Shown: positions 1 to 64,000 of the stretch, piece by piece | How the letters are laid out: every line of letters begins with the position of its first letter | Position numbering within the stretch: position 1 is the first letter of the stretch | From: an uncultured Candidatus Saccharibacteria bacterium | Lineage (GTDB): Bacteria > Patescibacteriota > WWE3 > UBA101185 > UBA10185 | Reading direction: 5' to 3' | Length of the DNA stretch: 64,000 nucleotides | NCBI GenBank assembly: GCA_964490125.1 | Contig: CAZBAJ010000001.1 | Coordinates: 3,573-67,572, forward strand | The notes under the pieces: model-generated | What the model saw: the letters and a program-made list of their open reading frames with translations, nothing else | Told to the model about the DNA's origin: nothing | The model's database searches: none | Translations under genes and position numbers: made by a program

Positions 1-218
1 AAGACACCGGCTCGCCGGAGGTCCAAATAGCCTTGCTTACGCATAAAATCGACACTTTGTCGGAGCATTTAAAAGTCCACAAAAAAGATAATTCTTCTAG
101 GCGGGGGCTTTTGCAAATGGTGGGTAAGAGGCGCAGGCTAATGACTTATTTAAAAAAGAAAGATGCTGACAGGTTTGAAAAAACCACCAAAAAGGGCAAA
201 AAAGAACCCAAAAAATAA
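1..218 (+). CDS. rpsO: 30S ribosomal protein S15 (5' end cut by window edge)
   Basis: C-terminal S15 signature [34 protein letters not shown]; conserved rpsO-pnp synteny. Confidence 0.8.
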
Positions 219-245
219 ACGGGTGCAAGTGTCTTCCACAAAAGT

Positions 246-2498
246 ATGACTAACATTATAAAAAAAGAAATTGACTTTGCGGGCAAAAAGCTTGTGTTAG
301 AAACAGGTCAATTGGCTATTCAGGCTGACTTGGCGGTTAAGGCAAGTTTTGGCGACACAGTAGTTTTGGCAACCGCCGTTAGTGGCGCACCCAACCCGGA
401 TATAGATTTTTTCCCGCTCACTATTAATTACGAAGAAAAACTCTACGCCAGTGGACAAATAAAGTCTTCCAGGTTTGTAAAAAGGGACGGTAGACCCACG
501 GATGACGCGGTAATTGTCAAGCGACTTATTGACCATGCCGTTCGTCCGCTTTTTCCCGGTGATTATATGGATGAGGTTCAGGTTACCTGTACCGTTTTAT
601 CTTTAGACCCACACAGCGACCCCGAGTTTTTAAGCATGATTGCCGTTTCTGCCTGTCTGCATGCGTCAAAGATTCCTTGGCGTGGTCCCATGACTTCTGC
701 TCGGGTGGGTTTTGTGGACGGGGCTTATGTTTTGTGTCCGCCGGTGTATGAAACCAAACCGGATACCAAAATAGACATGATGGTTTCTTTTGCCGGTGAG
801 GATAGAAAATACCTTGCCATGGAGGCAGAAATCGACATATTGCCGGAGGAAAAAGTTTTAGGCGCTATCGATTTTGCCCGCGATAATTTAGAACCTGTGG
901 TTGCGCTAATTAACGACTTTGCTGAAGTGGTTAATCCAAACGGAGAAAAGTATGTTTATGTTTCCAAAAAGGTTGACCCAGAAATGCTTAACGAGGTTAA
1001 AGCCTTAATAAAGGATAGAGTGGCGGAAATGATGGATCAGGCATTTGACAAATTAAAGATAAAAGAGCGACAAGAATTGCTAAAAGCGGAGTTATTTGAA
1101 AAATTTGCGGGTAAGTATAAAAAGAGCGACTTGGCAAGAGCATTTGACGAGGTGGAGAAACACATCTTGCAAGAAACTATATTAGATAAAAATAAGCGCC
1201 CGGATGGTCGTGGACCTTTGGAAATTCGTCCGTTGGAGGCAAGCGTGGGCGTTTTACCAAGAACCCACGGGAGCGCGCTATTTTTTAGAGGTGTCACGCA
1301 AACTTTGACTGTGGCAACTTTAGGGTCAACTTCTTTAGAATTGTTTATTCAAAATATGTACGGCGAGCGCACAAAGAGGTTTATCCATTATTATAATTTT
1401 CCACCGTTTTCCGTTGGAGAAACTGGTAGGACGGGTAGTCCGGGTTCCAGGGAAATTGGTCATGGAATGCTGGCGGAAAAAGCTTTAAGACCGGTAATTC
1501 CGGAGCAGGATGAGTTTCCGTACATGATAATTTTAGTGTCAGAAACTTTGTCGTCCAGCGGATCCAGCTCTATGGCGTCAACCTGCAGTTCTACCTTAGC
1601 TTTAATGGATGCCGGCGTACCTATTAAAGACATTGTTGGTGGCGTAGGCGTAGGTCTTATTACCAACGATGATTTTACCAAGCATGTTATTTTAACGGAC
1701 TTGGCTTATATGGAAGACGCGTTTGGGTTTTTGGACTTTAAGATGACAGGCACTCGCACAGGCGTTACAGCAATCCAAAGTGATATGAAGTTGCCAGGAA
1801 TTCCTATGCACTTATTGCCAAAGATTTTTGAACAGTCGCGCGAGGCTAGGTTAAAAGTAATAGATTTATTGGAGCAGACCATTGCCAAACCACGGCAAGA
1901 AGTTAGCAAGTACGCTCCAAAAGTCATGTCGGTAAAAATTGACCCGGCAAAGATTGGTATGGTTATTGGTTCCGGTGGTAAGACTATAAAAGAGATTGAA
2001 GCAAAAACGGGTTGTGTTTTGGGTATTGAGGACGACGGTAACATTGCGGTTTCTGGTAATGATGAAGAAAAAGTAAAACTGGCTACAGAAATGATTTTAG
2101 GTATTGTTAAGGAGGTTGAGGTGGGAGAAATTTATGACGGCACGGTGCGGGAGGTTGTGGATTTTGGTGCCTTTGTAAACATTTTACCGGGTAAAGATGG
2201 TTTGTTACATGTTAGCGAGATGTCCGGCGAGTTTATAAGTGACCCCAGGTCGGTAATTAAAGAAGGCGATCCGGTTAAAGTTAAAGTTATTGGCGTTGGT
2301 ATGGACGGTAAAATTTCTCTTTCCAAAAAAGCTCTAGAACCGGGTTATGTGCCAAGTGAGCGACCAAGCGGGGGCGGTCGCAGGTCTTCTTCCTTTACTA
2401 GATATCCTGATGACGGACGCAGGTCTACAAATAGACCTCCACGCGATTTTGGCGGTGACCGCGACCGCCCCCGTCGCCCAAGATCTTTTAGCAGGTAG
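246..2498 (+). CDS. pnp: polynucleotide phosphorylase with C-terminal Arg/Gly/Asp-rich tail
   Basis: two RNase PH-like domains, KH (GKTIKEIE) and S1 domain; follows rpsO. Confidence 0.95.
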   Translation: MTNIIKKEIDFAGKKLVLETGQLAIQADLAVKASFGDTVVLATAVSGAPNPDIDFFPLTINYEEKLYASGQIKSSRFVKRDGRPTDDAVIVKRLIDHAVRPLFPGDYMDEVQVTCTVLSLDPHSDPEFLSMIAVSACLHASKIPWRGPMTSARVGFVDGAYVLCPPVYETKPDTKIDMMVSFAGEDRKYLAMEAEIDILPEEKVLGAIDFARDNLEPVVALINDFAEVVNPNGEKYVYVSKKVDPEMLNEVKALIKDRVAEMMDQAFDKLKIKERQELLKAELFEKFAGKYKKSDLARAFDEVEKHILQETILDKNKRPDGRGPLEIRPLEASVGVLPRTHGSALFFRGVTQTLTVATLGSTSLELFIQNMYGERTKRFIHYYNFPPFSVGETGRTGSPGSREIGHGMLAEKALRPVIPEQDEFPYMIILVSETLSSSGSSSMASTCSSTLALMDAGVPIKDIVGGVGVGLITNDDFTKHVILTDLAYMEDAFGFLDFKMTGTRTGVTAIQSDMKLPGIPMHLLPKIFEQSREARLKVIDLLEQTIAKPRQEVSKYAPKVMSVKIDPAKIGMVIGSGGKTIKEIEAKTGCVLGIEDDGNIAVSGNDEEKVKLATEMILGIVKEVEVGEIYDGTVREVVDFGAFVNILPGKDGLLHVSEMSGEFISDPRSVIKEGDPVKVKVIGVGMDGKISLSKKALEPGYVPSERPSGGGRRSSSFTRYPDDGRRSTNRPPRDFGGDRDRPRRPRSFSR

Positions 2499-2518
2499 GG
2501 ACAGATTTACCCTTTGTG

Positions 2519-2554
2519 TTGTTATAAAGTAATCAGTCCTCTATAATCAAGTCA
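2519..2554 (+). promoter_or_regulatory. promoter TTGTTA-17-TATAAT placing TSS at the ATG of the Lon-like gene (leaderless)
   Basis: -35 2519-2524, -10 2542-2547, ATG 2554 (6 nt after -10). Confidence 0.45.
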
Positions 2555-3678
2555 TGCCAGAAATAAAATTAGCTAAGTCCGACAAAAGCGTTATGTTCGA
2601 TAAGTCCATCCTCACAAGTCAGCCACAAAAATTTGAATTTGCAGAACTAGACGCGCTAGCCCAAAAAGTCGCCAAAGTTGAGGGCATGCCAAAAGAGTTA
2701 CGGGAGCGCATAGACAAAATGCTGAATCGGCTTAACCGCATGGCGCAAACCGGTGGTTACGCGGAGCAGTTTGACAATATTTCTCGGTATGTGGACACCG
2801 TGTCGTCAATTCCTTGGGTGGTTACAACTAAAGATCAACTGGACTTGGCAGAAACAAAAAAGTTGTTGGACAAAAATCACTTTGGCATGGAAACTACCAA
2901 AGAAAGAATTTTAGAATATTTGGCGACGATGAAACTGATGCAACGCCAGGGGGAGGACGCGGTGGCGCGCTCGCCAATTTTGCTGTTTGTAGGGCTCCAG
3001 GGTATTGGTAAAACTACTTTGGCAATTTCCATTGCAGAGGCGATGGGTCGCAAGTTTGTGCGTATCGCTATGGGCGCTATAGGTTCCGTTTTGGAGTTGC
3101 GTGGACGAAGTAAAGTGTATCCGGAGGCAGAACCGGGGCAAATTATTAAAGCGCTTATTAAAACCCAAGTGAAAAATCCGCTAATTTTGCTTGACGAAAT
3201 TGAAAAAGCTTCCGGCGAATCGGGTTTGCGGGCTGATGTTATGGCAACGCTTTTGGAAATTTTGGATCCCGCGCAAAACATCGAGTTTAGAGATCATTAT
3301 GTGGACTTTCCCGTCGACCTTAGCGATGTCATGTTTATTTGTTCTGCTAACAATTTAGGTACACTCTCCACCGCGCTTATGGACAGGATGGAGATCATCA
3401 AGCTTACTTCGTACACCGATCCGGAAAAAATTGCTATCGCTAGGGATTATTTATTTCCTAAAGTCGTTGCTAAATCAGGGCTTCAACCGGAGGAGCTTAA
3501 AATTGACCCGGATTTGTGGCCAAATATTGTACGACCATTTGGGTTTGATTCCGGCATTAGAAGTTTAAATCGTACGCTTGACGCTATTTGTAGAAAAGTC
3601 GCCAAAGAGATTGTGGAAGGCAAGTCGACTAGTGTTACTATAAACGCGTCAAACCTAAAGGAATATTTGCCAAAATAG
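2554..3678 (+). CDS. Lon-family AAA+ ATPase module lacking N-terminal LON domain and C-terminal S16 peptidase domain
   Basis: collinear with the Lon central region (ELRERI helical region, Walker A GLQGIGKTTLAISIA, LLDEIEK Walker B, sensor-2 region); only 374 aa and no Ser-Lys peptidase domain. Confidence 0.8.
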   Translation: MPEIKLAKSDKSVMFDKSILTSQPQKFEFAELDALAQKVAKVEGMPKELRERIDKMLNRLNRMAQTGGYAEQFDNISRYVDTVSSIPWVVTTKDQLDLAETKKLLDKNHFGMETTKERILEYLATMKLMQRQGEDAVARSPILLFVGLQGIGKTTLAISIAEAMGRKFVRIAMGAIGSVLELRGRSKVYPEAEPGQIIKALIKTQVKNPLILLDEIEKASGESGLRADVMATLLEILDPAQNIEFRDHYVDFPVDLSDVMFICSANNLGTLSTALMDRMEIIKLTSYTDPEKIAIARDYLFPKVVAKSGLQPEELKIDPDLWPNIVRPFGFDSGIRSLNRTLDAICRKVAKEIVEGKSTSVTINASNLKEYLPK

Positions 3679-3704
3679 GCCCAGGTCGATTGGTAATTAA
3701 ATCA

Positions 3705-4370
3705 ATGGATAAAGAGTTTTTACTTAAAGAAATTGAGAAGAGTATTAAAAGTTGCACCAAGTGTCGACTTTATAAAACCGCCACAAATGCCGTACCCGGT
3801 GAGGGAAATCCCAATAGCCAACTTGTATTTATAGGTGAGGCGCCAGGAGAAACCGAAGATCAAACCGGTCGACCTTTTGTGGGGCGGGCGGGGCGACTTT
3901 TGGAAACCTTACTTGCAAAAATCGGTTACAAGCGGGAAGATGTTTGGATTGGCAATATTATTAAGCACCGCCCGCCCCAAAACCGCGATCCGCTCCCCGA
4001 CGAAATCCTAGCCTGTCAACCTTACCTTGCCGAGCAACTAAAAATCATGTCGCCCAAACTTATTGTTACACTTGGTCGCTTTGCCTTGTCACACTTTTAT
4101 AGTGATGGTAAAATATCCCGTGATAAAGGAAATTTGATTCAAACTGCCAAGTTTAGCGTTTTTCCCGTTTATCACCCGGCGGCTGCTTTAAGAAGTCCAC
4201 AAATGTATAAAGACCTAGAAAACGATTTTTTAAAAATTCCGGCGGTTTTGGCAAATTTAGCCCTTACAAAAAATCTAAAACAGGGTAAACTAAATATGTC
4301 GACAAATTTGGAGAAAGGGAACAAGCAACCGTACGACAACGAGAAAGACGGTCAACAAAGACTTATATAG
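3705..4370 (+). CDS. uracil-DNA glycosylase, family 4
   Basis: CTKCRLYKTATNAVPGEGNPNSQLVFIGEAPGETED...GRAGRLL motif set typical of family-4 UDG; ATG at 3705 preferred over upstream TTG at 3690. Confidence 0.85.
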   Translation: MDKEFLLKEIEKSIKSCTKCRLYKTATNAVPGEGNPNSQLVFIGEAPGETEDQTGRPFVGRAGRLLETLLAKIGYKREDVWIGNIIKHRPPQNRDPLPDEILACQPYLAEQLKIMSPKLIVTLGRFALSHFYSDGKISRDKGNLIQTAKFSVFPVYHPAAALRSPQMYKDLENDFLKIPAVLANLALTKNLKQGKLNMSTNLEKGNKQPYDNEKDGQQRLI

Positions 4371-4372
4371 CT

Positions 4373-6070
4373 ATGCAATTATACGACTCTAATGCCGGCA
4401 AGCCCGCGCTTAAAATAATAACCTTAAGTGGTACAGAAAATGTCACCAAAAATTTAACCGTTTATGATTGTGGCGACGATATTATCGCGGTTGATTGTGG
4501 GATAGGCTTTCCCGATTCCGATATGCGTGGTGTGGATCTAGTTTTGCCGGATTTTACCTATCTAAAAGAAAACTCCCACCGATTTAAAGCGCTGTTTATA
4601 ACCCACGGACATGAGGATCATTTGGGCGCGGTACCTTACCTATTGCAGGAAGTTAATGTACCAATTTATTCGTCCCAACTTGTTTTGGGTTTTCTAACGG
4701 ACAGACTTAAAGAAAAATTTGACGAAAAACTTACCGGCATTTCTCTAAACACGCTTGACCCTACTACCAAAGATGTCCAGATTGGCAATTTTAAGGTGTC
4801 GGCTTTTAGAATTAACCACAGCGTTCCGCGTTCCATGGGTTTAGCTATTACTACGCCTCAAGGCACGGTTTTGCACATGGCGGACTATAAAATTGACTGG
4901 ACGCCGGTATTAGACCAGCCTATTGACCTTGGAAAAATTGCCCGCTACGGGGATGACGGGGTTTTGTGTTTACTGTCTGACTGTTTGGGGGCGACTACGG
5001 AAGGCTACTCAAAGTCGGAACAAACTCTAAACGATACTTTTGGCGATCTTTTTGAAGAAAAAGAAGGCAGGCAAATGCTTATAACCACCATCTCGTCAAA
5101 CATTTCCAGAATGCACCAAATTATTGTCGCTGCGCTAAAGCATAATCGTAAAATCGTTTTAGCAGGTCGGTCCATAGACCAAAGTATGCGGGTTGCTATG
5201 AATTTAGGTTATGTTAATTACGACAAGGATATTTTTGTGTCCGATAAAGACGCGTCAAGCTTTGCCAAAAATGAATTGGTATATATTATTGCCGGCTGTT
5301 ACGGTCAACAGGGTTCCGCGTTGGATAGGGTAGCTCGTAATCAGCACGACAATATACAGTTGCAGAAAGATGCGGTGGTAATTTTTTCCGCTGACCCCAG
5401 TCCGCCAAGTGTAAGAGAAGATGTTGAGCGACTTATTGATACGCTGACTCTTGAAGGCGCGGAGGTTATTTACGGCGCTATTCAGGAAAATTTGCATGTT
5501 TCTGGTCATGGCCCGCGCGGGGATTTAATTACTGTTGCCAGTGTTGCCCGGCCAAAATATTTTATTCCTATTGGCGGAACCGTTTCTAAAATGCGTGCTT
5601 ACACCAACATGGTAGAGGCCTTAGGTTACACAGAAAAATCGGTTTTTGAATCGCGTGAGGGCGAGTCCGTAATCTTTGAAAACGGTCAAGCTAAAAAAGG
5701 TCCCACAATAGAAACAGAGCTTATTATGGTAGGACAAAATGGGGAAGGTGAAATCCACGAAACTGTTGTAAAAGACCGCCAACGACTAGCTAACGACGGT
5801 GTTTTTGTGGTCATTCTGCCGGTGTCCAAAGATAAAAAGAAGTTGGTGGGCAAAGTAGAGGCGGTTACTAGAGGCTTTGTGTTTGTAAAGGAGTCTAAAG
5901 AACTTTTGGACAAGTCGACCCAGTTTGTAACAAAAGCCTTTGAAAAACACATAGCCAAAAGCGACGATTGGGGTCACTTGCGTTTTAAACTAGAGCGGGA
6001 AATCCAACAATATCTCCAAAAAGAAACCGGTGCCACACCATTGGTACTAGTCCACTCGATTGTGGTTTAG
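4373..6070 (+). CDS. rnj: ribonuclease J (metallo-beta-lactamase / beta-CASP)
   Basis: HGHEDHLGAVPYLL metal-binding motif, beta-CASP region, length about 565 aa. Confidence 0.9.
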   Translation: MQLYDSNAGKPALKIITLSGTENVTKNLTVYDCGDDIIAVDCGIGFPDSDMRGVDLVLPDFTYLKENSHRFKALFITHGHEDHLGAVPYLLQEVNVPIYSSQLVLGFLTDRLKEKFDEKLTGISLNTLDPTTKDVQIGNFKVSAFRINHSVPRSMGLAITTPQGTVLHMADYKIDWTPVLDQPIDLGKIARYGDDGVLCLLSDCLGATTEGYSKSEQTLNDTFGDLFEEKEGRQMLITTISSNISRMHQIIVAALKHNRKIVLAGRSIDQSMRVAMNLGYVNYDKDIFVSDKDASSFAKNELVYIIAGCYGQQGSALDRVARNQHDNIQLQKDAVVIFSADPSPPSVREDVERLIDTLTLEGAEVIYGAIQENLHVSGHGPRGDLITVASVARPKYFIPIGGTVSKMRAYTNMVEALGYTEKSVFESREGESVIFENGQAKKGPTIETELIMVGQNGEGEIHETVVKDRQRLANDGVFVVILPVSKDKKKLVGKVEAVTRGFVFVKESKELLDKSTQFVTKAFEKHIAKSDDWGHLRFKLEREIQQYLQKETGATPLVLVHSIVV

Positions 6071-6086
6071 AGTTACTCCCAGAAAA

Positions 6087-6103
6087 TGGTATTATATCCG
6101 TAA
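6087..6103 (+). promoter_or_regulatory. extended -10 TGgTATTAT immediately upstream of ftsK ATG (leaderless candidate)
   Basis: TG 6087-88, TATTAT 6090-6095, ATG 6103. Confidence 0.45.
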
Positions 6104-8367
6104 TGCCTAGAGGACGAAAAAAGTCGTTAAAATTTAAGCTAAAAGCGGATACCTTTAAATCCATTGTAGGGATCTTTTTTATTTTCTTTTCCGCCCTATC
6201 GTATGTGGCGTTTGTTCTGCCCGACTACTCCGTCAACAGTACCATTAACGCCGTTTATCGAAGATTTTTTGGTTACAGCGCGTATTTAATTCCGCTCCTC
6301 TTTTTATTTTCCGGTTTATTATTAGTAGGTTTTAGGTGGCGACTTTTGCAGGCGCGGATTTTTATTGGCATTTTGGCGGTAGCAATTTCGTCGTCCGCCT
6401 TACTGCATGTATTTTATTCCGGCAAAGAGGCGTACAAGGTGGCAGTTAGGGGCGACGGTGGGGGACTTATCGGCTATAAACTTTCTCAAGGGCTTTCCGA
6501 TGCCATTAGCACCTACGGCGCCTTTTTTGTTTTTGGCTTTATTTTGCTTGCCGGTGTGCTACTGCTTAGCGACATTTCCACCGAACGGGTAATTGAGTTT
6601 GTTAATAATCTGGTCGACAAAATAAAAGGTGTTAAAATGCCAAATTTAGGATTAAAGTTGCCCGCTTTAGCCAAAACCGCAATCTCCACCGTACCCGCTA
6701 CTATTATAGAGGCCGACGCAGTGGTTATAAATGAGGAACCAAAATCAGTCGCGTCTAAAGAAGTCGCACAAGAAACAAGCCCAGTGGAGATTTTACCCCC
6801 GCCGTCCGAACCCGCGTCGCAAAAACTAAACGGAGCTTTAATAACAACGGACAAGGGTAAAACGGAGCTTACCACTTTAGCCCCAACGGAAAAAGATCCA
6901 AGCAGTCTGCCTTATTCCAATAAGGTTTGGGAATACCCGCCCCACGACCTGTTGGTAGAAGCGCCTCATACCACCTTTGACACCAACGAAGTCAAACGCC
7001 GACAAAAAACCATAGAGGAAACCCTAAAAAGTTTTGGCATTCGCGTGGATCAGGCAGGCTACAATGTTGGACCAACCGTTACCCAGTACGCCTACAGTGT
7101 TCCGCCAGGCACCCGGATTGCCAAAATTAACAATTTGCAGGTAGATCTTGCCATGGCGCTTGAGTCCCCAACTGGTTCCGTGCGGTTAGAAATTCCTATT
7201 CCCGGGCGCAATGCTATTGGTGTGGAAGTCCCTAATTTAATAAAAAGTTTTGTCTATTTTAAGGATATTTTGGACAGCGACCAAATGAAGGCCATGAAGT
7301 CCAAAATCTCCGTGGGCCTGGGCAAAGATGTTGGTGGTATGGTGCGTACTTACGACATAGCCAAAATGCCTCACTTGTTAGTGGCGGGTGCTACGGGTTC
7401 GGGCAAATCAGTATTTTTGCACTCTATTTTGTTTTCCATTTTGTATCGGGCTAGTCCGCAAGAAGTCAAATTTATTTTAATCGACCCCAAAAGAGTAGAG
7501 CTACTTAATTATAATGGTATTCCACATTTAATTTCCCCGGTCATTACCGACATGGAAAAAGCCCCCAGTGCCTTTAGATGGGCGGTTAACGAGATGACCC
7601 GGAGGTATCAATTGTTTGAAAAAGCCCGCGCCCGCAACATAGACTCCTATAATGAAAAATCGGGTTTTCAGGCGCTACCGCACATTATTATAATGGTAGA
7701 CGAGCTGGCCGACTTAATGGTAGTAGATCCGGCATCGGTGGAGCACAGCATTGTGCGACTAAGTCAGCTTTCCCGCGCTACGGGTATTCATATGATTTTA
7801 ACCGTCCAACGCCCGTCCACAGATATTTTAACAGGTGTTATTAAAGCTAATATTCCTTGTCGCGCTGCGTTTAATGTTACTTCCCAAGTAGACTCGCGGG
7901 TTATTATTGACCAAGCCGGCGCAGAAAAATTAGTGGGTAGAGGGGATATGCTTTTTGTTCCGCCCGATGTCGCAAAGCCTATTAGAATTCAGGGTTGTTG
8001 GATTAGCGATGGGGAAATTGGCAAACTGGTGGACTGGTTAAGAAATACCGGCTTTATTCCGGATTATAAAGAAGAAGTTTTGGATACTCCGGATGAAGAA
8101 AAAAAGTCCGGGGCTACAATAGACGGTAAAGAGGTAGACGAAAGATACGAAGAAGCTAAAGATGTGGTTATAACTACCGGCAAAGCGTCCACCTCCTTTT
8201 TACAACGCCGGCTGTCTCTTGGTTACGCTAGGGCTGCCAGAATTATGGATCAACTTCAGGAAAATGGCGTAATTTCCGCGCAGGAAGCGGGTAGAGATCG
8301 CCAAGTTTTAATATCGTCAAACGGAAATAACAGGGATTTAGATTTTATTGACAATCTACCCGAGTAA
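6103..8367 (+). CDS. ftsK: DNA translocase FtsK/SpoIIIE
   Basis: N-terminal TM helices, GATGSGKSVFLHSIL Walker A, C-terminal gamma (wHTH) domain. Confidence 0.9.
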   Translation: MPRGRKKSLKFKLKADTFKSIVGIFFIFFSALSYVAFVLPDYSVNSTINAVYRRFFGYSAYLIPLLFLFSGLLLVGFRWRLLQARIFIGILAVAISSSALLHVFYSGKEAYKVAVRGDGGGLIGYKLSQGLSDAISTYGAFFVFGFILLAGVLLLSDISTERVIEFVNNLVDKIKGVKMPNLGLKLPALAKTAISTVPATIIEADAVVINEEPKSVASKEVAQETSPVEILPPPSEPASQKLNGALITTDKGKTELTTLAPTEKDPSSLPYSNKVWEYPPHDLLVEAPHTTFDTNEVKRRQKTIEETLKSFGIRVDQAGYNVGPTVTQYAYSVPPGTRIAKINNLQVDLAMALESPTGSVRLEIPIPGRNAIGVEVPNLIKSFVYFKDILDSDQMKAMKSKISVGLGKDVGGMVRTYDIAKMPHLLVAGATGSGKSVFLHSILFSILYRASPQEVKFILIDPKRVELLNYNGIPHLISPVITDMEKAPSAFRWAVNEMTRRYQLFEKARARNIDSYNEKSGFQALPHIIIMVDELADLMVVDPASVEHSIVRLSQLSRATGIHMILTVQRPSTDILTGVIKANIPCRAAFNVTSQVDSRVIIDQAGAEKLVGRGDMLFVPPDVAKPIRIQGCWISDGEIGKLVDWLRNTGFIPDYKEEVLDTPDEEKKSGATIDGKEVDERYEEAKDVVITTGKASTSFLQRRLSLGYARAARIMDQLQENGVISAQEAGRDRQVLISSNGNNRDLDFIDNLPE

Positions 8368-8389
8368 TGAAATACTCAAACTACTGCCT

Positions 8390-8659
8390 ATGGATATTCA
8401 ACTTGCCTTTGTAATATTGGTCGCTTTGCTTACTGGTTCTGCCATTGTGGTTAGTGTGTATGTAATTTTTGTTTTAAAAGATTTCCGTTTAACTATTCAA
8501 AAAGCTAATTCAATTTTGGACGACGCCCAGCAGGTTACGGATTCCGTTAAACGCCCGGTTAGTAGCATTATGAGTTTGGTGGACGGGGCAGTGCGGGGAA
8601 TTAAAGCAGCAAAGAGTGTTAAATCCATTGTTAGTTTGTGGGATAAGGAGGAAAAATAA
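8390..8659 (+). CDS. small membrane protein, DUF948-like
   Basis: single TM helix followed by a coiled region; ATG at 8390 chosen because ORF-track TTG start at 8348 overlaps ftsK. Confidence 0.5.
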   Translation: MDIQLAFVILVALLTGSAIVVSVYVIFVLKDFRLTIQKANSILDDAQQVTDSVKRPVSSIMSLVDGAVRGIKAAKSVKSIVSLWDKEEK

Positions 8660-9124
8660 ATGTGTAACGACAATAAAAATTCATCGGCGGTTAGTTTTGG
8701 TTTGGGTGCTTTAATTGGGGCCGGTGCGGGAGTATTTTTGTCGACTAAAAAAGGCAGAAAAATGGTAAAACAGGCGTGGAAGCAAGTAGAGCCGTATGTT
8801 GGCGACGCGGTAGACACGGCAAAAGATGAGTTTGAGGAAGTAAAAGGCAAAGCTAAAATTAAAGTGGAAGAATTAAAAGTAAAAGCGGAAGATTTTAGAC
8901 TAAAAGCAGAAGACACAGCGCAGGATTTAAAGCACAGGGCGGACGACGCACTTAGGGACTTTGAATCCAGAACGGAAAATTTTAAAGACCGCGCCGAGGA
9001 TTTTAAATCTAAGGCGGAGGATGAAGTAGATAGAAAAATTTCCCAAATTAGGGACATTGCGGACGAAAAGTTACCACCTTCGTTCAAGAAACCCGTAAAA
9101 CGAACCTTCTTCAAAGGTGTTTAA
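8660..9124 (+). CDS. YtxH-like membrane-anchored coiled protein
   Basis: N-terminal GxxxG-rich helix (GLGALIGAGAGVFL) followed by charged coiled repeats; paired with preceding DUF948-like gene. Confidence 0.55.
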   Translation: MCNDNKNSSAVSFGLGALIGAGAGVFLSTKKGRKMVKQAWKQVEPYVGDAVDTAKDEFEEVKGKAKIKVEELKVKAEDFRLKAEDTAQDLKHRADDALRDFESRTENFKDRAEDFKSKAEDEVDRKISQIRDIADEKLPPSFKKPVKRTFFKGV

Positions 9125-9180
9125 GAGTGGGTATTTCTAATTTTTATTTTATCAGTACATATTCCAAGACAGCTTTTCAG

Positions 9181-9197
9181 TGTGTATAATGTTCCCA
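9181..9197 (+). promoter_or_regulatory. TGTGTATAAT -10 element 6 nt upstream of AKR ATG (leaderless candidate)
   Basis: TATAAT 9185-9190, ATG 9197. Confidence 0.45.
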
Positions 9198-10066
9198 TGG
9201 AAATACCTACAAAGAAATTGAAGTGTGGTTTTGAAATGCCTGTTTACGGTTTGGGAACTTGGCAGATGGGCGGAAGAAAGGAAGCCGATCCACTAAACGA
9301 CGATAAAGCCGACATCGATGCGATTAGATACGCAATAGATCGTGGGGTTACCCACTTGGATACGGCAGAAAATTACGCAGCGGGTCATTCGGAAGAATTG
9401 TTGGGGCAGGCAATAAAGGGTTACGACCGTGATAAATTGTTTATTGTTTCCAAAGTCGGTAGAACAAAACTTAAACACAACGATTTAATCCAGTCAGCTG
9501 AAGAAAGTTTAAAGAGAATAGGTACTGCTTACCTCGATCTTTTTTTGATCCACGCGCCTAGTTTGGAAATACCCATTCAGGAAAGTATGAAAGCTATGAA
9601 TGAGTTGTTAAAAAGAGGCTTGGTTAGAAATATCGGCGTGAGCAATTTTACTGTAGAAAGATTTGTCGAAGCCCAAAAATGTTCCGAGTCTAAGATTGTA
9701 GCTAACCAGCTACATTTAAACCTTAAATATAGGGAAGCGGAAAGAAAGGGACTGTTGAGATATTGTCAGGAAAACGATGTTATGTTTATTGCGTGGAGAC
9801 CTTTGCAGAAGGGGGTTCTTTTAGCTGAAACGCCCGCTATTTTGAAGGATATGTGCGACAAATACAATAAAACACCAAGTCAGATAGCCATAAATTGGCT
9901 AATTAGCCAGAACAATGTTGTGACTTTATCTAAGACAAGAGATAAAAGTCATCTGGACGAGAATCTTGGAGCTTTTGGTTGGGAGATGGATAAATCCGAT
10001 GTTGAGAAATTAAGGACGGAGTTTCCGAATCAAGAGGATGTTTCCGACGCCGTCCCTCTGGTTTAG
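9197..10066 (+). CDS. aldo/keto reductase
   Basis: YGLGTW...G...HLDTAENY AKR signature; ATG at 9197 (ORF-track GTG at 9182 lies inside the -10 box). Confidence 0.85.
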   Translation: MEIPTKKLKCGFEMPVYGLGTWQMGGRKEADPLNDDKADIDAIRYAIDRGVTHLDTAENYAAGHSEELLGQAIKGYDRDKLFIVSKVGRTKLKHNDLIQSAEESLKRIGTAYLDLFLIHAPSLEIPIQESMKAMNELLKRGLVRNIGVSNFTVERFVEAQKCSESKIVANQLHLNLKYREAERKGLLRYCQENDVMFIAWRPLQKGVLLAETPAILKDMCDKYNKTPSQIAINWLISQNNVVTLSKTRDKSHLDENLGAFGWEMDKSDVEKLRTEFPNQEDVSDAVPLV

Positions 10067-10196
10067 TACCCCACCCTTTTGGCACTTTCTGGTTTTTTGT
10101 CCAGCTGTTAACGCCGTTACAACAAGGTTAAACGCCCCTCTGGACAAATATAAAATTGGACTTTACATTTGTCCAAGTAAGGTATAAACTGCCAGT

Positions 10197-11336
10197 ATGA
10201 TAGCAAGAACCTTAGCTAAAGAACTTATAAACAAAGCAGAGAAGTACCCGGTGATTTCTGTAACAGGACCCAGACAGTCAGGCAAAACAACGCTAATTAA
10301 AAGCCTGTATCCGGGTTATTTGTATGCCAATTTAGAATATCCCGACATTAGGGAATTTGCCAAAACAGATCCCAGAAGATTTTTAAATCAGGCTAAAACC
10401 ATGATTGTGGACGAAGTGCAGTATGTACCTGATTTACTTGCATACATGCAGGGAAATGTAGATGAGGACAAAGACAGACAGTATGTAATTTCCGGCTCCC
10501 AGAACCTATTACTTTCCGCAAAAGTCTCCGAGTCTCTTGCCGGTAGGGTGTTTGTAGCCAACCTGTTGCCACTTACGCTAAACGAGTTAGCAAGCGTGAA
10601 CCTAACTGAACCCGATTTAGTGTCCCAGTTATTTAAAGGTTTCTACCCCAAGATTTACGACGAAAATTTGGACCCAGTGATGTGGTATCGAAATTATATT
10701 TTGACTTATTTGGAACGCGATGTTAGGGACATAAAGACTGTGGATAGCTTGTCCTCGTTTAGAAATTTTATGGCTTTGTTGGCAGGTAGAACGGGGCAGA
10801 TTTTGAACATGGCTTCATTAGCAAGCGACGCTGGAATAAGTGCACCCACAGCAAAAGCGTGGATTTCTATACTGGAGGCAAGTTACATAATTAGGATACT
10901 TCCGCCATATTATAACAATTGGAATAAGAGGGTAGTTAAAGCACCCAAAGTCCATTTTGTTGATACCGGATTAGTATGCGCTCTGCTTGGCATAAAAAGC
11001 ACCGTAGAATTGGCACACCACCCGCTAATCGGAAGTATTTTTGAATCCTATGTATTTTCTGAATATGTAAAACGAAAAGCCAATTTTGAACTAACCGCCG
11101 ATCTATATTTTTGGAAAGACAAATCTAATAAAGAGGTTGATATATTGTTGGAAGCTGGAAATATAACAGAAGCTATTGAAGTAAAATACGGTCAGACCAT
11201 AGCTTTGGAATATTTTGCTAACCTAGAAAGTTATAGATTTTTATCCGAGACGCCTGTGAAGACCAGCGTTGTGTACGGCGGGCAGGGAATACACGAACGA
11301 GGCAACCATGTAGTTTGCGGGTGGCGGGAATTTTAG
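10197..11336 (+). CDS. AAA+ ATPase with DUF4143-type C-terminal domain (COG1373 family)
   Basis: Walker A GPRQSGKTTL near N-terminus, architecture of the widespread ATPase/DUF4143 family. Confidence 0.8.
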   Translation: MIARTLAKELINKAEKYPVISVTGPRQSGKTTLIKSLYPGYLYANLEYPDIREFAKTDPRRFLNQAKTMIVDEVQYVPDLLAYMQGNVDEDKDRQYVISGSQNLLLSAKVSESLAGRVFVANLLPLTLNELASVNLTEPDLVSQLFKGFYPKIYDENLDPVMWYRNYILTYLERDVRDIKTVDSLSSFRNFMALLAGRTGQILNMASLASDAGISAPTAKAWISILEASYIIRILPPYYNNWNKRVVKAPKVHFVDTGLVCALLGIKSTVELAHHPLIGSIFESYVFSEYVKRKANFELTADLYFWKDKSNKEVDILLEAGNITEAIEVKYGQTIALEYFANLESYRFLSETPVKTSVVYGGQGIHERGNHVVCGWREF

Positions 11337-11372
11337 AGGCGCCTTAATTTGTTTTCATGCTATTATTAAAAA

Positions 11373-12005
11373 ATGCCGTTATTCAATAAATCCGTTACTT
11401 CCATTGGCGGGGATGCTAAAGCCGACAGTACTAAAAAGCAGGACCAAAGCGGGAAGAGCTTTTTTTTGGAAATGATGGAAACTTTGGTTAGCTCCGTCAT
11501 TGTTATTCTTGTTATTTACTCTACAGTCGCCTTTCCGGAAATGGTGGTGGGTTCTAGTATGGAACCCAATTTTTACACCGGCGAGCGGATTTTGGTGGAA
11601 AAAGTCACGCGGTTTTTTAAGTCGTACAAAAGAGGCGACATTGTTGTACTTCACCCGCCCGGAAATGATAATATAGACTACATCAAGCGGATTGTGGGTA
11701 TGCCCGGGGATGTGGTAAAAATTGTGGACTGTAAGGTATACATAAAATCCGGTGAGGAAAGTTTTTTGTACGAGGAAGATTATTTGTCCGACGGGATTTG
11801 TACCATAGGTGGGGTTAAAATAAAGGATGGGCGGTCGTTTAAGATTGAAGACGGCAATTATTTGGTTTTAGGTGACAACCGCGAGAAATCTTTGGACTCG
11901 CGGGCGTTTGGGTTGGTACCCAAAGAGAGGATTTTAGGCAAGGTGGTTTACAGGTTTTGGCCACCTGCAAAAGCGGGTTTTGTTAATGTTGACAGCAAAA
12001 ATTAA
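11373..12005 (+). CDS. lepB: signal peptidase I
   Basis: GSSMEPNF (Ser box), YIKRIVGMPGD, GDNREKSLDSR boxes. Confidence 0.85.
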   Translation: MPLFNKSVTSIGGDAKADSTKKQDQSGKSFFLEMMETLVSSVIVILVIYSTVAFPEMVVGSSMEPNFYTGERILVEKVTRFFKSYKRGDIVVLHPPGNDNIDYIKRIVGMPGDVVKIVDCKVYIKSGEESFLYEEDYLSDGICTIGGVKIKDGRSFKIEDGNYLVLGDNREKSLDSRAFGLVPKERILGKVVYRFWPPAKAGFVNVDSKN

Positions 12006-12068
12006 GTATGATAAGCTACCCGCCAGCGCACGGGGAAGTCGTGCTTATTTCTTTTTAACTAAATAATA

Positions 12069-15000
12069 ATGAGATACGATTTTTCAAAACGAAGAGAAGT
12101 TTTGCCTCTAAAAGATTTAACAGGTGTACAAACTAAATCTTACCAGTGGCTTTTGCAAGAAGGTTTGGACGAGGTTTTGAATGAAGTTGGCACTATTGAA
12201 GACTATTCCGGGCGGGGTTGGGTGTTGCAATTACACAGTCCTACCTTTGAAAAACCCAGTATCACTAAAGACAACGCCTTTTTTACCGGTCGCACTTACG
12301 ACATGCCTTGGTATTTAAAGGCTACCCTAAAAGATACCATTGAGAAAAAAGAAAAAACCCAAAACATTTATATGGGCGACATTCCCGTAATGACCGAACG
12401 CGGTACTTTTATTATAAATGGTGTGGAGCGGGTAGTGGTCAGCCAGTTGACTAGATCGGAAGGTGTGTTGTTTACCAGTGAGGTTTCCCCCATTACCGGA
12501 GCGACGCTTGGGGGCGCCAAAGTTTTGCCTAAAAATGGCGTTTGGCTAGAAATTGAAACTTCCCGAACAGGCATTATTAGCGTAAAAATCGATAGGCGCA
12601 GAAAACTTGCCATTACTTCTTTACTCCGGATTTACGGTTTGACTACTAATGACCAAATTAAAGAGGCATTTAAAGATGTGGACAATGATCCGGAATTAAG
12701 CTACATAGACGCAACTTTAGCAAGAGATCCTTCCGGCGATTACGACCAAGCCTGCTTGGAGGTATATAAAAAGATGCGACCGGGTGAGCCGTTGGTGTTG
12801 GATAATGCTAAAGCTTTGGTCCACTCCATGTTTTTTAACCCGCGCAGATATTCGCTTGGTAAGGTAGGTCGGTTTAAATTTAACCAAAAACTTAATTTGG
12901 ACACGCCCAATGACAACAAGCACTGGCTAATGTTCCAAGAGGACTTGCTTAAAATTATTGCTCGGGTAATTGAAATCAATAATGGGGTTGCGGTGTCGGA
13001 CGACATTGACCACTTAGCCAATAGGAGGGTTAAGTCCATGGGAGAGCTTCTGCAAAATCAAATTAGAATTGGCTTTTTGCAACTTGAGCGCAATGTTAAG
13101 GAGCGTATGAGCCTGCATCCCAGGGACGAGATGCCGGAGCCGTCCGTGCTTATTTCTACTAGAATCGTAGCATCCAAAGTCCACAGTTTTTTTGCTACTG
13201 GTCAACTTTCCCAACAGCACGACCAACAAAATCCATTGACTTCATTGGATCACACCAGGCGTTTGTCATTAATGGGTCCCGGCGGACTTACTAAAGAGCG
13301 GGCAAGCATGGCGGTTAGAGATGTTCACTACACGCATTACGGCAAAATTTGCCCTGTTAGATCGCCGGAAGGTCCAAACATTGGACTTATTACTTATATG
13401 ACGCAGTATGCGGTGGTTAACGACTATGGATTTTTGGAAACACCTTACAGAAAAGTTGTCAATGAAAACGGCAAAATGCGTGTGACGGATGAAGTTGTGT
13501 ATTTGGCGGCCTATGACGAGGATAAAGTTAATATTGCTGACGCGTCCGCCACCCTGGATGAAAAAGGTTATGTTTTGGATGAGCGCGTATCTATGCGTAA
13601 AGGCGACAAGTTTTTAATTAGAGGCGTTGACAACATGGAGTACATGGATCTTATTCCAAGACAAATTGTAGGTATTTCCGCGGGGCTTATTCCCTTTTTG
13701 TCGCACGACGATGTGAACAGGTCTTTGGTGGCAACCCAGCAGATGTCTCAAGCCGTGCCGTTAGTAAAACCGGAGGCTCCTATTGTAGGTACGGGTACAG
13801 AGGAATCCGTTGCGCTAAATACCGGCTATGTTATTACTGCCGACGCAGATGGTGAGGTCACCTTTGCGGACGCTTCTAAAATCGTTGTTCAATACGGCAA
13901 AGATAAAAAATCAAAAGCGGAATATAAGTTGTCAAAATTTATAAAGTCCAATCAAGATACCTGCATTAACCAGACGGTAAAGGTGACAACCGGTCAAAAA
14001 GTTAAAAAAGGCGATGTTTTGGCGGAAGGACCTGGTATTGTGGACAAAGAAGTTGCCATTGGAACTAATGTAAAAGCCGCCTATATGATTTGGCGTGGTT
14101 ATGAGTACGAAGACGGCATTGTAATTTCAGATCGGTTAGTGAAAGAGGATATTCTAACCTCAATTCACATTTCCGATTACAATGTGTCCGTTTTAGAAAC
14201 TAAACTAGGACCGGAGGAAATTACCAGAGATATTCCAAATGTGTCGGAGGACGCTTTAAGAAATCTTGGGGAGGACGGAGTTGTGGCAATAGGTTCTAAA
14301 GTAAGGTCGGGTGACATTTTAGTAGGTAAAGTTGCTCCCAAAGGTGAAACCGACCTTTCTGCGGAAGAACGACTTTTGCGCGCTATTTTTGGTGAAAAAG
14401 CCAAAGAGGTTAGGGACAATTCCTTAAGCGTTCCTCATGGCGAGCGGGGTGTGGTAATAGGCATTAAGCGCGTCACCCGGGAAGATAATAAAGAGCTACC
14501 AAGTGGAGTAATAGAAGAAATTACCGTTTATGTTGCCCAGCAAAGAAAAATAGAAGTGGGCGACAAGTTGGCAGGCCGACATGGAAACAAGGGCGTAATT
14601 TCCGCCATTGTGCCGGAAATAGACATGCCACATATGGAAAACGGCGAGCCCGTGGATATAATTTTTGCTTCTGACACAGTGCTAAAAAGAATGAATGTGG
14701 GTCAGATTTTGGAAGCGCCGTTAGGTTACGCGGGCAGAGTGTTAGGTAAAAAATACACTGTGCCAGTTTTCCAAAGTCCTTCGGAAGAAGATTACCAAAA
14801 GGAGTTAACCGAAGCTGGTATTCCTCTAACTGGTAAGGTAAAACTCATTGATGGTCGGACTGGCGAATATTTTGAACATCCGGTATTGGTTGGTGAAACC
14901 TACATTTTAAAGCTGTATCACATGGCAGAAGATAAGATGCACGCGCGGTCTACTGGTCCGTACTCGCTTATTACGCAACAGCCGTTGGGAGGAAAAGCGC

Positions 15001-15344
15001 AATTTGGCGGACAGAGATTTGGAGAAATGGAAGTTTGGGCGTTGGAGGCTTACGGGGCTGCAAATGTCCTGCAGGAAATGCTTACCATTAAGTCGGACGA
15101 CTTTGTAGGCAGAACTCAAGCTTACAGGTCTATTTTGCAGGGTATGTCTATTCCAACCTCTAACATTCCGGAGTCGTTTAAATTATTAGTACGAGAGTTA
15201 AACGGTTTAGGGTTGGGGCTTTTGCCCATTGGCGCGCAAAAACTGGAGACGCCAGAGGCAGAAAGCGTAGTCCCGCAAAATGCCGAGCTAGAAAAAGAAA
15301 TTAAAGAACAAACCCAAAATTTTGTGGTGGAGGAGGACAACTAA
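12069..15344 (+). CDS. rpoB: DNA-directed RNA polymerase subunit beta
   Basis: full-length collinear similarity to RpoB conserved blocks. Confidence 0.97.
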   Translation: MRYDFSKRREVLPLKDLTGVQTKSYQWLLQEGLDEVLNEVGTIEDYSGRGWVLQLHSPTFEKPSITKDNAFFTGRTYDMPWYLKATLKDTIEKKEKTQNIYMGDIPVMTERGTFIINGVERVVVSQLTRSEGVLFTSEVSPITGATLGGAKVLPKNGVWLEIETSRTGIISVKIDRRRKLAITSLLRIYGLTTNDQIKEAFKDVDNDPELSYIDATLARDPSGDYDQACLEVYKKMRPGEPLVLDNAKALVHSMFFNPRRYSLGKVGRFKFNQKLNLDTPNDNKHWLMFQEDLLKIIARVIEINNGVAVSDDIDHLANRRVKSMGELLQNQIRIGFLQLERNVKERMSLHPRDEMPEPSVLISTRIVASKVHSFFATGQLSQQHDQQNPLTSLDHTRRLSLMGPGGLTKERASMAVRDVHYTHYGKICPVRSPEGPNIGLITYMTQYAVVNDYGFLETPYRKVVNENGKMRVTDEVVYLAAYDEDKVNIADASATLDEKGYVLDERVSMRKGDKFLIRGVDNMEYMDLIPRQIVGISAGLIPFLSHDDVNRSLVATQQMSQAVPLVKPEAPIVGTGTEESVALNTGYVITADADGEVTFADASKIVVQYGKDKKSKAEYKLSKFIKSNQDTCINQTVKVTTGQKVKKGDVLAEGPGIVDKEVAIGTNVKAAYMIWRGYEYEDGIVISDRLVKEDILTSIHISDYNVSVLETKLGPEEITRDIPNVSEDALRNLGEDGVVAIGSKVRSGDILVGKVAPKGETDLSAEERLLRAIFGEKAKEVRDNSLSVPHGERGVVIGIKRVTREDNKELPSGVIEEITVYVAQQRKIEVGDKLAGRHGNKGVISAIVPEIDMPHMENGEPVDIIFASDTVLKRMNVGQILEAPLGYAGRVLGKKYTVPVFQSPSEEDYQKELTEAGIPLTGKVKLIDGRTGEYFEHPVLVGETYILKLYHMAEDKMHARSTGPYSLITQQPLGGKAQFGGQRFGEMEVWALEAYGAANVLQEMLTIKSDDFVGRTQAYRSILQGMSIPTSNIPESFKLLVRELNGLGLGLLPIGAQKLETPEAESVVPQNAELEKEIKEQTQNFVVEEDN

Positions 15345-18300
15345 TGAGACAAATTGGAGATCTTGCTGATTTTTCGTCGCTAAAAATTTACCTGGCTTCT
15401 GCTAAAGACATTTTGGAATGGTCTTATGGCGAAGTTATAAAGCCGGAAACCATTAATTATAGAACCTTTAAGCCAGAAAAAGACGGTTTGTTTGACGAAC
15501 GCATTTTTGGACCGTCAAAAGATTTTGAATGTTATTGCGGTAAATACAAACGAATTAGGTACAAAGGCGTAATTTGCGACAAATGCGGTGTGGAGGTTAC
15601 TTCATCCAGAGTGCGACGGGAAAGAATGGGGCATATTAAACTGGCAAGTCCGGTTGCCCATGTGTGGTTTTTTAGGGGTATTCCGTCCAAAATGGCATTG
15701 GTGCTGGATATTTCACCCAGAAATATTGAATCCATTGTCTATTTTTCATCGTTTATTGTGACGGAGGTTTTAGACGAGAAAAAGGCTCACGCCATTGATA
15801 AAGTCGCAAAAGATTTAGAAAAAGCTAAAGAAGCAGTTTCCAAAGAATACGAGGAGCAAATTAAGGACTTGGAAAAAGACTTTGGTTCCAAGGTTCGTGA
15901 CGGTAACAAAGGTTTTTCCGTAGAGGAAGCCGAGCATAAATTTAAAGATAAAGTCAACCATATTAGAGCTAAACAAGGAGAAAAGTTGGGCGAATTGGAG
16001 AGCGAGTACGGCATCATGCAACGCAAATTAGAAAGTATCGAATTGTTTAGCGTTTTGTCGGATAATGAATATGTTAATTTGGCTGACTATATAGACGACT
16101 TTTGTAAAGTAGACATTGGCGCCGAGGCTTTGCAAAAAATTTTAACCGACTTGGATTTAAACGCGTTGGCGCTTGAATTAAAAGAGATCGTTCAGAATTC
16201 CAAGGGTCAAAAAGCCCAAAAAGCTATAAAAAGACTACGCGCGGTAGAAGGTTTTAGACGGGCGACTCTTGAACCCTCACGGATGATTTTAAGCGTTTTG
16301 CCCGTAATTCCGCCGGATTTGCGACCTATGGTTCAGTTAGAAGGCGGGCGGTTTGCTACCTCCGATCTTAACGATTTGTACAGAAGAGTCATAAATAGAA
16401 ACAACCGACTTAAAAGACTTTTGGACTTGGGCGCGCCGGAAATTATCGTTAGAAACGAAAAACGCATGTTGCAAGAGGCGGTTGACGCATTATTGGACTC
16501 CTCTAAACAGCGCTCAACTGTAAGAACGGCGGTAAAAGGTAATAAAAAGCAGTTAAGATCCTTGGCCGACATGTTAAAAGGCAAGCAAGGTCGCTTTAGA
16601 CAAAACTTGTTGGGTAAGCGTGTAGACTATTCTGCAAGGTCAGTTATTGTTAACGGACCAGAACTTAAGCTTAACGAATGTGGTATTCCCAAAAACATGG
16701 CGTTGGAACTGTTTAAACCATTTGTTTTAAGGGAAGTTTTAGCCAGAGGTTTGGCGCCCAATGTCAAAAGCGCCAGGTATGTGTTGGAGCAAGAAGGCCC
16801 AGAAATTTGGGAAATTTTAGAAGGCTTGGTTAAAGATCACCCAGTACTATTAAATAGAGCCCCAACCTTGTGGCGACTTGGTATTCAGGCATTTTACCCC
16901 AAATTAGTGGAGGGTAATGCTATTAGACTGCACCTGTGCGTATGTCCTGGTTACAACGCCGACTTTGATGGCGACCAGATGGCTGTCCATTTGCCTCTTT
17001 CTGCCAAGGCGGTGGAGGAAGCCAAAACTCTAATGCTGTCCATTAACAATTTACGCCGTCCTGCGGACGGATCCCCGTCGTCCGTGCCAATTAAAATTAT
17101 GTTGTTCGGCGTGTACTACATAACTTGTATAGATGAAAAATTGCCGATGCCGGAAAAAGTCTTTTCCAGTCCACAAGAAGTATTATTTTTGTTGGAATCT
17201 ACGGGCGAGGTTGCCATGCGTCAAAAATTAAAAGTTAGAATAAACGGGGAAATTGTTGAAACTACGCCAGGCAGAATAATTTTTAACAACTATATTCCGG
17301 AACATTTTAGGTTTGTTAACGACACAATGGATAAAAAGAAGGTCCACGCCGTTTTGCAAAGATCTTTTGACAACGAGCCTTTAGAAGTTACCGCTAAACT
17401 AATTGACGACATAAAAGACATGGGTTTTAAATACGGCACCATGTTAGGTCACTCTACCGCTCTTTCCGATGTCGTCGTTCCACCGGCCAGAAAAACTTTA
17501 ATAGACAGCGCCCAAGAAGAAGTTGTGGAAATAAACCATAACTACAGGCGTGGACTTATTACGGAAGCAGAAGCCAAAAGATTAAGGGAAGAAGTTTGGA
17601 ATAGAACGACCTCGCAAATTGATGAGAAAGTTTGGGAGGGTTTAACCGAGGACAACCCGCTTAAAATGGAGATTGTTTCCGGTTCCAGCAGAGCCTCACG
17701 GGACCAAATTAAACAGGTTGGTGGTATCCGCGGGCTTATTGCCGATACTCAAAGCAGGATTGTGGATTTGCCGATTTTAGGCAATTATAAACTTGGACTT
17801 TCCGGCATGGAGTACTTTTTAAGCGGTCGGGGTGCAAGAAAAGGTTTGGTAGACAAGGCATTAAAGACTGCGGACGCGGGTTATATGACCAGAAGACTTG
17901 TAGATGTGGCACAAGATGTGGTAGTTAGACAGCTTGATTGCGGAACGACTAAAGGTAGAGAAGTGTTGGTGGGTGAAAAAACCTCGTTATCATCTTTTGC
18001 CGATAGGATGGCTGGTAGATATTTAGCGCAAACAATTAAAGTGGGCGACAAAGTCATTGCGGAGAAAGATGCTTATTTGGATAGAGATTTACTTAAAAAA
18101 ATCGAGGACGCCAAAGTCGAAAAAATAATTATAAGAAGTCCTATGACTTGTGAAACCAAGCGGGGCGTGTGTCAACGATGCTACGGATTGGATGTGATGT
18201 CTGCAGAGTTAGTTAAGGTTGGTACGGCGGTTGGAGTGCAGGCGGCCCAGGCCATAGGAGAGCCGGGAACTCAGCTTACTATGAAGACCTTCCAGACTGG

Positions 18301-19027
18301 TGGTGTGGCAACGGTTAAAGATATTACCCAAGGTTTGCCCAGAGTAGAAGAAGTTTTTGAAGCCAGGGCGCCAAAGAACATGTCGCTTATGGCAGATATT
18401 ACCGGTACGGTAAGTATTTCTAAGGCGGGAGATGAACGCAAGATTGTTATTTTGCCTGCCGACAAGGACGAGCTGGCCGCCGAGTACATGGTTGACCCCA
18501 TGTCGGAAATTATTGTTAAGGACGGTCAATTAGTAGCAAAAGGGGAAAAGCTGACTTCCGGTCACCTTGATTTAACGGAGCTTATGCGGGCAACCGGTGT
18601 TGCGGCAACCAGAAAATATATTATTGACGAAATTCAAAAAGTCTACTCGTCTCAAGGCGTGGTTATTAACGATAAGCACATAGAAACCATTGCCAGGCAA
18701 ATGTTTAACCATGTTCGTATTGATGATCCGGGGGACACAGCCTTTTTAGAAGGTGAGATAGCCACTAAAGCGGCTTTTGAAGAAGGTAACGAACGCGTTT
18801 TGGCAGAAGGCGGAACACCTGCAACAGCAAAGATTACCCTTTTGGGTATTACCAAGGCCAGCCTTAACACGGATAGCTTCCTTTCCGCGGCGTCGTTTAT
18901 CCAAACCAGTAGCGTCTTGACCGATGCTGCAAGCTCTGGTAAGGTGGATAGGCTCATTGGACTGAAGGAGAATGTTATTATAGGTAGATTAATTCCCACA
19001 GGCGATAGAGCAAAAATGGAGGAATAA
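15344..19027 (+). CDS. rpoC: DNA-directed RNA polymerase subunit beta'
   Basis: zinc-finger CX2C..CX2C, NADFDGD catalytic motif, trigger loop/bridge helix regions. Confidence 0.97.
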   Translation: MRQIGDLADFSSLKIYLASAKDILEWSYGEVIKPETINYRTFKPEKDGLFDERIFGPSKDFECYCGKYKRIRYKGVICDKCGVEVTSSRVRRERMGHIKLASPVAHVWFFRGIPSKMALVLDISPRNIESIVYFSSFIVTEVLDEKKAHAIDKVAKDLEKAKEAVSKEYEEQIKDLEKDFGSKVRDGNKGFSVEEAEHKFKDKVNHIRAKQGEKLGELESEYGIMQRKLESIELFSVLSDNEYVNLADYIDDFCKVDIGAEALQKILTDLDLNALALELKEIVQNSKGQKAQKAIKRLRAVEGFRRATLEPSRMILSVLPVIPPDLRPMVQLEGGRFATSDLNDLYRRVINRNNRLKRLLDLGAPEIIVRNEKRMLQEAVDALLDSSKQRSTVRTAVKGNKKQLRSLADMLKGKQGRFRQNLLGKRVDYSARSVIVNGPELKLNECGIPKNMALELFKPFVLREVLARGLAPNVKSARYVLEQEGPEIWEILEGLVKDHPVLLNRAPTLWRLGIQAFYPKLVEGNAIRLHLCVCPGYNADFDGDQMAVHLPLSAKAVEEAKTLMLSINNLRRPADGSPSSVPIKIMLFGVYYITCIDEKLPMPEKVFSSPQEVLFLLESTGEVAMRQKLKVRINGEIVETTPGRIIFNNYIPEHFRFVNDTMDKKKVHAVLQRSFDNEPLEVTAKLIDDIKDMGFKYGTMLGHSTALSDVVVPPARKTLIDSAQEEVVEINHNYRRGLITEAEAKRLREEVWNRTTSQIDEKVWEGLTEDNPLKMEIVSGSSRASRDQIKQVGGIRGLIADTQSRIVDLPILGNYKLGLSGMEYFLSGRGARKGLVDKALKTADAGYMTRRLVDVAQDVVVRQLDCGTTKGREVLVGEKTSLSSFADRMAGRYLAQTIKVGDKVIAEKDAYLDRDLLKKIEDAKVEKIIIRSPMTCETKRGVCQRCYGLDVMSAELVKVGTAVGVQAAQAIGEPGTQLTMKTFQTGGVATVKDITQGLPRVEEVFEARAPKNMSLMADITGTVSISKAGDERKIVILPADKDELAAEYMVDPMSEIIVKDGQLVAKGEKLTSGHLDLTELMRATGVAATRKYIIDEIQKVYSSQGVVINDKHIETIARQMFNHVRIDDPGDTAFLEGEIATKAAFEEGNERVLAEGGTPATAKITLLGITKASLNTDSFLSAASFIQTSSVLTDAASSGKVDRLIGLKENVIIGRLIPTGDRAKMEE

Positions 19028-19030
19028 GCT

Positions 19031-19465
19031 ATGCCAACGGTTAATCAGTTGTTAAGAAAAGGCAGAAAAACTAAATTAAAAAAGGCTAAAACACCGGCGC
19101 TTAAGGCGTTTTTTAACTCCAAGCGACGCGTTTCTACCCAGTTTCCGTCGCCCTTTAAAAAGGGTGTGTGTTTGCAAGTTAAAACGCAAACGCCAAAAAA
19201 GCCAAATTCTGCTTTGCGCAAGGTTGCCAGGGTGCGACTTTCTAATGGTCGCGAGCTTACTGCTTATATTCCTGGGGAAGGTCATTCTTTGCAGGAACAC
19301 TCCGTAGTTTTAGTCCGAGGCGGTAGAGTTAAAGACTTACCTGGTATAAAATTTACTATTGTTAGGGGTAAGTACGACTTAATGGGAGTGGAAAAACGCA
19401 GTACATCAAGATCCATTTATGGTCGCAAAAAAGAACTTAAAGCAGGAGGCATGTTAAAGAAGTGA
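19031..19465 (+). CDS. rpsL: 30S ribosomal protein S12
   Basis: [22 protein letters not shown] signatures. Confidence 0.97.
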
Positions 19466-19472
19466 TGATTAT

Positions 19473-19520
19473 GAGGTCATCGGTTCTCAATTTAGTAAAA
19501 TATGAGAACCTGCGGTCCTC
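19473..19520 (+). promoter_or_regulatory. intercistronic rpsL-rpsG RNA hairpin (candidate S7 translational operator)
   Basis: perfect 8-bp stem GGTTCTCA (19482-89) / TGAGAACC (19503-10), 13-nt loop, extended by GAGG/CCTC outer pairs. Confidence 0.4.
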
Positions 19521-19533
19521 TAATTAATAAATT

Positions 19534-19998
19534 ATGAGATCAGGACCAATTAAAAAAATTCAAAAGCCGGGCGACTCTGTTTACAAGTCCAAACTTGTGG
19601 CTAGAGTTGTAAGCATTGTTATGCGTGCGGGTAAAAAAAGTACCGCAGAAGATATTGTGTACGGTGTTATTTCCAAGCTTAATGCCGACAAAAAACAAGC
19701 CTTGGAGATGTTTGAGACCGCTATTAAAAATGTCATGCCTAAACTGGAGGTTAGAAGCAGGCGGATGGGCGGAGCAACTTATCAGGTTCCGCAACCTGTA
19801 CGGTACGAAAGATCCGAGGCATTAGCTGTAAGATGGCTTATTGGCGCCGCCAGGAAAAAGAAGGGTAAACCCATGGAAGAAAAATTGCTAGAAGAAATTA
19901 AAAACGCCCATCAGGGTATTGGCGATGCCATTAAAAAGCGCGACGATGTCCACAAAATGGCCGAAGCCAACAAAGCATTTTCTCATTTTAAATTTTAA
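19534..19998 (+). CDS. rpsG: 30S ribosomal protein S7
   Basis: S7 family motifs; str-operon position. Confidence 0.95.
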
Positions 19999-20006
19999 CT
20001 TGTCCT

Positions 20007-22091
20007 ATGGCTGTAGATCCTACTATTAAAAAAGAATATCCGTTAGATAAGATAAGAAACATTGGGATTATTGCCCACATTGACGCGGGAAAGACCACTA
20101 CTACCGAGCGGGTTTTGTATTACACCCACAAGTCGCACAAAATTGGTGAAGTGCATGAAGGCGTGGCTCAAATGGACTGGATGGCGCAGGAACGAGAGCG
20201 GGGAATTACCATTACCTCCGCCGCTACTACCTGTTTTTGGAACGACCACCGGATTAACATTATCGATACTCCAGGGCATGTGGATTTCACCGCGGAAGTA
20301 GAAAGATCCCTTAGAGTTTTGGACGGCGGTGTAATTTTGTTTGACGGTTCGCAGGGTGTTGAGCCCCAGTCAGAAACCGTCTACCGTCAAGCAGAAAAGT
20401 ACCATGTACCCCTGCTCTTTTTTGTCAACAAGCTGGATAAAGTGGGTGGGGATTTTTACATGACTTTGGAGTCTATTTCCCAACGGTTAACTAATAAAGC
20501 GGTAGCGCTTCAACTCCCCATTGGAGTTGAAGGCGATTTTAAAGCCGTCATAGATTTATTGGAGAAAAAAGCTTACCAGTTTGCGGGAAAACTTGGGGAA
20601 GAGATTACAGAAGTACCAATTCCGCAGGACATGCAGGAAAAAGTAGAAAAATACCGCAAAATCTTGGTGGAAAAAGTGGCGGAGTCAAGTGACGCGTTAA
20701 TGGAAAAATACCTTGGCGGAGAAGAGCTATCCGTGGAAGAAATTAAAACAGGCATTAGGATTCTTACTATTTCCTCCAACCTGTATCCTATTTTCGGCGG
20801 AGCGTCGCTTGCCAACATAGGTGTACAAAAACTGTTGGACGGGGTGGTAGCTTACCTTCCGTCGCCTCAAGATATAAAAACGGTAAATGCCCACAGCCTT
20901 ACGGGTGAGGAGCAGAAGCTTGCTATTGACGAGTCAGGCGATTTTGCGTCGCTGGCATTTAAAGTCCAAACGGATCCGTATGTCGGTAGACTTACATATT
21001 TTAGAGTTTATTCAGGAAAGGTGATAGCGGGGTCGTACATCTATAACTCCACCAAAGGTAAAAAAGAGCGACTTAGCCGGATTTTGCTTATGCATGCTAA
21101 CCATCGCGAGGAGGTTAAAGAGGTTAAAGCGGGAGAAATTGCCGCCGGTGTTGGACTTGCGGAAACGGTTACGGGCGATACTTTGTGCGACGAAAAAAGT
21201 CCGGTATTGTTGGAAGCCATAAGTTTTGCTGAACCCGTTATAGGTCTTGTGGTGGAACCTAAAACTAAAACCGACCGTGACAAGCTTGGCGAGTCGCTTA
21301 AAAAGTTTTTGGAGGAAGATCCCACGCTTAAACTTAAAACGGACGCAGAAACATCACAAACCGTATTATATGGTATGGGAGAGTTGCATTTAGAAATTAT
21401 TGTCGACAGATTAAAACGCGAATTTGGCGTGGAAGTTAATACCGGCAAACCGCAAGTAGCCTACCGTGAAACTGTTAGAAAAACAGTGGAGAAAGAAGGT
21501 AAGTATATTAGACAATCGGGTGGACGCGGTCAATACGGGCATGTCTTTATTAAAATGGAGCCTATGGAGCGGGGTAACGGTGTGGAATTTGTTAATAAAA
21601 TTGTAGGTGGTTCTATTCCTAGAGAGTACATTCCGGCGGTGGAAAAAGGTATTAAAGAGGCTTCGGAAACCGGTATTTTGGCAGGCTATCCGGTGGTAGA
21701 CATCAGGGTTAGTTTGTTTGACGGATCTTTCCACGAGGTCGACTCGTCTGAAATTGCCTTTAAGATTGCGGCCAGTGAGGCTTTTAAAGACGCCCAGCGC
21801 GCTGCAGACCCTTATTTATTGGAGCCAATTATGAAGGTTGAAGTTATAACTTCGGAGGAATTTATGGGCGATGTTATAGGCAATTTATCCAGTAAGCGCG
21901 GGCAAATAGAAGGTAGTGAGATGCGTGGTAATGCTAGGGTAATAAGCGCGCAAGTGCCTCTTTCCGAAATGTTTGGTTACGCTACAGATTTGCGCGGTAT
22001 GACGCAGGGTCGGGCAAGTTTCACCATGGAACCCAGCCACTACGCCGAGGTTCCCGCAAGCGTGGCCGCGTTAATTGTTAAGAAGCCTTAG
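20007..22091 (+). CDS. fusA: elongation factor G
   Basis: G-domain [17 protein letters not shown], domains II-V. Confidence 0.97.
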
Positions 22092-22255
22092 TTCCCAAAC
22101 CGTCTTGTCCACAGGACGAAAACACAGTATTTTTGTCCTACAAACCCGTTTTTGAGGACAAATTTGGTGAAAACCTACGGGGGTGTTGCTTTTTGTATAA
22201 GAATTTGCTTAACTATGCAAGCTAAAGTCAATAAAATTTTAAAGAAAGGACTTTT

Positions 22256-23434
22256 ATGCCAGAATATGTAAGAACTAAACCACATGTAAATGTTGGAACC
22301 ATGGGTCATGTTGACCATGGAAAAACCACTTTAACCGCAGCTATTACCAAGGTATTAGCTGGCAAGGGAGGCGCCCAGTTTAGAGCGTACGACTCTATTG
22401 ATAGCGCGCCAGAAGAAAAAGCCAGAGGTATTACCATTAACATTGCTCATATTGAGTATGAGACAGAAAAGCGTCACTACGCGCATATTGACATGCCGGG
22501 TCATGCGGACTATATCAAGAACATGATTACCGGTGCCGCTCAAACCGACGGTGCTATTTTGGTAGTTTCCGCACCCGATGGTCCAATGCCTCAAACCAGA
22601 GAGCATATTTTGTTAGCCAAGCAGGTGGGTGTTCCCGCAATTGTCGTGTTTTTAAATAAGTGCGACATGGTGCAGGACAAGGAGATTTTGGACTTGGTAG
22701 AAATGGAAGTAAGAGAGCTATTAACCAAGTACGGTTTTGATGGTGATAAGGCGCCAGTTATTAAAGGTTCCGCGGCTAAAGCGCTGGAAGGCGATCCAGA
22801 ATCTATAAAAGCCGTAGAAGAATTGATGAAAGCCGTTGACGAGTATGTACCTACATCGGTAAGGGAGATTGACAAGCCGTTCTTAATGCCCGTAGAGGAT
22901 GTTTTCTCTATTAAGGGCAGAGGTACAGTAGCTACAGGGAAAATTGAGCGGGGTATTATTAAAGTAAACGAAGAGATTGAAATTGTAGGTATTAGAGAAA
23001 CCAAAAAGACCGTAGTTACCGGAGTTGAAATGTTTAAGAAAAGTTTGGGAGAGGGTCAGGCGGGCGACAATGTTGGAATCTTGCTTAGAGGTATTGAGCG
23101 GGACGACATTGAACGCGGACAGGTATTAGCCAAGCCCGGTACGGTTAAACCTCACTATGAGTTTGAGGCCGAGTGCTTGATTCTAACCAAAGAAGAGGGC
23201 GGACGGCACAAGGCGTTCTTTACAGGTTATAGGCCGCAATTTTACTTAAGAACTACCGATGTGACTGGTGATATTACTTTGCCGGAAGGTGTGGAAATGG
23301 TTATGCCTGGTGACAACGCTAAGTTTAAAGTCAAACTTATTACCCCGGTAGCTATAGAAGAAGGTTTAAGGTTTGCTATTAGAGAAGGCGGACATACTGT
23401 GGGTGCAGGAGTTGTGACAAAGGTTATTGCTTAA
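22256..23434 (+). CDS. tuf: elongation factor Tu
   Basis: [22 protein letters not shown] motifs. Confidence 0.97.
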
Positions 23435-23441
23435 GGATAAA

Positions 23442-23765
23442 ATGGCCGTAAAAGAAGTTAAGAAACAGAATATTAAGATTCGTCTTAACTCGTACGACCA
23501 TAGGATTATAGACTTAAGTTGTGGCAAGATTGTTGATGTGGCTGTAAGAACCGGGGCCCAAGTTACGGGACCGGTTCCTTTGCCCACTAGAATTGAAAAG
23601 TACACAGTTATCAGAGGGCCTCATATTGATAAAAGGTCAAGGGAGCAGTTTGAGATGAGGACTCACAAAAGGTTGCTGGAAGTGGTTGATCCCACGCCAG
23701 CCACCATAGATGCTTTGTCACACCTTAGCCTACCAGCCGGGGTGGGGATTAGCATTAAAGTTTAG
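23442..23765 (+). CDS. rpsJ: 30S ribosomal protein S10
   Basis: [13 protein letters not shown]... S10 signature; ATG 23442 with AAGGA SD; tuf stop at 23434. Confidence 0.95.
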
Positions 23766-23839
23766 TGAGTATTCTGTCCAAATACATGTTGACTAAGAAA
23801 ACAACAAATCAAAGGTAGGTGAATCTGGGAAGAAGTCTA

Positions 23840-23866
23840 AAGGCGCCCAGAGGGCGCCTTTTTGTT
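23840..23866 (+). terminator. intrinsic terminator-like hairpin between rpsJ and rplC
   Basis: AGGCGCCC-AGAG-GGCGCCT stem-loop followed by TTTTTGTT. Confidence 0.55.
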
Positions 23867-23955
23867 ATGTCTAGGATCAAAAATTGGAATTGACTGGAAT
23901 TGATTAGTACAAAGCGCAAAAAAAACACAAAGATAATGAGGTAAAAAGAGAACAA

Positions 23956-24414
23956 ATGATAAGAAAGAATGTAGATATGGTTAACACACTAACGGGAAAA
24001 AAACTAAATATGTCGCAAATGTTTGCAGGTAACGGTAAAGTGTTGCCTGTGACTTATGTAGCTTTGGATGAAGCTTTTAAGGACAAGTTGGAGGACGATT
24101 TTGTAGGCAAGTCGGTGGTAGTGGTTGGTTATTCTAAAGGCGGGGGTTTTGCCGGTGGAATGAAGCGTTGGGGTTTTAAAGGCGGACCGGCGACTAGAGG
24201 TCAATCTACTTCGCCTAGGCAAAGTGGTTCCATTGGTTCACAGACGCCGGGTAGAGTAAGAAAGGGCAAAAAAATGGCAGGTCATTTAGGTAACAAACAA
24301 GTAACGGTAAAAGGACTAAAAATTGTAGGATTGGAAAAAGAAGCTTTTAAAATAATGGTTTCCGGACCTGTTCCAGGTGCTAGAAACAGTAAAGTTAAAA
24401 TAGGAGTGCTTTAA
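23956..24414 (+). CDS. rplC: 50S ribosomal protein L3 (short form)
   Basis: GKKLNMSQMF..., KGGGFAGGMKRWGFKGGPATRGQS, GHLGNKQVTV motifs; start could be 23977. Confidence 0.9.
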   Translation: MIRKNVDMVNTLTGKKLNMSQMFAGNGKVLPVTYVALDEAFKDKLEDDFVGKSVVVVGYSKGGGFAGGMKRWGFKGGPATRGQSTSPRQSGSIGSQTPGRVRKGKKMAGHLGNKQVTVKGLKIVGLEKEAFKIMVSGPVPGARNSKVKIGVL

Positions 24415-24415
24415 T

Positions 24416-25246
24416 ATGGCAATGGTGGTAAAAAAGACGGAGGAAAATAATGACAAAAAGATGGAGTCTAAAATTAAGGTCAGTAAAGAGGTAGCTAAAA
24501 AAACTCCTCGTAAACCAGAACCTAAGACTACAAATAATGAAAATAACAAAGGTACTAACAAGGGCAAAGTTGTAGGCAGTCAACCAAGTAAGGACAAAGA
24601 CTCAAAGAATGTTGACAAAATCAACAAGGAAATTGCAGTAGGCTTGACACAAATTACCCAAACCGACTCTTTTGGTAAAGTTTTTAATGCTGACCCTAAC
24701 CCCGCGCTACTTTCACAATATATTAGGGTTTATCAGTCCAACCAGAGGCAAGGCAATGCCAAAGCAAAAACCAGGGGGGAAGTTTCTGGCTCGGGTAAAA
24801 AGCCTTGGAAACAAAAAGGCACCGGTAGATCTAGGGTGGGAAGCATCAGAACCCCGGTTTGGCGACACGGCGGGGTTTCTCATGGTCCGGTGCCCAAAGA
24901 TTGGGCGCTAAATTTGCCCAAAAAAATGAAATCACAAGCCTTTTTTGTCGCCCTCTCTCAAAAGGTTAGCAAGTCACAAGTTTATATGGTGGATAAAATT
25001 GACTTGCAAGAGGGCAGGACTAAAGAACTCTTGGCTCTAACTAAAGCTTGGAATTTTAAGGGAAGCGTATTAATAGTAATCGCTACGGCAAATTACCCCT
25101 TAGTTAGCGCGTCAGCCAATCTACAAACCATTAAAGTTACAACCTGGGATAATTTAAATGCGTATCAACTAGTCGCCCACAGCTATGTAATTTTTGAAAA
25201 AGAAGCTCTGGAAAAAGTAAAGGAAAAATATGCCAAGAATAACTAA
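24416..25246 (+). CDS. rplD: 50S ribosomal protein L4 with about 70-aa Lys-rich N-terminal extension
   Basis: L4 core KPWKQKGTGRSR...; low-complexity K/N-rich N-terminus. Confidence 0.9.
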   Translation: MAMVVKKTEENNDKKMESKIKVSKEVAKKTPRKPEPKTTNNENNKGTNKGKVVGSQPSKDKDSKNVDKINKEIAVGLTQITQTDSFGKVFNADPNPALLSQYIRVYQSNQRQGNAKAKTRGEVSGSGKKPWKQKGTGRSRVGSIRTPVWRHGGVSHGPVPKDWALNLPKKMKSQAFFVALSQKVSKSQVYMVDKIDLQEGRTKELLALTKAWNFKGSVLIVIATANYPLVSASANLQTIKVTTWDNLNAYQLVAHSYVIFEKEALEKVKEKYAKNN

Positions 25247-25637
25247 AGTTTTGCAAAATTTAATATCGACGGAAAAGACGACCAAAGCAAAAGAAGGTCA
25301 AAATGTGTATGTGTTTAAGGTTTTAGGTAGCGCATCCCAGGGTTTAGTAGCAAAGGAAGTTGCTCAAAACTACAAAGTGGAAGTGGAAAATGTTAATTTA
25401 ATGATTGTGCCTGGCAAAAAGCGTAGACTTAGAAAAACTCAAAGGTTTACTAGAACCCCAAAATGGAAAAAGGCGTTAGTGCAACTAAAAGAAGGTCAAA
25501 AAATTGAAGAAGTTAAGGATTCAAAAATCTCTAAGGAAGTTAAGGAAAGTAAAAATACTAAAGACACTAAAGATGCTAAGGATATTAAGAAAGACCAGAC
25601 CGTAAAGGCAGATCAAGATAAGGAGGAGAGCAAATGA
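25230..25637 (+). CDS. rplW: 50S ribosomal protein L23 with Lys-rich C-terminal extension
   Basis: L23 core; position between rplD and rplB. Confidence 0.9.
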   Translation: MPRITKVLQNLISTEKTTKAKEGQNVYVFKVLGSASQGLVAKEVAQNYKVEVENVNLMIVPGKKRRLRKTQRFTRTPKWKKALVQLKEGQKIEEVKDSKISKEVKESKNTKDTKDAKDIKKDQTVKADQDKEESK

Positions 25638-26461
25638 TTAAAAGCTATAAACCCACAAGTGAAGGTATGCGAACCAGAAGGACGCTCATTAGCGATGTAA
25701 CCAAAGCCCGTCCCCAAAAGTCGCTCATTAAAATTTTAACCGGACCCGCAGGTAGAAATAATGGCAGAATTTCTTCCCGCCACAGACAACGAGGTCACAA
25801 AAAGTTTTATAGAGTTGTTGACTTTAAACGCGGTAAATACGACATCCCCGCAACGGTTACAGCTTTAGAATATGACCCAAACAGAGGTCCTACCATAGCC
25901 TTACTATCTTACGCCGACGGTGAAAAAAGCTACATTTTAGCGCCGGAAGGCTTGCAGGTAGGGCAAAAAGTTATCTCTTCCAAAAATTCCGTGGAAATGC
26001 TACCGGGAAACGCCACCACGCTTGTGAATCTGCCGTTAAGCGCGGAAGTTCACAATGTAGAACTTAACATTGGCGCAGGCGGTCAACTTATAAGAGGAGC
26101 GGGTTCTTACGGCATAGTAATGGCAAAAGAAGGAAAATATGTTAATATTAAGCTCCCGAGCGGGGAAGTAAAAAAGTTTGCCCAGGATTGCATGGCTACA
26201 ATTGGGGTATTATCTAACGGCGATTTGCGAAATAGGGTTTTAGGTAAGGCTGGAATTGGTAGACATTTAGGCATGCGACCTCATATTAGGGGTGTTGCTG
26301 TAGCTAATCCCACAGATCATCCTCACGGCGGTTCTTATAAAGATAAAGGTGTAGGTGCGCCTTCTCCAAAGTCGCCATGGGGTTGGAAGACCAAAGGTAA
26401 AAAGACCAGAAGCAGAACCGTAGGTTTAAAGTATTTAGTTAGCGGTAAAAAGGCAAAGTAA
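25634..26461 (+). CDS. rplB: 50S ribosomal protein L2
   Basis: L2 signatures incl. [13 protein letters not shown]..., HPHGGG. Confidence 0.95.
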
Positions 26462-26463
26462 GT

Positions 26464-26757
26464 ATGTCAAGATCACTAAAAAAAGGACCGTATTTGGATC
26501 CAAGATTAATGGAAAAAGTTAAAAAAGCAGTAGATGCGGGCGACAGAAAGCCCATTAAAACCTGGGCGCGTAGAAGTACTATCAGCCCGGAAATGGTGGG
26601 TTTAACTTTTGAAGTCCATAACGGCAAGCAATTTTTGCCGGTGCTTTGTAGCGAGTCCATGGTAGGTCATAAATTAGGGGAATTTTCCTTCACCAGAAGG
26701 TTCCCGGGTCATTCGTCCAAAAAAGGAAAGGAAACAAGTGCAAAAGAGAGTAAATAA
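26464..26757 (+). CDS. rpsS: 30S ribosomal protein S19
   Basis: SRSLKKGPY..., GHKLGEF motif. Confidence 0.95.
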
Positions 26758-27091
26758 TCCAAAATGTGTTTATAAGTATGCCAAAATCTCACCAAAAAAG
26801 GTGATGCCGGTGTTGACTGCGGTAAGAAAAAAATCCGTTGCTGACGCGGTAAATTTCTTGACTTTTGATACTACTAAAGCTTCCAAAATGGTCTTAAAAG
26901 CATTATCTTCTGCCATAGCAAACGCCAAGCAAAAAGGATTAGCAGAAGAAGGATTAGTTATTCACAAAGCTACTGTTGATACAGCGCCAACCGCCAAAAG
27001 AGGTCACCCTGGTTCAAGGTCGCACTATTCTAGAATTTTAAAACGGAGTTCACATATTACCATGGAAGTTGGGCAAAAGGAGGGTAAGTAA
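26738..27091 (+). CDS. rplV: 50S ribosomal protein L22
   Basis: AKISPKKV...VADAVNFL L22 N-terminal signature; overlaps rpsS end. Confidence 0.9.
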
Positions 27092-27723
27092 TGGGTCATA
27101 AAATAAATCCTACCGGTTTTAGAATGGGCATTAATAAGGACTGGACTTCCCGCTGGTATTTAAGCAAAAAAGCGGTTGCGCCCGCCTTACTAGAAGATTT
27201 TACTATCAGAAAATTTCTTACCAAGAGATTTGAAACGGCGGGAGTAAAGTGCATAGAAATTGACAGGTCATTAAACGATGTAGCGGTTACGGCAAGAGTT
27301 TCTAAACCTGGCGTGGTTATTGGTAGGGGTGGTGCAGGCGTGGACGAGGTTAGAGATGAGCTTAAAAAAATCACCAAAGTAAAAACCAGCTTGACGGTGG
27401 AAGAGGTAAAAAACGCTGAAACCGATGCTCAATTGGTGGCGGATTATATTACCAGACAATTAAAAAGAAGACTACCTTACAGACGGGTTATGACCTCCGC
27501 AATAAATTCTGCCATGGAACGCGGAGTTAAGGGGATTAAAATTAGGCTGGCCGGGTTGTTAGGCGGACCTATGAGTATCGCCAGAACAGAAACTTTGGCG
27601 CAAGGTTCTGTGCCGTCTCAAACTATAAGGGCAGACATTGATTTTGCAAAAATGGATTGTCTTATGCCGTACGGCAAAGTTGGCATAAAAGTTTGGATTT
27701 TTAAAGGACTAAAGGAGATTTAA
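27091..27723 (+). CDS. rpsC: 30S ribosomal protein S3
   Basis: GHKINPTGFR, KH domain GRGGAG. Confidence 0.95.
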   Translation: MGHKINPTGFRMGINKDWTSRWYLSKKAVAPALLEDFTIRKFLTKRFETAGVKCIEIDRSLNDVAVTARVSKPGVVIGRGGAGVDEVRDELKKITKVKTSLTVEEVKNAETDAQLVADYITRQLKRRLPYRRVMTSAINSAMERGVKGIKIRLAGLLGGPMSIARTETLAQGSVPSQTIRADIDFAKMDCLMPYGKVGIKVWIFKGLKEI

Positions 27724-27725
27724 TT

Positions 27726-28136
27726 ATGTTAATGCCTAAAAAAGTTAAATACCGTAAGCAAATGCGGGGCATAAACAAGGGCATGGCGCTTAGGGGTTTT
27801 ACCATTGCGTACGGGGATTACGCCATAAAAGCTATGGACAGGGGTTTATTGACATCCAGACAGATTGAAGCGGCCAGAAAAGCCGTGTCTCACGCCACAA
27901 AAAGGGGCGGTAAGCTTTGGATAAGGGTTTTTCCCGATAAAGCCGTTGCCAAAAAAGCCAATGAAACCAGAATGGGAAGTGGAAAATCCCCCACCGATCA
28001 TTACGCGTGTATTATAAAACCTGGCAAAATTATTTTTGAAATTGGCGGAACCACGCAAGAAGTCGCAGAAAAAGCTTTATGGACAGCAGGCAGAAAATTG
28101 CCAATTAGGACTAAATTTATTAAGGAGGGCGAGTAA
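27726..28136 (+). CDS. rplP: 50S ribosomal protein L16
   Basis: MLMPKKVKYRKQ..RG L16 signature. Confidence 0.95.
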   Translation: MLMPKKVKYRKQMRGINKGMALRGFTIAYGDYAIKAMDRGLLTSRQIEAARKAVSHATKRGGKLWIRVFPDKAVAKKANETRMGSGKSPTDHYACIIKPGKIIFEIGGTTQEVAEKALWTAGRKLPIRTKFIKEGE

Positions 28137-28372
28137 TGAGTGTTAAAAAATTTATAGGTCAAGTAGTGTCGACAAAAATGGTTGGTACGGTGGTAGTGGC
28201 GGTTGACGCGTCAAAAAGACACCCTGTCTACCGGAAAATGATTAAAATCACAAAAAGAATTAAAGCACACACTACTGACAAATATGCCGTGGGCGATTTA
28301 GTGGAAATACAGGAAACCAAACCGTTTTCTAAAGAAGTAGCATTTAAAGTTGTAGGAAAGGTTACAAAATAA
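28136..28372 (+). CDS. rpsQ: 30S ribosomal protein S17
   Basis: GQVVSTKMVGTVVVAV...RHPVYRK signature; directly abuts rplP with no rpmC between. Confidence 0.9.
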   Translation: MSVKKFIGQVVSTKMVGTVVVAVDASKRHPVYRKMIKITKRIKAHTTDKYAVGDLVEIQETKPFSKEVAFKVVGKVTK

Positions 28373-28378
28373 CAAATT

Positions 28379-28747
28379 ATGTTGCAAAGAGGTAGCACAC
28401 TTAAAGTGGCAGACAATAGCGGAGCCAAACTTCTAAAAGTTATTGGGACTTTGGGTAACTCCAGGCTTAAATTTATGGGTATTGGGGACACGGCAGTGTG
28501 CGCGGTAAAAGGTGCCAGTTCAACCGGCGTTGTAAAAGATCATTCAATAGTAAAAGCGTTAATTGTGCGGACTAAAAAAGAAATTAGGAGACAAGACGGT
28601 AGCTATGTAAGGTTTGATGATAACGCTGGAGTGGTAATTAATAACGACGACAACATGGTAGCCACAAGAATTTTTGGTCCTATTGCTAGGGAAATTAGGG
28701 ACGCGGGTTATTTAAAAGTTGCTTCATTGGCTAAGGAGGTTTGGTAA
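28379..28747 (+). CDS. rplN: 50S ribosomal protein L14
   Basis: MLQRGSTLKVADNSGAK L14 N-terminus. Confidence 0.95.
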   Translation: MLQRGSTLKVADNSGAKLLKVIGTLGNSRLKFMGIGDTAVCAVKGASSTGVVKDHSIVKALIVRTKKEIRRQDGSYVRFDDNAGVVINNDDNMVATRIFGPIAREIRDAGYLKVASLAKEVW

Positions 28748-28801
28748 GTTTGACAGGTTTGGTAAATAGACCGTAAAAAACTACCAATTAAGGTTAAATC
28801 T

Positions 28802-29113
28802 ATGAAAATAAGAAAGGGCGACAAAGTAAAAGTTATAGTGGGAAAAGACGCCGGTAAACAAGGTAAGGTTTTACTTACCCTAAAAGATAGGGAAAAAATT
28901 GTGGTAGAAGGCGTAAATATTGTCAGCAGACATGTTAAACCGGGCAAAGTTTCTAAAGAAGGTGGCATTATTAAAATAGAAAAGCCCATTGCAGTAAGTG
29001 ATGTCATGCTGGTTTGTCAAAAATGCGGAAAGCCGGTGCGGGTCGGGTTTTCTATTGCGGGTGAAAAAAAGTATCGGGTGTGTAAAAAGTGCGGGGAGGT
29101 CTTTACGTCATGA
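28802..29113 (+). CDS. rplX: 50S ribosomal protein L24
   Basis: MKIRKGDKVKVIVGKDAGKQGKV KOW motif. Confidence 0.9.
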   Translation: MKIRKGDKVKVIVGKDAGKQGKVLLTLKDREKIVVEGVNIVSRHVKPGKVSKEGGIIKIEKPIAVSDVMLVCQKCGKPVRVGFSIAGEKKYRVCKKCGEVFTS

Positions 29114-29652
29114 GCGATTTACATAAAAACTATACCGACAAAGTAGTCGGACAACTTAAAAAAGATTTACAGCTGGAAAATGCCATGCAGGTGCCGGCAG
29201 TAAAAAAGATAGTTATTAACGCCGGAATAGGTAGTATTAAGGACTCAAAAGAGGCGCTGGAAACTTTTGTAGCGGAACTTACCGCGTTAAGCGGACAAAA
29301 ACCGTCGCCCAGAAAAGCCAGATTAAGCGAAGCGGGTTTTAAAATAAGAAAAGGGGAAACTGTGGCTTATACAGTTACTCTGCGGGGAAAAGCCATGTGG
29401 GCGTTTTTAGACAAGCTAAATAATGTGGTTTTGCCAAGAAGCAGGGGTTTTTGGGGATTAAATAAAGATGCTTTTGACGGTCAAGGGAATTATTCACTAG
29501 GTATTAAAGAGCATACGGTGTTTCCGGAAGTCAACCCTAATACTGTTAAAGCAATAAGATCCATGCAAGTTACCGTCTGTACAAATGCCAAAGATGACAA
29601 CAAGGCTTACGCTCTGCTAAAATCTCTGGGCTTTCCGTTTAAGAAGGACTAA
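29110..29652 (+). CDS. rplE: 50S ribosomal protein L5
   Basis: L5 core; ATG 29110 overlaps rplX stop by 4 nt (ATGA). Confidence 0.9.
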
Positions 29653-29653
29653 T

Positions 29654-29839
29654 ATGGCAAGAAAATCGTGGCTAGAAAGAATGAAACGAGAACCAAAATT
29701 TGGAGTCCAAACCTATAATAGGTGCGGTATTTGTGGCAAACCAAGGGCGTATATGCGCAAATTTGGGATTTGCAGAATTTGTTTTAGGGAACTTGCCCAC
29801 AAGGGCGAAATTCCCGGAATAAGAAAGAGTAGCTGGTAA
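29654..29839 (+). CDS. rpsZ: 30S ribosomal protein S14 type Z (zinc-binding)
   Basis: 61 aa, [25 protein letters not shown] CxxC..CxxC. Confidence 0.9.
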
Positions 29840-30246
29840 TGAGTACAGATAATTTATCTAATTTATTAAGCACGGTAAAGAACGCCTCTATGGCGGGTCG
29901 ACCGTTTTTTGAGACTGCCTATTTTAAACAGGGTAAAGAGATTTTGGAAGTTCTTAAAACTGCCGGACTTGTTGCGGATGTAAAAGTCTTTAAGCAGGAG
30001 GATACGGGTTTTAAGGGTTTGCATGTTGATATGGTTGTTGACGCCTCGGGATTGGTTAAGCGGTTGGAGATAGTAAGACTTTCTAAGCCGGGTCATAGAG
30101 TTTACCAAAGCTGCAAAAACTTTTTAAAGGTAAAAGCAGGACTTGGTATTTTAGTAGTTTCTACTTCCCGTGGAGTAATGGGTGGGGAAGAAGCTAAAAA
30201 AAGAAAGTTAGGTGGGGAACTTATTTGTAAGGCGTATTTTAATTAA
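29839..30246 (+). CDS. rpsH: 30S ribosomal protein S8
   Basis: S8 family core, spc-operon position. Confidence 0.95.
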   Translation: MSTDNLSNLLSTVKNASMAGRPFFETAYFKQGKEILEVLKTAGLVADVKVFKQEDTGFKGLHVDMVVDASGLVKRLEIVRLSKPGHRVYQSCKNFLKVKAGLGILVVSTSRGVMGGEEAKKRKLGGELICKAYFN

Positions 30247-30254
30247 GGTTTATT

Positions 30255-30806
30255 ATGTCAAGAATTGGTAAAAGAACATTACTAGTACCGGAGGGCGTTG
30301 AGGTTAATGCTACCGGTAGAGATGTTAAAGTTAAGGGTCCAAAGGGTGAGCTTAGTGTAGTTTTGCCTATGGGCATTATGGTAAAGGTTGACGGGGGTTC
30401 GCTGACGACAAACTTAATGGACGAAAGCAAGGCTAAATTACTATCACCCTCCTGGGGATTAGCAAACGCTTTAGTTAATAACGCTTTGCAAGGAGTTAAA
30501 ACCGGTTTTACTAAAAAGTTAGAGCTAAGTGGAGTTGGTTACCGGGCTAAAAAGACTGACAAGGGAATTTCTATGACTTTGGGTTTTTCTCATCCGGTGG
30601 AGTTTGATTTGCCAAAAGGTATAGAGGTTAATGTAGAAGATAACACTCAACTTACGGTGTCCGGTATAGATAAGCAGTTGGTAGGGTTAGTTTCCGCCCA
30701 AATTAGAAAGCTTAAAAAGCCGGAGCCTTATAAAGGCAAAGGAATTAAGTATTCAACCGAGGTTGTTAGAAGAAAACCTGGTAAAGCAGGAAAGGCGCAA
30801 AAATGA
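30255..30806 (+). CDS. rplF: 50S ribosomal protein L6
   Basis: MSRIGKRTLLVPEGVEV L6 N-terminus, two-domain length. Confidence 0.95.
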   Translation: MSRIGKRTLLVPEGVEVNATGRDVKVKGPKGELSVVLPMGIMVKVDGGSLTTNLMDESKAKLLSPSWGLANALVNNALQGVKTGFTKKLELSGVGYRAKKTDKGISMTLGFSHPVEFDLPKGIEVNVEDNTQLTVSGIDKQLVGLVSAQIRKLKKPEPYKGKGIKYSTEVVRRKPGKAGKAQK

Positions 30807-31165
30807 TCTCAAAAGTGATAGCCAGAAAATCAAATAGAGAGCGACGCAAAGTGCGGATCAGGAAAAAGATCCAAGGTACAGCTTTGTCGCCCAGACTTAC
30901 ACTTTTTAGGTCAAACAGGTATATTTATGGACAAATTATTGACGACACTGCGGGCAAAACATTAGTTGCCAACAGCGCGGAAGTCACGGATTTGCACAAG
31001 GGCGTAAAAAAATTGGACGCATCCAAAAAGTGCGGTCAAGCGTTGGCAGAAAAAGCCGTCAAAGCAAAAATTAAGAAAGTAGTGTTTGACAGAAATGGTT
31101 ACATTTACACGGGTAGAGTAGCAAAATTTGCAGAAGGCGCCCGCGAGGGAGGTTTAGAATTTTAA
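30803..31165 (+). CDS. rplR: 50S ribosomal protein L18
   Basis: RLTLFRSNRYIYGQIIDD L18 signature. Confidence 0.9.
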   Translation: MISKVIARKSNRERRKVRIRKKIQGTALSPRLTLFRSNRYIYGQIIDDTAGKTLVANSAEVTDLHKGVKKLDASKKCGQALAEKAVKAKIKKVVFDRNGYIYTGRVAKFAEGAREGGLEF

Positions 31166-31166
31166 T

Positions 31167-31718
31167 ATGAGACCACAATCAGACGGTTTTGAAGAAAAAA
31201 TAATAGAGATTAAGCGGGTTTCCAAAAAAACTAAAGGTGGAAACAAAATCAGGTTTACTGCCTTGGCGGTGGTGGGCGACAAAATAGGCAAGGTGGGTTA
31301 CGCAATGGCAAAAGCGCTAGATGTTACTACCGCAATTTCCAAAGCATTAGCACGGGCTAGGCGTGATGTTATTGCCATAACCTTAGCAGACAATACTATT
31401 CCGCACGAGGTTACCCAGTCGTACAAGTCGTCTTCGGTAAAAATGATGCCTGCACCCAAAGGTTCCGGTATTATTGCTGGTGGCGCGGTTAGAGAAGTTT
31501 TGGCGCTCTGTGGTGTTAAGGATGTGTCGGCAAAAATGCTTGGTTCTAACAATAAGCATGGTGCGGTAATTTGCACAGTCAACGCGCTCAAGAAGTTAGA
31601 AAAGAAGATTGTTAAAGTTTCTAATGTGGACAACAAAGCAGACGGGTCGACGGAAATTAAAAGTGCTAAGGAAGTTAAAGAAGTTAAAGTAAACCAAGGA
31701 GAAGGCGATGTTAAGTAG
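31167..31718 (+). CDS. rpsE: 30S ribosomal protein S5 with about 30-aa C-terminal extension
   Basis: S5 dsRBD and C-domain motifs. Confidence 0.95.
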   Translation: MRPQSDGFEEKIIEIKRVSKKTKGGNKIRFTALAVVGDKIGKVGYAMAKALDVTTAISKALARARRDVIAITLADNTIPHEVTQSYKSSSVKMMPAPKGSGIIAGGAVREVLALCGVKDVSAKMLGSNNKHGAVICTVNALKKLEKKIVKVSNVDNKADGSTEIKSAKEVKEVKVNQGEGDVK

Positions 31719-32136
31719 TTTACCAAAAATTTATGGGAATAAGTCCGCCAAAAAGCGCGTTGGACGGGGTGGTGGTAGTGGAAAAGGCTTTCACACTACG
31801 GGAACAGGTCATAAAGGTCAAAATGCTAGGCGTGGTCACGGGATTCCGGTGGGTTTTGAGGGCGGTCAGGTACCGTTGTACAAAAAACTACCTAAGATCC
31901 GGGGTTTTAAAAGGTCGTACAAACAAAAACCCGCAATAGTTAATCTTAACGCGCTTGGAGCCTTTAAAGCTGGGGATCAGGTAAACCCCCAAACGCTACT
32001 GGAGAAAAAACTTATCACAAAAAAAGATCTTACCAGAGAGATTAAAATTTTAGGTGAGGGAAGTTTAACAACCAAGCTTGAGTTTAGCGGAGTCAGTTTT
32101 TCCAAGTCGGCGCAAAAAACCATAGAAAATGCTTAA
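31708..32136 (+). CDS. rplO: 50S ribosomal protein L15
   Basis: GRGGGSGKG...; follows rpsE directly (no rpmD). Confidence 0.9.
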   Translation: MLSSLPKIYGNKSAKKRVGRGGGSGKGFHTTGTGHKGQNARRGHGIPVGFEGGQVPLYKKLPKIRGFKRSYKQKPAIVNLNALGAFKAGDQVNPQTLLEKKLITKKDLTREIKILGEGSLTTKLEFSGVSFSKSAQKTIENA

Positions 32137-33373
32137 AAAGAAACTTATTTTTACCTTTTTTATTATTGTCCTGTTTAGGATTTTGGCAAACATTCCTGTA
32201 CCGGGTGTTGATATTACAGCCATTAGGGCATATCTTTCTGGTAACGCGGTTTTTGGCATGTTAAACCTGTTTTCCGGCGGTGGCTTTTCTAACTTCTCCT
32301 TAATGACCCTAGGCCTTGGACCCTACATCAACGCCTCTATTATTATGCAGATTTTTACCGTCGTCATACCAAAATTAGAGGAACTTTCTAAAGAGGGTGA
32401 GTTTGGACGGGAAAAAATCAATCAGTATACTAAAATTTTAACCATTCCAATCTCGCTTTTGCAGTCGTACGGCATGTACTTTTTACTTATGAAACAAAAC
32501 ATTATTACTCCCTTGCCGGTATTAAATTTAATCGTATTTATGCTTACGCTTATGGGCGGAGCAATGCTGTTAGTTTGGCTGGGCGACTTACTAACAGAAA
32601 ACGGCATTGGTAACGGAATTTCCATGCTTATTTTTGTAGGTATTGTAGAGCGACTTCCTGCCGGCCTTTCACAATTTTACCTCATGTTAAATCCCGACAC
32701 CTTTTTAAGATCCTTACTCTTTTTGGCAGGTGCGATGGCGCTTATTTTAGGTATTGTTATGGTTAACGAGGCGGTAAGAAACATTCCGGTGGAATATGGT
32801 AGACGGGAAAGTTACAGCCAGAAAAATCCGGGGGGTGTGACTTCGTCGCTGCCTATTAAAGTCAACCAAGCGGGAGTTATACCAATAATTTTTGCAGTGT
32901 CCGTGGTTATGCTCCCGCAACTTATTGCCACACCTTTAGCTGCTTCCGGTAATGCTCTTGCAGTTCAGATTGGGAACTTTCTCCAATACAGTTTTACCAC
33001 CACATCCTTTGCCTATAACGCATTTTATTTTCTTCTGGTACTTGGTTTTACCTATTTTTATACTTCTTTCCAGTTTGACCCGGTAAAAATTGCGGACGAC
33101 ATTAAAAAGCGTGGAGGTTTTATTCCCGGCGTGCGACCGGGCAAAAACACTACGGATTATCTCCGCAAGATTATTAACCGAATTACTTTGGGTGGCGCGG
33201 TTTTTCTTGGTTCCATAGCAATTTTGCCAAATTTAGCTGGTAGTTATTTTGGTTTTGGTAATTTAGCCATTGGCGGGAGTGGGCTTTTAATTGTAGTTTC
33301 AGTTGTGTTGGAGACCGCCCGTCAGATAAAATCTGTTAAAGCCACAAAGAGTTACGAAAACTTTTTAAATTAG
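32129..33373 (+). CDS. secY: preprotein translocase subunit SecY
   Basis: 10 TM topology, conserved SecY blocks. Confidence 0.95.
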   Translation: MLKKKLIFTFFIIVLFRILANIPVPGVDITAIRAYLSGNAVFGMLNLFSGGGFSNFSLMTLGLGPYINASIIMQIFTVVIPKLEELSKEGEFGREKINQYTKILTIPISLLQSYGMYFLLMKQNIITPLPVLNLIVFMLTLMGGAMLLVWLGDLLTENGIGNGISMLIFVGIVERLPAGLSQFYLMLNPDTFLRSLLFLAGAMALILGIVMVNEAVRNIPVEYGRRESYSQKNPGGVTSSLPIKVNQAGVIPIIFAVSVVMLPQLIATPLAASGNALAVQIGNFLQYSFTTTSFAYNAFYFLLVLGFTYFYTSFQFDPVKIADDIKKRGGFIPGVRPGKNTTDYLRKIINRITLGGAVFLGSIAILPNLAGSYFGFGNLAIGGSGLLIVVSVVLETARQIKSVKATKSYENFLN

Positions 33374-33388
33374 TTTAAGAAAGGATAT

Positions 33389-33652
33389 ATGTTCGACAAA
33401 TTAAAAGACCTTAACAATTTAAGAAAAGCCCAAGCGGAAATAAAAAAGGAGTTGGAGCAAATCTATGTAGAGGCAGAAAAAGCCGGTATTAAAATTTTGG
33501 TGCGGGGTGACAAGCGGGTAGAAAAGCTAGAAATTGACGGAGTTGAAAACAAAACCCTGCGCGATTTAATAAACGACACTATGAAGGATGTGGACAAAAA
33601 GGTAGAAAAGCAAATGCGTGGTCACATGGCGGATTTGGGTTTGGATATTTAA
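33389..33652 (+). CDS. YbaB/EbfC-family nucleoid-associated protein
   Basis: 87 aa; N-terminal NLRKAQAEIKKELEQ helix and tail collinear with YbaB/EbfC. Confidence 0.65.
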   Translation: MFDKLKDLNNLRKAQAEIKKELEQIYVEAEKAGIKILVRGDKRVEKLEIDGVENKTLRDLINDTMKDVDKKVEKQMRGHMADLGLDI

Positions 33653-33673
33653 CTTCTAAAACGAGATTTAGTT

Positions 33674-33689
33674 TATAATAGATACGCCA
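33674..33689 (+). promoter_or_regulatory. TATAAT box 9 nt upstream of the first methyltransferase ATG
   Basis: TATAAT 33674-33679; ATG 33689. Confidence 0.35.
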
Positions 33690-34966
33690 TGTACAAGAAA
33701 TCTCCTGTCATACCTTTGTTTGATGATGTCAAAATAGATCAATCGTGGTCTTTTTCTGAAAAAACAAGAAAAGAAACTGCCTATATTACCCACGGTTATC
33801 ACAGATACCCTGCAAAATTTATCCCACAAATTGTTGCCAGGCTAGCGGAAGAATATACCAAATTGGACGACCTGATTGTTGACCCCTTTGGAGGTTGTGG
33901 GACAACGCTAGTGGAATCAAAAATCATGGGTAGAAATTCCATTGGAGTGGATATTAACCCCGTAGCAGTTTTAATTACCAAGGCAAAAATTACCCCACTA
34001 GAGCCAACAAAAATAGAGAAAGAGTTTTGTCTACTTAAAGATAAGATTGACGCATACAATTTGGAAAAAGAAGTAAAAGCTCCAGAACATGAGAGAATTG
34101 ATTATTGGTTTAAGCCAGAGAATAAGCGCAAACTAGCCTTTATTTTTGCCACAATTACCAAAATAACTGATCAAGATGTCCGTGACTTTTTTATCTGTGC
34201 ATTTTCTAATATATTAAAAAGTTGCTCTATTTGGTTACAAAAAAGCAATAAGCCAACACGAGACTTACACAAAAAACCTGTCGAACCTACTCTAACATTT
34301 TACAGGCAAGTTAAGGCTATGTTGCGCGGTAACGCTCGATTCTATGAACTATTGCAACAAACCAATCGTCTAGAAACATCCAGTAAGGTCTTTTGTACCG
34401 ATGCCAGAACTATTCCTACCAAAGATGGAACCGTCGATCTAATTGTTACCTCCCCGCCCTATGTTACCTCTTATGAATACGCGGATCTTCATCAACTAAC
34501 CGCTTTGTGGCTTGAACACACTAAGGATCTAAGCGATTTTAGAAAAAGATTTATTGGTACTTCTTACCATAATAAAAAGGATTTAGTTCTAAACAGTTCT
34601 ATTGCGGAAAGTATCAGAACGGATTTATTAAAAAAGGACAGAAAAACTGCTGAAGAGGTGTCAACATATTTTAGCGAAATGAACCAAGTCTTTATTGAGA
34701 TGAAACGAATTCTTAAAAAAGGTGGCAAAACTTGTATTGTGGTAGGTAATACGAGCCTTAAGGGTGTTGAGGTGCTAAACGCCGAAGTTTTTGCCGAACA
34801 ATTACAAAACTTAGGGTTAAAAATTGTAGATATTATCAAGCGGGAGATCCCTTCAAAAAATCTTCCATCGGTTAGGGATGCGAATACTGGAAAATTTGCT
34901 AAAATAGGTCAAGAGAATAAAGTTTCCGCCTACCCAACTGAATTCATCCTAATAATGGAGAGATAA
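33689..34966 (+). CDS. DNA methyltransferase (amino-MTase, probable N4-cytosine or N6-adenine), alpha-like motif order
   Basis: AdoMet motif I DPFGGCGTT at about aa 65 preceded by HRYPAKFIPQIV (HPTQKP-like); catalytic motif IV TSPPY at about aa 265. Confidence 0.75.
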   Translation: MYKKSPVIPLFDDVKIDQSWSFSEKTRKETAYITHGYHRYPAKFIPQIVARLAEEYTKLDDLIVDPFGGCGTTLVESKIMGRNSIGVDINPVAVLITKAKITPLEPTKIEKEFCLLKDKIDAYNLEKEVKAPEHERIDYWFKPENKRKLAFIFATITKITDQDVRDFFICAFSNILKSCSIWLQKSNKPTRDLHKKPVEPTLTFYRQVKAMLRGNARFYELLQQTNRLETSSKVFCTDARTIPTKDGTVDLIVTSPPYVTSYEYADLHQLTALWLEHTKDLSDFRKRFIGTSYHNKKDLVLNSSIAESIRTDLLKKDRKTAEEVSTYFSEMNQVFIEMKRILKKGGKTCIVVGNTSLKGVEVLNAEVFAEQLQNLGLKIVDIIKREIPSKNLPSVRDANTGKFAKIGQENKVSAYPTEFILIMER

Positions 34967-34969
34967 AAC

Positions 34970-35665
34970 ATGATTAATTATAGCCAAAATTTTCAAGAAA
35001 TTGTGGTTCCACTCGTGAATCAATTTGCAGAAAAATACGGATACGATCAAGTGCATAAGTATTTTTTCGACATACTTGATGACACAAAAGATAGATATCA
35101 ATTAGCTTGTCAAAAAGACAAAGGTCAAAGTTGGAGAAATGAAAGCGGAACAATGTTAGAAAATATGGTCATATATTTTATACAAGAAGAGGTTAAAAAA
35201 ATGGGTTATGACTTAGTGTCCGACGAACAGATAAAAAAGGCGTCTCAAGGTGATGGAATAATGAGTAAGGTGTACCGTAATATAGTCGTCCGTTATGGGG
35301 ATTACTTAGTTATTCCTGATGGAGATATTGTTATTTATAAACCTAGTGATGGGAATGTGGTAGCTATCATCTCTTGTAAAAACTCTTTGCGGGAGCGGTA
35401 TGCTCAATCTCTATACTGGAAACTCAAACTTTCGCTAGATCCAATAACAAAACCAATCAAGATGTATTTTATAACGATAGACAAAGAGAAAGGCAAAAAA
35501 CCTGAATTGGATATTAACAGCAAAAACGGTCGCCCTACAAAATCAAGAATTTTATTGGAACATGAGATGGACGGTGTCTATGTTGGTAGAGAGTTAAAGG
35601 ATACCAGCGATAAAATAAAAGAATTCAATAAATTTATCGATGATTTGAGAAAGCTACTGAAATAA
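34970..35665 (+). CDS. hypothetical protein, candidate restriction endonuclease of the cassette
   Basis: 4 nt after MTase stop; weak PD..(S)xK-like stretch VIPDGDIVIYK...ISCK; no recognisable family. Confidence 0.35.
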   Translation: MINYSQNFQEIVVPLVNQFAEKYGYDQVHKYFFDILDDTKDRYQLACQKDKGQSWRNESGTMLENMVIYFIQEEVKKMGYDLVSDEQIKKASQGDGIMSKVYRNIVVRYGDYLVIPDGDIVIYKPSDGNVVAIISCKNSLRERYAQSLYWKLKLSLDPITKPIKMYFITIDKEKGKKPELDINSKNGRPTKSRILLEHEMDGVYVGRELKDTSDKIKEFNKFIDDLRKLLK

Positions 35666-35669
35666 ATCA

Positions 35670-36068
35670 ATGGAGCAACTACTTTTACAACTTGGATTAG
35701 GGATTACCTCAAATGTTATCTACGATCTTATAAAGGATTTTTTCTCTAAAAATCCCAAAGCAGACAAATCGCAACTACAAAATAGATTAGCCTCTTTTCT
35801 TAATATTCAAAACGCCAATGTAGTGGCAGATAGCATCATTACCTTTTTAGCTAAGAATGGGGATATAAGAATTGAGGGAACAAGTATTTATGCGAACGAC
35901 TCTATATCGATGTTTTCATCGCAAAATACAAAATTTACTTTCGGTAACACTAGCTCAAGTACAACAAAAAATACACGAATCGAAATTGGTGGTGGTGCCT
36001 TTATTCAAGGACAGTGCGGTGCGGGTGTGAAACAGAATAAGGATGGAAGTATGGTTTTTTATGCTTAA
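35670..36068 (+). CDS. hypothetical protein (S/T/N-rich C-terminal half)
   Basis: ORF of 132 aa tightly packed between cassette genes; no recognisable motif. Confidence 0.4.
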   Translation: MEQLLLQLGLGITSNVIYDLIKDFFSKNPKADKSQLQNRLASFLNIQNANVVADSIITFLAKNGDIRIEGTSIYANDSISMFSSQNTKFTFGNTSSSTTKNTRIEIGGGAFIQGQCGAGVKQNKDGSMVFYA

Positions 36069-36070
36069 TT

Positions 36071-36742
36071 ATGGAAATTGAATCAACAACACTTTGGGAT
36101 TTTCCCAAACAAAATTATGGAGGTATCCCTCATGGGGATAACAAATACAATGGGGTTACGCCTGCCCAGGTAATATGGAATTTACTGCAGAGATACACTA
36201 AAGAGGGTGATTTAGTTGTGGATCCTATGTGCGGGAGTGGTACAACCATCGATGTTGCTAAAGAATTAAATAGAAAGGTAATTGGTTACGATCTAAATGT
36301 TACAAGGTCCGATGTCATTAAAAACGACTCTCGTAAAATACCTCTTGAAAATAATTCCGTGGATTTTGTTTTTATTGATTCGCCTTATTCCGACAATATT
36401 AATTATTCCGCTAATAAAGAATGTATTGGCAAAATATCCTGTGAGAAAACGGAATTTTATGATGAATTAGAAAAAGTTGCTGAGGAAATCCATAGGATAT
36501 TAAAGCCTGGGAAAGTAATGGGTTGGGTTATTGCAGATCAATGGGTTAAAAAGAAATTTACTCCCGTTGGATTTTTACTGTGGCAAAGGTTAGAAAAATA
36601 TTTTGAACCAGTCGATCTGATTTGTTTAACAAGAAAGAACCAAACCTCTAATACACCTGTCTGGCATGAGAGGGCACGCTTATACAATTTTTATCTGCGT
36701 GGATTTAAATATCTGTTTATTATGAGAAAAGTAAAACAATGA
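36071..36742 (+). CDS. second, compact DNA methyltransferase paralogous to 33689..34966
   Basis: WDF...HG...YTKEGDLVVDPMCGSGTT (motif I) aligns residue-by-residue with WSF...HG...YTKLDDLIVDPFGGCGTT of the first MTase; motif IV-like FIDSPYSDNINY. Confidence 0.65.
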   Translation: MEIESTTLWDFPKQNYGGIPHGDNKYNGVTPAQVIWNLLQRYTKEGDLVVDPMCGSGTTIDVAKELNRKVIGYDLNVTRSDVIKNDSRKIPLENNSVDFVFIDSPYSDNINYSANKECIGKISCEKTEFYDELEKVAEEIHRILKPGKVMGWVIADQWVKKKFTPVGFLLWQRLEKYFEPVDLICLTRKNQTSNTPVWHERARLYNFYLRGFKYLFIMRKVKQ

Positions 36743-37350
36743 AAATTTTATTACTAGGTCCACAAGGTTGCGGAAAAGGAACAATTGGGCAGATGCTTGC
36801 CGAGCGGATGGGGATTCCTTTGCTTTCTGTGGGGGAAATGTTGCGGTCGGTGGAGATGTCGTCCCAGTATTATCAAAAAGTCCAAGAAGACACTAAAAAC
36901 GGCGTTTTGGTGGCGGAAGAAATTGTTGTCGCTCTGCTAAAAGAGGAGCTTGCTAAAGAAAAGTATAAAAATGGGGTTATTTTTGACGGATGGTGCAGGC
37001 GAATGAGTGATCTTGAGGCGTTTGATCCGGGTTTTGATTTTGTAATCGTGCTTGAACTGTCGCGCGAGACCTCTATTAAAAGAATCAGTGGGCGTAGGCT
37101 ATGCCAGGTTGACGGAAAAACCTATAACATTTTAACTTTGCCCAAAGAGGAACTGGCAAAATGTCCAGGCAGGTTAATTCAGCGGGAGGACGACACGGAA
37201 GAAGCGGTAAAAAAGCGGTTAGAAATTTATTACACGCAGACGCAGGAAGTCGTGGATTATTTTGACAAGTTGGGCAGGACAATTCATATTAACGCCGAAC
37301 CTTTGCCGGGTGTCATTTTTACGGATTTGATTAATAAATTAGGAGAATAA
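36739..37350 (+). CDS. adk: adenylate kinase
   Basis: GPQGCGKGT P-loop, LID region. Confidence 0.95.
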   Translation: MKILLLGPQGCGKGTIGQMLAERMGIPLLSVGEMLRSVEMSSQYYQKVQEDTKNGVLVAEEIVVALLKEELAKEKYKNGVIFDGWCRRMSDLEAFDPGFDFVIVLELSRETSIKRISGRRLCQVDGKTYNILTLPKEELAKCPGRLIQREDDTEEAVKKRLEIYYTQTQEVVDYFDKLGRTIHINAEPLPGVIFTDLINKLGE

Positions 37351-37359
37351 CTTAACCTC

Positions 37360-37397
37360 TTGAAATCGACTATAAAAATTGGTATATTCCTTACCTA
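37360..37397 (+). promoter_or_regulatory. promoter TTGAAA-17-TGgTATATT for MazF-like gene, ATG at predicted TSS (leaderless)
   Basis: -35 37360-65, TG 37380-81, -10 37383-88, ATG 37397. Confidence 0.5.
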
Positions 37398-37846
37398 TGG
37401 TAGTTGATATTAAGCTTTTTGACATATGGAATGTATTAAAGAAAAAGATACACCAAAGAATTGATGTTAGGTATTTTAGAGAAGGACAGATTTGGTGGTG
37501 CTACATTGGGCAGAATGTCGGATCCGAAACCTATGGTAAAGGTGATAAATTTATCCGCCCAGTGTTGATTTTTAGAAAACTATCTCCAAATCTATTTTTA
37601 GGAATACCCATTACTAGCAAAGATAGATCTGGTAGTTGGTATAGTTTGTTAACGAGTAAATCTACTAAACAGGTTGCTATGTTATATCAGGCAAGGGTGA
37701 TGGATCGCAAAAGGCTTTCTAATCGAATGATGGAAATATCGGAAAAGGAAATGGAGAGGTTAGAGGTCGACCTTATTAGTCTTTGGTCCAGGGGGAAATA
37801 TTCACCCCGCCTTACGGCGGGGATCAAAGGGTTACCCCTAAAGTAA
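37397..37846 (+). CDS. MazF/PemK-like toxin-fold protein (putative endoribonuclease), no adjacent antitoxin
   Basis: GQIWWCYIGQNVGSE..., LGIPITSKDRS collinear with MazF blocks (G-IWxVDFxPxxGSE ... VPxTS); AT-rich; own promoter. Confidence 0.55.
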   Translation: MVVDIKLFDIWNVLKKKIHQRIDVRYFREGQIWWCYIGQNVGSETYGKGDKFIRPVLIFRKLSPNLFLGIPITSKDRSGSWYSLLTSKSTKQVAMLYQARVMDRKRLSNRMMEISEKEMERLEVDLISLWSRGKYSPRLTAGIKGLPLK

Positions 37847-37887
37847 GAATATTGTATGCTAAGTAGGTGTTTTTGTCAAAATAATTT

Positions 37888-38622
37888 ATGATCCTTATTA
37901 AATCGTCACAAGAAATAGAGGCCATGTTAGAAAGTGGCAAAATTGCCAGAAAAGCCATAGACGAGGCGGTTAAGCAGGCACGGGTTGGAATGACGACTAT
38001 GGAGCTTAACAATTTGGCGGAAAAAGTCATTGTAGACGCCGGGGGTAAGCCGTGTTTTAAAGGCTTTGAGGGCTTTCCCACCGCTACCTGTATAAATATT
38101 AACGAAGGCATTGTCCACGGTCTGCCGGGAAAATATCAAATGAAGTCTGGGGATATAGTAAGCGTAGATTTAGGCGTTTTATACAAAGGTATGTATAGCG
38201 ATGTATCAGAGTCGTTTGAGCTAGAAACCAACCTCCAAAAACGGTTTCTCTACTTTGGTAGAAAAGCATTGGAACTTGCCATCGAGTCCTGCGTCATAGG
38301 CAACCACATTGGGGATATTTCCTACGCCATCCAGTCCACCTTAAAACACGCCGGTTACACAGTTACCAAAGATTTAGCAGGTCATGGCGTGGGTCGGGAG
38401 CTTCATGAGGATCCGTATGTAGAATGCTTTGGTCGACGCGGAAAGGGGCATGAAATCAAGGAAAACATGACTTTTGCTATAGAAGTTATCTACCAAAAAG
38501 GTCGACCAGAATTAAAGTTAGATAAGGACGGCTGGACATTAAAGACCGCGGATGGTAGTCTTGCAGGACTTTTTGAAAAGAGCGTGGCGGTAACAAGGCA
38601 AGGACCACTTGTTTTAACCTGA
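37888..38622 (+). CDS. map: methionine aminopeptidase type I
   Basis: pita-bread fold metal ligands D..D..H..E..E pattern, length 244 aa. Confidence 0.95.
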
Positions 38623-38648
38623 TAAGTCTGGTAAAATCTTGCGGTTGC

Positions 38649-38861
38649 ATGAGTAAAGAGCTAGTTACAAAGGACGGAATAGTTAGGGAAGCCCTTCAGG
38701 GCGGACTTTTCCGTGTAGAGTTGCAGGACGGGACCTTAATTTTAGCGGTACTTTCGGGCAAAACCCGCAAGTTTCACATAAGGATACTTCCAGGCGACAG
38801 AGTCAAAATGGAGTTTTCTCCTCACGACTTAACCAGAGGAAGGATTTCTTACCGACTTTAG
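38649..38861 (+). CDS. infA: translation initiation factor IF-1
   Basis: 70 aa S1-like, [19 protein letters not shown]. Confidence 0.95.
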
Positions 38862-38904
38862 AAGTCGACCAAAAGAATAAGTAGAGGAAAGAAACAAACT
38901 TGAT

Positions 38905-39021
38905 ATGAAAGTTAGAGCGTCAGTTAAAAAAATGTGTAGGGACTGCAAAGTTATAAAGCGCAAAGGCGTTATTAGGGTGGTATGTAAAAGAAACCCTAAG
39001 CATAAGCAGAGGCAAGGTTAA
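38905..39021 (+). CDS. rpmJ: 50S ribosomal protein L36
   Basis: translates to [38 protein letters not shown] (38 aa, C-x2-C...C zinc ribbon); below ORF-track length cutoff. Confidence 0.85.
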
Positions 39022-39023
39022 TT

Positions 39024-39413
39024 ATGGCACGACTTGTTGGGGTGGACATCCCAAATCAAAAGCGACTTGAGGCAAGTTTGCAGTATATTTACGGCGTAGG
39101 CGCAACTTTGGCTAAGAAGATTGTTGCCACCGCCCAAATGAGTCCGAATATTAGAGTGTCACAACTTACGGAAGCCGACTTAGCAAAGTTAAGAAACGCT
39201 ATTACGGAATTAAAAATTCCAGTTGAGGGAGAGTTAAGGCGGGTAGTTGGTCAAAATGTTAGACGGCTTCAGGAAATTAAAAGTTACCGGGGCGATAGAC
39301 ATAAAAAGGGTTTGCCAGTAAGAGGTCAACGGACTAGAACTAACGCGAGAATTAGAAAAGGTAAAAAGAAGACGGTTGGCGGAATTAAGAAGAAATCGGC
39401 AGCCAAGACTTAA
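39024..39413 (+). CDS. rpsM: 30S ribosomal protein S13
   Basis: MARLVGVDIP... S13 signature. Confidence 0.95.
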   Translation: MARLVGVDIPNQKRLEASLQYIYGVGATLAKKIVATAQMSPNIRVSQLTEADLAKLRNAITELKIPVEGELRRVVGQNVRRLQEIKSYRGDRHKKGLPVRGQRTRTNARIRKGKKKTVGGIKKKSAAKT

Positions 39414-39439
39414 CGATGTTAGCAATGATCTAAAAAACT

Positions 39440-39814
39440 ATGGCAAGAAAAGCACAAAAAAAGCAAATACCGCAAAGTGGCAAAGCCTACATTGTAACGG
39501 GGTTTAATAACACTATTGTTACTTTAACGGATCTTAACGGCAACGCGCTTTTTTCCGGCAGTGCTGGAGGCGTAGGTTTTAAGGGGTCCAGAAAACCCAC
39601 CCCGTACGCGGCTACCAAAGCAGTAGAAGAAACAGCCAAACGGGCTTATGATGCAGGTCTTAAAGAAGTTGCGGTTTTTGTAAAAGGCGCAGGAGCGGGA
39701 CGGGTTGCCGGTATTAAAGCCTTAAAGACCGCGGGTTTGCGGGTAACGGCAATTTCCGACATTACGCCAGTACCGCACAATGGTTGTAGGCCAAAGCATA
39801 AGAGGAAGGTTTAA
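39440..39814 (+). CDS. rpsK: 30S ribosomal protein S11
   Basis: S11 family core. Confidence 0.95.
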   Translation: MARKAQKKQIPQSGKAYIVTGFNNTIVTLTDLNGNALFSGSAGGVGFKGSRKPTPYAATKAVEETAKRAYDAGLKEVAVFVKGAGAGRVAGIKALKTAGLRVTAISDITPVPHNGCRPKHKRKV

Positions 39815-39823
39815 GTACTAAAT

Positions 39824-40426
39824 ATGTCAAGATACACAGAAGCAAAATGTAGACTATGTAGACGGGAGGGCGCCAAGCTCTACTTAAAGGGTATTAGGTG
39901 TGAAAGCGAAAAGTGCGCTTTTAATAAACGCCAGCAAGCTCCCGGTCAACACGGTACTTCCCGCAGAAGACTTTCCACCTACGGACTCCAGCTTAGAGAA
40001 AAACAAAAAGCCAAAAGAATTTACGGCATTTTAGAAAAACAATTTGCCAGTTATGTAGCCAAAGCTATGAAGACCAAGGGCGTAACCGGTGAAGAACTTT
40101 TACGCCTGTTAGAATTGCGCTTTGACAATATGGTTTACCGGGCGGGCTTTGCCGTATCACGGGCGCAGGCAAGACAGTATATCCGCAGGAACTTTTTTAC
40201 AATTAACGGAAAAGTGTGTAATATTCCATCCGCGCAGTTAAAGTCAGGGTATACTATTAAGCCGGTCGACTTTAGTAAGCTGTCGCCCAGAGAAGGTTTT
40301 ACCTTACCGGAGTGGCTAACTGCCGATCTTAAACAAAAGTCTATTACTTTAGCCAGACTTCCGGAAACAGAAGATCTGCCTAGCGATTTTAATGTCCAAA
40401 TGATTGTTGAATTTTATTCCAGATAA
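39824..40426 (+). CDS. rpsD: 30S ribosomal protein S4
   Basis: S4 zinc-ribbon region and S4 RNA-binding domain. Confidence 0.95.
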   Translation: MSRYTEAKCRLCRREGAKLYLKGIRCESEKCAFNKRQQAPGQHGTSRRRLSTYGLQLREKQKAKRIYGILEKQFASYVAKAMKTKGVTGEELLRLLELRFDNMVYRAGFAVSRAQARQYIRRNFFTINGKVCNIPSAQLKSGYTIKPVDFSKLSPREGFTLPEWLTADLKQKSITLARLPETEDLPSDFNVQMIVEFYSR

Positions 40427-40436
40427 GGAGGAATTT

Positions 40437-41351
40437 ATGCTAACAGCAAATGATTTAAAAATAGTTAAAGTCCTAGAAGAAGGATCTAGCGGTGTTTTTA
40501 CTTTTGAGCCGTTGCCACTTGGCTTTGGTAATACTTTAGGTAACACGCTCCGTAGAGTGTTGTATACCTCACTTGAGGGTGCAGCGTTAACTCAAGCAAA
40601 AATTACCGGTGTGGTCCATCAATTTTCCACAATTCCGGGTGTAAAAGAGGATGTGGTGGAAGTTTCCTTAAATCTAAAGCAGGTTAGGGTAAAACTGCAC
40701 ACTAAAAATCCGGTAATCGGGTCTATCAGCAAAAAAGGACCTGGGGTTGTTACAGCTGGCGACATTGATTTTCCGTCCGATGCTGAAGTTGTTAATAAAG
40801 ACTTAGTTTTAGCCACGCTTTCCGATTCCAAAGCCAGATTTGAGGCAGAGGTTGTGGTTGAGCCGGGCGTGGGCTATTCTCCGGTAGAGGAACGGGAAAC
40901 CTCTAAAGTAGGGGTAATTTTACTTGACTGCGTGTTCTCTCCTGTTGTTAGGGTTAGTTATTCCGTGGAGCCTGCCAGATTTGGCAAACGGGTAGATTTA
41001 GACAAATTGACGCTAAAAGTAGAGACTGACGGAACACTTTCCCCATGGGAAGCTGTTTCAAAATCCGCCGACCTGTTGACGGAGTTTTTTGGCTTTGTTG
41101 CTAAAGGTGGCATAGAGGTAGAAGATTCTACGGGAGAGGTGGTCGGCGGTTCAAAAGTCGACAAAAAAAGTCTTAATGTAGAGGATTTACCGGTTTCTAA
41201 TAGGGCCATTAATGCGCTTAAAAAGTTTGGGCTTAAGACGCTAAAAGACATAGCGGACATGACAGACAGCCAAATTGCCGACATCAAAAACCTGGGCGAA
41301 AAATCGGTAACCGAGATCATGGAGTTACTTAAAAAGGAAGGTTTTAGATAA
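40437..41351 (+). CDS. rpoA: DNA-directed RNA polymerase subunit alpha
   Basis: NTD dimerisation and CTD (NRAINALKK) motifs; ATG 40437 preceded by AGGAGG. Confidence 0.95.
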   Translation: MLTANDLKIVKVLEEGSSGVFTFEPLPLGFGNTLGNTLRRVLYTSLEGAALTQAKITGVVHQFSTIPGVKEDVVEVSLNLKQVRVKLHTKNPVIGSISKKGPGVVTAGDIDFPSDAEVVNKDLVLATLSDSKARFEAEVVVEPGVGYSPVEERETSKVGVILLDCVFSPVVRVSYSVEPARFGKRVDLDKLTLKVETDGTLSPWEAVSKSADLLTEFFGFVAKGGIEVEDSTGEVVGGSKVDKKSLNVEDLPVSNRAINALKKFGLKTLKDIADMTDSQIADIKNLGEKSVTEIMELLKKEGFR

Positions 41352-41828
41352 ATGAGGCACCGTGTTCTGTCAAAAAGGCTAAAGCGGACAAGTGGGGAGT
41401 TAAAATCCTTGATGGTTAATCAGTCTAAGCAACTTTTTGACCGGGGATCTGTTACTACAACGCTGTCTAAAGCAAAGCTGTTGCGACCTTTTGCGGAAAA
41501 GCTGGTAACTTTGGCAAAAGACCAATCGTTTACTAATGTTAAGCGGGTAAAATCGGTGTTGGCGGACGACGGGGCAGTTAGAACGCTGTTTCAAAATGTC
41601 GCACCAAAGTTTTTGCAAAGACCGGGCGGTTATACCAGAATTATTAAATTAGGTAATCGCGGTGGGGATAACGCCCCCTTGGGTCGACTTGAATTTGTGG
41701 AGGATGTTAAGGTAAAAGCCCAAAAACTAGACAAAAAAGAGGCAAAAGCGGGCAAGTCCAAGGACAAAGTTAAGAAAGCGGTTGGTAAAAAATCCGCAGA
41801 AAAAGTAAAAAAAGATGCAAAAAACTAA
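41352..41828 (+). CDS. rplQ: 50S ribosomal protein L17 with Lys-rich C-terminal extension
   Basis: MRHRVLSKRLKRTSGE L17 N-terminus. Confidence 0.9.
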   Translation: MRHRVLSKRLKRTSGELKSLMVNQSKQLFDRGSVTTTLSKAKLLRPFAEKLVTLAKDQSFTNVKRVKSVLADDGAVRTLFQNVAPKFLQRPGGYTRIIKLGNRGGDNAPLGRLEFVEDVKVKAQKLDKKEAKAGKSKDKVKKAVGKKSAEKVKKDAKN

Positions 41829-42243
41829 GTTTGACACAATTAAAGAGCTTAAACCCGTGTGGCATTTAATTGACGCTAAAGATATGGTGTTGGGTAGACT
41901 TGCTAAGCAGGTGGCGGACATATTAAACGGAAAAAACAGCGCACATTATTCCCCCAACCAATATTGTCAAGCCAAAGTTGTAGTTATAAATTCCGACAAA
42001 GTTGCGGTAACGGGTAAAAAGTTAACCGACAAACAGTACATTTGGCATACGGGTTTTCCCAAGGGTTTGCGGTTCCAAAGTCTTAAAGACGCCATGACAA
42101 AAGATTCTACTAAAGTTATCGAACGCGCGGTTAAAGGAATGTTACCTAAAAACCGGTTGCAAAAAAATAAAATGGCGGGGTTGTTTGTGTTTAAGGACGA
42201 AAACCACACTCATCAGGCAAATTTTGGAAAGGCTAGTAAATGA
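41815..42243 (+). CDS. rplM: 50S ribosomal protein L13
   Basis: WHLIDAKDMVLGRLA L13 signature. Confidence 0.9.
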   Translation: MQKTKFDTIKELKPVWHLIDAKDMVLGRLAKQVADILNGKNSAHYSPNQYCQAKVVVINSDKVAVTGKKLTDKQYIWHTGFPKGLRFQSLKDAMTKDSTKVIERAVKGMLPKNRLQKNKMAGLFVFKDENHTHQANFGKASK

Positions 42244-42671
42244 CTGCGGTAAAAACAAATAAAGACCAAAAAGATCAAGAAATTATTATTGCAACAGGTC
42301 GACGCAAGACAGCAGTTGCCTCCGTGTTTTTAAAAGTTGGTAAAGGCAAATTTACCGTAAACGATAAGCCAATTGATGAGTATTTTCCGCTTGAGCAAGA
42401 TAAAAACAGGTGGTTAAAGCCGTTTTTTGTGGCGGGTATTTCTAACCCAGAGCAGTCCTACGGCGCTACTATAAAAGTATTTGGGTCCGGCGGTACTGGT
42501 CAAATTGGGGCGGTAAGTTTGGCTTTAGCAAAAGCGTTGTGCAAACTTATGCCGGAAATGCGGTCACCGTTAAGAAAACAAGATCTATTAACTAGGGATT
42601 CCAGGATGGTAGAAAGAAAAAAGCCCTACTTGCGTAAGGCTCGTAAAGCTCCTCAATATTCCAAGCGTTAA
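42240..42671 (+). CDS. rpsI: 30S ribosomal protein S9
   Basis: GRRKTAVA...GGGxxGQ...PQYSKR C-terminus. Confidence 0.95.
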   Translation: MTAVKTNKDQKDQEIIIATGRRKTAVASVFLKVGKGKFTVNDKPIDEYFPLEQDKNRWLKPFFVAGISNPEQSYGATIKVFGSGGTGQIGAVSLALAKALCKLMPEMRSPLRKQDLLTRDSRMVERKKPYLRKARKAPQYSKR

Positions 42672-42676
42672 TACTT
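42619..42676 (+). repeat. direct repeat copy 1 (3' end of rpsI), partner at 44813..44870
   Basis: 58 nt, 54/58 identical to 44813..44870; all 4 differences are synonymous third-position changes. Confidence 0.85.
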
Positions 42677-42747
42677 AATGGTTGGTCTATCTTTAGAAAA
42701 ACTACTTACAAGCTAATATTATAGCATTAAAAATCAAAATTCTAGAC

Positions 42748-42783
42748 TTGTTTTTAGTTTAAAGCCTTTTATACTTTAATTCA
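42748..42783 (+). promoter_or_regulatory. promoter TTGTTT-16-TATACT for HelD-like gene, leaderless geometry
   Basis: -35 42748-53, -10 42770-75, ATG 42783; AT-rich junction DNA. Confidence 0.45.
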
Positions 42784-44795
42784 TGACCTACAAGGAAATA
42801 TATTCCTTTGAAAATAAGGTGCTTAAAGGTTTTATAGGTAGCATAGAAGAATTTATTAAAAATGAGGCTTTTGAGTTAGATAACATCTTAAAACAATATG
42901 AGAAGGAGTTTAGAAAGGTGAATGAAGGCTGGAATAATGAGGATAGAGCAGAAGCCATCTATTTAGCGAACGAACTGTTAAGACGAAACCTGTTTCAAGC
43001 TCGAACTTCTTATCTAGGTGCATTACGCACTACTGAAAATTCGCCATATTTTGCTCACATAGATATACTACACCAACCATCAGGAATGTTGGAGACCTTT
43101 TATTTAGGTAAGGTCGCTTATACTTCAAAAGATAAGGAAATAGCTATTACTGATTGGCGAAGCCCCGTAGCCTCACTGTATTACACTTACGCTTTTCCTA
43201 CCAAAAATGCAGAATACTCCGTTGTTGTAGATAAAGACCCCGTAGAGATAGAAAAATATGTCTGCGAGCTTGTGCTTAGAAGAGCAATAGACATTGAAAA
43301 CAAAAGGCTTGTTAATGTTTTTGATAGTGGGAATAAATTTATGCTTTCTAAAATTGAACAAAAAGCAGGCGGTTTGCTCGAGGATATTATTGAAACCATC
43401 CAGCTAGATCAAGATCTGATTATTCGCCTACCTTTATATAATAATATTATTGTCCAAGGTGTTGCAGGAAGCGGTAAAACAACCCTAGCTTTACACAGAG
43501 TTTCGTATCTTTTTTATAACTATGCCCGTTTACTTAAACCACAAAACACCTTGTTTCTGTCATCCTCAAAAACGCTTATAAACTATTTAGCCAAAAGCCT
43601 TCCTGGAATGGGTATAACTGATATTAATTGTTATTCCTTACGAGACTTTTTACTTAAAACTTTAGTAGAAAACGGTATTAAAGTTAAACCTCGTGCTCAA
43701 ATTCAGCCTATCGGAGACTTGGCTGAGTTTACAGATAAGTTTGATAACTTTTTGGATGCTACTGAGGTTAGATTGTTAGAAGATTTGGATTCAAGCTTAT
43801 TTGATAGATTTGCACTTAAAACTTACAACCTGAAACGCGCAAGGTCCCGCCTGACTTCAAAATCTTATATGGAAAAACTTGATACACTATCCAATGATTT
43901 AGCCGAGATGAATAAAGAGTTAAGATTGTATGATGACCCTGCAACGCAGTACGATGAGGCACGCATTCACGGTGTTAAAAAAACCATTAAGGTACTTAAA
44001 AACCAGCTCGATCCTGCTAAATTGTACAGCAATTTTTGTCTTTACGATTTGAGTTTAAATCACTTGTCTGCCTTATATCTATTGGCGGATAGATTAGGCG
44101 CCATTTCTTATAAGGATTACGATTTGGTCTTTGTGGATGAAGCTCAAGATTTTAATCCTCTACATTTAAGATGTATAAAAACACTCTCATCTAGGAATGT
44201 CTTTAATTTTTTTGGCGACTTAAATCAGGCAATTTACAGTAAAGATCACATTAAATCGTGGGACTGCATTTCTGATATGTATGGTATCAATAAATTGCAA
44301 CAATTTAGTCTTACCAGAAGCTACCGTTCAACTAAGAGCATAGTTTCTAAAGCCACGGATATATTAAGAGCAAAAGGAATTACTGATAATCTTCCTGAAC
44401 CCGTTTCTCGTACCGGAGAACCGACAATTGAACAAAGATTTGATCGTTTAGATAGCATGATGGCGACTCTTGTCGATGCTGTAAAACAGGTAAGAAAACA
44501 CAGAGCTAAGTCTATTGGCATCATCTGCTCGTCACAAAGTCAGGCTGATATTGTCAGCAGGCATTTTAGAGCTAAGGGGATGCAGTATTTTAGTATCACC
44601 GAAGGTTTCGACGATTACTCCAAATACGGCATTTTTATCGTAGCACCAAGCCTGGTTAAAGGGTTAGAATTTGACACCGTTTTTATTTTAGATGCCGGGG
44701 GCGGTGAGTTTGCTGATGTTGACGAGGGTCATTTTCGTAAATTTGTGGCAATGACGCGTGCAATGAGTAGCTTATACATATATAGCCTAAATTAA
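42783..44795 (+). CDS. UvrD-like SF1 helicase, HelD / helicase IV-like
   Basis: N-terminal domain with YFAHIDI and ITDWRSPVASLYY (HelD-type DWRAPIA.LYY motif); Walker A GVAGSGKTTLALHR; VFVDEAQDF; C-terminal RSYRST, VKGLEFD, MTRA motifs. Confidence 0.8.
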   Translation: MTYKEIYSFENKVLKGFIGSIEEFIKNEAFELDNILKQYEKEFRKVNEGWNNEDRAEAIYLANELLRRNLFQARTSYLGALRTTENSPYFAHIDILHQPSGMLETFYLGKVAYTSKDKEIAITDWRSPVASLYYTYAFPTKNAEYSVVVDKDPVEIEKYVCELVLRRAIDIENKRLVNVFDSGNKFMLSKIEQKAGGLLEDIIETIQLDQDLIIRLPLYNNIIVQGVAGSGKTTLALHRVSYLFYNYARLLKPQNTLFLSSSKTLINYLAKSLPGMGITDINCYSLRDFLLKTLVENGIKVKPRAQIQPIGDLAEFTDKFDNFLDATEVRLLEDLDSSLFDRFALKTYNLKRARSRLTSKSYMEKLDTLSNDLAEMNKELRLYDDPATQYDEARIHGVKKTIKVLKNQLDPAKLYSNFCLYDLSLNHLSALYLLADRLGAISYKDYDLVFVDEAQDFNPLHLRCIKTLSSRNVFNFFGDLNQAIYSKDHIKSWDCISDMYGINKLQQFSLTRSYRSTKSIVSKATDILRAKGITDNLPEPVSRTGEPTIEQRFDRLDSMMATLVDAVKQVRKHRAKSIGIICSSQSQADIVSRHFRAKGMQYFSITEGFDDYSKYGIFIVAPSLVKGLEFDTVFILDAGGGEFADVDEGHFRKFVAMTRAMSSLYIYSLN

Positions 44796-44812
44796 CTAAA
44801 CGCTTCTAATAC

Positions 44813-44870
44813 AAAAGCCCTACTTGCGTAAGGCTCGTAAAGCGCCCCAATACTCCAAGCGTTAACACTT
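44813..44870 (+). repeat. direct repeat copy 2 (degenerate duplicate of rpsI 3' end encoding KPYLRKARKAPQYSKR*)
   Basis: see copy 1; lies 18 nt after helicase stop. Confidence 0.85.
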
Positions 44871-44878
44871 ACCCAGAT

Positions 44879-45172
44879 TTAAATTAGCTTTTGCGACGAT
44901 AACATTCGCGTAAGCTCTTGTCTTAATTGGGAGAAACATTTTTCCAGCTCAATAACCCTTTGGTTGAGCAATATTCTATTGTCATTAGACATTTCCGTGA
45001 AACTGACATTAAACTCATTAGCAATCTGTGCTAAGACCCTAACTGTGGGAATAGCTCGACCTGTTTCGTACGCGGAAACGCTTTTTCCGGAGATGCCTAC
45101 TTTTTGTCCAAAGCGCTCCTGCGATAAATTTAGACTACACCTTAAATACTTAAGTTGATCACAAACATGCAT
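44879..45172 (-). CDS. XRE-family helix-turn-helix transcriptional regulator
   Basis: LSQERFGQKVGISGKSVSAYETGRAIPTVRVLAQIANEFNVS Cro/C1-type HTH. Confidence 0.75.
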   Translation of the reverse strand: MHVCDQLKYLRCSLNLSQERFGQKVGISGKSVSAYETGRAIPTVRVLAQIANEFNVSFTEMSNDNRILLNQRVIELEKCFSQLRQELTRMLSSQKLI

Positions 45173-45292
45173 ATTAACCTTTCCGGACAGGAAATTCTAT
45201 TGAAACTAGATGTCAAGATGTTGTCACATCTCTTAGGATTAATTATATTGCATACACACTTGTTATTTCAATATGAAAGGAGGTGAAAAAAT

Positions 45293-45877
45293 ATGACAAC
45301 CAGAAAATATGCAATAGGTCTTATGTCGTTAGCAATAGTGGCGGTTGGACTTATGGGTGTGGCGTATGCAGCTTTTACTGACCAGTCTAAGTTTACAGGT
45401 TCTAGGTTTAGCATAGCTAGTGCGGATATAAAGCTTCTCAACGACTTAGCAGGTGGTACAGGTGTGTCAAATCTTGTGGATACAAAACCGGTGCCTTCTT
45501 ACGATAATATTTCTCCGGGTTGGGTTTCTGACTATCTTGTTAAGTTGTACAACAATGGGACGCAGGCGGTAACTCTTACATCTAGCATGGATTATCTTAC
45601 GACAAATGATCCGTCAACCATTAGAGAGGTTTTGTATATGGAGCCGTATGACTGGAATGATGCAGATAACGACGGAGTGTTGGATGACGGGGAACAGGGT
45701 GTTTCTTGGGGCAGAAAGGCGTTTACGGCGTGGAAGACTACCGGGTTTAACTTTGGGCAACTAGACGCGGGAGTTGTTAAGCCGTTGATTATGAGATTTT
45801 CCGTGGGGAATGTTACTAACGCTAAGATGGGCGCGGTTGGAATCTTTGATTTTATGTTTGATTCGGTTGGCATTTAG
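45293..45877 (+). CDS. secreted TasA/camelysin-like protein with SipW-cognate-class signal peptide
   Basis: signal peptide then AYAAFTDQSKFTGSRFSIASADIKL resembling the AAF[ND]D...F..G motif of TasA/CalY; strong SD AAAGGAGGTGA; followed by sipW-like gene. Confidence 0.6.
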   Translation: MTTRKYAIGLMSLAIVAVGLMGVAYAAFTDQSKFTGSRFSIASADIKLLNDLAGGTGVSNLVDTKPVPSYDNISPGWVSDYLVKLYNNGTQAVTLTSSMDYLTTNDPSTIREVLYMEPYDWNDADNDGVLDDGEQGVSWGRKAFTAWKTTGFNFGQLDAGVVKPLIMRFSVGNVTNAKMGAVGIFDFMFDSVGI

Positions 45878-45908
45878 TTTGGTAGTTGGAGGTTACGCAA
45901 GGCGAATA

Positions 45909-45936
45909 GTTGTTTCCGGAACAACCTCTGCAGAGG
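45909..45936 (+). promoter_or_regulatory. two adjacent GC-rich hairpins between TasA-like gene and sipW-like gene (possible attenuator/processing site)
   Basis: GTTGTTTCCGGAACAAC imperfect palindrome and CCTCTGCAGAGG perfect 12-nt palindrome; no T-run. Confidence 0.3.
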
Positions 45937-46002
45937 CAAAGTCGTCAATTTGCTTACGCAGACCTGCCCGCTTTGTTTTAAGCCCTGAAGCAATCTACAA
46001 AT

Positions 46003-46554
46003 ATGTCTAAATTGTTTTTAAAAACTTTTGTTGGATTAGTCGTATTGGGTGGATTGGTTTATTACAGCGTGCAAAATAATGTCCGACTATTTTTTGTTGT
46101 TACGGGTTCCATGGAACCTGTGATTCCTACAAAGTCGATTATTTTATCTAGAAAAATTTCTGGAGACACCGTAAAAGCAGGTGCGGTTATTGTTTTTAAC
46201 GATCAAGCTACTAAACATGTTACGGCGCACAGAGTTAAGGAGGTTATAGCGGAAGGTTTTGTAACCAAAGGCGATGCCAACGAGTATCAGGATCGTAGTT
46301 TAGTCCAGCCAGCTGAATTGTTGGGGCGGGTATTTTTTGTCGTCCCTATTGTTGACGCTGTAAGCGTTTTCACCCAAGTCGGACTATTAATACTGATCTT
46401 TATGCTAGGTGTTTTAGTACGGAGATTTTTGGTATGCTTAAAGCATGGTTTTTCCTGTCCGACCGCAACACTTAACGCGCTTTTTAGACTTAGTGTTTTT
46501 AGGCGCCCCAAGGCGACTTTTTGTAATAGGTCGACGGGTTTTGGCGCTTACTAA
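46003..46554 (+). CDS. signal peptidase I, archaeal/ER type (SipW-like)
   Basis: VVTGSMEP (Ser), AHRV (His), KGDAN boxes of SipW-type peptidases; N- and C-terminal TM helices. Confidence 0.8.
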   Translation: MSKLFLKTFVGLVVLGGLVYYSVQNNVRLFFVVTGSMEPVIPTKSIILSRKISGDTVKAGAVIVFNDQATKHVTAHRVKEVIAEGFVTKGDANEYQDRSLVQPAELLGRVFFVVPIVDAVSVFTQVGLLILIFMLGVLVRRFLVCLKHGFSCPTATLNALFRLSVFRRPKATFCNRSTGFGAY

Positions 46555-49000
46555 TTATGAGACTTCGTTTAGCCTGCATCTGCGGTTGATTTTAACGCCG
46601 TTGTACGGGGATTATACCAAAGCCGGTAGAGTCATTGGTTTGGTTTTTAGGTTGCTGGCAATTTTTTACGGCCTCTTTGTTTTATTGTTTTTGGGTTTGG
46701 TAGTTTTGGTGTCGCCGTTGCTTTGGTATTTTGCTTTGTTTGGCGTATTTTATGTATTTAGATTGTGGGCGGTACTGGGTTTTATAGCGTTTTTTGCCTT
46801 GTGGTGGAAGTATACGCAAAATAAACCGACAAAGTTGGGAGAATATCGTCCGTGGGTAGCTGATGTCGTCCAAAATATTAAAATTAGGGGGAATTTAGAG
46901 GTTAGGGATTTTATTACTTCCCCGGTGCTTGCGGACTTTTTTAGTCGGTTGGAACTTACCAAAACCGATTTTGCTAACGAGCTTACCAAACTTTACTCCT
47001 ATGAGGAGTGCGTTAGACAAATATCTACTTGGGAAATTAAAGCCAAAGACTACTTACCAAAATTTGAGTCACTTTTTATAGAACCGGAGCAGGTGTTTTT
47101 GGCAGTTTTGTCGACCTTACCTAATTTAGAAAGATTTATGGCTAAGTACAATTTAATACTTAGCGACTTTGAAGGTTGCGCCAAGTGGTTAATAGAGCGG
47201 CGCGACGATAAGGAACGGGCGCATGTTTGGCAGGACTATTACAAACTGCCGGTAATGGGCGGAATTGGTAAGGGATTAACGGGCAGAGTAACGCCGGATC
47301 TGGACTCGGTGTCCACGGATTTTACCCAGTTAGTCAAAAAGGGTTTGGTAGAAAAAACCTATTGGCGTAAAGAGGAAATCAAGCGCGTAGCGGATCTTTT
47401 GGGTGGGTCTAACAGGAATGTGTTGATTGTAGGCGCACCCGGTGCCGGCAAAACCGGCATTGTTAAAGGCATTGCTTGGAGCGTAATTAGAGGAACGCAG
47501 TTTGACCAGTTAAAGTTTAAACGGATTGTAAGTTTAGAGGTCGGCAAGGTTCTGGCGGGAACAAAAAGCGCCGGAGATGTGGCGGACAAGCTTAAAAAAG
47601 CGGTGGAGGACGCTTTGGGCGCGGGTGATGTTATAATTTTTGTGGACGACATTCACACGCTTATTGCCGGTTCCGCGGTTGAGGATACCAAAACCAGCTC
47701 TGCCTACACTGTTCTTACTAATTATCTGGCGGATGGTCGGTTGCAATTTATTGGCGCCACCAACATAGAAAATTATCGTAAATATATAGAACCAAACGGT
47801 TCGTTTGCTCAGCTGTTTCAAATTGTCGAGGTCCCCCCGTCGTCCAAAGAAGAAACCTTAGAAATAATAAAAGTTAAAGCGGAAATTTTGGAGCAACAGT
47901 TTAAAGTCAAAACTTCCTTTACTGCGCTTACCAAAATTGTGGAGCTGGGTGACAAGCTAATTCACGAGCGGGTTTTTCCGGACAAAGCGGTGGAGATTTT
48001 AAATAGGTGCGTTTCGCAGGTTGCAAAAAGTACGCACTTTGTAACCGTCGATTTGGTTTTGCAAACGCTTTCAGAGATTACGCATATTCCGGTGTCGGCG
48101 GTTACTAACGATGAGTCGCAAAAACTGCTAAATATAGAAATGGAGATGAAAAAGCGGGTTATCGGCCAGGACGACGCCATAAACATGATAGGTTCGGCGC
48201 TTAAACGGGCGCGGGCGGGTATTAGAAACGATAAAAAACCCATGGCAAGCTTTTTGTTTGTGGGAACAACGGGCGTGGGAAAAACGGAAACGGCAAAAAC
48301 CTTGGCGCGGGTGTATTTTGGTGACGAAAAGCTAATGATTCGGCTTGATATGAGTGAGTATCAGCAGGTTGACAGTATTGACAGGCTAATTGGCGCGCCC
48401 AACGGTTCCACTAAAGGTGTGTTGACGGAGGCGGTTAGAAGTCGCCCATTTGCCCTAATTCTGTTGGACGAAATTGAAAAGGCGCACCAAAACATACTGT
48501 TGGCTTTTTTGCAGGTGTTGGACGACGGCAGACTAACGGATTCTTCTGGCACAACGGTTGATTTTACCAATACCATTATAATAGCAACCAGCAATGTGGG
48601 GACCCGGTCAATTCAGGAGGTTTTTGGCAGAAACGGCACTTTTGAGGAAATGAAGGAAGTTGCTACAAAGGATGTCCGGGAGAAATTTGCCCCGGAGTTT
48701 TTAAATAGGTTTAACGGGATTATCGTATACAAGCCGCTTTCTATGGAATCGGTTCAAAAAATTGCGGACATCATGCTTGGTAGTGTAAGAAAAATGGCGG
48801 AGGAAAAAGGCATTAAAGTTAGTTTTAAACCGGAGCTTATGGGGGAACTTTTAAAGCGCGGTTATAGCCCGGAGTGGGGCGCCCGGCCCATGGCGCGGGT
48901 AATAGAAGAAAGCGTTATGAACTATCTGGCCATTAAAATTTTGGCAAAGGAGATTGTGGCAGGCGATTCGGTGGAGTCAGGGACGGAGGTTTTTAGCTAG
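46541..49000 (+). CDS. membrane-anchored Clp/Hsp100-like ATPase with two AAA+ modules
   Basis: N-terminal multi-TM region replaces Clp N-domain; NBD1 LIVGAPGAGKTGIVKGIA..IFVDDIH; NBD2 LFVGTTGVGKTETAKTLA..LLDEIEKAH; sensor EFLNRFNGIIVYKPLS. Start uncertain: no in-frame ATG after sipW stop, so TTG 46541 or 46586 is assumed; ORF-track ATG at 46445 overlaps sipW by 110 nt. Confidence 0.75.
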   Translation: MALTNYETSFSLHLRLILTPLYGDYTKAGRVIGLVFRLLAIFYGLFVLLFLGLVVLVSPLLWYFALFGVFYVFRLWAVLGFIAFFALWWKYTQNKPTKLGEYRPWVADVVQNIKIRGNLEVRDFITSPVLADFFSRLELTKTDFANELTKLYSYEECVRQISTWEIKAKDYLPKFESLFIEPEQVFLAVLSTLPNLERFMAKYNLILSDFEGCAKWLIERRDDKERAHVWQDYYKLPVMGGIGKGLTGRVTPDLDSVSTDFTQLVKKGLVEKTYWRKEEIKRVADLLGGSNRNVLIVGAPGAGKTGIVKGIAWSVIRGTQFDQLKFKRIVSLEVGKVLAGTKSAGDVADKLKKAVEDALGAGDVIIFVDDIHTLIAGSAVEDTKTSSAYTVLTNYLADGRLQFIGATNIENYRKYIEPNGSFAQLFQIVEVPPSSKEETLEIIKVKAEILEQQFKVKTSFTALTKIVELGDKLIHERVFPDKAVEILNRCVSQVAKSTHFVTVDLVLQTLSEITHIPVSAVTNDESQKLLNIEMEMKKRVIGQDDAINMIGSALKRARAGIRNDKKPMASFLFVGTTGVGKTETAKTLARVYFGDEKLMIRLDMSEYQQVDSIDRLIGAPNGSTKGVLTEAVRSRPFALILLDEIEKAHQNILLAFLQVLDDGRLTDSSGTTVDFTNTIIIATSNVGTRSIQEVFGRNGTFEEMKEVATKDVREKFAPEFLNRFNGIIVYKPLSMESVQKIADIMLGSVRKMAEEKGIKVSFKPELMGELLKRGYSPEWGARPMARVIEESVMNYLAIKILAKEIVAGDSVESGTEVFS

Positions 49001-49022
49001 TGTTTATTATATAATTACGACT

Positions 49023-49580
49023 ATGGGGGACGAAGCCATGAATACAAAAAACTATATTGAGGAACTTAGAGCAGAAATCGACCAAATCCCCAACGAATCC
49101 ATGCGACTTTGTATGCGGGATTATTTACAAGCGCGGGAGCAAACCAGAGATATTCTAGCATTGGTTCCGGAGGATTTGTTGGACTATAAAGTTGCGCCAG
49201 GTGAAGAAGTCCAATCCCTTAGGGAAAATTTTGCAGAACTTGCACGCGTGGAAGCTAGTTTAATTAGAGGTTTACAAAGTGGACGAAGGGTACACAGTGG
49301 CGGTCACAATGTCCTGCCCGAACTACCCAAGAAAGAAGAGATTTTAAACGCTTATGAAAAATTGGATCGTGAAATGTTTACTTTGCTAAAAAATCCAGCC
49401 TTTGATCCCAAAGATACCTTTATTTATGCTGGAGAAAATGGAACCGAGCAAACTCTTAGGAAAGGCGGATCAGTTTGGTATTTCTTTTATCACGAAATGA
49501 AGGAATTGGGGTCAATAAGGGCAAAGCTGGATGGTGTTGGAATAGAACCGCCAGAATCCTACAAAAAGGCTTGGGGTTAA
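49023..49580 (+). CDS. hypothetical protein (possibly DinB/helical-bundle-like)
   Basis: ORF directly after Clp-like gene; ATG 49023; no confident family assignment. Confidence 0.45.
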   Translation: MGDEAMNTKNYIEELRAEIDQIPNESMRLCMRDYLQAREQTRDILALVPEDLLDYKVAPGEEVQSLRENFAELARVEASLIRGLQSGRRVHSGGHNVLPELPKKEEILNAYEKLDREMFTLLKNPAFDPKDTFIYAGENGTEQTLRKGGSVWYFFYHEMKELGSIRAKLDGVGIEPPESYKKAWG

Positions 49581-49582
49581 TA

Positions 49583-50470
49583 CTACCCATGGATTATTCT
49601 AAACTTTCGGTTTGAGTTAAAAATTCTTACTAATTTTTCAAAATTTTCATCGGGGTTTTGCAGTAGGCGTGCTAGGTTGTCTATTTCTCGTAGGTCGTTT
49701 TCTTTTATTGTTGGGAATACTTTTAAAAAGGCCATATCTACGGTGTTAGTATAAATAGGCTCATTATTCATTAGGCAGTGAAAATCGTAAAAGAGTTCCC
49801 ATGCTATGACGACTAGTCCTTGCGTACCTCCACTATTTTGAAAATAACCCGGATTAACTTTGCCGCTCCTTACCCTAAGCCAAGCATCAGCCGAGAAATC
49901 AAATAAGTCTTTAGGTAAGTCGTAGGGGTCGAATTTAATATAAGGTTCTATGCTGACATCGACATCTATAGATATCCAGCGGCTTTCAACAATATTCCAA
50001 TACTGGGTTATCCAATGATCCCAACTGCACCCCTTCATATCTTCGTATTCGAAATAAGGAGCAAAACCCGATCTGACGCGAGCGGGAATCCCCCTTGTTT
50101 TTAGCATCGATGCCACAAGTATTGCTACATTTCTACAACTAACAATTAAGCTATTTTCTTCTGTACATTCTAAAGTTAGACCCCGTGGGTCTCTCCTAAA
50201 AAGCTCCGAAAGCATCGAAGATGTCGTTGTGAAAACATCGTCCTCTCTGCACCTGTACCAAGGTACTTTTGTCATATCGCCATAGCGCAGGTCTTTGTTG
50301 GTTTGGGTGTTTCCGATTTCCAGAGCGTGTGCGTCGATGACACTTTTTCTAATTAAGTATCCAATTTTCTCTATGTCACTCGTTGGCAAACTCTTTAGAT
50401 AATCGGCATAACAGCCGGGAAAGGTTGCGTGCGAGTATTTTGTGTAGTAATCCAAGATAGTTTGATTCAT
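49583..50470 (-). CDS. transglutaminase-like cysteine-protease-fold protein
   Basis: VSCRNVAILVASMLKTRGIPARVRSGF (Cys), SWDHW (His), downstream Asp: Cys-His-Asp core of transglutaminase-like superfamily. Confidence 0.65.
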   Translation of the reverse strand: MNQTILDYYTKYSHATFPGCYADYLKSLPTSDIEKIGYLIRKSVIDAHALEIGNTQTNKDLRYGDMTKVPWYRCREDDVFTTTSSMLSELFRRDPRGLTLECTEENSLIVSCRNVAILVASMLKTRGIPARVRSGFAPYFEYEDMKGCSWDHWITQYWNIVESRWISIDVDVSIEPYIKFDPYDLPKDLFDFSADAWLRVRSGKVNPGYFQNSGGTQGLVVIAWELFYDFHCLMNNEPIYTNTVDMAFLKVFPTIKENDLREIDNLARLLQNPDENFEKLVRIFNSNRKFRIIHG

Positions 50471-50507
50471 GGGTGAATATTACAACCGAAAAATTTTAAT
50501 TACAACT

Positions 50508-51305
50508 TCATTCAATCGGTAAGAAAATCTCAAAAACTTGTTGGGTTGTGTCTGCGTTTACTTTCCAATATATTTCAAAGTCGGAAACTTTATTTTTCAC
50601 TTTGATTCTGTTGATCCTGCAATATTTTTCCAACTCTTTCCAAAACAGTGAAAGCATTTCTCCAGCACCACTGTGTTTATAAGAAATCACCTTTCCTGGG
50701 CTAAAGGTCATATGTCGTACAACATTCTTAAACTCCGGTTTTATGGCGATATCTTTGTCACTAAAAACGCATATTTTAATGTGGCAATTTTTTGGACGAT
50801 AGCCCTGATCCTCAAAAACAGCCATTGTGGTTAAACCGTCGTGAGGTTTTTCGATCATATTTATTAGCTCGCTACAATACATGCCGATTTTTGAGTAGGC
50901 GCCTATTTTGTCGATGTAGTAAACGCTAAGAGGTTGAAATACCGAAATTTTAGGTTTGATCATGGTCCGATTTGTTTTAAGATTTTCCAAGAAATTATCA
51001 ATATTTTTTAAGTTAAATTCTAGAGTACTCATTTCCTTTAGTATTGTCGGGCGTTTTTCCTTAAATAGTTCAACCAATTTTCCATGATTATTTAGATACT
51101 CCTTTATTTCTTTTAGAGAAATACCTAGCGTTGTGAGTAGTAAAACCATCTGATAATCTAAAATCTGTCTTTGGGAATAATACCGAAACCCCCGCAAGTC
51201 GATCCTTTCCGGTTTTAGGACACCTTTTTGGTCGTAGAATAAAATCGTTCGTTTTGTTGTACAGGCGAGTTTTGCGAACTCGCCCGGTGTTATAAAAGCG
51301 TCCAT
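50508..51305 (-). CDS. MerR-family transcriptional regulator with C-terminal GyrI-like effector-binding domain (BmrR-like)
   Basis: N-terminal MerR HTH (ITPGEFAKLACTTKRTILFYDQKGVL), long coiled linker, about 150-aa C-terminal domain of GyrI-like size. Confidence 0.8.
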   Translation of the reverse strand: MDAFITPGEFAKLACTTKRTILFYDQKGVLKPERIDLRGFRYYSQRQILDYQMVLLLTTLGISLKEIKEYLNNHGKLVELFKEKRPTILKEMSTLEFNLKNIDNFLENLKTNRTMIKPKISVFQPLSVYYIDKIGAYSKIGMYCSELINMIEKPHDGLTTMAVFEDQGYRPKNCHIKICVFSDKDIAIKPEFKNVVRHMTFSPGKVISYKHSGAGEMLSLFWKELEKYCRINRIKVKNKVSDFEIYWKVNADTTQQVFEIFLPIE

Positions 51306-51307
51306 AC

Positions 51308-51345
51308 TTGACTATAACCTCGCGTTACACCTTATTATAGCATCC
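51308..51345 (+). promoter_or_regulatory. MerR-type promoter for the UvrA paralog: TTGACT - 19 bp - TATTAT
   Basis: TTGACT 51308-51313, TATTAT 51333-51338, 19-bp spacer, ATG at 51349; divergent MerR gene starts at 51305. Confidence 0.55.
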
Positions 51346-51348
51346 ATT

Positions 51349-53607
51349 ATGTCTAATATAGTTATAAAAGGAGCGCGCGAGCACAACCTTAAAGGTGTTG
51401 ATATAACGATACCTCGCAACAAGGTTGTGTGTTTTGTGGGTGTGTCGGGTAGCGGAAAGTCCACAATTGCCTTCGATATCGTCGCAAAAGAGGGGCAAAG
51501 GCAATATTTTGAAAGTTTGTCGGCTTATGCCCGCAGGTACTTGCAAAAGAGCAATCGTCCTGATATTGACGATATCAAGGGAATATCTTCCACAGTTATT
51601 ATTAGTCAAGACAGGCTTACCAAGAATCCGCGTTCGACTGTTGGTACTGTGACTGAAACTTACACCTACCTTAGGTTGTTGTACTCTAGAGTAGGTTGGC
51701 CTCCAATGGACTCTTCCAACTATTCGTTTAATCATCCCGACGGTTTTTGTCCAAGATGTAAGGGTCTAGGTAGGGCCATGGATGTGGACATAAATAAATT
51801 AGTCGATGTGAGTTTATCTCTTAACGAGGGGGCTATAAAATATAGCAACTGGCGAGTGAATAGTATGTATTGGAAGATTGTTAGAGAAAGCGGATATTTT
51901 GATATGGACAAAAAGCTTAAAGATTTTAGTGAAAGCGAAATGAACAAGTTGCTCTATTCCAAGAAAGAGACACTGGATGACAGGGTAGGAAACGGTGTAA
52001 TCCACCCAACCTATAAGGGTATAGTAACTCATCTGCTCGGGCGTGGTTCTAGTGCAGTTAGAAGTGTAAACGATGAGGAACTAAGCTATTTTAGTTATAT
52101 AGATTGCCCTTTGTGTCACGGTTGGAGAATAAGTCAAAAAGCTTTGGAGGTTAAGTTAAATGGATTGAATATCGGCGAAGTCGGTAATTTGCCTATCTAC
52201 GATTGTCTAAGTTTTGTGCAAAGTATTAAGCACCCGCATGCCGATGTAATTAAGCCCAGACTGGAACTCCAACTCCAGCATTTAATAAACGTGGGTGTAG
52301 GGTATTTATCACTAAACAGGACTACGGATACTCTGTCGGGTGGAGAGTCGCAAAGAATAAAAATGGCAAGACAGCTCGGTTCCGACTTGACAGAGACAAT
52401 TTATGTTTTGGACGAGCCAACTGCGGGTCTGCATCCTCGCGATGTCGACAAGGTTATTGAGAACTTAAGAAAATTAAAGGACGGCGGAAACACTGTTTTA
52501 ATAGTTGAGCATGATCCGGAGGTTATAAAGTCGGCTGACTACATCATTGAAGTTGGACCTGGCGGTGGAAAAAAGGGTGGAAACATTGTTGCAACGGGTT
52601 CTTTAACCGAGATTAAAGCCAATCCAACATCTATAACAGCCAAGTACATAAATGGCAGTGACAAGATACGGTTGCCTGAAGAATATAGAGAAAGAAACGG
52701 TAATATAAGTATTGCAAATGCTTCAACCCACAACCTAAAAAATATAAGCGTTGACATTCCGACAGGCGTGTTGGTGGCGTTAACCGGTGTTTCAGGTAGT
52801 GGGAAGAGCTCGTTGGTGGAGGAAATTTGTAGGCAGTACCAGCACAAAGTCACGCTTGTTGATCAGAGCGCTGTGGGTGCTAACCAAAGAGGCTGTATTG
52901 CTACCTATACGGGAACCTTTGACATTATCAGAAAGCTCTTTGCTCAAGAAAATAAAGTCAGCGTTAGTTTATTTAGCTACAACAGTAGCGGTGCTTGTGA
53001 AGACTGCAAAGGTTTAGGTCATATGGATGTTGATATGAATTTTTTAGGTGACATCAAGATTAAGTGTCCCAAGTGTAATGGGAAAAGGTATAAGCAGGAA
53101 GTATTGAAGTATTTATATAAAGGTAAGAGCATAGATCGGGTTTTAGAAAGTACAGTTGAGGAAGCGCTAGAGTTTTTTGATCAAAAAGAAATAAAAGTTA
53201 AGCTTGCAATGTTGGCAGAAGTCGGACTAGATTATATAGAAATTGGTCAGTCTTTGGACACCTTATCGGGCGGGGAATCTCAAAGATTAAAGTTAGCCAG
53301 TCGTTTGCAAGCAAAGGGTGAGTTTTATATCTTGGACGAGCCCACTTCCGGCCTTCACCTTGCTGATGTAGAAAAGTTACTCAAACTTTTGAATCGCCTG
53401 GTTGACAATGGGAACACTGTTTTGGTAGTCGAGCATAATTTAAAGATTATTGTGTCCAGCGATTGGGTTATCGATTTAGGACCCGATGGTGGCGATAAAG
53501 GCGGGGAACTGATCGTCCAAGGAACACCAAAAGATATTTTAAGTTGTGACCAGTCGTATACCGCAAAGTATTTAAGGGGAACGGTAAGTTTGGAAAATAA
53601 AGCTTAA
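51349..53607 (+). CDS. UvrA paralog (class II, short; DrrC/UvrA2-like)
   Basis: two ABC ATPase modules (GVSGSGKST twice), four CxxC zinc modules, ABC signature LSGGESQR twice; 752 aa, lacking UvrB-binding/insertion domains. Confidence 0.85.
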   Translation: MSNIVIKGAREHNLKGVDITIPRNKVVCFVGVSGSGKSTIAFDIVAKEGQRQYFESLSAYARRYLQKSNRPDIDDIKGISSTVIISQDRLTKNPRSTVGTVTETYTYLRLLYSRVGWPPMDSSNYSFNHPDGFCPRCKGLGRAMDVDINKLVDVSLSLNEGAIKYSNWRVNSMYWKIVRESGYFDMDKKLKDFSESEMNKLLYSKKETLDDRVGNGVIHPTYKGIVTHLLGRGSSAVRSVNDEELSYFSYIDCPLCHGWRISQKALEVKLNGLNIGEVGNLPIYDCLSFVQSIKHPHADVIKPRLELQLQHLINVGVGYLSLNRTTDTLSGGESQRIKMARQLGSDLTETIYVLDEPTAGLHPRDVDKVIENLRKLKDGGNTVLIVEHDPEVIKSADYIIEVGPGGGKKGGNIVATGSLTEIKANPTSITAKYINGSDKIRLPEEYRERNGNISIANASTHNLKNISVDIPTGVLVALTGVSGSGKSSLVEEICRQYQHKVTLVDQSAVGANQRGCIATYTGTFDIIRKLFAQENKVSVSLFSYNSSGACEDCKGLGHMDVDMNFLGDIKIKCPKCNGKRYKQEVLKYLYKGKSIDRVLESTVEEALEFFDQKEIKVKLAMLAEVGLDYIEIGQSLDTLSGGESQRLKLASRLQAKGEFYILDEPTSGLHLADVEKLLKLLNRLVDNGNTVLVVEHNLKIIVSSDWVIDLGPDGGDKGGELIVQGTPKDILSCDQSYTAKYLRGTVSLENKA

Positions 53608-53674
53608 CCACTAGTTTCGTACTCTCAAAAACCCAGGTCACAATAATGATAAAATTATCTACACTAAGAAAAAT

Positions 53675-54574
53675 TTGGCAGTAATTATGGTCCCAAAAAT
53701 AACCGAACTCCAAGCCAAGTCGATTTTTACCAAATCCGGATTGCCTGGGTCGGATTGGGTAATTAATCCGTACAACGGTTGTTTATTTGGTTGCATGTAT
53801 TGTTACGCGGCGCAAATTGCTAGGTGGAAACATCCTAATGAGCAGTGGGGTACCTATTTAGATGTCAAACTAAAAGCCCCGGAGTTGCTAAAACAAGAGC
53901 TTGCCAAGTTGGAAAAACGCCATAAAACCAAGGATTTTGGCTCGGTATTTTTTAGCTCTGTTACGGATCCGTATGTGGGCGTGGAGGCAAAATACCGGCT
54001 AACCCGGCAGTGTTTAGAGGTTTTGGCGGACTTTGGATACGCGGGTGCGGTTTCGGTTCAGACCAAGTCGCCCCTAGTTACGCGGGATATTGATATGCTT
54101 GCCCGCCTAAAAAATGCTTCTGTAGGTTTTACTATTACTTCTTTGGACGACAAAATCTCCGCTTTTTTGGAGGTAATGGCGCCACCTATAAGTCATCGGT
54201 TGGATGCGTTAAAAAAGTTGCACGACGCAGGGATTTCCACCTACGCATTTGTCGGTCCTATTTTGCCGCATTTTCTCGTCGACCAGCAGATTTTAAAGAT
54301 ACTGTTAGATGAGTTGCAGGAAGTTGGCGTGACCGAGGTTTGGTTTGAGCATATAAATTTAAGTCCAAAAATTAAGGAACGCCTGTACGACTATTTGCGT
54401 AAAAAGGCTCCGGAGTTGATTGAGGTTTTTGACCAAGCTAATACACAGGAGTATCGTAATCAGTTGGACGACTTTATTGTTGCGGAAATGAAATCCCGTG
54501 GGTTGACGCTAGGGCTTAACAAAGTGATCCACCACCGGAGTTTGCCAAAGAAAGACCTTATTAATCTTGCTTGA
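53675..54574 (+). CDS. radical SAM protein, SplB / DNA-repair-photolyase-like (COG1533)
   Basis: CxxxCxxC cluster in PYNGCLFGCMYCYA near N-terminus; about 300 aa TIM-barrel size. Confidence 0.75.
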   Translation: MAVIMVPKITELQAKSIFTKSGLPGSDWVINPYNGCLFGCMYCYAAQIARWKHPNEQWGTYLDVKLKAPELLKQELAKLEKRHKTKDFGSVFFSSVTDPYVGVEAKYRLTRQCLEVLADFGYAGAVSVQTKSPLVTRDIDMLARLKNASVGFTITSLDDKISAFLEVMAPPISHRLDALKKLHDAGISTYAFVGPILPHFLVDQQILKILLDELQEVGVTEVWFEHINLSPKIKERLYDYLRKKAPELIEVFDQANTQEYRNQLDDFIVAEMKSRGLTLGLNKVIHHRSLPKKDLINLA

Positions 54575-54664
54575 TTTTTTCTAGGGGATTTGGTAACATA
54601 CGGCAGATCGAAAGATTAAGAATTCGGTGGCTAAAGGGCTCCTTTACGGAGTCCTTTGTGCATC

Positions 54665-55408
54665 TTAAGGAGTTATTTCCTTTCTCCAACAGATAAAATC
54701 CTTAATATCGAAGATGTCGAAGATGAATAAACCCTCCTTTTTAAGCTCGTTTAGTTCGGCCGAAATTCTTCCAGCCGTCCCAAAAACTACAGCGTTTCTA
54801 TTGCTTTTTAAGATTCTTCTAAGCGGGTCGTAAAAGTCGCTGTCTCCACTCCACAATATAAAATTTTGGGTTTTTCCTTTTTCGCTTTCCAAGAGCATGT
54901 CCACCGCCATCTCGACATCAAAGTTGCATTTTCTCTCCTCGATAAAATATTCTCCCCTTCTGTTCATATCTACAAAACAACCATTTAGGTATTTGATTGT
55001 TGGTGAGGTATATCTTCTAAGTAAGGCTGGGCTTATAAATTGGCGAAGTAACTCTGTTGAAGTCGGTACGATCCTTCTTGCGTCTATTTTTAATCTCATT
55101 ATCTTTACGGGTTTTGTTTGCAATGTGTAACCCAGTCTATTTATGTCATATATTTCTTTTTGCGCGTTAGGGTCGTTTTTAAGGTAGCCGTTGTAAAGGC
55201 TAACCGATTTAACGGTATCGAAAGAGTCCAAGAACTGTTTTAGCCTCTTTAATTCAATATGCCAACCAAGCTTTGTACTCCAAGGTCTTACATTAGCATA
55301 GTCAATATAAACCGCGGTAGGTTGGGCAAACACGGCTTCTAGTTTTGTTATTACATTGGGATGTAAATTAGCAAGCACCTTTATTTTGTCGGTTTTTGGT
55401 GTAAACAT
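54665..55408 (-). CDS. NYN-domain (LabA-like PIN-fold) protein
   Basis: AVYIDYANV..., FDVEMAVDML, WSGDSDFYDP acidic motifs. Confidence 0.7.
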   Translation of the reverse strand: MFTPKTDKIKVLANLHPNVITKLEAVFAQPTAVYIDYANVRPWSTKLGWHIELKRLKQFLDSFDTVKSVSLYNGYLKNDPNAQKEIYDINRLGYTLQTKPVKIMRLKIDARRIVPTSTELLRQFISPALLRRYTSPTIKYLNGCFVDMNRRGEYFIEERKCNFDVEMAVDMLLESEKGKTQNFILWSGDSDFYDPLRRILKSNRNAVVFGTAGRISAELNELKKEGLFIFDIFDIKDFICWRKEITP

Positions 55409-55601
55409 AAATGCTCAGAAGTGTTCAGGTCATACTATCAATATTTGTCCAAAAGTCAATACATATTTATTGTTAGGTACCCATTTATTCGGGCGACTTG
55501 TGAACTAATGCCCTTTCCTTCAATTCAAATAAACGCCTTTCTCTAAACCGTTTTAGTACTATTTTAATGCGCTATATCCCTAGTCGTACTATAATACCCA
55601 C

Positions 55602-56777
55602 ATGTTAATAGAACTCTCCCCCGACCAAGATCTTGCCCGCAAGTTTATTATGGATTGGTACAACTCAAAAAGTCGCCCGCCGTACATTACTTTGGGAGGC
55701 TATGCGGGCACGGGCAAGACCACGCTCATTACTTATTTACGGCGCCAGCTCAAAGTCGACCATAAAAAGCTAAAAGTGGCGTTTTGTGCTTATACGGGCA
55801 AGGCCACGCAGGTTTTAAAACGCAAGCTGGCGGAGCATAACGCTGTGCATTTTGGCGACGAAGTGCGGACGATCCACTCGCTTATTTACAAAGCTATAAC
55901 GGACGAACATGGGTTTATTATTGGTTGGCGACGGCGGGACAGCCTGGACACGGAGCCTAATTTACTAATTGTAGACGAAGCAAGTATGGTTGATCAGGAA
56001 ATTTGGCAGGACTTACTTTCTTACCATGTACCTATTATAGCGGTGGGCGACCATGGTCAGCTTCCCCCCGTGTCGGGTGACTTTAACTTAATGCAAAACC
56101 CGCACTTGAAGTTGGAAAAAATCCATCGCCAGGCGGAGGAAAATCCAATTATTAAACTTTCTGTTATAGCACGGGAAACCGGTTTGATACCGCACGGTGA
56201 CTACGGCGACCATGTTTTTAAAGCAACGCCTGCTGATGCGTCCACCATGCTAGAAAACATTTTTTGTAACTTTTCTTCCGACCAGTTAGTTTTATGCGGT
56301 TATAATTCAACCAGGGTTAAGCTAAACGCCACAATAAGGAACGCCTTGGGTTTTGAAACGCCGGAACCGTACCCGGGTGACAGAGTGATTTGTCTGCGCA
56401 ACAATAGGCAAAAAGAGGTTTACAACGGGATGTTGGGGTACCTAGAGTATATTAATAGGCTGTCTAAAAATAAATACCTAATTGAGGTCGCCATGGATTC
56501 TTATGAAGAAGGTCATACCTATTCCGGAGTTGTTTCCGCGGAGCAGTTTGGCGCGCAAAAAACACTAAATAACATTTTAGGGTACGCAAAAACTAAGGAG
56601 ATGGACTTGTTTGACTTTGGGTACGCGCTTACAGTTCACAAAGCGCAGGGGAGTCAGGCAAAAAAGGTGGTGGTGTTTGAGGAGCGCTTTTCCCGCGACA
56701 CTGAAGAGGACTGGCGCCGTTGGCTGTACACCGCTGTCACCCGCGCGGAGGAGGAACTTTTAATTGTAGGGAATTAA
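55602..56777 (+). CDS. RecD/Dda-like SF1B DNA helicase
   Basis: GGYAGTGKTTL Walker A, LLIVDEASMV Walker B, C-terminal ...VTRAEEELLIV. Confidence 0.8.
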   Translation: MLIELSPDQDLARKFIMDWYNSKSRPPYITLGGYAGTGKTTLITYLRRQLKVDHKKLKVAFCAYTGKATQVLKRKLAEHNAVHFGDEVRTIHSLIYKAITDEHGFIIGWRRRDSLDTEPNLLIVDEASMVDQEIWQDLLSYHVPIIAVGDHGQLPPVSGDFNLMQNPHLKLEKIHRQAEENPIIKLSVIARETGLIPHGDYGDHVFKATPADASTMLENIFCNFSSDQLVLCGYNSTRVKLNATIRNALGFETPEPYPGDRVICLRNNRQKEVYNGMLGYLEYINRLSKNKYLIEVAMDSYEEGHTYSGVVSAEQFGAQKTLNNILGYAKTKEMDLFDFGYALTVHKAQGSQAKKVVVFEERFSRDTEEDWRRWLYTAVTRAEEELLIVGN

Positions 56778-57311
56778 AACGCCTTCGGTTTAAATCCCGG
56801 TTTGTTTAGTATTTTTATACCGTTCCGTTTCTTGGTTATGGCAAATAATCCCTCTTTTTCAATTTCGCCCGCCCGAGCGTTTGTAAGTTTTTCGCTGGCT
56901 AAGGCGCCGTACACTTTGGTATTAATTAATAAATGGCTGTGAGAACTTTTAAAACGGGGGATGATATTTTCAACCAAGTCCACGACATCATTGTAGCTTG
57001 CTGTTTTTACTACTTTTATTACCACAGCATTGACTGGATTGTGCGCTACAACATCATAAATAAAACCGTCAATATCGGTGAGGTTTTTAATAATAATGTC
57101 AAACCTTGTCTTACGAAGTCTTTTCCTATGCTGGAGGTAAAAAATATAGACGGTCTTTAAAGCCAATCTCCTCATCGGGAAAATTCTCTTTGTACAGTTT
57201 TTGAAATTCTCTGTCGATTTGTCGCTCAAGTCGTTTTTCTTCACGGGTATCGGCGATAAGTTGCTTATACTTTGCAAATAACTCATCTTTGGTTAGATTC
57301 TCTATCTTCAT
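56774..57311 (-). pseudogene. hypothetical gene split into two overlapping frames at an A6/T6 tract (possible frameshift or sequencing error)
   Basis: ORFs 57126..57311 (61 aa) and 56774..57286 (170 aa, N-terminal 55 aa look non-protein-like) overlap in different frames around homopolymer 57139..57144. Confidence 0.3.
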
Positions 57312-57339
57312 TCGTAAATTTTAACAAAATTCTTGGAAG

Positions 57340-57801
57340 TTGGTCTATAATAAGGCTATGGAAAGTTTAGTCGACGAATTAAGGTTGGCGCGAACGGCTG
57401 TTATTGAGGCAGTTTCTAAAGTCGCCAGGAATAAACGAGAGGTTGTGTTTTTAGGCGACTGGACATTAAAGGATTTAATCGCGCATTTGACGGGCTGGGC
57501 TAATTATCAGCTTGAGGTTATTAAAGATGTCCAAACAGGCAGGATTCCCAAAGAACCCGGAAGTATTGACGGGTTTAATGAAAAATCTACTAGAAAAAGG
57601 GCGACGCAGTCTTGGGAAAAAACATATTCAGAATTTTTGGACGCTAGCCAAAAACTTATCGACACCTATCAGAAGTTACCAAACGATTTGTGGGATACCT
57701 TGCTTTGGGAAGACAAAAAGACGACTTTGAAAAAGTTTATTAATATTGAGATACGACATTACAAGAAAACACATTTGCCACAAATTTTAAAACTGGTATA
57801 G
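57340..57801 (+). CDS. ClbS/DfsB-family (DUF1706) four-helix-bundle protein
   Basis: WTLKDLIAHLTGW matches the W[ST][VL]KD[VL][IL]AHL..W hallmark of ClbS-like proteins. Confidence 0.6.
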   Translation: MVYNKAMESLVDELRLARTAVIEAVSKVARNKREVVFLGDWTLKDLIAHLTGWANYQLEVIKDVQTGRIPKEPGSIDGFNEKSTRKRATQSWEKTYSEFLDASQKLIDTYQKLPNDLWDTLLWEDKKTTLKKFINIEIRHYKKTHLPQILKLV

Positions 57802-57820
57802 CGTTTTGCAATCCCCGCTA

Positions 57821-58492
57821 TTACTTCAGTATGTATTGGGATTTAACACTATAAACGCAATAAGGTTTCCAGTTAATTTTTAAAACGCAAAGATCGATTT
57901 CAGGCCATTTATTTTCCAGCTTGATAATTTCCCTTTCGTCAAGCCAAATACATTTTTGGAGCTTCATTTTGTCCTTTTGGTTAATCGTAATCGAAGTTTT
58001 ATAAACTCCAAAAGCGTCGTCAAATATAGTATCACCGCTTTTTGTAATAACCGTTTTCATATGTAAAGAGTCGAATGTAAAATCTGTATAAGGGATATGT
58101 AAACCTGTTTCGTCGTAGAAAATTCTGGGCAAGGCATCTTCCAGGCTTTCTCCAAATAACGGCGAGCCACTTGGTAAATTGTAGAAGGTCTGCTGGTTGC
58201 TTTCATGGGGTTTGATCAGAAAATCCTCGCCGCAACTACAAACAAAGCCTACAAAGAACATTTTAAAAGCATCGTCCTTTAGATCCGTTTTTTGAAAAGT
58301 AGACAGAGTGGTTAACCCTTTAGCCGTAATAAAATACTTGTCGTTGTGTTTTTCCACCAAGTCACCTGATATCAGTCGTTTTAAATGAAAAACAATATTG
58401 TCCTCGGCATCGTAGCCACGCGCTAGAGAAGAGAATGTCCGTCCATTTTCGTCGACTAGTCTTTTGATCAGCAGTTTCTGGAGTGTGTGCAT
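57821..58492 (-). CDS. NUDIX hydrolase with N-terminal winged-helix domain
   Basis: Nudix box GSPLFGESLEDALPRIFYDETGL (Gx5Ex7R...ExG); N-terminal 70 aa wHTH-like. Confidence 0.7.
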   Translation of the reverse strand: MHTLQKLLIKRLVDENGRTFSSLARGYDAEDNIVFHLKRLISGDLVEKHNDKYFITAKGLTTLSTFQKTDLKDDAFKMFFVGFVCSCGEDFLIKPHESNQQTFYNLPSGSPLFGESLEDALPRIFYDETGLHIPYTDFTFDSLHMKTVITKSGDTIFDDAFGVYKTSITINQKDKMKLQKCIWLDEREIIKLENKWPEIDLCVLKINWKPYCVYSVKSQYILK

Positions 58493-58571
58493 AAGTGTAG
58501 TTTACTACACTAGAAGGCAGGTTGCGGACAGTATACAATTGCCGTACTAGTAAGATAGAGAGGAGGATACC

Positions 58572-58952
58572 ATGATTATCAAATTGTTTGCTGTGTGTTT
58601 ATTGGTAGGCGACTTTGAGAAGTCGCTTAACTTTTATAAGGATGTTCTGGGATTGAAGGTAAAGTCGCAGGAGGGAGACAGCTTTGCAAATTTTGAGCTT
58701 GAAGGTACGGAACTGGCGATTTTCCAGAAAGATGACGCTACAGCCATGTTCCCCAAAAAATATATGGGTAATGGTGGTGGTTCTGTTTTGGGTTTTCAGG
58801 TTGGGGAACTGGATAAATATTGTCGTGAACTTAGTCAAAAAGGTGTAGAGACAATTGAAGGACCAAAAACCACTCCGTGGGGACAAAAAGTGGCGTATTT
58901 TAGGGATCCGGATAATAATATTTGGGAGGTTTCTGAACCTTTCGAGGAATAA
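58572..58952 (+). CDS. VOC-family protein (glyoxalase/bleomycin-resistance fold)
   Basis: 126 aa, paired beta-alpha-beta-beta-beta modules, ...FRDPDNNIWEV C-terminal motif. Confidence 0.8.
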   Translation: MIIKLFAVCLLVGDFEKSLNFYKDVLGLKVKSQEGDSFANFELEGTELAIFQKDDATAMFPKKYMGNGGGSVLGFQVGELDKYCRELSQKGVETIEGPKTTPWGQKVAYFRDPDNNIWEVSEPFEE

Positions 58953-58954
58953 GT

Positions 58955-59923
58955 GTGATGTTAAACAAAGTCGCTACAATAGAAATCCTGCCAACAATTC
59001 CATTTAATTTTGACGCAACTTTTCACAAACCCGATCACTTTCCCAGCGGAGACAACATCTGTGAGGCGGGCGTCAGGTGGCAAACCTGTTTTTGGCAAAA
59101 TAAACAAGTCGGGCTTAAATTTGTCAACACAGGTACGGCAAAAAAGCCCGTGATACAAGTAGAAGTTTATTACTCCGCCAAACTCTCCCAGCAGTTTTTA
59201 GAGTCGCTCAAGCAGGAACTAAGTTATAGGTTCAATCTGCATTTGGATTTGTCGGACTTTTATGCCAACTTTAAAAACGACCCCGTGTTAAAAGAGCCTA
59301 TTAAAAGGCTTTACGGTATGCGTCCCAGCCACGCGGGATCCCTCTACGAATATTTGGTTATTGGCATTGTGTTGCAAAATACTTTTGTCAGGCGGTCGGT
59401 GCAAATGTTGCAAGCGCTGTTTGAGCATTACGGTAAGTTGCTTGAGTACGACGGCAAGAAGCTGTGGGCGTTTTGGCAACCCGGTAGTTTGGACTCTGTG
59501 ACGGAAGCTGATTTGCGCGCACTTAAATTGGGCTACCGGGCAAAGTCGGTTAAAAAGTTGGACGACGCATTTAGAGCAGGCGTTGTGGATGAGCTTGCCC
59601 TGCGTAGTGCCGATTTGGAAGCCCAAAAGCGCGAGTTGCTTAAGTTGTATGGCGTTGGTCCGGCAACAGTTTGGTATCTGCTGTTTGATGTCTTTCATCA
59701 GTACGACTTTTTTACGCACATTTCGCCTTGGGAGCAAAAGATTTATTCTAAAGTGCTGTTTAACCACGACCCGGAAAATCCTATGGAGGTTGACGAGTTA
59801 ATTAGGTATTTTGACAGGTTCGGGCAGTACCGTCAGCTAGCCGTCCACTATATTTGGGAGGACTTGTGGTGGAAGCGGAAGAACCAAAATGTTCCGTGGC
59901 TGGAAAAACTCATCCGCTTATAA
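58955..59923 (+). CDS. HhH-GPD DNA glycosylase, AlkA-like (3-methyladenine glycosylase II type)
   Basis: N-terminal AlkA-like domain plus helix-hairpin-helix LKLYGVGPATVWYLLF. Confidence 0.7.
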   Translation: MMLNKVATIEILPTIPFNFDATFHKPDHFPSGDNICEAGVRWQTCFWQNKQVGLKFVNTGTAKKPVIQVEVYYSAKLSQQFLESLKQELSYRFNLHLDLSDFYANFKNDPVLKEPIKRLYGMRPSHAGSLYEYLVIGIVLQNTFVRRSVQMLQALFEHYGKLLEYDGKKLWAFWQPGSLDSVTEADLRALKLGYRAKSVKKLDDAFRAGVVDELALRSADLEAQKRELLKLYGVGPATVWYLLFDVFHQYDFFTHISPWEQKIYSKVLFNHDPENPMEVDELIRYFDRFGQYRQLAVHYIWEDLWWKRKNQNVPWLEKLIRL

Positions 59924-59976
59924 AAGTCACACAAAAACAACTAAACCCCCGTAAATTAGAGTTCTAGCCTTATTTC

Positions 59977-59992
59977 TGGTACATTACCCCTA
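59977..59992 (+). promoter_or_regulatory. extended -10 TGgTACATT 6 nt upstream of prfB ATG (leaderless candidate)
   Basis: TG 59977-78, TACATT 59980-85, ATG 59992. Confidence 0.4.
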
Positions 59993-60996
59993 TGGAAGAC
60001 TTGCACGAGCGCCTTACAACGCTTAGAAAAAAACTAAATATTGAGGCAAAAAAGGATGAAATCTCCGCGCTAAAAGAAAAGATGCAGGACGACTCGGTTT
60101 GGCAGGACTGGGAAAAAGGTCAAAAACTTTCTAAGGAGCTTTCTGACTTGCAAAAAGAGGTGGAGGATTTTGAGATGCTGGAGCTTGTTGCGCAAGAGGA
60201 AAATCTCGAGGAATTTGAAAAAGCTTTATGGGAATTGGAAAAAAAGACTTATTTAAGTATGCCGTACGACAAAAGCGGGGCAATTCTTTCTATTCACGCG
60301 GGTCAGGGCGGGACGGAGGCCATGGACTGGACGGAAATGTTGTACAGAATGTACACGCGGTTTTGCGACAATAAAAATTGGAAGCATGAAATTTTGGCAA
60401 TGACGCCGGGTGACGAGGCGGGTTATAAATCGGTAAGTATAGAAATTGACGGTAAATATGTGTACGGGTTTTTAAAAAACGAGTCGGGGGTGCATCGGCT
60501 GGTACGACAGTCGCCCTTTAATGCCAATGACCTGCGTCAAACCTCTTTTGCTCTAGTAGAGGTAATTCCGTTGGTAGACGATTCAATTGCGGATATAGAA
60601 ATTAAGGAGGACGATTTGGAGTGGGATTTTTTTAGAGCAGGCGGACACGGTGGCCAAAATGTTAACAAAGTTTCCACGGCTGTGCGACTTAAACACAAAC
60701 CAACGGGCATTATTATAGAAAACCAAACGGAGCGTTATCAGGGGAAAAATCGGGAAAAGGCGTTGCAGGTATTAAAGTCTAAATTGTACGCACTGCAGTT
60801 GGAGGAAGCTAAAAAGGAAGAAAGAAAAATGAAGGGGGATTATAAAGTACCGGGTTGGGGCAATCAAATCCGTAATTATATTTTACATCCTTACAAGCTA
60901 GTTAAGGATTTACGGACAGATTTAGAATCAACGAATCCGGAGAAAGTTTTGGACGGGGAATTGGATGAGTTTATAGATGCAGAGTTGAAGCTTTAG
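59992..60996 (+). CDS. prfB: peptide chain release factor 2, single uninterrupted ORF
   Basis: SPF tripeptide (QSPFNAND), GGQ motif ([18 protein letters not shown]). Confidence 0.9.
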
Positions 60997-61036
60997 GAAT
61001 TTTTCCAAAAACTATAGACAAATTTTGTACTCAATA

Positions 61037-61050
61037 TATAATAGTCGATA
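61037..61050 (+). promoter_or_regulatory. TATAAT 7 nt upstream of DUF3048 gene ATG (leaderless candidate)
   Basis: TATAAT 61037-61042, ATG 61050. Confidence 0.4.
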
Positions 61051-62309
61051 TGGAGAAGGTAGAAATTAATCCCACTGATCAGGAAAGCGCTCAAATAATA
61101 AATCAGGACGCGGTTCCGGCGCCACATTTTGTCAACCCGCAAGAATTGCAACCGGGAGGCTCGTTTAGCAAAAAGTATATTATTGCCGGTCTTGTGGTGG
61201 GATTGGTGCTGGTTGGGGCATTTTTTGCGCTGTCCTACTTTAAAAATTCAAACTTGTGGGTAAACAGGTCTTCCGTGTTTAAAAATGTGGGCGACGGGGG
61301 AGCCAAGCCCAAAGAAATCGTCAAACCAATTATGAATCCGTTGACCGGCGTAATGTACACAGAAGAAGATTCCGCAAGCTGGAAGGATGTGCGACCTTTA
61401 GGTGTAATGATTAACAATCATCCGGATGCCCGTCCGCAAGCAGGTTTGGTGGACGCGGAATTTACCTATGAAATTGTAGCGGAGGGCGGAATTACCCGCT
61501 TTTTGGCGTTTTACCAGTCGGTTTTGCCGGAAAAAGTTGGACCAATTAGAAGCGCGCGGGAATATTATTTAGTAATGGCAAAAGAAATGGGTGACGCTAT
61601 GTACATGCACCACGGTTTTTCCCCGCAGGCGTTAATTGACATTGATAGCTGGCCGGTACGAAGTTTGCAGAGGGGAAACGCCCCCACTTGGCGGGAAAAT
61701 CCGCGAAATGTGGCGGTAGAACACACTCTCTACGCTAACGCTAAAGAGCTGGTAAAAACCGGTCTAGATTTGGGTTGGACGGGTAAGGCAGAGGATTTTT
61801 ACACCTGGCAGTTTAAGGACGATACGGGTACTTACGGCTCCATGCCGGAAGCAGATAAAATTTCGTACGACTTTTGGTACCAGGGCGACTTTTCTGCCAT
61901 GTGGCAGTATGACAAATCGTCCAACAGCTATTTAAGGTTTATGGGTTTTGACGACGGCGGTAAGGAAATACCCCACAAAGATGAAACAACCGGAAAGCAG
62001 ATTTCCGTATCCAATTTAATAGTCCAATTTGCTACGGAAACTAAGATTGCGGGTGACGAAAAGAATCGGTTGGACTACACTTTAATAGGAAGCGGTAAGG
62101 GTTATGTCTTTTTAGATGGTCGTGCAATTGAAGTTACTTGGAGTAAAGCCGGTAGAGACGCCCGCACCAAATATTATGATACAAACGGCGCGGAAGTTAA
62201 GTTTAATCGTGGCAAGTTTTGGGTAGCAATAATTCCAGATCGAAGTCCAGAAAATTTAAAGTTTAGTTCGTCTACGGCGTCGCCAAGTGCTACGCCTACT
62301 GCCCAGTAA
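61050..62309 (+). CDS. DUF3048-family membrane-anchored protein (YerB-like)
   Basis: N-terminal TM helix then RPLGVMINNHPDARPQAGL..YEIVAEGGITRFLAFY block typical of DUF3048. Confidence 0.75.
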   Translation: MEKVEINPTDQESAQIINQDAVPAPHFVNPQELQPGGSFSKKYIIAGLVVGLVLVGAFFALSYFKNSNLWVNRSSVFKNVGDGGAKPKEIVKPIMNPLTGVMYTEEDSASWKDVRPLGVMINNHPDARPQAGLVDAEFTYEIVAEGGITRFLAFYQSVLPEKVGPIRSAREYYLVMAKEMGDAMYMHHGFSPQALIDIDSWPVRSLQRGNAPTWRENPRNVAVEHTLYANAKELVKTGLDLGWTGKAEDFYTWQFKDDTGTYGSMPEADKISYDFWYQGDFSAMWQYDKSSNSYLRFMGFDDGGKEIPHKDETTGKQISVSNLIVQFATETKIAGDEKNRLDYTLIGSGKGYVFLDGRAIEVTWSKAGRDARTKYYDTNGAEVKFNRGKFWVAIIPDRSPENLKFSSSTASPSATPTAQ

Positions 62310-62347
62310 TTAATTTGGAGCGCCTTACTGCTCGGGCGAAATAAAAT

Positions 62348-62932
62348 ATGCTAGAAAAACTTCTAGTAAGTGGGGTAAGGTTAAAAATTTTGCGCGCAAT
62401 GCTTACGCGTCCCGGTGAGCAAATCCACATTAGGGGATTGGTGCGCGAGGTAGGGACGGAAATTAACGCGGTTAGGCGCGAACTTAGCAATTTGGAGTCG
62501 GTGGGGCTGTTGGTTAGCCGCAAAAGTGGCAATAGAGTTTATTACACTCTAAATACCCATTGTACATATTATCCGGAGCTTCTAGGTCTTACCGCTAAAG
62601 AATATGGGTTGGGCGCAAACATAATTTCCGGCGTCAAGAATTTGGGCGATATTAAGTTTGCGGTGTTGTCACGCGCGTTTGCTGGAAAGCGTCGCAAATC
62701 TTCATCTTTAGATGTCGACCTGTTTGTGGTAGGAAAAGTTAATGTAGACGCTTTGGAGGACATGGTTAAGAAGGAGCAGGAACTGCGCGGTTACGAGATA
62801 AATTACGCGGTTATGGGTGAGGACGAATTTAATTACGCCAAACGCAAGAACGATCAGTTTGTGATTAGAGCGCTGTTGCAAAGCCGAATCATGTTAATCG
62901 GCGACGAGGAAACTTTCTGCTCACTTTCTTAA
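62348..62932 (+). CDS. winged-helix (ArsR-like) transcriptional regulator with C-terminal nucleotidyltransferase-like domain
   Basis: N-terminal wHTH (LKILRAMLTRPGEQIHIRGLVREVG); C-terminal SSLDVDLFVVGKV resembles minimal NTase motif. Confidence 0.5.
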   Translation: MLEKLLVSGVRLKILRAMLTRPGEQIHIRGLVREVGTEINAVRRELSNLESVGLLVSRKSGNRVYYTLNTHCTYYPELLGLTAKEYGLGANIISGVKNLGDIKFAVLSRAFAGKRRKSSSLDVDLFVVGKVNVDALEDMVKKEQELRGYEINYAVMGEDEFNYAKRKNDQFVIRALLQSRIMLIGDEETFCSLS

Positions 62933-62970
62933 CTTAATAGTACTGCCGGGTGTGGGAATGTGTTAAAATT

Positions 62971-63006
62971 TTGGTCGACTTGATTGGTTTGATTGGTTTG
63001 ACTGGT
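62971..63006 (+). repeat. tandem 9-mer (TTGATTGGT x about 4, slightly degenerate) upstream of secD
   Basis: TTGGTCGAC TTGATTGGT TTGATTGGT TTGACTGGT. Confidence 0.6.
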
Positions 63007-63024
63007 GCATTTTGTCAAATTGCT

Positions 63025-64000
63025 ATGAAAAAGGACTTCTTTAAACTTGGCGCAATAGTAGGACTTTTTGTTTTGGCGACTTTGATTTCCTTGCCGGTCG
63101 TGCCGGTTAAAATTCCCCAGCTTGGTATTGATACCACTGTTGGCGGTTATTATGTCCGACTTTTTGGTGACAAATTTACTTTGGACTTGCGGGACATTAA
63201 GCGCGGTTTGGATTTGCAAGGCGGGGTTAAATTGGTTTTGCGTGCTGACATGTCAAAACTGGCGGAAGCGGATAAAGCCAAAGCTCTAGAGTCTTCAAGG
63301 GAAATTATATCAAGACGGGTTGACTTTTTAGGCGTAGCCGAACCTCATATTAATACCGTACGGGCGGGCGAGGATTACAGAATAGAAGTTGAGATTCCGG
63401 GCATTGCTGATATTAAAACCGCAGTAGAGGCAATAGGTCAAACCGCGCAGTTGAGGTTTAAGATTTTGCCTAAAGACTTGGAGTGGAATCAGGATAAGTT
63501 TTTGGACTACTTTCAGAAGCCGGAATTATGGCAGGACACAGGTATCACGGGCGCGGATCTTCAGGGTGCGGAGGTAGTGTTTCCTCAAGGTACGGCTTTA
63601 AAAGACAAAACTACGCCACAAATTGAATTAAGATTTTCTCCGGAAGGTCGTAAAAAGTTTAGTGACTTAGCAAAGGAGAATGTAGAAAGACCTGTTGCGC
63701 TGTTCCTGGATGAAAGTCAGTTTCCCATCTCTATGCCAGTTATTAGCAAGGATTTGGCAAACGGACTAACTGGTGACCCTGTAATAAACGGTACTTTTGA
63801 CATGGCAAGCGCGCGGGCGTTAAGTTTGCAAATTCGTGCGGGGGCATTGCCTGTGCCTATTGAGGTTTTGGAGCAAAAAAATATTGACGCAACTTTGGGT
63901 GCAGAATCAGTGCAAAAAAGTCTTAAGGCAGGAGCAATAGGGCTTGGTGTTGTAATGATTTTTATGATTATTTTGTATGGTGAGCTGGGCCTGATAGCGG
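63025..64000 (+). CDS. secD: protein translocase subunit SecD (3' end beyond window)
   Basis: MKKDFFKLGAIVGLFVLATL TM, GLDLQGGVKLVL SecD signature, C-terminal TM start GLGVVMIFMIILYG; open frame to window end, not in ORF track. Confidence 0.85.
   Translation, partial: MKKDFFKLGAIVGLFVLATLISLPVVPVKIPQLGIDTTVGGYYVRLFGDKFTLDLRDIKRGLDLQGGVKLVLRADMSKLAEADKAKALESSREIISRRVDFLGVAEPHINTVRAGEDYRIEVEIPGIADIKTAVEAIGQTAQLRFKILPKDLEWNQDKFLDYFQKPELWQDTGITGADLQGAEVVFPQGTALKDKTTPQIELRFSPEGRKKFSDLAKENVERPVALFLDESQFPISMPVISKDLANGLTGDPVINGTFDMASARALSLQIRAGALPVPIEVLEQKNIDATLGAESVQKSLKAGAIGLGVVMIFMIILYGELGLIA

Follow-up and report, generated by a model that had tools for sequence, protein, structure and literature searches.

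What does a WWE3 bacterium make with a gene cluster that resembles the TasA fiber loci of Bacillus, and which of the contiguous genes contribute to the product? CPR/Patescibacteria are regarded as bacteria that live attached to host cells, with type IV pili as the appendage most often considered. The cluster lies at the end of a ribosomal-protein/rpoA/rplM-rpsI cluster in a CPR bacterium with a small genome (~0.9 Mb in one complete relative). A preliminary description of the 64,000-nt stretch of DNA analyzed here (the window) put forward six adjacent open reading frames as one candidate surface-fiber system, in parallel with the sinR/tapA-sipW-tasA locus of Bacillus subtilis. All six ORFs are present, spanning positions 44879–50470 (Table 1). 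Literature searches for TasA/SipW loci in CPR bacteria returned no paper; the sole relevant item found was a census that records homologs of PF12389 among Patescibacteria (PMC9245690).

Table 1 Features of the locus and related genes in the window.
Feature	Position	Strand	Basis
LepB signal peptidase	11370–12002		PF10502, 140 bits
XRE-family HTH regulator, 97 aa	44879–45172	-	PF01381 HTH_3, 53 bits
Regulatory intergenic region	45173–45292	+	Promoter scan and alignment with three relatives
Candidate operator, partly palindromic conserved block TTCTAxTGAAACTAGA	~45192–45212		
Sigma-70-like promoter	-35 TTGTCA 45221–45226; -10 TATATT 45244–45249	+	Promoter scan
Shine-Dalgarno sequence AAAGGAGGTGA	45276–45286	+	Upstream of TasA-like gene
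TasA-superfamily secreted protein, 194 aa	45293–45877	+	Fold, cleavage-site context, weak transitive HMM links
EF-hand-like loop of TasA-like protein	45659–45694		
SipW-type (ER/archaeal-type, Ser-His-Asp) signal peptidase I, 183 aa	46003–46554	+	TIGR02228
Membrane-tethered Hsp100/Clp-like double-AAA+ ATPase, 851 aa	46445–49000	+	AAA (D1), AAA_2 (D2), ClpB_D2-small
Small ORF, DinB-like	48954–49580		Sub-threshold DinB matches only, 20 bits vs 23–25
Transglutaminase-like gene	49583–50470	-	PF01841, 24.2 bits vs 23, just above cut-off
prfB	59968–60993		Displaced from Clp-like gene by ~11-kb insertion

We compared gene content across 23 related WWE3-type loci (including L001–L016), 17 WWE3 lineages, and 36 non-WWE3 loci that carry a relative of the Clp-like ATPase. 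The only neighborhood that recurs in other WWE3 genomes consists of the XRE, TasA-like, and Clp-like genes, with the SipW-type gene in some loci, and it is too consistent for chance. The XRE gene, on the minus strand, and the TasA-like gene are found in all 17 lineages. Co-occurrence, a check named in the preliminary description, holds for these four genes but fails for the DinB-like and transglutaminase-like ORFs. The supported unit comprises three genes only, those for the putative XRE repressor, the TasA-like protein, and the SipW-type signal peptidase. Such a TasA/SipW module is known in kind; what is new is its divergent WWE3 version.

The TasA-like protein begins with a single N-terminal hydrophobic segment followed by AYAAFTDQSKFTGSRFS. 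Residues 1–26 form the signal peptide, with cleavage predicted at AYA↓AFTD, a P3–P4′ context that can be set against TWA↓AFND in TasA. The mature protein of 168 residues, a size close to that of CalY/camelysin, is acidic and contains neither cysteine nor histidine, a composition that suggests a structural rather than enzymatic role. The TIGR04088 model (cognate_SipW) aligns at the expected position, residues 13–37, at 14.3 bits (E = 0.035), below its cut-off of 19, and matches 11 of 25 family members (best E = 1.2e-4). PF12389, the check named in the preliminary description, gives no match to the window protein even at E ≤ 10, nor does the NCBIfam TasA model NF046066; each is matched by a single one of the 25 relatives (8.3e-6 and 7.3e-4, respectively). 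The protein therefore falls outside the TasA/camelysin family as these models define it, and its sequence marks it as a distant superfamily relative. When the family profile was searched against PDB sequences, no TasA chain was found and the only hit was a weak match to an SdrD calcium loop. Conservation within the family is highest in A27–L48 (AFTDQSKFxGSxFSxGSADLKL), the N-terminal strand right after the cleavage site. An EF-hand-like loop at D123–E134 (DADNDGVLDDGE), in which D123, G128, and E134 are invariant, resembles loops in the B repeats of SdrD, a wall-anchored adhesin.

The modeled TasA-like protein has a jelly-roll/β-sandwich fold that superposes on TasA, with ~13% identity in the structural alignment. 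The best Foldseek matches are fiber subunits, with the TasA fiber first, followed by CanX, the 0406 filament, and AbpA; self-complemented FimA is also among the structural matches. TM-scores are low (0.31–0.41), and FimA-type pilins score alike. The earlier assignment of this gene as TasA-like is thus borne out at the level of the superfamily (Table 1). In the single-chain model, the N-terminal strand is of lower confidence (pLDDT ~66), as would fit a mobile strand. The donor strand in TasA fibers is the N-terminal strand after the cleavage site (PMC9674648), and A27–L48 is presumably its counterpart.

The peptidase was correctly named in the preliminary description: it scores 71.1 bits against the TIGR02228 cut-off of 51.85, carries a predicted Ser-His-Asp catalytic triad (S36, H76, and D91), and has hydrophobic membrane segments at its N- and C-terminus, all of which assign it to the ER/archaeal-type signal peptidases I. 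S36, H76, K89, G90, D91, and N93 are invariant across the WWE3 homologs, and human SEC11C/SEC11A are the nearest solved relatives. Against NF046067, the Bacillus SipW equivalog, the protein reaches 51.8 of the required 190 bits; it is the same type of enzyme as Bacillus SipW and not an ortholog-level match. Since the window also encodes an ordinary LepB (Table 1), the SipW-type enzyme is an additional peptidase with a dedicated role, which is also the case in Bacillus. The gene is present at the locus in 10 of the 17 WWE3 lineages. In the other seven it is missing while the AF cleavage motif is kept, so either SipW is not strictly required or it is encoded at another site. MEWB01000001.1 is an example of a complete WWE3 genome with no SipW gene at the locus; no remnant was detected in these loci (hmmsearch --max on all ORFs of at least 25 aa).

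Divergently upstream of the TasA-like gene lies the XRE gene, as described earlier, and a homolog with matching position and orientation occurs in all WWE3 loci whose sequence extends far enough on that side, making its product a candidate repressor of the module. No SinR chain was retrieved in a PDB search at E ≤ 1e-3. The best PDB match is PezA (1e-5), the best NCBIfam match is RstR (51 bits vs a cut-off of 80), and all matches are of the generic XRE kind. No similarity specific to a SinR-type biofilm repressor was found beyond the generic HTH_3 domain. The strong Shine-Dalgarno sequence noted previously is present, and alignment with three relatives reveals that it is conserved together with the -35/-10 region and the palindromic block, the last of which may be the operator. 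We found neither a terminator nor an attenuator in the gap from the TasA-like gene to SipW (RNA fold z-score -0.86) and no terminators among the TasA-like, SipW, and Clp-like genes. A scan of 42–52 kb against Rfam gave no match.

The Clp-like ATPase consists of an N-terminal helix and membrane hairpin (residues ~7–124, with a hydrophobic block at ~60–121), a Clp N-domain (~136–257), and the D1 (~286–528) and D2 (~533–844) AAA+ modules; together with the D2-small domain, these features place it in the broad Hsp100/Clp class. Unlike ClpB, ClpC, ClpA, and ClpV, it is anchored directly by its own membrane hairpin and lacks an M-domain, with 36 residues at the site compared with 97 in ClpC and 162 in ClpB, whose residues 394–508 have no counterpart. 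Aromatic pore-loop residues are absent from D1 and D2 across the whole family. In D1, K[ST]xG stands where other Clp proteins have K[YF]RG (KSAG for KYRG in the window protein); in D2, the GY[VI]GY motif is either deleted or exchanged for GSTKG (here in place of GYVGYEEGG). The ClpP-docking region is 5–7 residues shorter than in ClpC controls and has no LGF, and scores against the NCBIfam equivalogs are far below every cut-off. Two functional assignments were rejected on these grounds: a ClpB disaggregase, given the missing M-domain and aromatic pore loops and a TIGR03346 score of 501 vs 1232, and a ClpP-coupled ClpC/ClpA, given the absence of both an [LIV]-G-[FL] loop after D2 sensor-1 and the pore-loop tyrosines and a TIGR02639 score of 464 vs 993. 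The membrane-anchored double-AAA+ architecture of the preliminary description is confirmed, but a classical “unfoldase” is unlikely because the aromatic pore loops are missing in both rings family-wide. Relatives gathered by full-length and exhaustive protein searches (a search with the N-terminus only gave two matches, a prefilter effect) define a small, Patescibacteria-only family. Literature searches for a membrane-anchored Hsp100 in Patescibacteria found no paper. The protein is an unusual Hsp100 derivative worth separate study.

Does this ATPase serve the fiber? In the 36 non-WWE3 loci, no TasA-like, SipW, or XRE gene lies within 5 kb of the Clp-like gene. Of the 26 scan loci that include downstream DNA, 25 have prfB directly after it, as does L017, and secA is located ≤5 kb upstream in 10 loci. 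Since the Clp-like gene occurs there without TasA or SipW and flanked by prfB or secA, its adjacency to the fiber genes is best read as WWE3 synteny, and the gene probably has a housekeeping or secretion-associated function of its own, not the fiber-specific one first suggested. The opposing view, that in WWE3 the ATPase works with the fiber module and that TasA-like, SipW, and Clp-like genes form one export/assembly operon, we consider unlikely. Its mechanism would place the ATPase at the cytoplasmic membrane face near Sec, where the Clp N-domain would bind the abundant pre-protein or its uncleaved signal peptide; the enzyme would then either deliver the TasA-like pre-protein to the translocon or SipW peptidase or remove it from there. 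What gives it substance is that the TasA-like and Clp-like genes are adjacent on the same strand in all 17 WWE3 lineages, even where SipW is lost. Their adjacency is never broken, which leaves room for a real functional link, whereas RadC–TasA and Clp–prfB adjacency is broken several times and the flanking RadC, HelD, and prfB genes are rearranged. The SipW and Clp-like ORFs overlap by 44–110 nt (110 nt in the window, at the 3′ end of SipW) with no terminator found, and in L013–L015, which lack SipW, the Clp-like gene starts <100 nt after the TasA-like gene. The secA neighbor outside WWE3 hints at a secretion-related role, and TasA-type signal peptides jam LepB/Sec in E. coli (PMC10269814). 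The whole WWE3 region is syntenic, however (ribosomal protein genes, radC, prfB, ftsK, and rnj), and RadC–TasA spacing is equally tight, so that adjacency carries little weight; in L001 and L016, moreover, the TasA-like and Clp-like genes are 800 nt apart with opposite-strand ORFs between them. The lack of aromatic pore loops argues against canonical threading, and the searched literature on TasA or related fibers does not mention an ATPase (searches for an ATPase in TasA systems found no paper). A bolder version, in which the Clp-like protein (secA-clp-prfB elsewhere; tasA-like-(sipW)-clp-prfB in WWE3) is an unrecognized Sec-translocon AAA+ machine dedicated in WWE3 to the TasA-like precursor, strikes us as quite doubtful. 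Functional analogies for the Clp-like protein among Hsp100 ATPases are HSP101 of the Plasmodium PTEX exporter and Hsp93/ClpC at the chloroplast TIC translocon.

Two further readings concern the extent of the system and the state of its subunit. The proposal that the XRE, TasA-like, SipW, Clp-like unfoldase, small, and transglutaminase-like proteins jointly build and cross-link a surface fiber drew on the physical contiguity of the genes in the window and on a transglutaminase core that just passes the Pfam threshold, but the conservation analysis already contradicts it. None of the 23 related loci has a homolog of the DinB-like or the transglutaminase-like protein, the transglutaminase-like gene is on the opposite strand, and both genes sit in a lineage-specific insertion of ~11 kb that separates the Clp-like gene from prfB and also holds MerR/GyrI, UvrA-like, radical-SAM, NYN, and RecD-like genes. 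Neither protein has a signal peptide, hydrophobic transmembrane segment, or other export signal, which excludes extracellular cross-linking of the fiber; the transglutaminase-like protein is predicted to be cytoplasmic, and PDB sequence searches with both found no matches. Transglutaminase cross-linking was rejected given the missing export signal and co-occurrence, the gene is very probably not part of the module, and the joint system as a whole is highly improbable. It is rather unlikely, too, that the TasA-like protein is a monomer that binds Ca2+ and is secreted or wall-associated, for instance an adhesin or envelope component, and that it shares only the jelly-roll and SipW-type signal peptide with fiber subunits. 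The single subunit gene, the lack of a TapA/CapP-like nucleator or anchor, and the SdrD-like loop would suit such a protein, but the top structural matches are fiber subunits, conservation in the family peaks in the strand that is donated in TasA fibers (PMC9674648), and the lower confidence of this strand fits mobility. On balance, we think it fairly probable that the locus is a divergent WWE3 TasA/SipW secreted-fiber module, that the Clp-like ATPase is not dedicated to it, and that the DinB-like and transglutaminase-like genes are insertion cargo.

Under this preferred reading of a three-gene fiber module, an XRE repressor gene would lie back to back with the strongly expressed gene that encodes the pre-protein of 194 aa. 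Sec would export the pre-protein, and the dedicated ER-type peptidase encoded alongside would cut it at AYA↓AF, where Phe occupies P2′, the residue owing to which LepB-type peptidases handle the TasA site poorly. The mature jelly-roll protein most likely polymerizes outside the cell, each N-terminal strand being donated to the next subunit, and this is probably stabilized or triggered by Ca2+ at the conserved EF-hand-like loop. The product would be matrix or attachment filaments. The Clp-like gene is co-oriented and probably co-transcribed with the fiber genes, yet most likely encodes no dedicated fiber component, and the DinB-like and transglutaminase-like genes would be unrelated cargo.

The closest matrix-fiber loci are the SinR-controlled tapA-sipW-tasA of B. 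subtilis and sipW-tasA/calY of B. cereus. Shared with them are a secreted jelly-roll subunit, a signal peptide ending in x-aromatic-A↓A-F-x-D, and an XRE-family HTH regulator adjoining the operon. The parallel drawn in the preliminary description stands in these respects and for the SipW-type peptidase; it fails for SinR similarity and for TapA, as a family profile and motif scan detected no second SipW-cognate (TapA-like) protein in the window or related loci. The WWE3 locus further differs in its order (tasA-like, then sipW), in having no TapA/CapP-like accessory protein, in a regulator that is not detectably SinR-like, in the EF-hand-like Ca2+ loop, in the low identity to TasA and the failure of PF12389 to recognize the subunit, and in its small-genome CPR host and position at the end of a ribosomal-protein/rpoA/rplM-rpsI cluster. 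Archaeal relatives include the TasA-superfamily donor-strand fibers of Pyrobaculum (AbpA bundling pili) and Pyrodictium (CanX cannulae), as well as the Sulfolobus 0406 filament. The paper cited for AbpA reports that its operon has no dedicated signal-peptidase gene nearby, whereas such a gene adjoins the TasA-like gene in 10 of the 17 WWE3 lineages.

The “five-gene system” was thus over-extended; contiguity in a single compact genome misled. The Clp-like family, having lost threading elements thought essential and gained a membrane anchor, offers a test case for Hsp100 proteins without pore-loop tyrosines. If the ATPase were dedicated to exporting or clearing a jam-prone TasA-like precursor, no ATP-dependent accessory factor of a TasA-type fiber would precede it. 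The TasA-like family extends the TasA/AbpA donor-strand superfamily to sequences missed by current Pfam models. For the WWE3 bacteria themselves, a TasA-type fiber gene conserved throughout the group, with its own peptidase and strong expression signals, is a concrete candidate gene for filaments of a matrix or attachment type.

The 44.8–50.5 kb region lies directly 3′ of a long ribosomal-protein/rpoA/rplM-rpsI cluster, and the positions and family matches of its open reading frames (see table) agree with the individual gene descriptions in the preliminary description. That description combined the genes into a candidate five-gene surface-fibre system that includes an unfoldase and a putative cross-linking or protease enzyme. 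The XRE regulator, the TasA-like protein, and the SipW-type peptidase at its core do form a genuine, conserved module of familiar type, but the larger system is not supported.

Features of the window discussed in the text
Feature	Position	Strand	Matches and remarks
LepB, canonical signal peptidase I	11370-12002		PF10502, 140.6 bits
HelD-like helicase gene	42783-44795		between rpsI and XRE; NF041464, 240 bits, below cut-off
XRE HTH gene	44879-45172	-	PF01381, 53 bits
TasA-like ORF, 194 aa	45293-45877	+	no match to curated families
EF-hand-like loop, D123-E134	45659-45694
SipW-type signal peptidase	46003-46554	+	TIGR02228, 71.1 bits (cut-off 51.85)
SipW/Clp-like overlap	46445-46554		110 nt, different frames
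Double-AAA+ Clp-like ORF, 851 aa	46445-49000	+	Pfam AAA, AAA_2, ClpB_D2-small
Small DinB-like ORF	48954-49580	+	DinB matches, all sub-threshold
~11-kb insertion	49001-59967
Transglutaminase-core ORF	49583-50470	-, convergent	PF01841, 24.2 bits (cut-off 23)
MerR/GyrI-like regulator	50508-51305		in insertion
UvrA-like ABC ATPase	51349-53607		in insertion
Radical-SAM/spore-photoproduct-lyase-like gene	53675-54574		in insertion
NYN-domain gene	54668-55414		in insertion
RecD-like helicase	55584-56774		in insertion
prfB	59968-60993

The TasA-like protein displays a single N-terminal hydrophobic segment followed by AYA↓AFTDQSKFTGSRFSIASADIKL. The published TasA cleavage site is TWA↓AFND, with a P2′ Phe that has been linked to inefficient processing by LepB (PMC10269814). 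Of the family models named in the preliminary description, TIGR02228 scores above its cut-off for the peptidase, whereas for the TasA-like protein TIGR04088 aligns at the correct position with only 14.3 bits (cut-off 19) and PF12389 is not detected. A database search recovered 41 relatives with 46–100% identity, all from Patescibacteria metagenomes. TIGR04088 matches 11 of 25 relatives, while PF12389 (8.3e-6) and the NCBIfam TasA model match one each. In the family alignment, conservation is highest at the N-terminus of the mature protein, the stretch that acts as the donor strand in TasA fibres. We conclude that the 194-aa protein is a divergent TasA-superfamily subunit and infer that it polymerizes. 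A camelysin-type metalloprotease role is unlikely, as the mature 168-aa chain contains neither Cys nor His. The protein also carries an EF-hand-like 12-residue loop, DADNDGVLDDGE (D123-A-D-N-D-G-V-L-D-D-G-E134), with invariant positions 1, 6, and 12, which accounts for weak SdrD_B and EF-hand matches. The loop, of canonical Ca2+-binding type, is conserved family-wide, is preceded by an invariant Trp, and resembles SdrD B repeat loops.

Ser36, His76, and Asp91 of the peptidase are invariant among its WWE3 homologs, and human SEC11C and SEC11A are the solved structures most closely related to it. Its C-terminal tail, encoded where the SipW and Clp-like frames overlap, is kept in the close clade (loci L007, L009, L010, and L012) and absent from deeper WWE3 lineages, where the two genes lie 12–44 nt apart; conservation of the tail may simply mirror constraint on the Clp-like N-terminus. 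Since the window also encodes LepB, the organism possesses a general P-type and an extra ER-type peptidase, as does Bacillus, where the latter likewise sits beside a TasA-type substrate.

Among known systems, the Bacillus sipW-tasA and tapA-sipW-tasA loci come closest, sharing with the window the type of cleavage site, the subunit fold, the dedicated ER-type peptidase in addition to a LepB, and an adjoining XRE regulator. The window differs in its very low sequence similarity, its EF-hand-like loop, and its CPR host and, unlike Bacillus, no TapA/CapP-like partner was found in the window or related loci. A census had already recorded PF12389 homologs in Patescibacteria (PMC9245690), so the kind is already known; what the WWE3 family adds is a divergent new member, most of whose sequences escape Pfam. 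The XRE regulator is short and generic for an HTH_3 protein, and among solved structures it comes closest to PezA rather than to SinR. The stretch between its gene and the TasA-like gene contains a sigma-70-like promoter (TTGTCA-17-TATATT) along with a perfect Shine-Dalgarno sequence and a block that is partly palindromic, all conserved in relatives. No terminator-like structure separates the three plus-strand genes, and no Rfam family matches the region.

Genomic contexts were drawn from TasA-like homologs, a GTDB species-genome scan with the Clp N-terminus, and distant Clp-like family members, and were checked with purpose-built HMMs, yielding 17 distinct WWE3 lineages. Wherever the contig extends far enough, all 17 display the order rpsI, XRE (minus strand), optional RadC, TasA-like, optional SipW, and Clp-like. 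Ten lineages carry SipW; in the seven that lack it, the Clp-like gene usually follows the TasA-like gene directly. The cleavage motif is retained in both groups. In the RIFOXYC1_FULL_40_10 lineage (L001 8529-9337, equivalent to L016 6138-6940), a ~800-nt stretch takes the place of SipW; it has no detectable SipW remnant, and its two ORFs, of 126 and 108 aa, run on the opposite strand and match no family. RadC, found between the XRE and TasA-like genes in most other WWE3 genomes, is missing at that site here, and the HelD-like (RNA-polymerase-recycling helicase) gene occupies a position where most have nothing. A 2.5-kb contig labelled ‘Candidatus Bathyarchaeia archaeon’ (L009, JBAZEV010000237.1) carries TasA-like, SipW, and Clp-like genes, with a Clp-like N-terminus 80% identical to the window’s; it almost certainly stems from WWE3 and was mis-binned into an archaeal MAG.

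Ancestrally, the Clp-like gene is followed by prfB and then by ftsK and rnj on the other strand. The displacement of prfB in the window indicates that the genes from DinB-like through RecD-like form a ~11-kb insertion relative to other WWE3 genomes. Further genes accompany those tabulated, and the block has the appearance of an island of DNA-damage or stress genes. Because the DinB-like and transglutaminase-like proteins have no homolog in any related locus and no export signal, we dropped both from the proposed system.

Whether the ATPase belongs to the fibre module is a separate question. The TasA-like/Clp-like pair is never split in the 17 lineages, although neighbouring junctions are broken several times. 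However, synteny extends over the whole WWE3 region, and RadC and the TasA-like gene are packed as closely together as SipW and the Clp-like gene, so we read the adjacency mainly as lineage synteny. Scanning metagenome contigs with an alignment of distant non-WWE3 members yielded 35 loci (L024-L058); none of these, nor the separately fetched L017, contains a TasA-like, SipW, XRE, or rpsI gene within 5 kb of the Clp-like gene. Instead, of the 26 loci whose contigs continue downstream, 25 have prfB immediately 3′; secA lies ≤5 kb upstream in ten loci, directly adjoining in several. Outside WWE3 the conserved arrangement is thus secA-(x)-clp-prfB, making prfB and secA the family-wide partners. 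secA-prfB is a classical gene pair of Gram-positive bacteria. A functional link between the ATPase and the fibre module in WWE3 appears rather unlikely, though the unbroken TasA-like/Clp-like pairing speaks for it, as does the wider family's secA association, which hints at a membrane role in secretion. An ATPase goes unmentioned in the three papers examined for one, which deal with AbpA pili, tafi, and the TasA/CalY of B. cereus.

The first AAA+ module (D1) of the Clp-like protein aligns with residues 153-394 of T. thermophilus ClpB and the second (D2) with 508-836, indicating that the M-domain is missing. The post-sensor-1 loop has ClpB-like length without an LGF motif. Both rings retain an intact Walker A; Walker B reads DE in D2, and in D1 DD in the window’s clade and DE in deeper clades. 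The D1 pore loop is K-S-A-G instead of K-Y-R-G and the D2 loop G-S-T-K-G instead of G-Y-V-G-Y-E-E-G-G. Aromatic pore-loop residues are absent from both rings of every family member examined, whereas ClpC/ClpB controls aligned alongside retain them. The protein fits the broad Hsp100 definition but lacks the features that define ClpB, ClpC/ClpA, and ClpV-type equivalogs. An exhaustive search of its N-terminal 285 residues against 1.84 billion cluster representatives returned only 50 proteins, the named ones all WWE3 or ‘Patescibacteria group’. It represents a small Hsp100 family, restricted to Patescibacteria and comprising ~50 clusters at 50% identity, whose members lack the M-domain and the ClpP loop as well as the aromatic pore-loop residues. 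Tethered to the membrane and devoid of aromatic pore loops, this family is the most unusual finding of the analysis and merits its own follow-up.

Follow-up and report, generated by a model that had tools for sequence, protein, structure and literature searches.

A predicted membrane-anchored two-ring Clp/Hsp100-type ATPase of Patescibacteria with non-aromatic pore loops

Results

The window, by which we mean the whole 64-kb stretch of DNA analysed, encodes an 851-residue Clp-like ATPase directly downstream of genes for a SipW-type signal peptidase and a TasA-like protein (Table 1). The ORF list contains this frame on the plus strand with its end at 49000, as originally predicted. The start had been placed either at TTG 46541 or at a codon creating a 110-nt overlap with sipW. 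We found that residues 1–32 are conserved across more than 60 homologues, that the open frame begins with ATG 46445, one codon past an in-frame stop, and that third-position differences from locus L001 are synonymous in the ATG-46445 frame. ATG 46445, with its 110-nt overlap, is therefore the right start, and TTG 46541 was rejected, as it lies 96 nt too far downstream and the conserved N-terminus precedes it. About 85 full-length homologues align at 37–97% identity over 96–100% of the query. The two-ring Clp/Hsp100 assignment is borne out by Pfam matches to AAA and AAA_lid_9 in D1 and to AAA_2 and ClpB_D2-small in D2, all above their gathering cutoffs. The AF2 model of the protein (mean pLDDT 85.5) was superimposed by Foldseek on ClpC and ClpB protomers with TM 0.83–0.88 and rmsd 3.4–3.7 Å over ~570 columns.

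Table 1. Features of the Clp-like gene and its neighbours (positions in the window)
Feature	Position (nt)	Strand	Residues (aa)	Basis or remark
XRE/HTH_3 regulator, divergent	44879..45172	-		Pfam HTH_3 3e-14
TasA/camelysin-like secreted fibre-subunit candidate	45293..45877	+	194 aa	signal peptide ending AYAAFTD
SipW-type (archaeal/ER-type) signal peptidase I	46003..46554	+	183 aa	TIGR02228
Clp-like ATPase gene	46445..49000	+	851 aa	ATG start, TAG stop; ORF list
Gene layout, N to C	46445..49000	+		membrane module, divergent Clp_N, D1, D2
Membrane module, cytoplasmic part	46445..46636	+	1–64	conservation; AF2 amphipathic helix H7–40
Hydrophobic membrane segment	46640..46807	+	66–121	hydropathy, AF2 secondary structure, conservation
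Divergent Clp N-domain	46850..47215	+	136–257	hhalign, AF2, PF02861 in homologues
Family-specific Gly-rich linker, N-domain to D1	47228..47326	+	262–294	WQxDYxxPxMGGIGKGMTGRVTPxLDSVSxDFT
D1 AAA+ module and lid	47420..48094	+	326–550	Pfam; residue-by-residue alignment to ClpB/ClpC
D1 Walker A	47432–47455	+		GAPGAGKT
D1 pore loop	47555–47581	+		AGTKSAGDV, no Tyr
D1 Walker B	47633–47656	+		IIFVDDIH, Glu to Asp
D1 Arg-finger position	47804–47821	+		FAQLFQ, RR to AQ
D2 AAA+ module and D2-small domain	48236..48976	+	598–844	Pfam AAA_2 3e-51, ClpB_D2-small 9e-20
D2 Walker A	48263–48286	+		GTTGVGKT
D2 pore loop	48392–48418	+		GAPNGSTKG, shortened, non-aromatic
D2 Walker B	48455–48487	+		LILLDEIEKAH
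D2 sensor-1	48584–48595	+		ATSN
Region matching the ClpA/ClpC ClpP-docking IG[FL] loop	48590..48688	+	33 aa	no tripeptide
D2 Arg finger	48692–48712	+		PEFLNRF
D2 sensor-2	48878–48898	+		GARPMAR

The N-terminus had been described as about 100 aa of hydrophobic helices that replace the Clp N-domain. The hydrophobic string lies at residues 66–121, where the 19-residue Kyte–Doolittle mean peaks at 2.95 between K/R-rich flanks, in agreement with the predicted membrane anchoring. However, it spans only ~56 residues and follows a conserved, non-hydrophobic 65-residue segment. AF2 builds the membrane segment as two helices (H59–105 and H108–124) with the conserved P91 and W94 mid-way, which would correspond to two membrane passes, or to three with one re-entrant. 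The cytoplasmic part of the module contains 10 K/R against 3 D/E. The family motif PL(Y/F)GDY(T/S)xxGRxIGFxFR occupies residues 52–69 (core at nt 46598–46630); P52, G61, and R69 of the module are invariant, and conservation reaches 90% or more at F13, P22, N37, D56, R62, and G65. The ~125-residue module has no significant match in Pfam and none in the PDB.

In all six loci of candidate division WWE3, the lineage to which the window belongs, the module is fused to the Clp protein. Outside WWE3, 30 Patescibacteria loci encode it as an ORF of its own (~110–150 aa) directly 5′ of the Clp gene of this family (TM-Clp). This ORF lies 3–8 nt upstream of that gene in L006 and L007, and the module is absent from all canonical ClpB, ClpC, and ClpA loci. 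The Clp-like genes beside separate module genes encode TM helices of their own. A module profile with the query as its first sequence (A2) picks out 36 of 88 loci, every one a cassette of the Patescibacteria type. The module profile search returned 537 cluster representatives at E ≤ 1e-3, and the best 150 of these include 92 proteins under 160 aa and 26 fusions of 800–900 aa. The membrane module is an extra unit added in front of the Clp protein and is widely conserved in its own right. Gene fusion and fission show that it is a dedicated membrane partner functionally linked to the Clp ATPase.

Contrary to the predicted replacement, a divergent Clp_N domain of the substrate/adaptor-binding type is kept at about residues 136–257. 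With hhalign, residues 151–300 align to a profile built from canonical ClpC N-domains (probability 93.6%, E 2e-7), AF2 models a helical domain at residues 136–257 with pLDDT ~88–94, and precomputed PF02861 matches exist in seven homologues; the query itself has no direct Pfam match to Clp_N. In the Gly-rich linker that follows, W262, G273, G280, T283, L286, D292, and T294 do not vary across 62 sequences, and distant family members carry the related motif GGxNRxW...TPxLD. Some relatives in other lineages have an N-terminal DnaJ-type zinc finger.

D1 of the query's clade keeps its P-loop, but its Walker B reads DD and its arginine finger is replaced by Gln. Among 80 family members, Walker B Asp together with Gln is found in 16 (plus one Asp/Gly), and Glu together with one Arg in 52. 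Judged by these motifs, D1 is degenerate family-wide and, within the query's clade, is predicted to have no catalytic activity. All catalytic ATPase motifs are preserved in D2, the trans-acting arginine finger included (motif conservation in 80 sequences). The conserved aromatic pore-loop-1 residue of class-1 Hsp100/Clp proteins (D1 KYRG, D2 GYVG) is absent from the query. In D1, KYRGEFE has become K-S-A-G-D-V-A, and 78 of 80 family members have no aromatic residue there; in D2, GAPPGYVGYEEGG has become GAPNGSTK-G through a 4-residue deletion, and the loop is non-aromatic in 76/80. A few relatives retain a D2-loop Tyr or Phe (L011, GAPPGYSG; P0191; P0206), so the loss is not universal in the wider family. 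To our knowledge, all studied Clp unfoldases use the pore tyrosines for pulling on proteins. Non-aromatic pore loops might still be able to translocate.

The region between sensor-1 and PEF is 33 aa long, reads SNVGTRSIQEVFGRNGTFEEM..., and contains no [ILVMFA]G[FLM] tripeptide, which occurs there in one of the 80 family members. The same region measures 45–50 aa with GF in ClpC loci and 38 aa with VGF in a ClpA locus. The predicted lack of a ClpP-docking loop is thereby upheld, and no ClpP gene lies within the 64-kb window. The spacing between the two Walker A motifs is 277 aa, against 279 in ClpA, ~337 in ClpC, and 397–402 in ClpB (fetched loci), and is ClpA-like, as had been proposed; therefore the protein has no M-domain. 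Alignments to PDB entries likewise pass over the M-domains, leaving ClpB 394–508 and ClpC 442–476 without a counterpart.

The query falls far below the cutoff of every NCBIfam Clp equivalog. ClpA was rejected as an identity (TIGR02639, 464.3 against a cutoff of 993.15; NF008263, 348.2 against 1350), and the protein also falls outside ClpA in the D2 tree. ClpB (TIGR03346, 501.1 against 1232.1) and ClpC were rejected as well, with their M-domains unmatched, half-length in the case of ClpC, and spacings of ~400 and 337 aa. ClpV/TssH (407 against 885), ClpK (402 against 1900), and ClpG (401 against 1900) are all under their cutoffs. An FtsH-type membrane AAA protease was ruled out by the two-ring Clp-type architecture and by the lack of a peptidase domain in Pfam and NCBIfam searches.

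By sequence, the gene is assigned to an unnamed, apparently Patescibacteria-specific branch of Hsp100/Clp AAA+ ATPases. A neighbour-joining tree built on D2 supports the TM-Clp clade in 85 of 100 bootstraps and the WWE3 clade in 100 of 100. The query has all the family marks, namely a Walker A spacing of 270–280 aa, a short tripeptide-free loop, and a degenerate D1 pore loop. It also carries the PL(Y/F)GDY(T/S)xxGR motif ahead of hydrophobic helices, in a module that family members have at the N-terminus or encoded upstream. Since the family stands apart from ClpA in the D2 tree, its M-domain-less layout is probably a secondary deletion. A canonical ClpB adjoins the family gene in L024, where, at least, the family is thus additional to ClpB. 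In L061 and L067 a Clp-cluster gene of ~879 aa stands in that place. Current annotations call the family genes ‘ClpC’, ‘ClpB’, or ‘AAA family ATPase’.

The SipW-type product scores 71.1 bits against the TIGR02228 cutoff of 51.85. The final 36 codons of sipW overlap the Clp gene; the L003 orthologue ends after its C-terminal TM helix without overlap, and L002 has no sipW. A tasA-like gene lies directly 5′ in all five WWE3 loci examined. Its product reaches Pfam PF12389 (Peptidase_M73) through one of 24 homologues (8e-6), with no match for the query protein itself, and one homologue was named ‘SipW-like signal peptide’ by JGI. The AF2 model of this candidate (pLDDT 80.8) superimposes best on the TasA fibre 8aur_A (Foldseek TMq 0.49, rmsd 4.3 Å, E 2e-4); FimA and AbpA also match, FimA-type pilins better than 8aur by E-value. 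An HTH_3 gene is found at the same position in L001–L005, and the adjoining intergenic region has facing promoter-like sites in a number not above shuffle expectation. In Bacillus, the sinR/tapA-sipW-tasA locus combines an XRE-type HTH gene, the TasA fibre subunit, and a SipW-type signal peptidase. As in Bacillus, the HTH gene of the window diverges from the tasA-like and sipW genes, whereas the window has no TapA, a shorter TasA-like protein (194 aa), and a following Hsp100-type gene that is not known from the Bacillus locus.

Synteny in WWE3 extends over the whole stretch from ribosomal genes to prfA. In ABY1/Parcubacteria lineages the context is mraZ-rsmH-ftsL ... MraY-like, with mraZ-rsmH-ftsL-like genes upstream in six loci (the ftsL-like gene being recognised in five of them) and a Glycos_transf_4 (MraY/WecA-like) gene downstream in 14 loci. 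Either context might reflect no more than synteny across the lineage, with no bearing on function.

Discussion

The protein resembles several known machines, each in part. With ClpC (S. aureus, B. subtilis, and M. tuberculosis ClpC1) it shares the two-ring protomer (TM 0.83–0.88, 36–39% identity over the AAA core, phmmer 1e-122) and a Clp_N-type N-domain, but it lacks the half-length M-domain (442–476), which in ClpC is regulated by MecA/McsB, as well as the ClpP loop and the D1 and D2 pore-loop tyrosines, while its D1 is catalytically degenerate and a membrane module is added. T. thermophilus ClpB gives the top sequence score of all (3e-124), with a D2-small domain in both proteins and a short, ClpP-independent post-sensor-1 loop, but the query has neither the pore tyrosines nor the ~115-aa coiled-coil M-domain that couples ClpB to DnaK. 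ClpA has a similar D1–D2 spacing (279–281 aa) and aligns without interruption, yet the similarity is lower (1e-95) and the IGL loop and KYRG/GYVG are missing.

FtsH, Msp1/ATAD1, and Bcs1 have an N-terminal TM anchor, an AAA+ ring on the cytoplasmic face, and membrane-protein clients. They are single-ring, classical-clade AAA proteins, FtsH with a protease domain, and the pore loops of Msp1 and FtsH are aromatic; we saw no sequence relationship to the query past the AAA+ fold. Torsins are Clp/Hsp100-related, lack aromatic pore-loop residues, act at a membrane, and need a membrane-protein partner (LAP1/LULL1). They are eukaryotic, single-ring, and luminal, and their arginine finger comes from the partner, whereas D2 of the query has its own and the query's partner module, a small membrane protein made of helices, is not AAA-like.

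The protein is two-ring, anchored, and devoid of a ClpP loop and an M-domain, so that a ClpP-independent membrane protein is the right general picture. With moderate confidence, we consider it most likely to be a remodelling ring on the inner side of the membrane, driven by D2 and independent of ClpP and DnaK. The original prediction of a stand-alone membrane unfoldase thus stands in its membrane and ClpP-independent parts (hydrophobic residues 66–121, no docking loop); unfolding is doubtful given the non-aromatic pore loops and degenerate D1. The protein would assemble as a ring with D1 as a nucleotide-binding scaffold tier and D2 as the sole motor, held flat on the cytoplasmic membrane face by at least 12 TM helices and operating without ClpP or DnaK coupling. 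Membrane-associated clients would be captured by the N-domain and the Gly-rich linker and then remodelled or extracted; in other lineages the DnaJ-type zinc finger may add to client capture. Because the aromatic paddles are missing, the work would probably rely on pulling over a short range or with low grip, or on prying subunits, not on processive unfolding. Gene context suggests a client pool in cell-envelope biogenesis, namely, for WWE3, the TasA-like fibre protein that SipW processes and, for other lineages, the division/cell-wall cluster.

A more conventional, though rather unlikely, reading is a membrane-tethered, ClpB-like disaggregase or extractase that uses non-aromatic loops to thread whole polypeptides through the central pore. 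In the manner of Msp1 or the FtsH ATPase half, it would serve general quality control by clearing membrane and secretory proteins that have aggregated or inserted wrongly. The membrane location, the intact D2 motor, and the retained substrate-binding N-domain all suit such an enzyme, as do the zinc finger of some relatives, which suggests unfolded-chain binding, and the D2-loop aromatic that some relatives keep. Against these stand the loss of pore-loop tyrosines in ~95% or more of the WWE3 family and a D2 loop that has lost 4 residues and whose length and sequence differ between lineages, unlike a conserved gripping element; there is also no M-domain for Hsp70 hand-over, and a canonical ClpB coexists in at least one lineage. 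An ordinary ClpC/ClpA-type unfoldase, feeding ClpP through an unrecognised docking element, is very improbable: 35–39% overall identity, the fold of ClpC in ClpCP complexes, and the database label ‘ATP-dependent Clp protease ATP-binding subunit ClpC’ on relatives speak for it, but the docking region is 12–17 residues shorter than in the fetched ClpC loci, [ILV]G[FL] is absent save for one chance match in 80 sequences, TIGR02639 gives 464 against a cutoff of 993, and the family is a separate clade.

The WWE3 context raises the possibility of a factor devoted to the neighbouring TasA-like/SipW system of secretion and fibre formation, for example in fibre-subunit export competence or Sec/SipW hand-over. 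The tasA-like gene directly upstream in five of five WWE3 loci, the sipW gene that abuts or overlaps the Clp gene, and the lack of a convincing terminator-like site between these genes fit this idea, which we nevertheless regard as very unlikely, given that the family has no TasA/SipW neighbour in 30 other Patescibacteria loci and that sipW is missing from L002. Since the entire WWE3 region is syntenic, the adjacency may be historical. It is barely credible that faulty assembly or annotation produced the N-terminal extension by joining a small upstream membrane gene to the Clp gene through a frameshift or lost stop. The two parts are indeed separate genes in most Patescibacteria, but over 60 independent WWE3 sequences, drawn from various samples and as low as 45% in identity, share the in-frame fusion, with a conserved junction, no stop between the parts, and a fused WWE3 clade in 100 of 100 bootstraps. 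Beyond the preferred remodelling ring, we tentatively raise a bolder possibility, against which we would weigh the odds: a Patescibacteria two-component machine, undescribed in the open-access literature and fused in WWE3, in which a small membrane protein and an Hsp100 double ring would work without tyrosine threading, ClpP, or Hsp70 on a D2-only, non-threading envelope or division task, such as prying apart or inserting envelope-assembly complexes.

Hsp100/Clp proteins serve as the textbook example of how conserved pore-loop tyrosines thread substrates, and their subfamilies are set by the partner, ClpP via the IGF loop or Hsp70 via the M-domain. Here a whole branch across a large, poorly understood radiation has no pore tyrosines, IGF loop, or M-domain, and has a dedicated membrane partner instead. 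The labels ‘ClpC’, ‘ClpB’, and ‘AAA family ATPase’ claim more than is established and could lead metabolic and proteostasis reconstructions of these genomes astray. Should the family prove active, the Clp scaffold would be capable of a different ATP-driven membrane work, and the family would offer a handle on the envelope and division biology of Patescibacteria, whose cell biology is barely known. A non-threading machine, if true, would be a new mechanistic class in the Clp/Hsp100 family and possibly a lineage-defining invention of ultra-small bacteria.

Gene, start codon and fold

In the Clp-like protein, Pfam places the first AAA+ module (D1) at AAA (residues 326–441) and AAA_lid_9 (467–550), and the second (D2) at AAA_2 (598–757) and ClpB_D2-small (765–844), all above gathering thresholds. 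Among PDB sequences, phmmer returns T. thermophilus ClpB (3e-124), S. aureus ClpC (1e-122) and E. coli ClpA (~1e-95). An AlphaFold2 (AF2) model built with 62 family sequences (mean pLDDT 85.5, pTM 0.73) superimposes on ClpC, ClpC1 and ClpB protomers of cryo-EM hexamers with TM 0.83–0.88 and rmsd 3.4–3.7 Å over ~570 columns. The predicted Clp/Hsp100 two-ring identity is therefore solid. By "family" we mean the membrane-anchored Clp-like proteins of Patescibacteria.

The frame is open from one codon past an in-frame TAA, and the first start codon it offers is ATG 46445. The original prediction had called the start ambiguous, between a TTG (46541 in its coordinates) and a 110-nt overlap with the upstream sipW gene. 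The TTG start would remove 32 residues, MVFPVRPQHLTRFLDLVFLGAPRRLFVIGRRV, that close relatives keep and that the family consensus still shows (F13 and P22 at least 90% conserved). Compared with the 86%-identical relative L001, the changes here fall on third positions and are silent in the Clp frame. Conservation of residues 1–32 rules out the downstream TTG/GTG starts at 46493 and 46541 and, together with the synonymous differences, places the start at 46445, inside the peptidase ORF, so it is the overlap that holds. In the more distant WWE3 locus L003, 12 nt separate the Clp start from the end of the peptidase gene, which finishes just past its C-terminal TM helix; the overlap is thus a local extension of sipW that leaves the Clp start unaffected.

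At the 3′ end, the DinB-family ORF overlaps the Clp gene by 47 nt under its listed TTG start; in-frame ATGs at 49023 and 49038 are likelier starts and remove the overlap.

Coordinates of the features discussed (window unless a related locus is named)
Feature	Locus	Coordinates	Strand	Length	Remarks
Lon-like gene	window	2554-3678	+	374 aa	corresponds to Lon over its AAA+ module only (TIGR00763 255-572)
UvrD/Rep-like helicase	window	42783-44795	+	670 aa	between ribosomal S9 and HTH gene
XRE-type HTH (divergent), TasA-like, SipW-type peptidase genes	window	44879-46554			adjoining
Promoter-like site	window	45221-45249	+		facing the next
Promoter-like site	window	45271-45242	-		facing the previous
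SipW-type peptidase (sipW)	window	46003..46554			
Clp-like ORF	window	46445..49000	+	851 aa	ATG start, TAG stop; single long ORF there
DinB-family ORF	window	48954-49580	+		
Repair-type cluster	window	49000-59950			DinB-family, MerR-like, radical SAM, RecD2-like, OGG-like, UvrA-like
UvrA-like ABC ATPase	window	51349-53607	+	752 aa	~190 aa shorter than canonical UvrA
Gene after Clp	L001	10518-12203		561 aa	no Pfam match
Canonical ClpB	L024	28-2664	-	878 aa	Pfam: Clp_N x2, long M-domain spacing
Member with DnaJ-type zinc finger	L009	4229..			
Member with DnaJ-type zinc finger	L010	3347..			
Member with DnaJ-type zinc finger	L029	3236..			

A membrane module ahead of a divergent N-domain

Residues 66–121 are strongly hydrophobic (19-residue Kyte–Doolittle mean up to 2.95). 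K/R residues abound on either side, with 10 K/R against 3 D/E in residues 1–76 and KYTQNKPTK on the far side, so both ends of the segment should be cytoplasmic. AF2/DSSP helices span residues 7–40, 42–47, 59–105 and 108–124, and the family keeps P91 and W94, midway along the hydrophobic segment, almost without exception. The chain would either cross the membrane twice or form three hydrophobic helices, one of them re-entrant.

The helical domain that follows (residues 136–257) is confident in AF2. A profile of residues 130–300 from 75 family members aligns with the canonical ClpC N-domain profile in hhalign (probability 93.6%, E 2e-7), in which the canonical A..A....V.TEHLLLG appears as A..YA...YVE.EHLFLA, and precomputed PF02861 matches exist in seven homologues. 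The protein thus retains a divergent Clp N-domain, with the membrane part placed ahead of it. The hydrophobic helices foreseen in the original prediction are there; their supposed extent of about 100 residues is not, and they belong to an added module of ~125 residues and do not replace the N-domain. A Gly-rich linker, FWQxDYxxPxMGGIGKGMTGRVTPxLDSVSxDFT, joins the N-domain to D1 and is family-specific and nearly invariant.

Coupling elements, pore loops and ATPase motifs

The two Walker A motifs lie 277 residues apart, compared with 279 in ClpA, ~337 in ClpC and 397–402 in ClpB of the loci fetched. Alignment to ClpB skips its M-domain (residues 394 to 508), and that to ClpC breaks off at 442 and resumes at 476, the M-domain being missing in our protein; the expected absence of a long ClpB M-domain is borne out. 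The same holds for the ClpP-docking loop. From sensor-1 to PEF there are 33 residues that lack [ILVMFA]G[FLM], whereas the ClpC loci have 45–50 residues with GF and the ClpA locus 38 with VGF; just one of 80 family members carries the tripeptide, at another position. A tblastn search with E. coli ClpP (an approximate query) found no match in the 64-kb window, which says nothing about the genome.

The pore loops differ from those of ClpB/ClpC in both rings: D1 reads AGTKSAGDVADKL in place of AGAKYRGEFEERL, and D2 reads GAPNGST----KGVLTE in place of GAPPGYVGYEEGGQLTE. The corresponding windows lack an aromatic residue in 78 of 80 family sequences for D1 and 76 of 80 for D2. Members outside WWE3 mostly lack KYRG and GYVG and vary in loop length; Tyr or Phe is kept in a few (L011 and the homologues P0191 and P0206).

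The D1 P-loop is intact, with G330, G333, G335 and K336 invariant. Of the D1 double arginine finger (canonical ERRFQ), 52 of 80 sequences keep a single Arg. The protein's own clade (17 of the 80) has DD for DE in the D1 Walker B motif, and the remaining D1 Arg is Gln in 16 members and Gly in the other; parcubacterial members are still more degenerate in D1 (LED, VQD). The D2 motifs are nearly invariant: Walker A GTTGVGKT, Walker B LLDEIEKAH, sensor-1 TSN, arginine finger PEFLNRF and sensor-2 GARP. By these motifs D1 is inert or weak and D2 is intact, its trans-acting arginine finger included.

The module as a separate protein

A module profile (residues 1–132, 34 sequences) searched against 1.84 billion cluster representatives matched 537 proteins at E≤1e-3, 134 of them at E≤1e-10. 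Among the best 150 of the 537 matches, 92 are shorter than 160 residues and 26 are fusions of 800–900 residues. No Pfam family matches the small proteins significantly, and a PDB search with the profile found no match. PF07332 was rejected as a homologue, its matches being sub-threshold and confined to 5 of 34 members.

In L006 (a Minisyncoccia MAG) and L007 (a metagenome contig), a stand-alone module gene of 110–113 aa stops 3–8 nt ahead of a Clp-like two-ring gene of ~830 aa. The Clp-like protein has its own pair of hydrophobic helices at the N-terminus; its D1 is degenerate, and its D2 pore loop is short and non-aromatic. We ran the module HMM on all ORFs of 88 fetched loci. The module has an ORF of its own, upstream and on the same strand, in 30 non-WWE3 Patescibacteria loci (Moranii-, Magasanik-, Kerfeld-, Uhr- and Falkowbacteria, Paceibacterota, Saccharibacteria, Dojkabacteria and others) versus one ORF with the Clp domains in six WWE3 loci; it is absent from canonical ClpC/ClpB/ClpA loci (Streptomyces, Chloroflexota, Bacteroidota and others). 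Canonical ClpB/ClpC loci used as controls came from a pattern scan with the generic RLDMSEYQ, which found many of them and one WWE3 genome among at least 600 matches listed, and which is weak as a taxonomic census. The separate and fused arrangements form a classical fusion/fission (Rosetta-stone) pattern, which argues that module and ATPase act as one unit. Some fused representatives of 800–900 aa have D2 loops of other shapes, so the fusion may extend beyond WWE3.

Several non-WWE3 members, in Paceibacterota, Magasanikbacteria and other lineages, carry a DnaJ-type CxxCxGxG zinc-finger pair ahead of the TM helices, which the fused WWE3 proteins lack.

Gene context

Homology alone places the window in candidate division WWE3. 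Across five WWE3 loci (45–86% identity) the order is S13-S11-S4-rpoA-L17-L13-S9, a divergent HTH_3 gene, (RadC), a secreted protein of ~195 aa, the SipW-type peptidase (above the TIGR02228 cutoff in the window; missing in L002), the membrane Clp and prfA. The 194-aa secreted protein of the window has a signal peptide ending in AYAAFTD; one homologue matches Peptidase_M73/camelysin, and one bears the name 'SipW-like signal peptide'. Its AF2 model (pLDDT 80.8) has its best superposition with 8aur_A, the TasA fibre subunit (TMq 0.49, rmsd 4.3 Å), and the donor-strand pilins FimA and AbpA also match. The HTH/TasA-like/SipW group recalls the layout of Bacillus sinR and tapA-sipW-tasA, and the analogy suggests that WWE3 bacteria may make TasA-like extracellular fibres. 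Promoter and terminator scans of the region were no richer than shuffled sequence, and operon structure is therefore read by spacing and overlap only.

The window differs from its relatives at several places. The UvrD/Rep-like helicase has no counterpart at its position in L001–L003, so it appears to be a lineage-specific insertion. L002 and L003 do not have the repair-type cluster in the interval from the Clp gene to prfA, so it looks inserted as well; its UvrA-like protein scores 812 bits against TIGR00630 in three matching stretches. In L001, the closest long relative, the position of this island is taken by the 561-aa gene, whose product has a C-terminal HExxH region (...LLHEMAHGIH...). 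Elsewhere in the window, the Lon-like protein scores 346 bits against the TIGR00763 cutoff of 608 and lacks both the N-domain and the S16 protease domain; the WWE3 loci L002 and L003 have equivalent genes of 357–372 aa (AAA_2 plus Lon_lid).

Outside WWE3, a Glycos_transf_4 (MraY/WecA-like) gene lies 3′ of the Clp gene in 14 of ~30 loci. Six loci have mraZ and rsmH ahead of the module gene, and in five of them a small FtsL-like membrane protein lies between these genes and the module; Pfam confirms the assignments. In those lineages, mostly ABY1/Parcubacteria, the cassette (module gene plus membrane-Clp gene) therefore sits inside the division/cell-wall cluster, between ftsL and mraY. Both contexts are envelope-related, yet each could reflect lineage-wide synteny.

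Place among Hsp100 proteins

Scores against the NCBIfam Clp equivalogs are all far below cutoff (ClpB 501/1232, ClpA 464/993, ClpV 407/885). ClpV/T6SS and ClpK/ClpG identities were rejected on low NCBIfam scores and the lack of a matching gene context. Neighbour-joining on the D2 module of 34 sequences groups the membrane-anchored proteins of Patescibacteria as a single clade in 85 of 100 bootstrap replicates, and the fused WWE3 proteins as a clade in all 100. In L024, a canonical ClpB stands head-to-head with the adjoining cassette, so that, at least there, the family is additional to ClpB and no substitute for it; at that position L061 and L067 have a gene of ~879 aa that falls in the same Clp cluster (by cluster assignment only).

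Patescibacteria-type membrane-Clp genes also occur in MAGs labelled 'uncultured Gammaproteobacteria' (L014, L017, L019, L023, L061 and L067), with the upstream module gene in all of these save L017 and the mraZ-rsmH-ftsL context in L023, and a 'Bathyarchaeia'-labelled fragment (P0020) is 84% identical to our protein. These bins are probably mislabelled.

A proposed mechanism

Sequence features thus describe a Clp protomer of two rings that carries a membrane module and an N-domain and is devoid of ClpP- and Hsp70-coupling elements and of aromatic pore paddles; these structural and family statements we hold with high confidence. On the function our proposal is tentative. A hexameric ring would sit at the cytoplasmic face of the membrane, with D1 as a nucleotide-stabilised scaffold and D2 as the sole motor. 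Some two-tier AAA+ proteins do have a silent tier, and the proposed D1 may be likened to NSF D2. Clients may come from the membrane or envelope-biogenesis pool and would be recognised by the N-domain or the linker; in other lineages the zinc finger may serve this purpose.

To our knowledge, every studied Hsp100 grips its substrate by these pore loops. Because the loops are non-aromatic, shortened and variable, we favour local remodelling or low-grip extraction over processive unfolding. The main rival, a true threading disaggregase or extractase with unconventional loops, we regard as unlikely. Of the 'stand-alone membrane unfoldase' in the original prediction, the membrane module and the missing ClpP loop support the first part, while the loops disfavour processive unfolding. 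Structure, family and low-grip remodelling taken together make an explanation that we consider fairly probable as a whole.

Full-text searches of open-access literature, a subset and hence no proof of novelty, turned up nothing on membrane-anchored or pore-tyrosine-less bacterial Hsp100 proteins. In kind, the protein belongs to the known Hsp100/Clp AAA+ ATPases; the variant is represented in neither Pfam, NCBIfam nor PDB. Judged from its sequences, the variant would combine membrane embedding through a dedicated partner with a silent D1 and the loss of the M-domain, ClpP loop and pore tyrosines, and it appears to be Patescibacteria-wide.

Follow-up and report, generated by a model that had tools for sequence, protein, structure and literature searches.

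A divergent merR and uvrA gene pair in Patescibacteria

In the window, that is, the whole 64,000-nucleotide stretch of DNA analyzed here, a merR-family regulator gene (50508..51305, minus strand; 265 aa; ATG at 51305-51303) and the gene for a class II UvrA paralog (51349..53607, plus strand; 752 aa) lie back to back, separated by the 43-bp intergenic sequence ACTTGACTATAACCTCGCGTTACACCTTATTATAGCATCCATT. The coordinates and sequence that an earlier note had given for this pair were exact on re-examination. The two genes were divergent and adjacent in 30 of the 32 informative loci from reference genomes, and likewise on 21 further metagenome contigs that carry both. Among the relatives, the gap between them ranged from 39 to 855 bp, and its sequence outside the promoter-operator varied as well. 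At one locus (L038), whose UvrA is 49% identical, the promoter-operator was kept although merR is 460 bp distant. The cassette is real and is kept across the ultra-small Patescibacteria (CPR), CP011210.1 being one record that carries it.

The genes flanking the pair varied among relatives, and the surroundings consisted of housekeeping genes with no biosynthetic gene cluster. In the window, a DinB-family gene, a RecD-like helicase, and an SPL-like radical SAM gene are among the neighbors. Of the DinB, transglutaminase, radical-SAM, NYN, and RecD neighbors, none recurred in the relatives apart from transglutaminase plus DinB in L016. A 253-aa ORF inserted in L001 had no Pfam match. Neither Rfam families nor tRNAs were found in the window. 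When 1.84 billion representative proteins were searched, duplicated UvrAs of 1,600-1,900 aa made up most of the matches; the family collapsed to about one 50%-identity cluster, and the search showed nothing further. In the literature search, UvrA, MerR, and GyrI-like never occurred together in one paper, and the only two papers in which 'UvrA-like' and 'MerR' co-occur bear unrelated titles.

The MADS anti-phage system (mad1-mad8) was considered as an identity for the pair and rejected, as the operon of the mandatory mad6, mad7, and mad8 with the methyltransferase was absent and no further mad genes lay nearby. PADLOC matches to mad3, mad8, and mad1 were confined to the two genes (mad3, 274 bits on UvrA; mad1, 25 bits on MerR). 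Having been built from alignments of HHpred/PDB homologues, the MADS profiles pick up ABC ATPases and HTH domains in general.

The promoter-operator between the two genes

The promoter of the UvrA paralog gene was compared with 33 promoters from 31 related Patescibacteria loci. In the window, the -35 hexamer TTGACT (51308..51313, plus strand) is followed by the 19-bp spacer ATAACCTCGCGTTACACCT (51314..51332, plus strand) and the -10 hexamer TATTAT (51333..51338, plus strand), the arrangement that the earlier note had placed between the merR start and the uvrA ATG. The TTGAC of the -35 hexamer was invariant in 33/33 related promoters, the spacer was exactly 19 bp in every one of them, and the T, A, and last T of the -10 hexamer did not vary, so that the pattern TTGAC(T/A), exactly 19 bp, TAnnnT was present in the whole set as well as in the window. 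On both strands of the 64-kb window, TTGACW-N19-TATNAT occurred once, compared with 0.03 occurrences expected from shuffles (any match in 3 of 100 shuffles). The hexamers found 17 bp apart in the gap, CTTATT and GACTAT, were both poor, and no usable hexamer pair at that distance was present. A standard promoter scan allows spacers of 16-18 bp and, as would be anticipated, missed the site; it returned fewer matches than shuffles did. Spacers of 19-20 bp occur in all 28 characterised MerR promoters (PMC7722741).

The predicted MerR operator is the 17-bp dyad TATAACCT-C-GCGTTACA (51313..51329, unstranded), centered on 51321, near -24. Compared with the consensus of the family, TATAACGT-N-ACGTTATA (written out, TATAACGTAACGTTATA), this copy is degenerate; in the relatives, the dyad forms a perfect or near-perfect palindrome centered at -24. 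The center and kink of the BmrR operator also lie at -24 (PMC7722741). The operator belongs to the TipA/Mta type (core ACGT-N-ACGT), and symmetric compensatory variants of the dyad were found in L011, L030, and L031. The dyad operator that the earlier note had proposed to seek in the spacer is thus clear in the relatives and imperfect in the window, where 5/8 positions pair compared with 6-8/8 in relatives and the center is G:C instead of A:T. Because this copy is the most degenerate one seen, regulation in the window's genome may be weakened. The promoter-operator site is unique within the window.

The -10 hexamer of the window ends 10 nt before the uvrA ATG, which predicts a leader of only ~3-4 nt without a Shine-Dalgarno sequence. 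In nine short-gap loci, the -10 and the ATG were separated by 6-10 nt, and the second promoter copy of L001 also had 10 nt here; in most other loci the distance was 23-33 nt, sometimes with GGAGG. On the minus strand, a merR promoter with the extended -10 element TGCTATAAT (51334..51342) is predicted, overlapping the plus-strand -10 by 5 bp. The minus-strand TATAAT scored 6/6 in most loci and was preceded by TGn in the short-gap loci; in the long-gap loci, a TTGACA -35 was located 16-18 bp from it. The predicted merR start site falls inside the operator, so the regulator would be expected to limit its own promoter as well (autorepression).

Domain content of the regulator and the UvrA paralog

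The regulator comprises a winged HTH (residues ~5-72), a long helix for dimerisation (77-112), and, at the C-terminus, an effector-binding domain of the GyrI-like (SHS2 duplication) type (118-264). Invariant residues that may line the pocket of this domain are Y137, E146, F164, Y169, Y209, W222, E224, E226, D242, E244, and Y246. Pfam MerR_1 (6.3e-13) and MerR (1.5e-7) both matched beyond their cutoffs, and a MerR match was obtained in 25/25 family members. The Pfam GyrI-like profile reached 21 bits on the window regulator (cutoff 26), covering profile positions 3-154 of 155, and was matched in 18 of the 25 members, at best with 6.9e-12. The AF2 model had a pLDDT of 92.5, with the central helix 77-112 at ~89-96 (monomer; a coiled-coil dimer is predicted). 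Foldseek returned BrlR, EcmrR, and BmrR as full-length matches (E 1e-15 to 1e-13), and the matches also included the albicidin-binding MerR-like STM3175 and SbmC; for the C-terminal fold, TM scores were 0.66-0.80 against CtaZ, CTR107, and the corresponding domains of EcmrR and BmrR, and the C-terminal domain alone reached 0.7-0.8 to CtaZ and CTR107. EcmrR, SkgA, and BmrR ranked at the top of a PDB profile search, with MtaN and TipAN also among the matches. Profile searches found no TipAS antibiotic-recognition domain in the window regulator or in the family members. By its winged HTH, its central helix, and a 19-bp-spacer promoter with a palindrome, the regulator is assigned from sequence and model to the MerR family, and ligand-dependent activation is predicted. 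The GyrI-like, BmrR-type small-molecule-binding domain described in the earlier note is borne out by the profile matches and the predicted fold. The DNA-binding domain and operator, however, belong to the TipA/Mta class and not to the BmrR class.

Class II UvrA proteins are defined by the lack of the UvrB-binding domain (PMC9328131, PMC10192343). Residues 1-119 and 122-745 of the paralog align to chain positions 21-139 and 282-955 of B. stearothermophilus (Bst) UvrA, and the ~145-aa block missing at the 119-122 junction corresponds to the UvrB-binding domain and zinc module 1 (absent residues 119-264 of E. coli UvrA). PF17760 had no match in the paralog, whereas the UvrA_DNA-bind insertion domain was matched, and the insertion domain at ~140-250 aligns to class I UvrA. 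The only four CxxC motifs, at 134, 253, 550, and 573, make up zinc module 2 (C134, C137, C253, C256) and zinc module 3 (C550, C553, C573, C576); no Cys or His pair for zinc module 1 was found at the junction. Two intact ABC ATPase modules are present (Walker A 31 and 480; signatures 329 and 639; Walker B 351 and 659; H-loops 386 and 694). The NCBIfam profile PRK00349 gave 834.7 bits compared with a cutoff of 1147.

In a distance-based NJ tree (705 columns; 19 sequences, a limited sampling with Ecm16 and DrrC left out), class I was separated from a group of class II and Patescibacteria proteins with 99-100% bootstrap support, and the paralog fell on the class II side. The Patescibacteria paralogs formed their own clade (99%), outside the sampled Deinococcus/Streptomyces class II subclade. 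Identity was 43-48% and about equal whether the paralog was compared with class I or with the other class II UvrA, and in the PDB search Ecm16 scored 604 bits, below the class I UvrAs at 616-655 bits. A class I identity is ruled out by the alignment gap over the UvrB-binding domain and zinc module 1. This gap and the tree placement agree with the earlier claim of a 752-aa class II UvrA. Every element of that note open to checking held up, and the two findings it had named as counting against it, a class I UvrA and a 17-bp spacer, were not what we found.

No class I uvrA, uvrB, or uvrC gene was found within the 64-kb window. A tblastn search of 605 kb of relatives' DNA gave no match to E. coli UvrB, a negative result that is uninformative. 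Literature searches on class I uvrA/uvrB in cassette-carrying genomes returned nothing.

Known systems and proposed function

The multidrug-sensing MerR proteins BmrR of B. subtilis, EcmrR, and BrlR share with the regulator a winged HTH, an antiparallel coiled coil, and a GyrI-like domain, and their type of promoter likewise has a 19-bp spacer with a palindrome at -24. They are the best full-length structural matches, yet their sequence identity is only ~18-20%; here, moreover, the operator is of the TipA/Mta type, the target is a UvrA paralog instead of an efflux pump, and the genes form a divergent pair. In EcmrR, with its GyrI-like C-terminal domain, drug-like compounds lead to activation of a 19-bp-spacer promoter (PMC8113463). 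The N-terminal domains of TipAL and Mta are ~30-37% identical to that of the regulator, and the same exact 22-nt promoter-operator, TTGACTATAACGTNACGTTATA, lies before TipAL/Mta-type genes in 14 non-Patescibacteria metagenome contigs. However, the C-terminal domain of those proteins is TipAS and not GyrI-like, and their promoter drives the regulator gene itself, whereas here it drives a separate divergent gene. The recurrence of the 22-nt element shows that effector domains of MerR proteins are exchanged as modules while the DNA-binding/operator unit stays fixed.

In the mer systems of Tn21 and Tn501, divergent PmerR and PmerT overlap around one operator in the 19-bp spacer. The cassette shares this divergence, the overlapping -10 regions, the single operator in the 19-bp spacer, and, by prediction, autorepression; it differs in its predicted effector domain, for an organic ligand and not a metal, and in its target, a DNA-binding ATPase.

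For the UvrA paralog, the class IIa self-resistance proteins Ecm16 and DrrC of Streptomyces have the same architecture: the UvrB-binding domain is missing together with zinc module 1, whereas zinc modules 2 and 3, the two ATPase modules, and the insertion domain are present. In the tree, from which Ecm16 and DrrC themselves were absent, their class IIa group and the paralog both fall on the class II side. The likeness to DrrC and Ecm16 drawn in the earlier note therefore applies to the class II architecture, but the paralog belongs to a separate Patescibacteria clade (~45% identity to the sampled Streptomyces class II protein), and its gene lies in housekeeping surroundings outside any antibiotic gene cluster, under the predicted control of a dedicated MerR sensor. 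UvrA2 of Deinococcus radiodurans and the plasmid-borne uvrA2 of Firmicutes have the same class II architecture at 43-48% identity. In other phyla, class II uvrA adjoins other small-molecule regulators (TetR, MarR, and YafY), and the neighbors of these uvrA2 genes are YafY, MarR, TetR, or none, compared with MerR here.

These comparisons are best explained by a MerR-switched two-gene stress cassette in which the UvrA paralog removes a DNA-bound toxin or protects the DNA, to which we give a probability of roughly 60%; most likely, the cassette is an inducible defense against DNA-binding toxins. We infer the following course of repression and activation. A regulator dimer would sit on the 17-bp palindrome in the 19-bp spacer, and without ligand the promoter of the UvrA paralog would stay closed; the divergent merR promoter, its start site lying in the operator, would also be limited by the bound regulator. 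The ligand of the GyrI-like domain may be a small molecule, probably planar, hydrophobic, or cationic. On its entry, the dimer would kink and under-twist the spacer, bringing the -35 and -10 elements into alignment, and RNA polymerase would then transcribe the UvrA paralog, with an mRNA that is predicted to be nearly leaderless in the window's genome. The product would be a dimeric DNA-scanning ATPase unable to recruit UvrB, which most likely recognizes the distortion that a bound or intercalated toxin causes in DNA and may use ATP for removal or protection. Such an action is modeled on Ecm16, for which it has been shown, and on DrrC, for which it has been reported; the inducible genotoxin-displacement module suggested in the earlier note is likewise drawn by analogy. 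Resistance by Ecm16 is independent of UvrA, B, C, and D and requires ATP hydrolysis and the insertion domain (PMC9328131, PMC10192343).

The separate UvrA clade, the equal identity to class I, the housekeeping setting, and the degenerate operator of the window count against this best explanation, as does the unclear physiological role of class II UvrA in bacteria that make no antibiotics.

The short UvrA could instead be the lineage's general DNA-damage sensor, replacing or backing up the canonical UvrA of a reduced genome, with the MerR protein answering a general stress signal and not an exogenous DNA-binding drug. The vertical conservation of the cassette among housekeeping genes and a paralog no closer to the other class II proteins than it is to class I UvrA would fit this account, as would the minor contributions of class II UvrA to UV repair reported in Xanthomonas and Pseudomonas. 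Yet no route to incision is known without the UvrB-binding domain, Ecm16 did not complement a uvrA mutant, and the GyrI-like domain is a small-molecule pocket and not a redox or metal sensor. The repair-like neighbors in the window (SPL-like radical SAM, RecD-like helicase, and DinB-family gene) also speak for it, but they vary among relatives; likewise, class I uvrA/uvrB/uvrC were not seen in the window or, by the uninformative UvrB search, in the 605 kb of relatives, but a lack of NER genes in these genomes is not established. We consider this account unlikely.

It is less probable still that the regulator is the main resistance factor, with a GyrI-like domain that sequesters the ligand in the manner of AlbA, STM3175, and TipAS-type proteins, and that the UvrA paralog is accessory or not induced by the ligand. 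The drug-binding GyrI-like proteins among the Foldseek matches (the albicidin-binding STM3175, CtaZ, CTR107, and SbmC) are consistent with such a role, and members of the TipA/Mta operator class autoregulate. However, the 19-bp-spacer promoter is directed at uvrA and not at merR, and the separate merR promoter (17-bp spacer or extended -10), with its start under the operator, predicts autorepression and not self-amplification; the partner conserved across the family is the UvrA paralog. That the promoter-like and dyad-like sequences are chance features of an AT-rich gap between mere neighbors is very improbable. The dyad of the window alone is weak, as chance would yield 0.22 matches per window to TATAAC-N5-GTTATA with one mismatch, but the full promoter pattern is expected only 0.03 times, and 33 promoters preserve the site nucleotide by nucleotide, in contrast to the remaining gap, which varies; the comparative data already refute this explanation.

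Class II UvrA is widespread, but what it does in organisms other than antibiotic producers is unclear (PMC9328131). A dedicated, conserved small-molecule sensor wired to a class II UvrA gives the clearest hint yet from genomes that such a protein responds to chemical DNA-binders and not to UV damage. The operator, promoter, regulator, and effector together take up <3.2 kb and are hence portable. A wider and more tentative reading is regarded as possible but somewhat doubtful. In Microgenomates-type Patescibacteria, WWE3, and Dojkabacteria, the cassette may be a vertically inherited core defense, in which a chimeric MerR protein (TipA/Mta-type DNA-binding domain with a GyrI-like pocket) would sense DNA-targeting natural products of hosts or neighbors and a UvrB-independent DNA-scanning ATPase would clear them. 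If true, no earlier case would be known, antibiotic producers aside, of a sensor-effector circuit dedicated to 'DNA decontamination', and the cassette might be the main route of intercalator survival in genomes with few efflux or repair options. The paralog might even be the sole UvrA-type protein of these cells, and if the genomes lack class I UvrA, UvrB, or UvrC, it may have a broader role. A screen for inducing ligands could reveal the toxins that these uncultured ultra-small bacteria meet in nature.

Gene pair and its promoter-operator

Both the ORF listing and direct reading placed a merR-family gene (265 aa) at 50508-51305 on the minus strand and a uvrA-paralog gene (752 aa) at 51349-53607 on the plus strand, in agreement with the earlier note. 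Pfam scans detected RNA polymerase alpha, PNPase, FtsK, RNase J, and RF-1 domains among the larger ORFs of the window, indicating that it is ordinary chromosome. Its G+C content was 42%, and no Rfam family or tRNA matched anywhere in it.

The 43-bp intergenic region (ACTTGACTATAACCTCGCGTTACACCTTATTATAGCATCCATT) contained a plus-strand -35 element, TTGACT (51308-51313), and exactly 19 bp away a -10 element, TATTAT (51333-51338), so that the proposed long-spacer promoter was recovered; no acceptable hexamer pair was found at the alternative 17-bp spacing in this gap. The pattern TTGACW-N19-TATNAT occurred once in 64 kb against 0.03 matches expected. In an alignment of 33 promoters, TTGAC was invariant, the spacer was 19 bp in every case, and the -10 followed TA(T)n(A)T, in which T1, A2, and T6 never changed; variation was free in the final 3 bp of the spacer and past the -10. 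Inside the spacer lay a 17-bp palindrome, TATAACGT-N-ACGTTATA, with 6-8 of 8 positions paired in most copies. The half-sites were changed symmetrically in three related loci (L011, TATTACGT/ACGTAATA; L031, AACCT/AGGT; L030, ACGC/GCGT), the pattern expected if a dimer reads both halves. The dyad centre fell at spacer position 8, that is -24, the same position as the operator centre and main kink in the BmrR-RNAP structure (PMC7722741).

A dyad was also present in the window, but it was imperfect. The window copy (TATAACCT-C-GCGTTACA) paired at 5/8 positions and was the weakest of all; four of its substitutions are rare, and its centre is G:C, compared with A:T in 31/33 copies. The nearest relatives (L058, L001, and L045) showed turnover of the control region. 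Their promoter-operator was duplicated, either as two tandem copies ~70 nt apart (L058, 849-960) or as two copies enclosing a 253-aa ORF (L001, 3146-4000, and L045); this ORF had no Pfam match and, lying between operator copies, would come under MerR-operator control as well. The degenerate dyad and this turnover suggest that the window genome may regulate the pair less strongly than most of the family does, and its operator may be partly decayed.

On the opposite strand, a TATAAT overlapped the plus-strand -10 by 5 bp. It was preceded by TTGACA 16-18 bp upstream in long-gap loci, and by a TGn extended -10 in most short-gap loci, including the window (TGCTATAAT, 51342-51334, minus strand). These elements form a predicted divergent merR promoter, and because merR transcription would begin within the operator, autorepression is predicted, as known from the mer promoters of Tn21 and Tn501. 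The uvrA ATG followed the -10 by 6-10 nt in nine short-gap loci, the window among them, which predicts a leaderless mRNA or one with a 3-4-nt leader; in most long-gap loci the leader was 23-33 nt long, and some of these leaders contained GGAGG. In long-gap loci with a ~28-nt leader (e.g., L006, L008-L010, L012, and L014), a conserved CCTATAA(C), identical to the left operator half-site, recurred a few bases downstream of the -10, before the uvrA ATG and within the spacer of the divergent merR promoter. This repeat could belong to the merR promoter or act as an additional half-site.

Domain composition of the regulator

The MerR HTH was clear in the regulator by Pfam, and the GyrI-like match spanned the whole profile at 21 bits against a cutoff of 26. 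Among 25 family members, 18 matched GyrI-like (best 6.9e-12) and 4 matched Cass2. An AlphaFold prediction based on the family alignment (mean pLDDT 92.5) combined a winged HTH with a helix spanning residues 77-112 and a beta-alpha-beta-beta duplication. Foldseek against the PDB ranked BrlR, EcmrR, and BmrR first for the full-length fold (E 1e-15 to 1e-13), followed by the albicidin-binding STM3175, and the C-terminal domain superposed on CtaZ, CTR107, the EcmrR and BmrR C-terminal domains, and SbmC with target-normalised TM values of 0.66-0.80. The GyrI-like, BmrR-type domain assigned earlier was therefore confirmed by the family and the model fold, the window protein alone lying below the Pfam cutoff. 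The invariant residues of this domain (Y137, E146, F164, Y169, Y209, W222, E224, E226, D242, E244, and Y246) are rich in aromatics and acids, a composition that would fit a ligand of hydrophobic or cationic character.

Searching metagenome contigs for exact copies of TTGACTATAACGTNACGTTATA returned 39 loci. Patescibacteria-type MerR was encoded at 23 of them, 21 with the UvrA paralog, one with another divergent gene (L050), and one with a uvrA remnant (L070). At 14 others, the promoter-operator lay directly upstream of a different MerR gene with an N-terminus 30-37% identical, and TipAS C-termini were present in the two of these proteins scanned; the 14 loci are TipAL/Mta-type autoregulated genes of other bacteria. 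The TipAL/Mta-type (MerR + TipAS) loci with the identical 22-nt sequence were L041-L044, L046, L049, L051, L061, L062, L064-L066, and L073, on contigs from outside the Patescibacteria; in L051, an M19 dipeptidase gene stood opposite a MerR of a third type. Regulators with several types of effector domain therefore share one class of operator. SkgA, MtaN, and TipAN were also among the sequence matches of the regulator. Given the shared operator and N-terminus, its DNA-binding module and operator are of the TipA/Mta class, whereas its effector domain belongs to the BmrR/EcmrR class; two known MerR subtypes are combined in the regulator by domain swapping.

Class of the UvrA paralog

NCBIfam UvrA profiles matched the paralog piecewise, skipping profile positions ~120-265, and in alignment to solved structures its residues 1-119 and 122-745 flanked the UvrB-binding domain of B. 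stearothermophilus UvrA. The block missing relative to E. coli UvrA was residues 119-264, including the CxxC and CxxH pairs of zinc module 1. The insertion domain, zinc modules 2 (C134, C137, C253, and C256) and 3 (C550, C553, C573, and C576), and both sets of Walker A, signature, Walker B, and H-loop motifs were retained. This architecture matches class IIa UvrA as defined in the literature (PMC9328131, PMC10192343).

Raw similarity was ambiguous on class: bit scores were 616-655 for class I structures, 604 for Ecm16, and 538 for D. radiodurans UvrA2, and a junction plus insertion-domain fragment gave the same order. A distance-based tree was therefore built by neighbour joining from 705 shared columns of a small sample of class II proteins encoded on plasmid records (Listeria, Staphylococcus, Clostridium, Enterococcus, Deinococcus, Streptomyces, and Roseivivax) and class I proteins (E. 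coli, Bacillus, Acetoanaerobium, Streptomyces, and Parabacteroides), leaving out Ecm16 and DrrC. Class I separated from class II plus Patescibacteria with 99-100% bootstrap. The Patescibacteria family, including P0383, a UvrA of 49% identity, formed its own clade (99%) outside the sampled Deinococcus/Streptomyces subclade. Together with the architecture, this split makes the paralog class II by both architecture and descent, as first suggested. The likeness to DrrC or Ecm16 drawn in the earlier note holds for the shared class II architecture; the branching of this tree, which was sampled without those two proteins, gave no sign that the paralog groups with Streptomyces self-resistance proteins.

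Class II uvrA genes on plasmids from other phyla each adjoined a different regulator of small-molecule or stress responses: a divergent YafY gene in Staphylococcus xylosus, a downstream MarR gene in Clostridium tagluense, and an upstream TetR gene in Roseivivax (L079 1895-2866, L080 5253-5672, and L089 2429-2998). The class II uvrA of Streptomyces globisporus C-1027 neighboured a halogenase and an antiporter gene.

Conservation and proposed role of the pair

Close homologues of both proteins numbered in the hundreds, and the named ones were all Patescibacteria (CPR): Roizman-, Beckwith-, Shapiro-, Gottesman-, Ames-, and Woesebacteria, Dojkabacteria, and WWE3. The closest relative found, L001, was a WWE3 genome (UvrA 87%, MerR 67% identity). 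Searching one genome per species with the MerR alignment gave 34 loci, 32 of them informative, and a UvrA paralog of 740-750 aa was divergently adjacent to merR in 30 of these 32, mostly across 39-74 bp. The flanking genes showed no conservation among related loci; in a Beckwithbacteria genome, the pair sat amid ribosomal-protein, SSB, YchF, and tRNA-synthetase genes. The conserved unit, mobile within the chromosome, therefore consists only of the two genes and their shared control region.

The cassette can also decay or be rewired. In L050 (motif at 1387), uvrA was replaced by a cation-diffusion-facilitator gene (Pfam Cation_efflux, 8e-42) opposite a Patescibacteria-type MerR/GyrI, and in L070 (motif at 9143) it was reduced to its first ~37 codons. 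In L030, a divergent MerR/GyrI relative (37% identity; 3938-4813) was partnered with a 436-aa 'half UvrA' (2659-3969, minus strand), a single ABC module in which ATP-binding domain I and the insertion domain run straight into the C-terminal end of module II; next to it, in convergent orientation, lay a gene for an ABC exporter of 575 aa (700-2427).

In the window genome, DNA-repair-flavoured genes surrounded the cassette, with radical-SAM, NYN nuclease-like, RecD-like helicase, DinB-superfamily, transglutaminase-like, and UvrD-like helicase products (53675-54574, plus; 54665-55408, minus; 55602-56777, plus; 48954-49580, plus; 49583-50470, minus; 42783-44795, plus). Of these, only the transglutaminase-DinB pair recurred, in the related locus L016. 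The radical-SAM protein weakly matched spore photoproduct lyase, and its gene may be co-transcribed with the uvrA paralog, since no terminator-like site was seen between them. A ClpB/ClpC-like double-AAA+ protein of 851 aa was encoded at 46445-49000 (plus); on visual inspection, the N-terminal ~120 residues resemble hydrophobic membrane-spanning segments in place of the usual Clp N-domain, and the 3' end of its ORF overlapped the predicted start of the next ORF by 47 nt.

Neither part of the cassette is of a new kind: the sensor is a MerR of the multidrug type, and its partner is a class II UvrA. The apo regulator on the dyad would keep the 19-bp-spacer promoter closed and damp its own promoter, and a ligand in the GyrI-like pocket would turn the dimer into the DNA-distorting activator form demonstrated structurally for BmrR (PMC7722741) and EcmrR (PMC8113463). 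The induced paralog, unable to recruit UvrB, would act on DNA with bound toxin by analogy with Ecm16, whose action does not depend on UvrA, B, C, or D and needs ATP hydrolysis and the Ecm16 insertion domain (PMC9328131, PMC10192343). Depending on whether the carrier genomes also encode class I uvrA, uvrB, and uvrC, the paralog would be an accessory factor against toxins or the main UvrA of the lineage. The occurrence of class II uvrA beside TetR, MarR, and YafY genes in other phyla supports small-molecule-responsive control. Full-text searches found no publication combining UvrA, MerR, and GyrI-like, and nothing on a MerR-UvrA pair in Patescibacteria. The pair would thus represent a MerR switch, conserved across a large uncultured lineage, whose output is probably a DNA-scanning ATPase rather than a pump.
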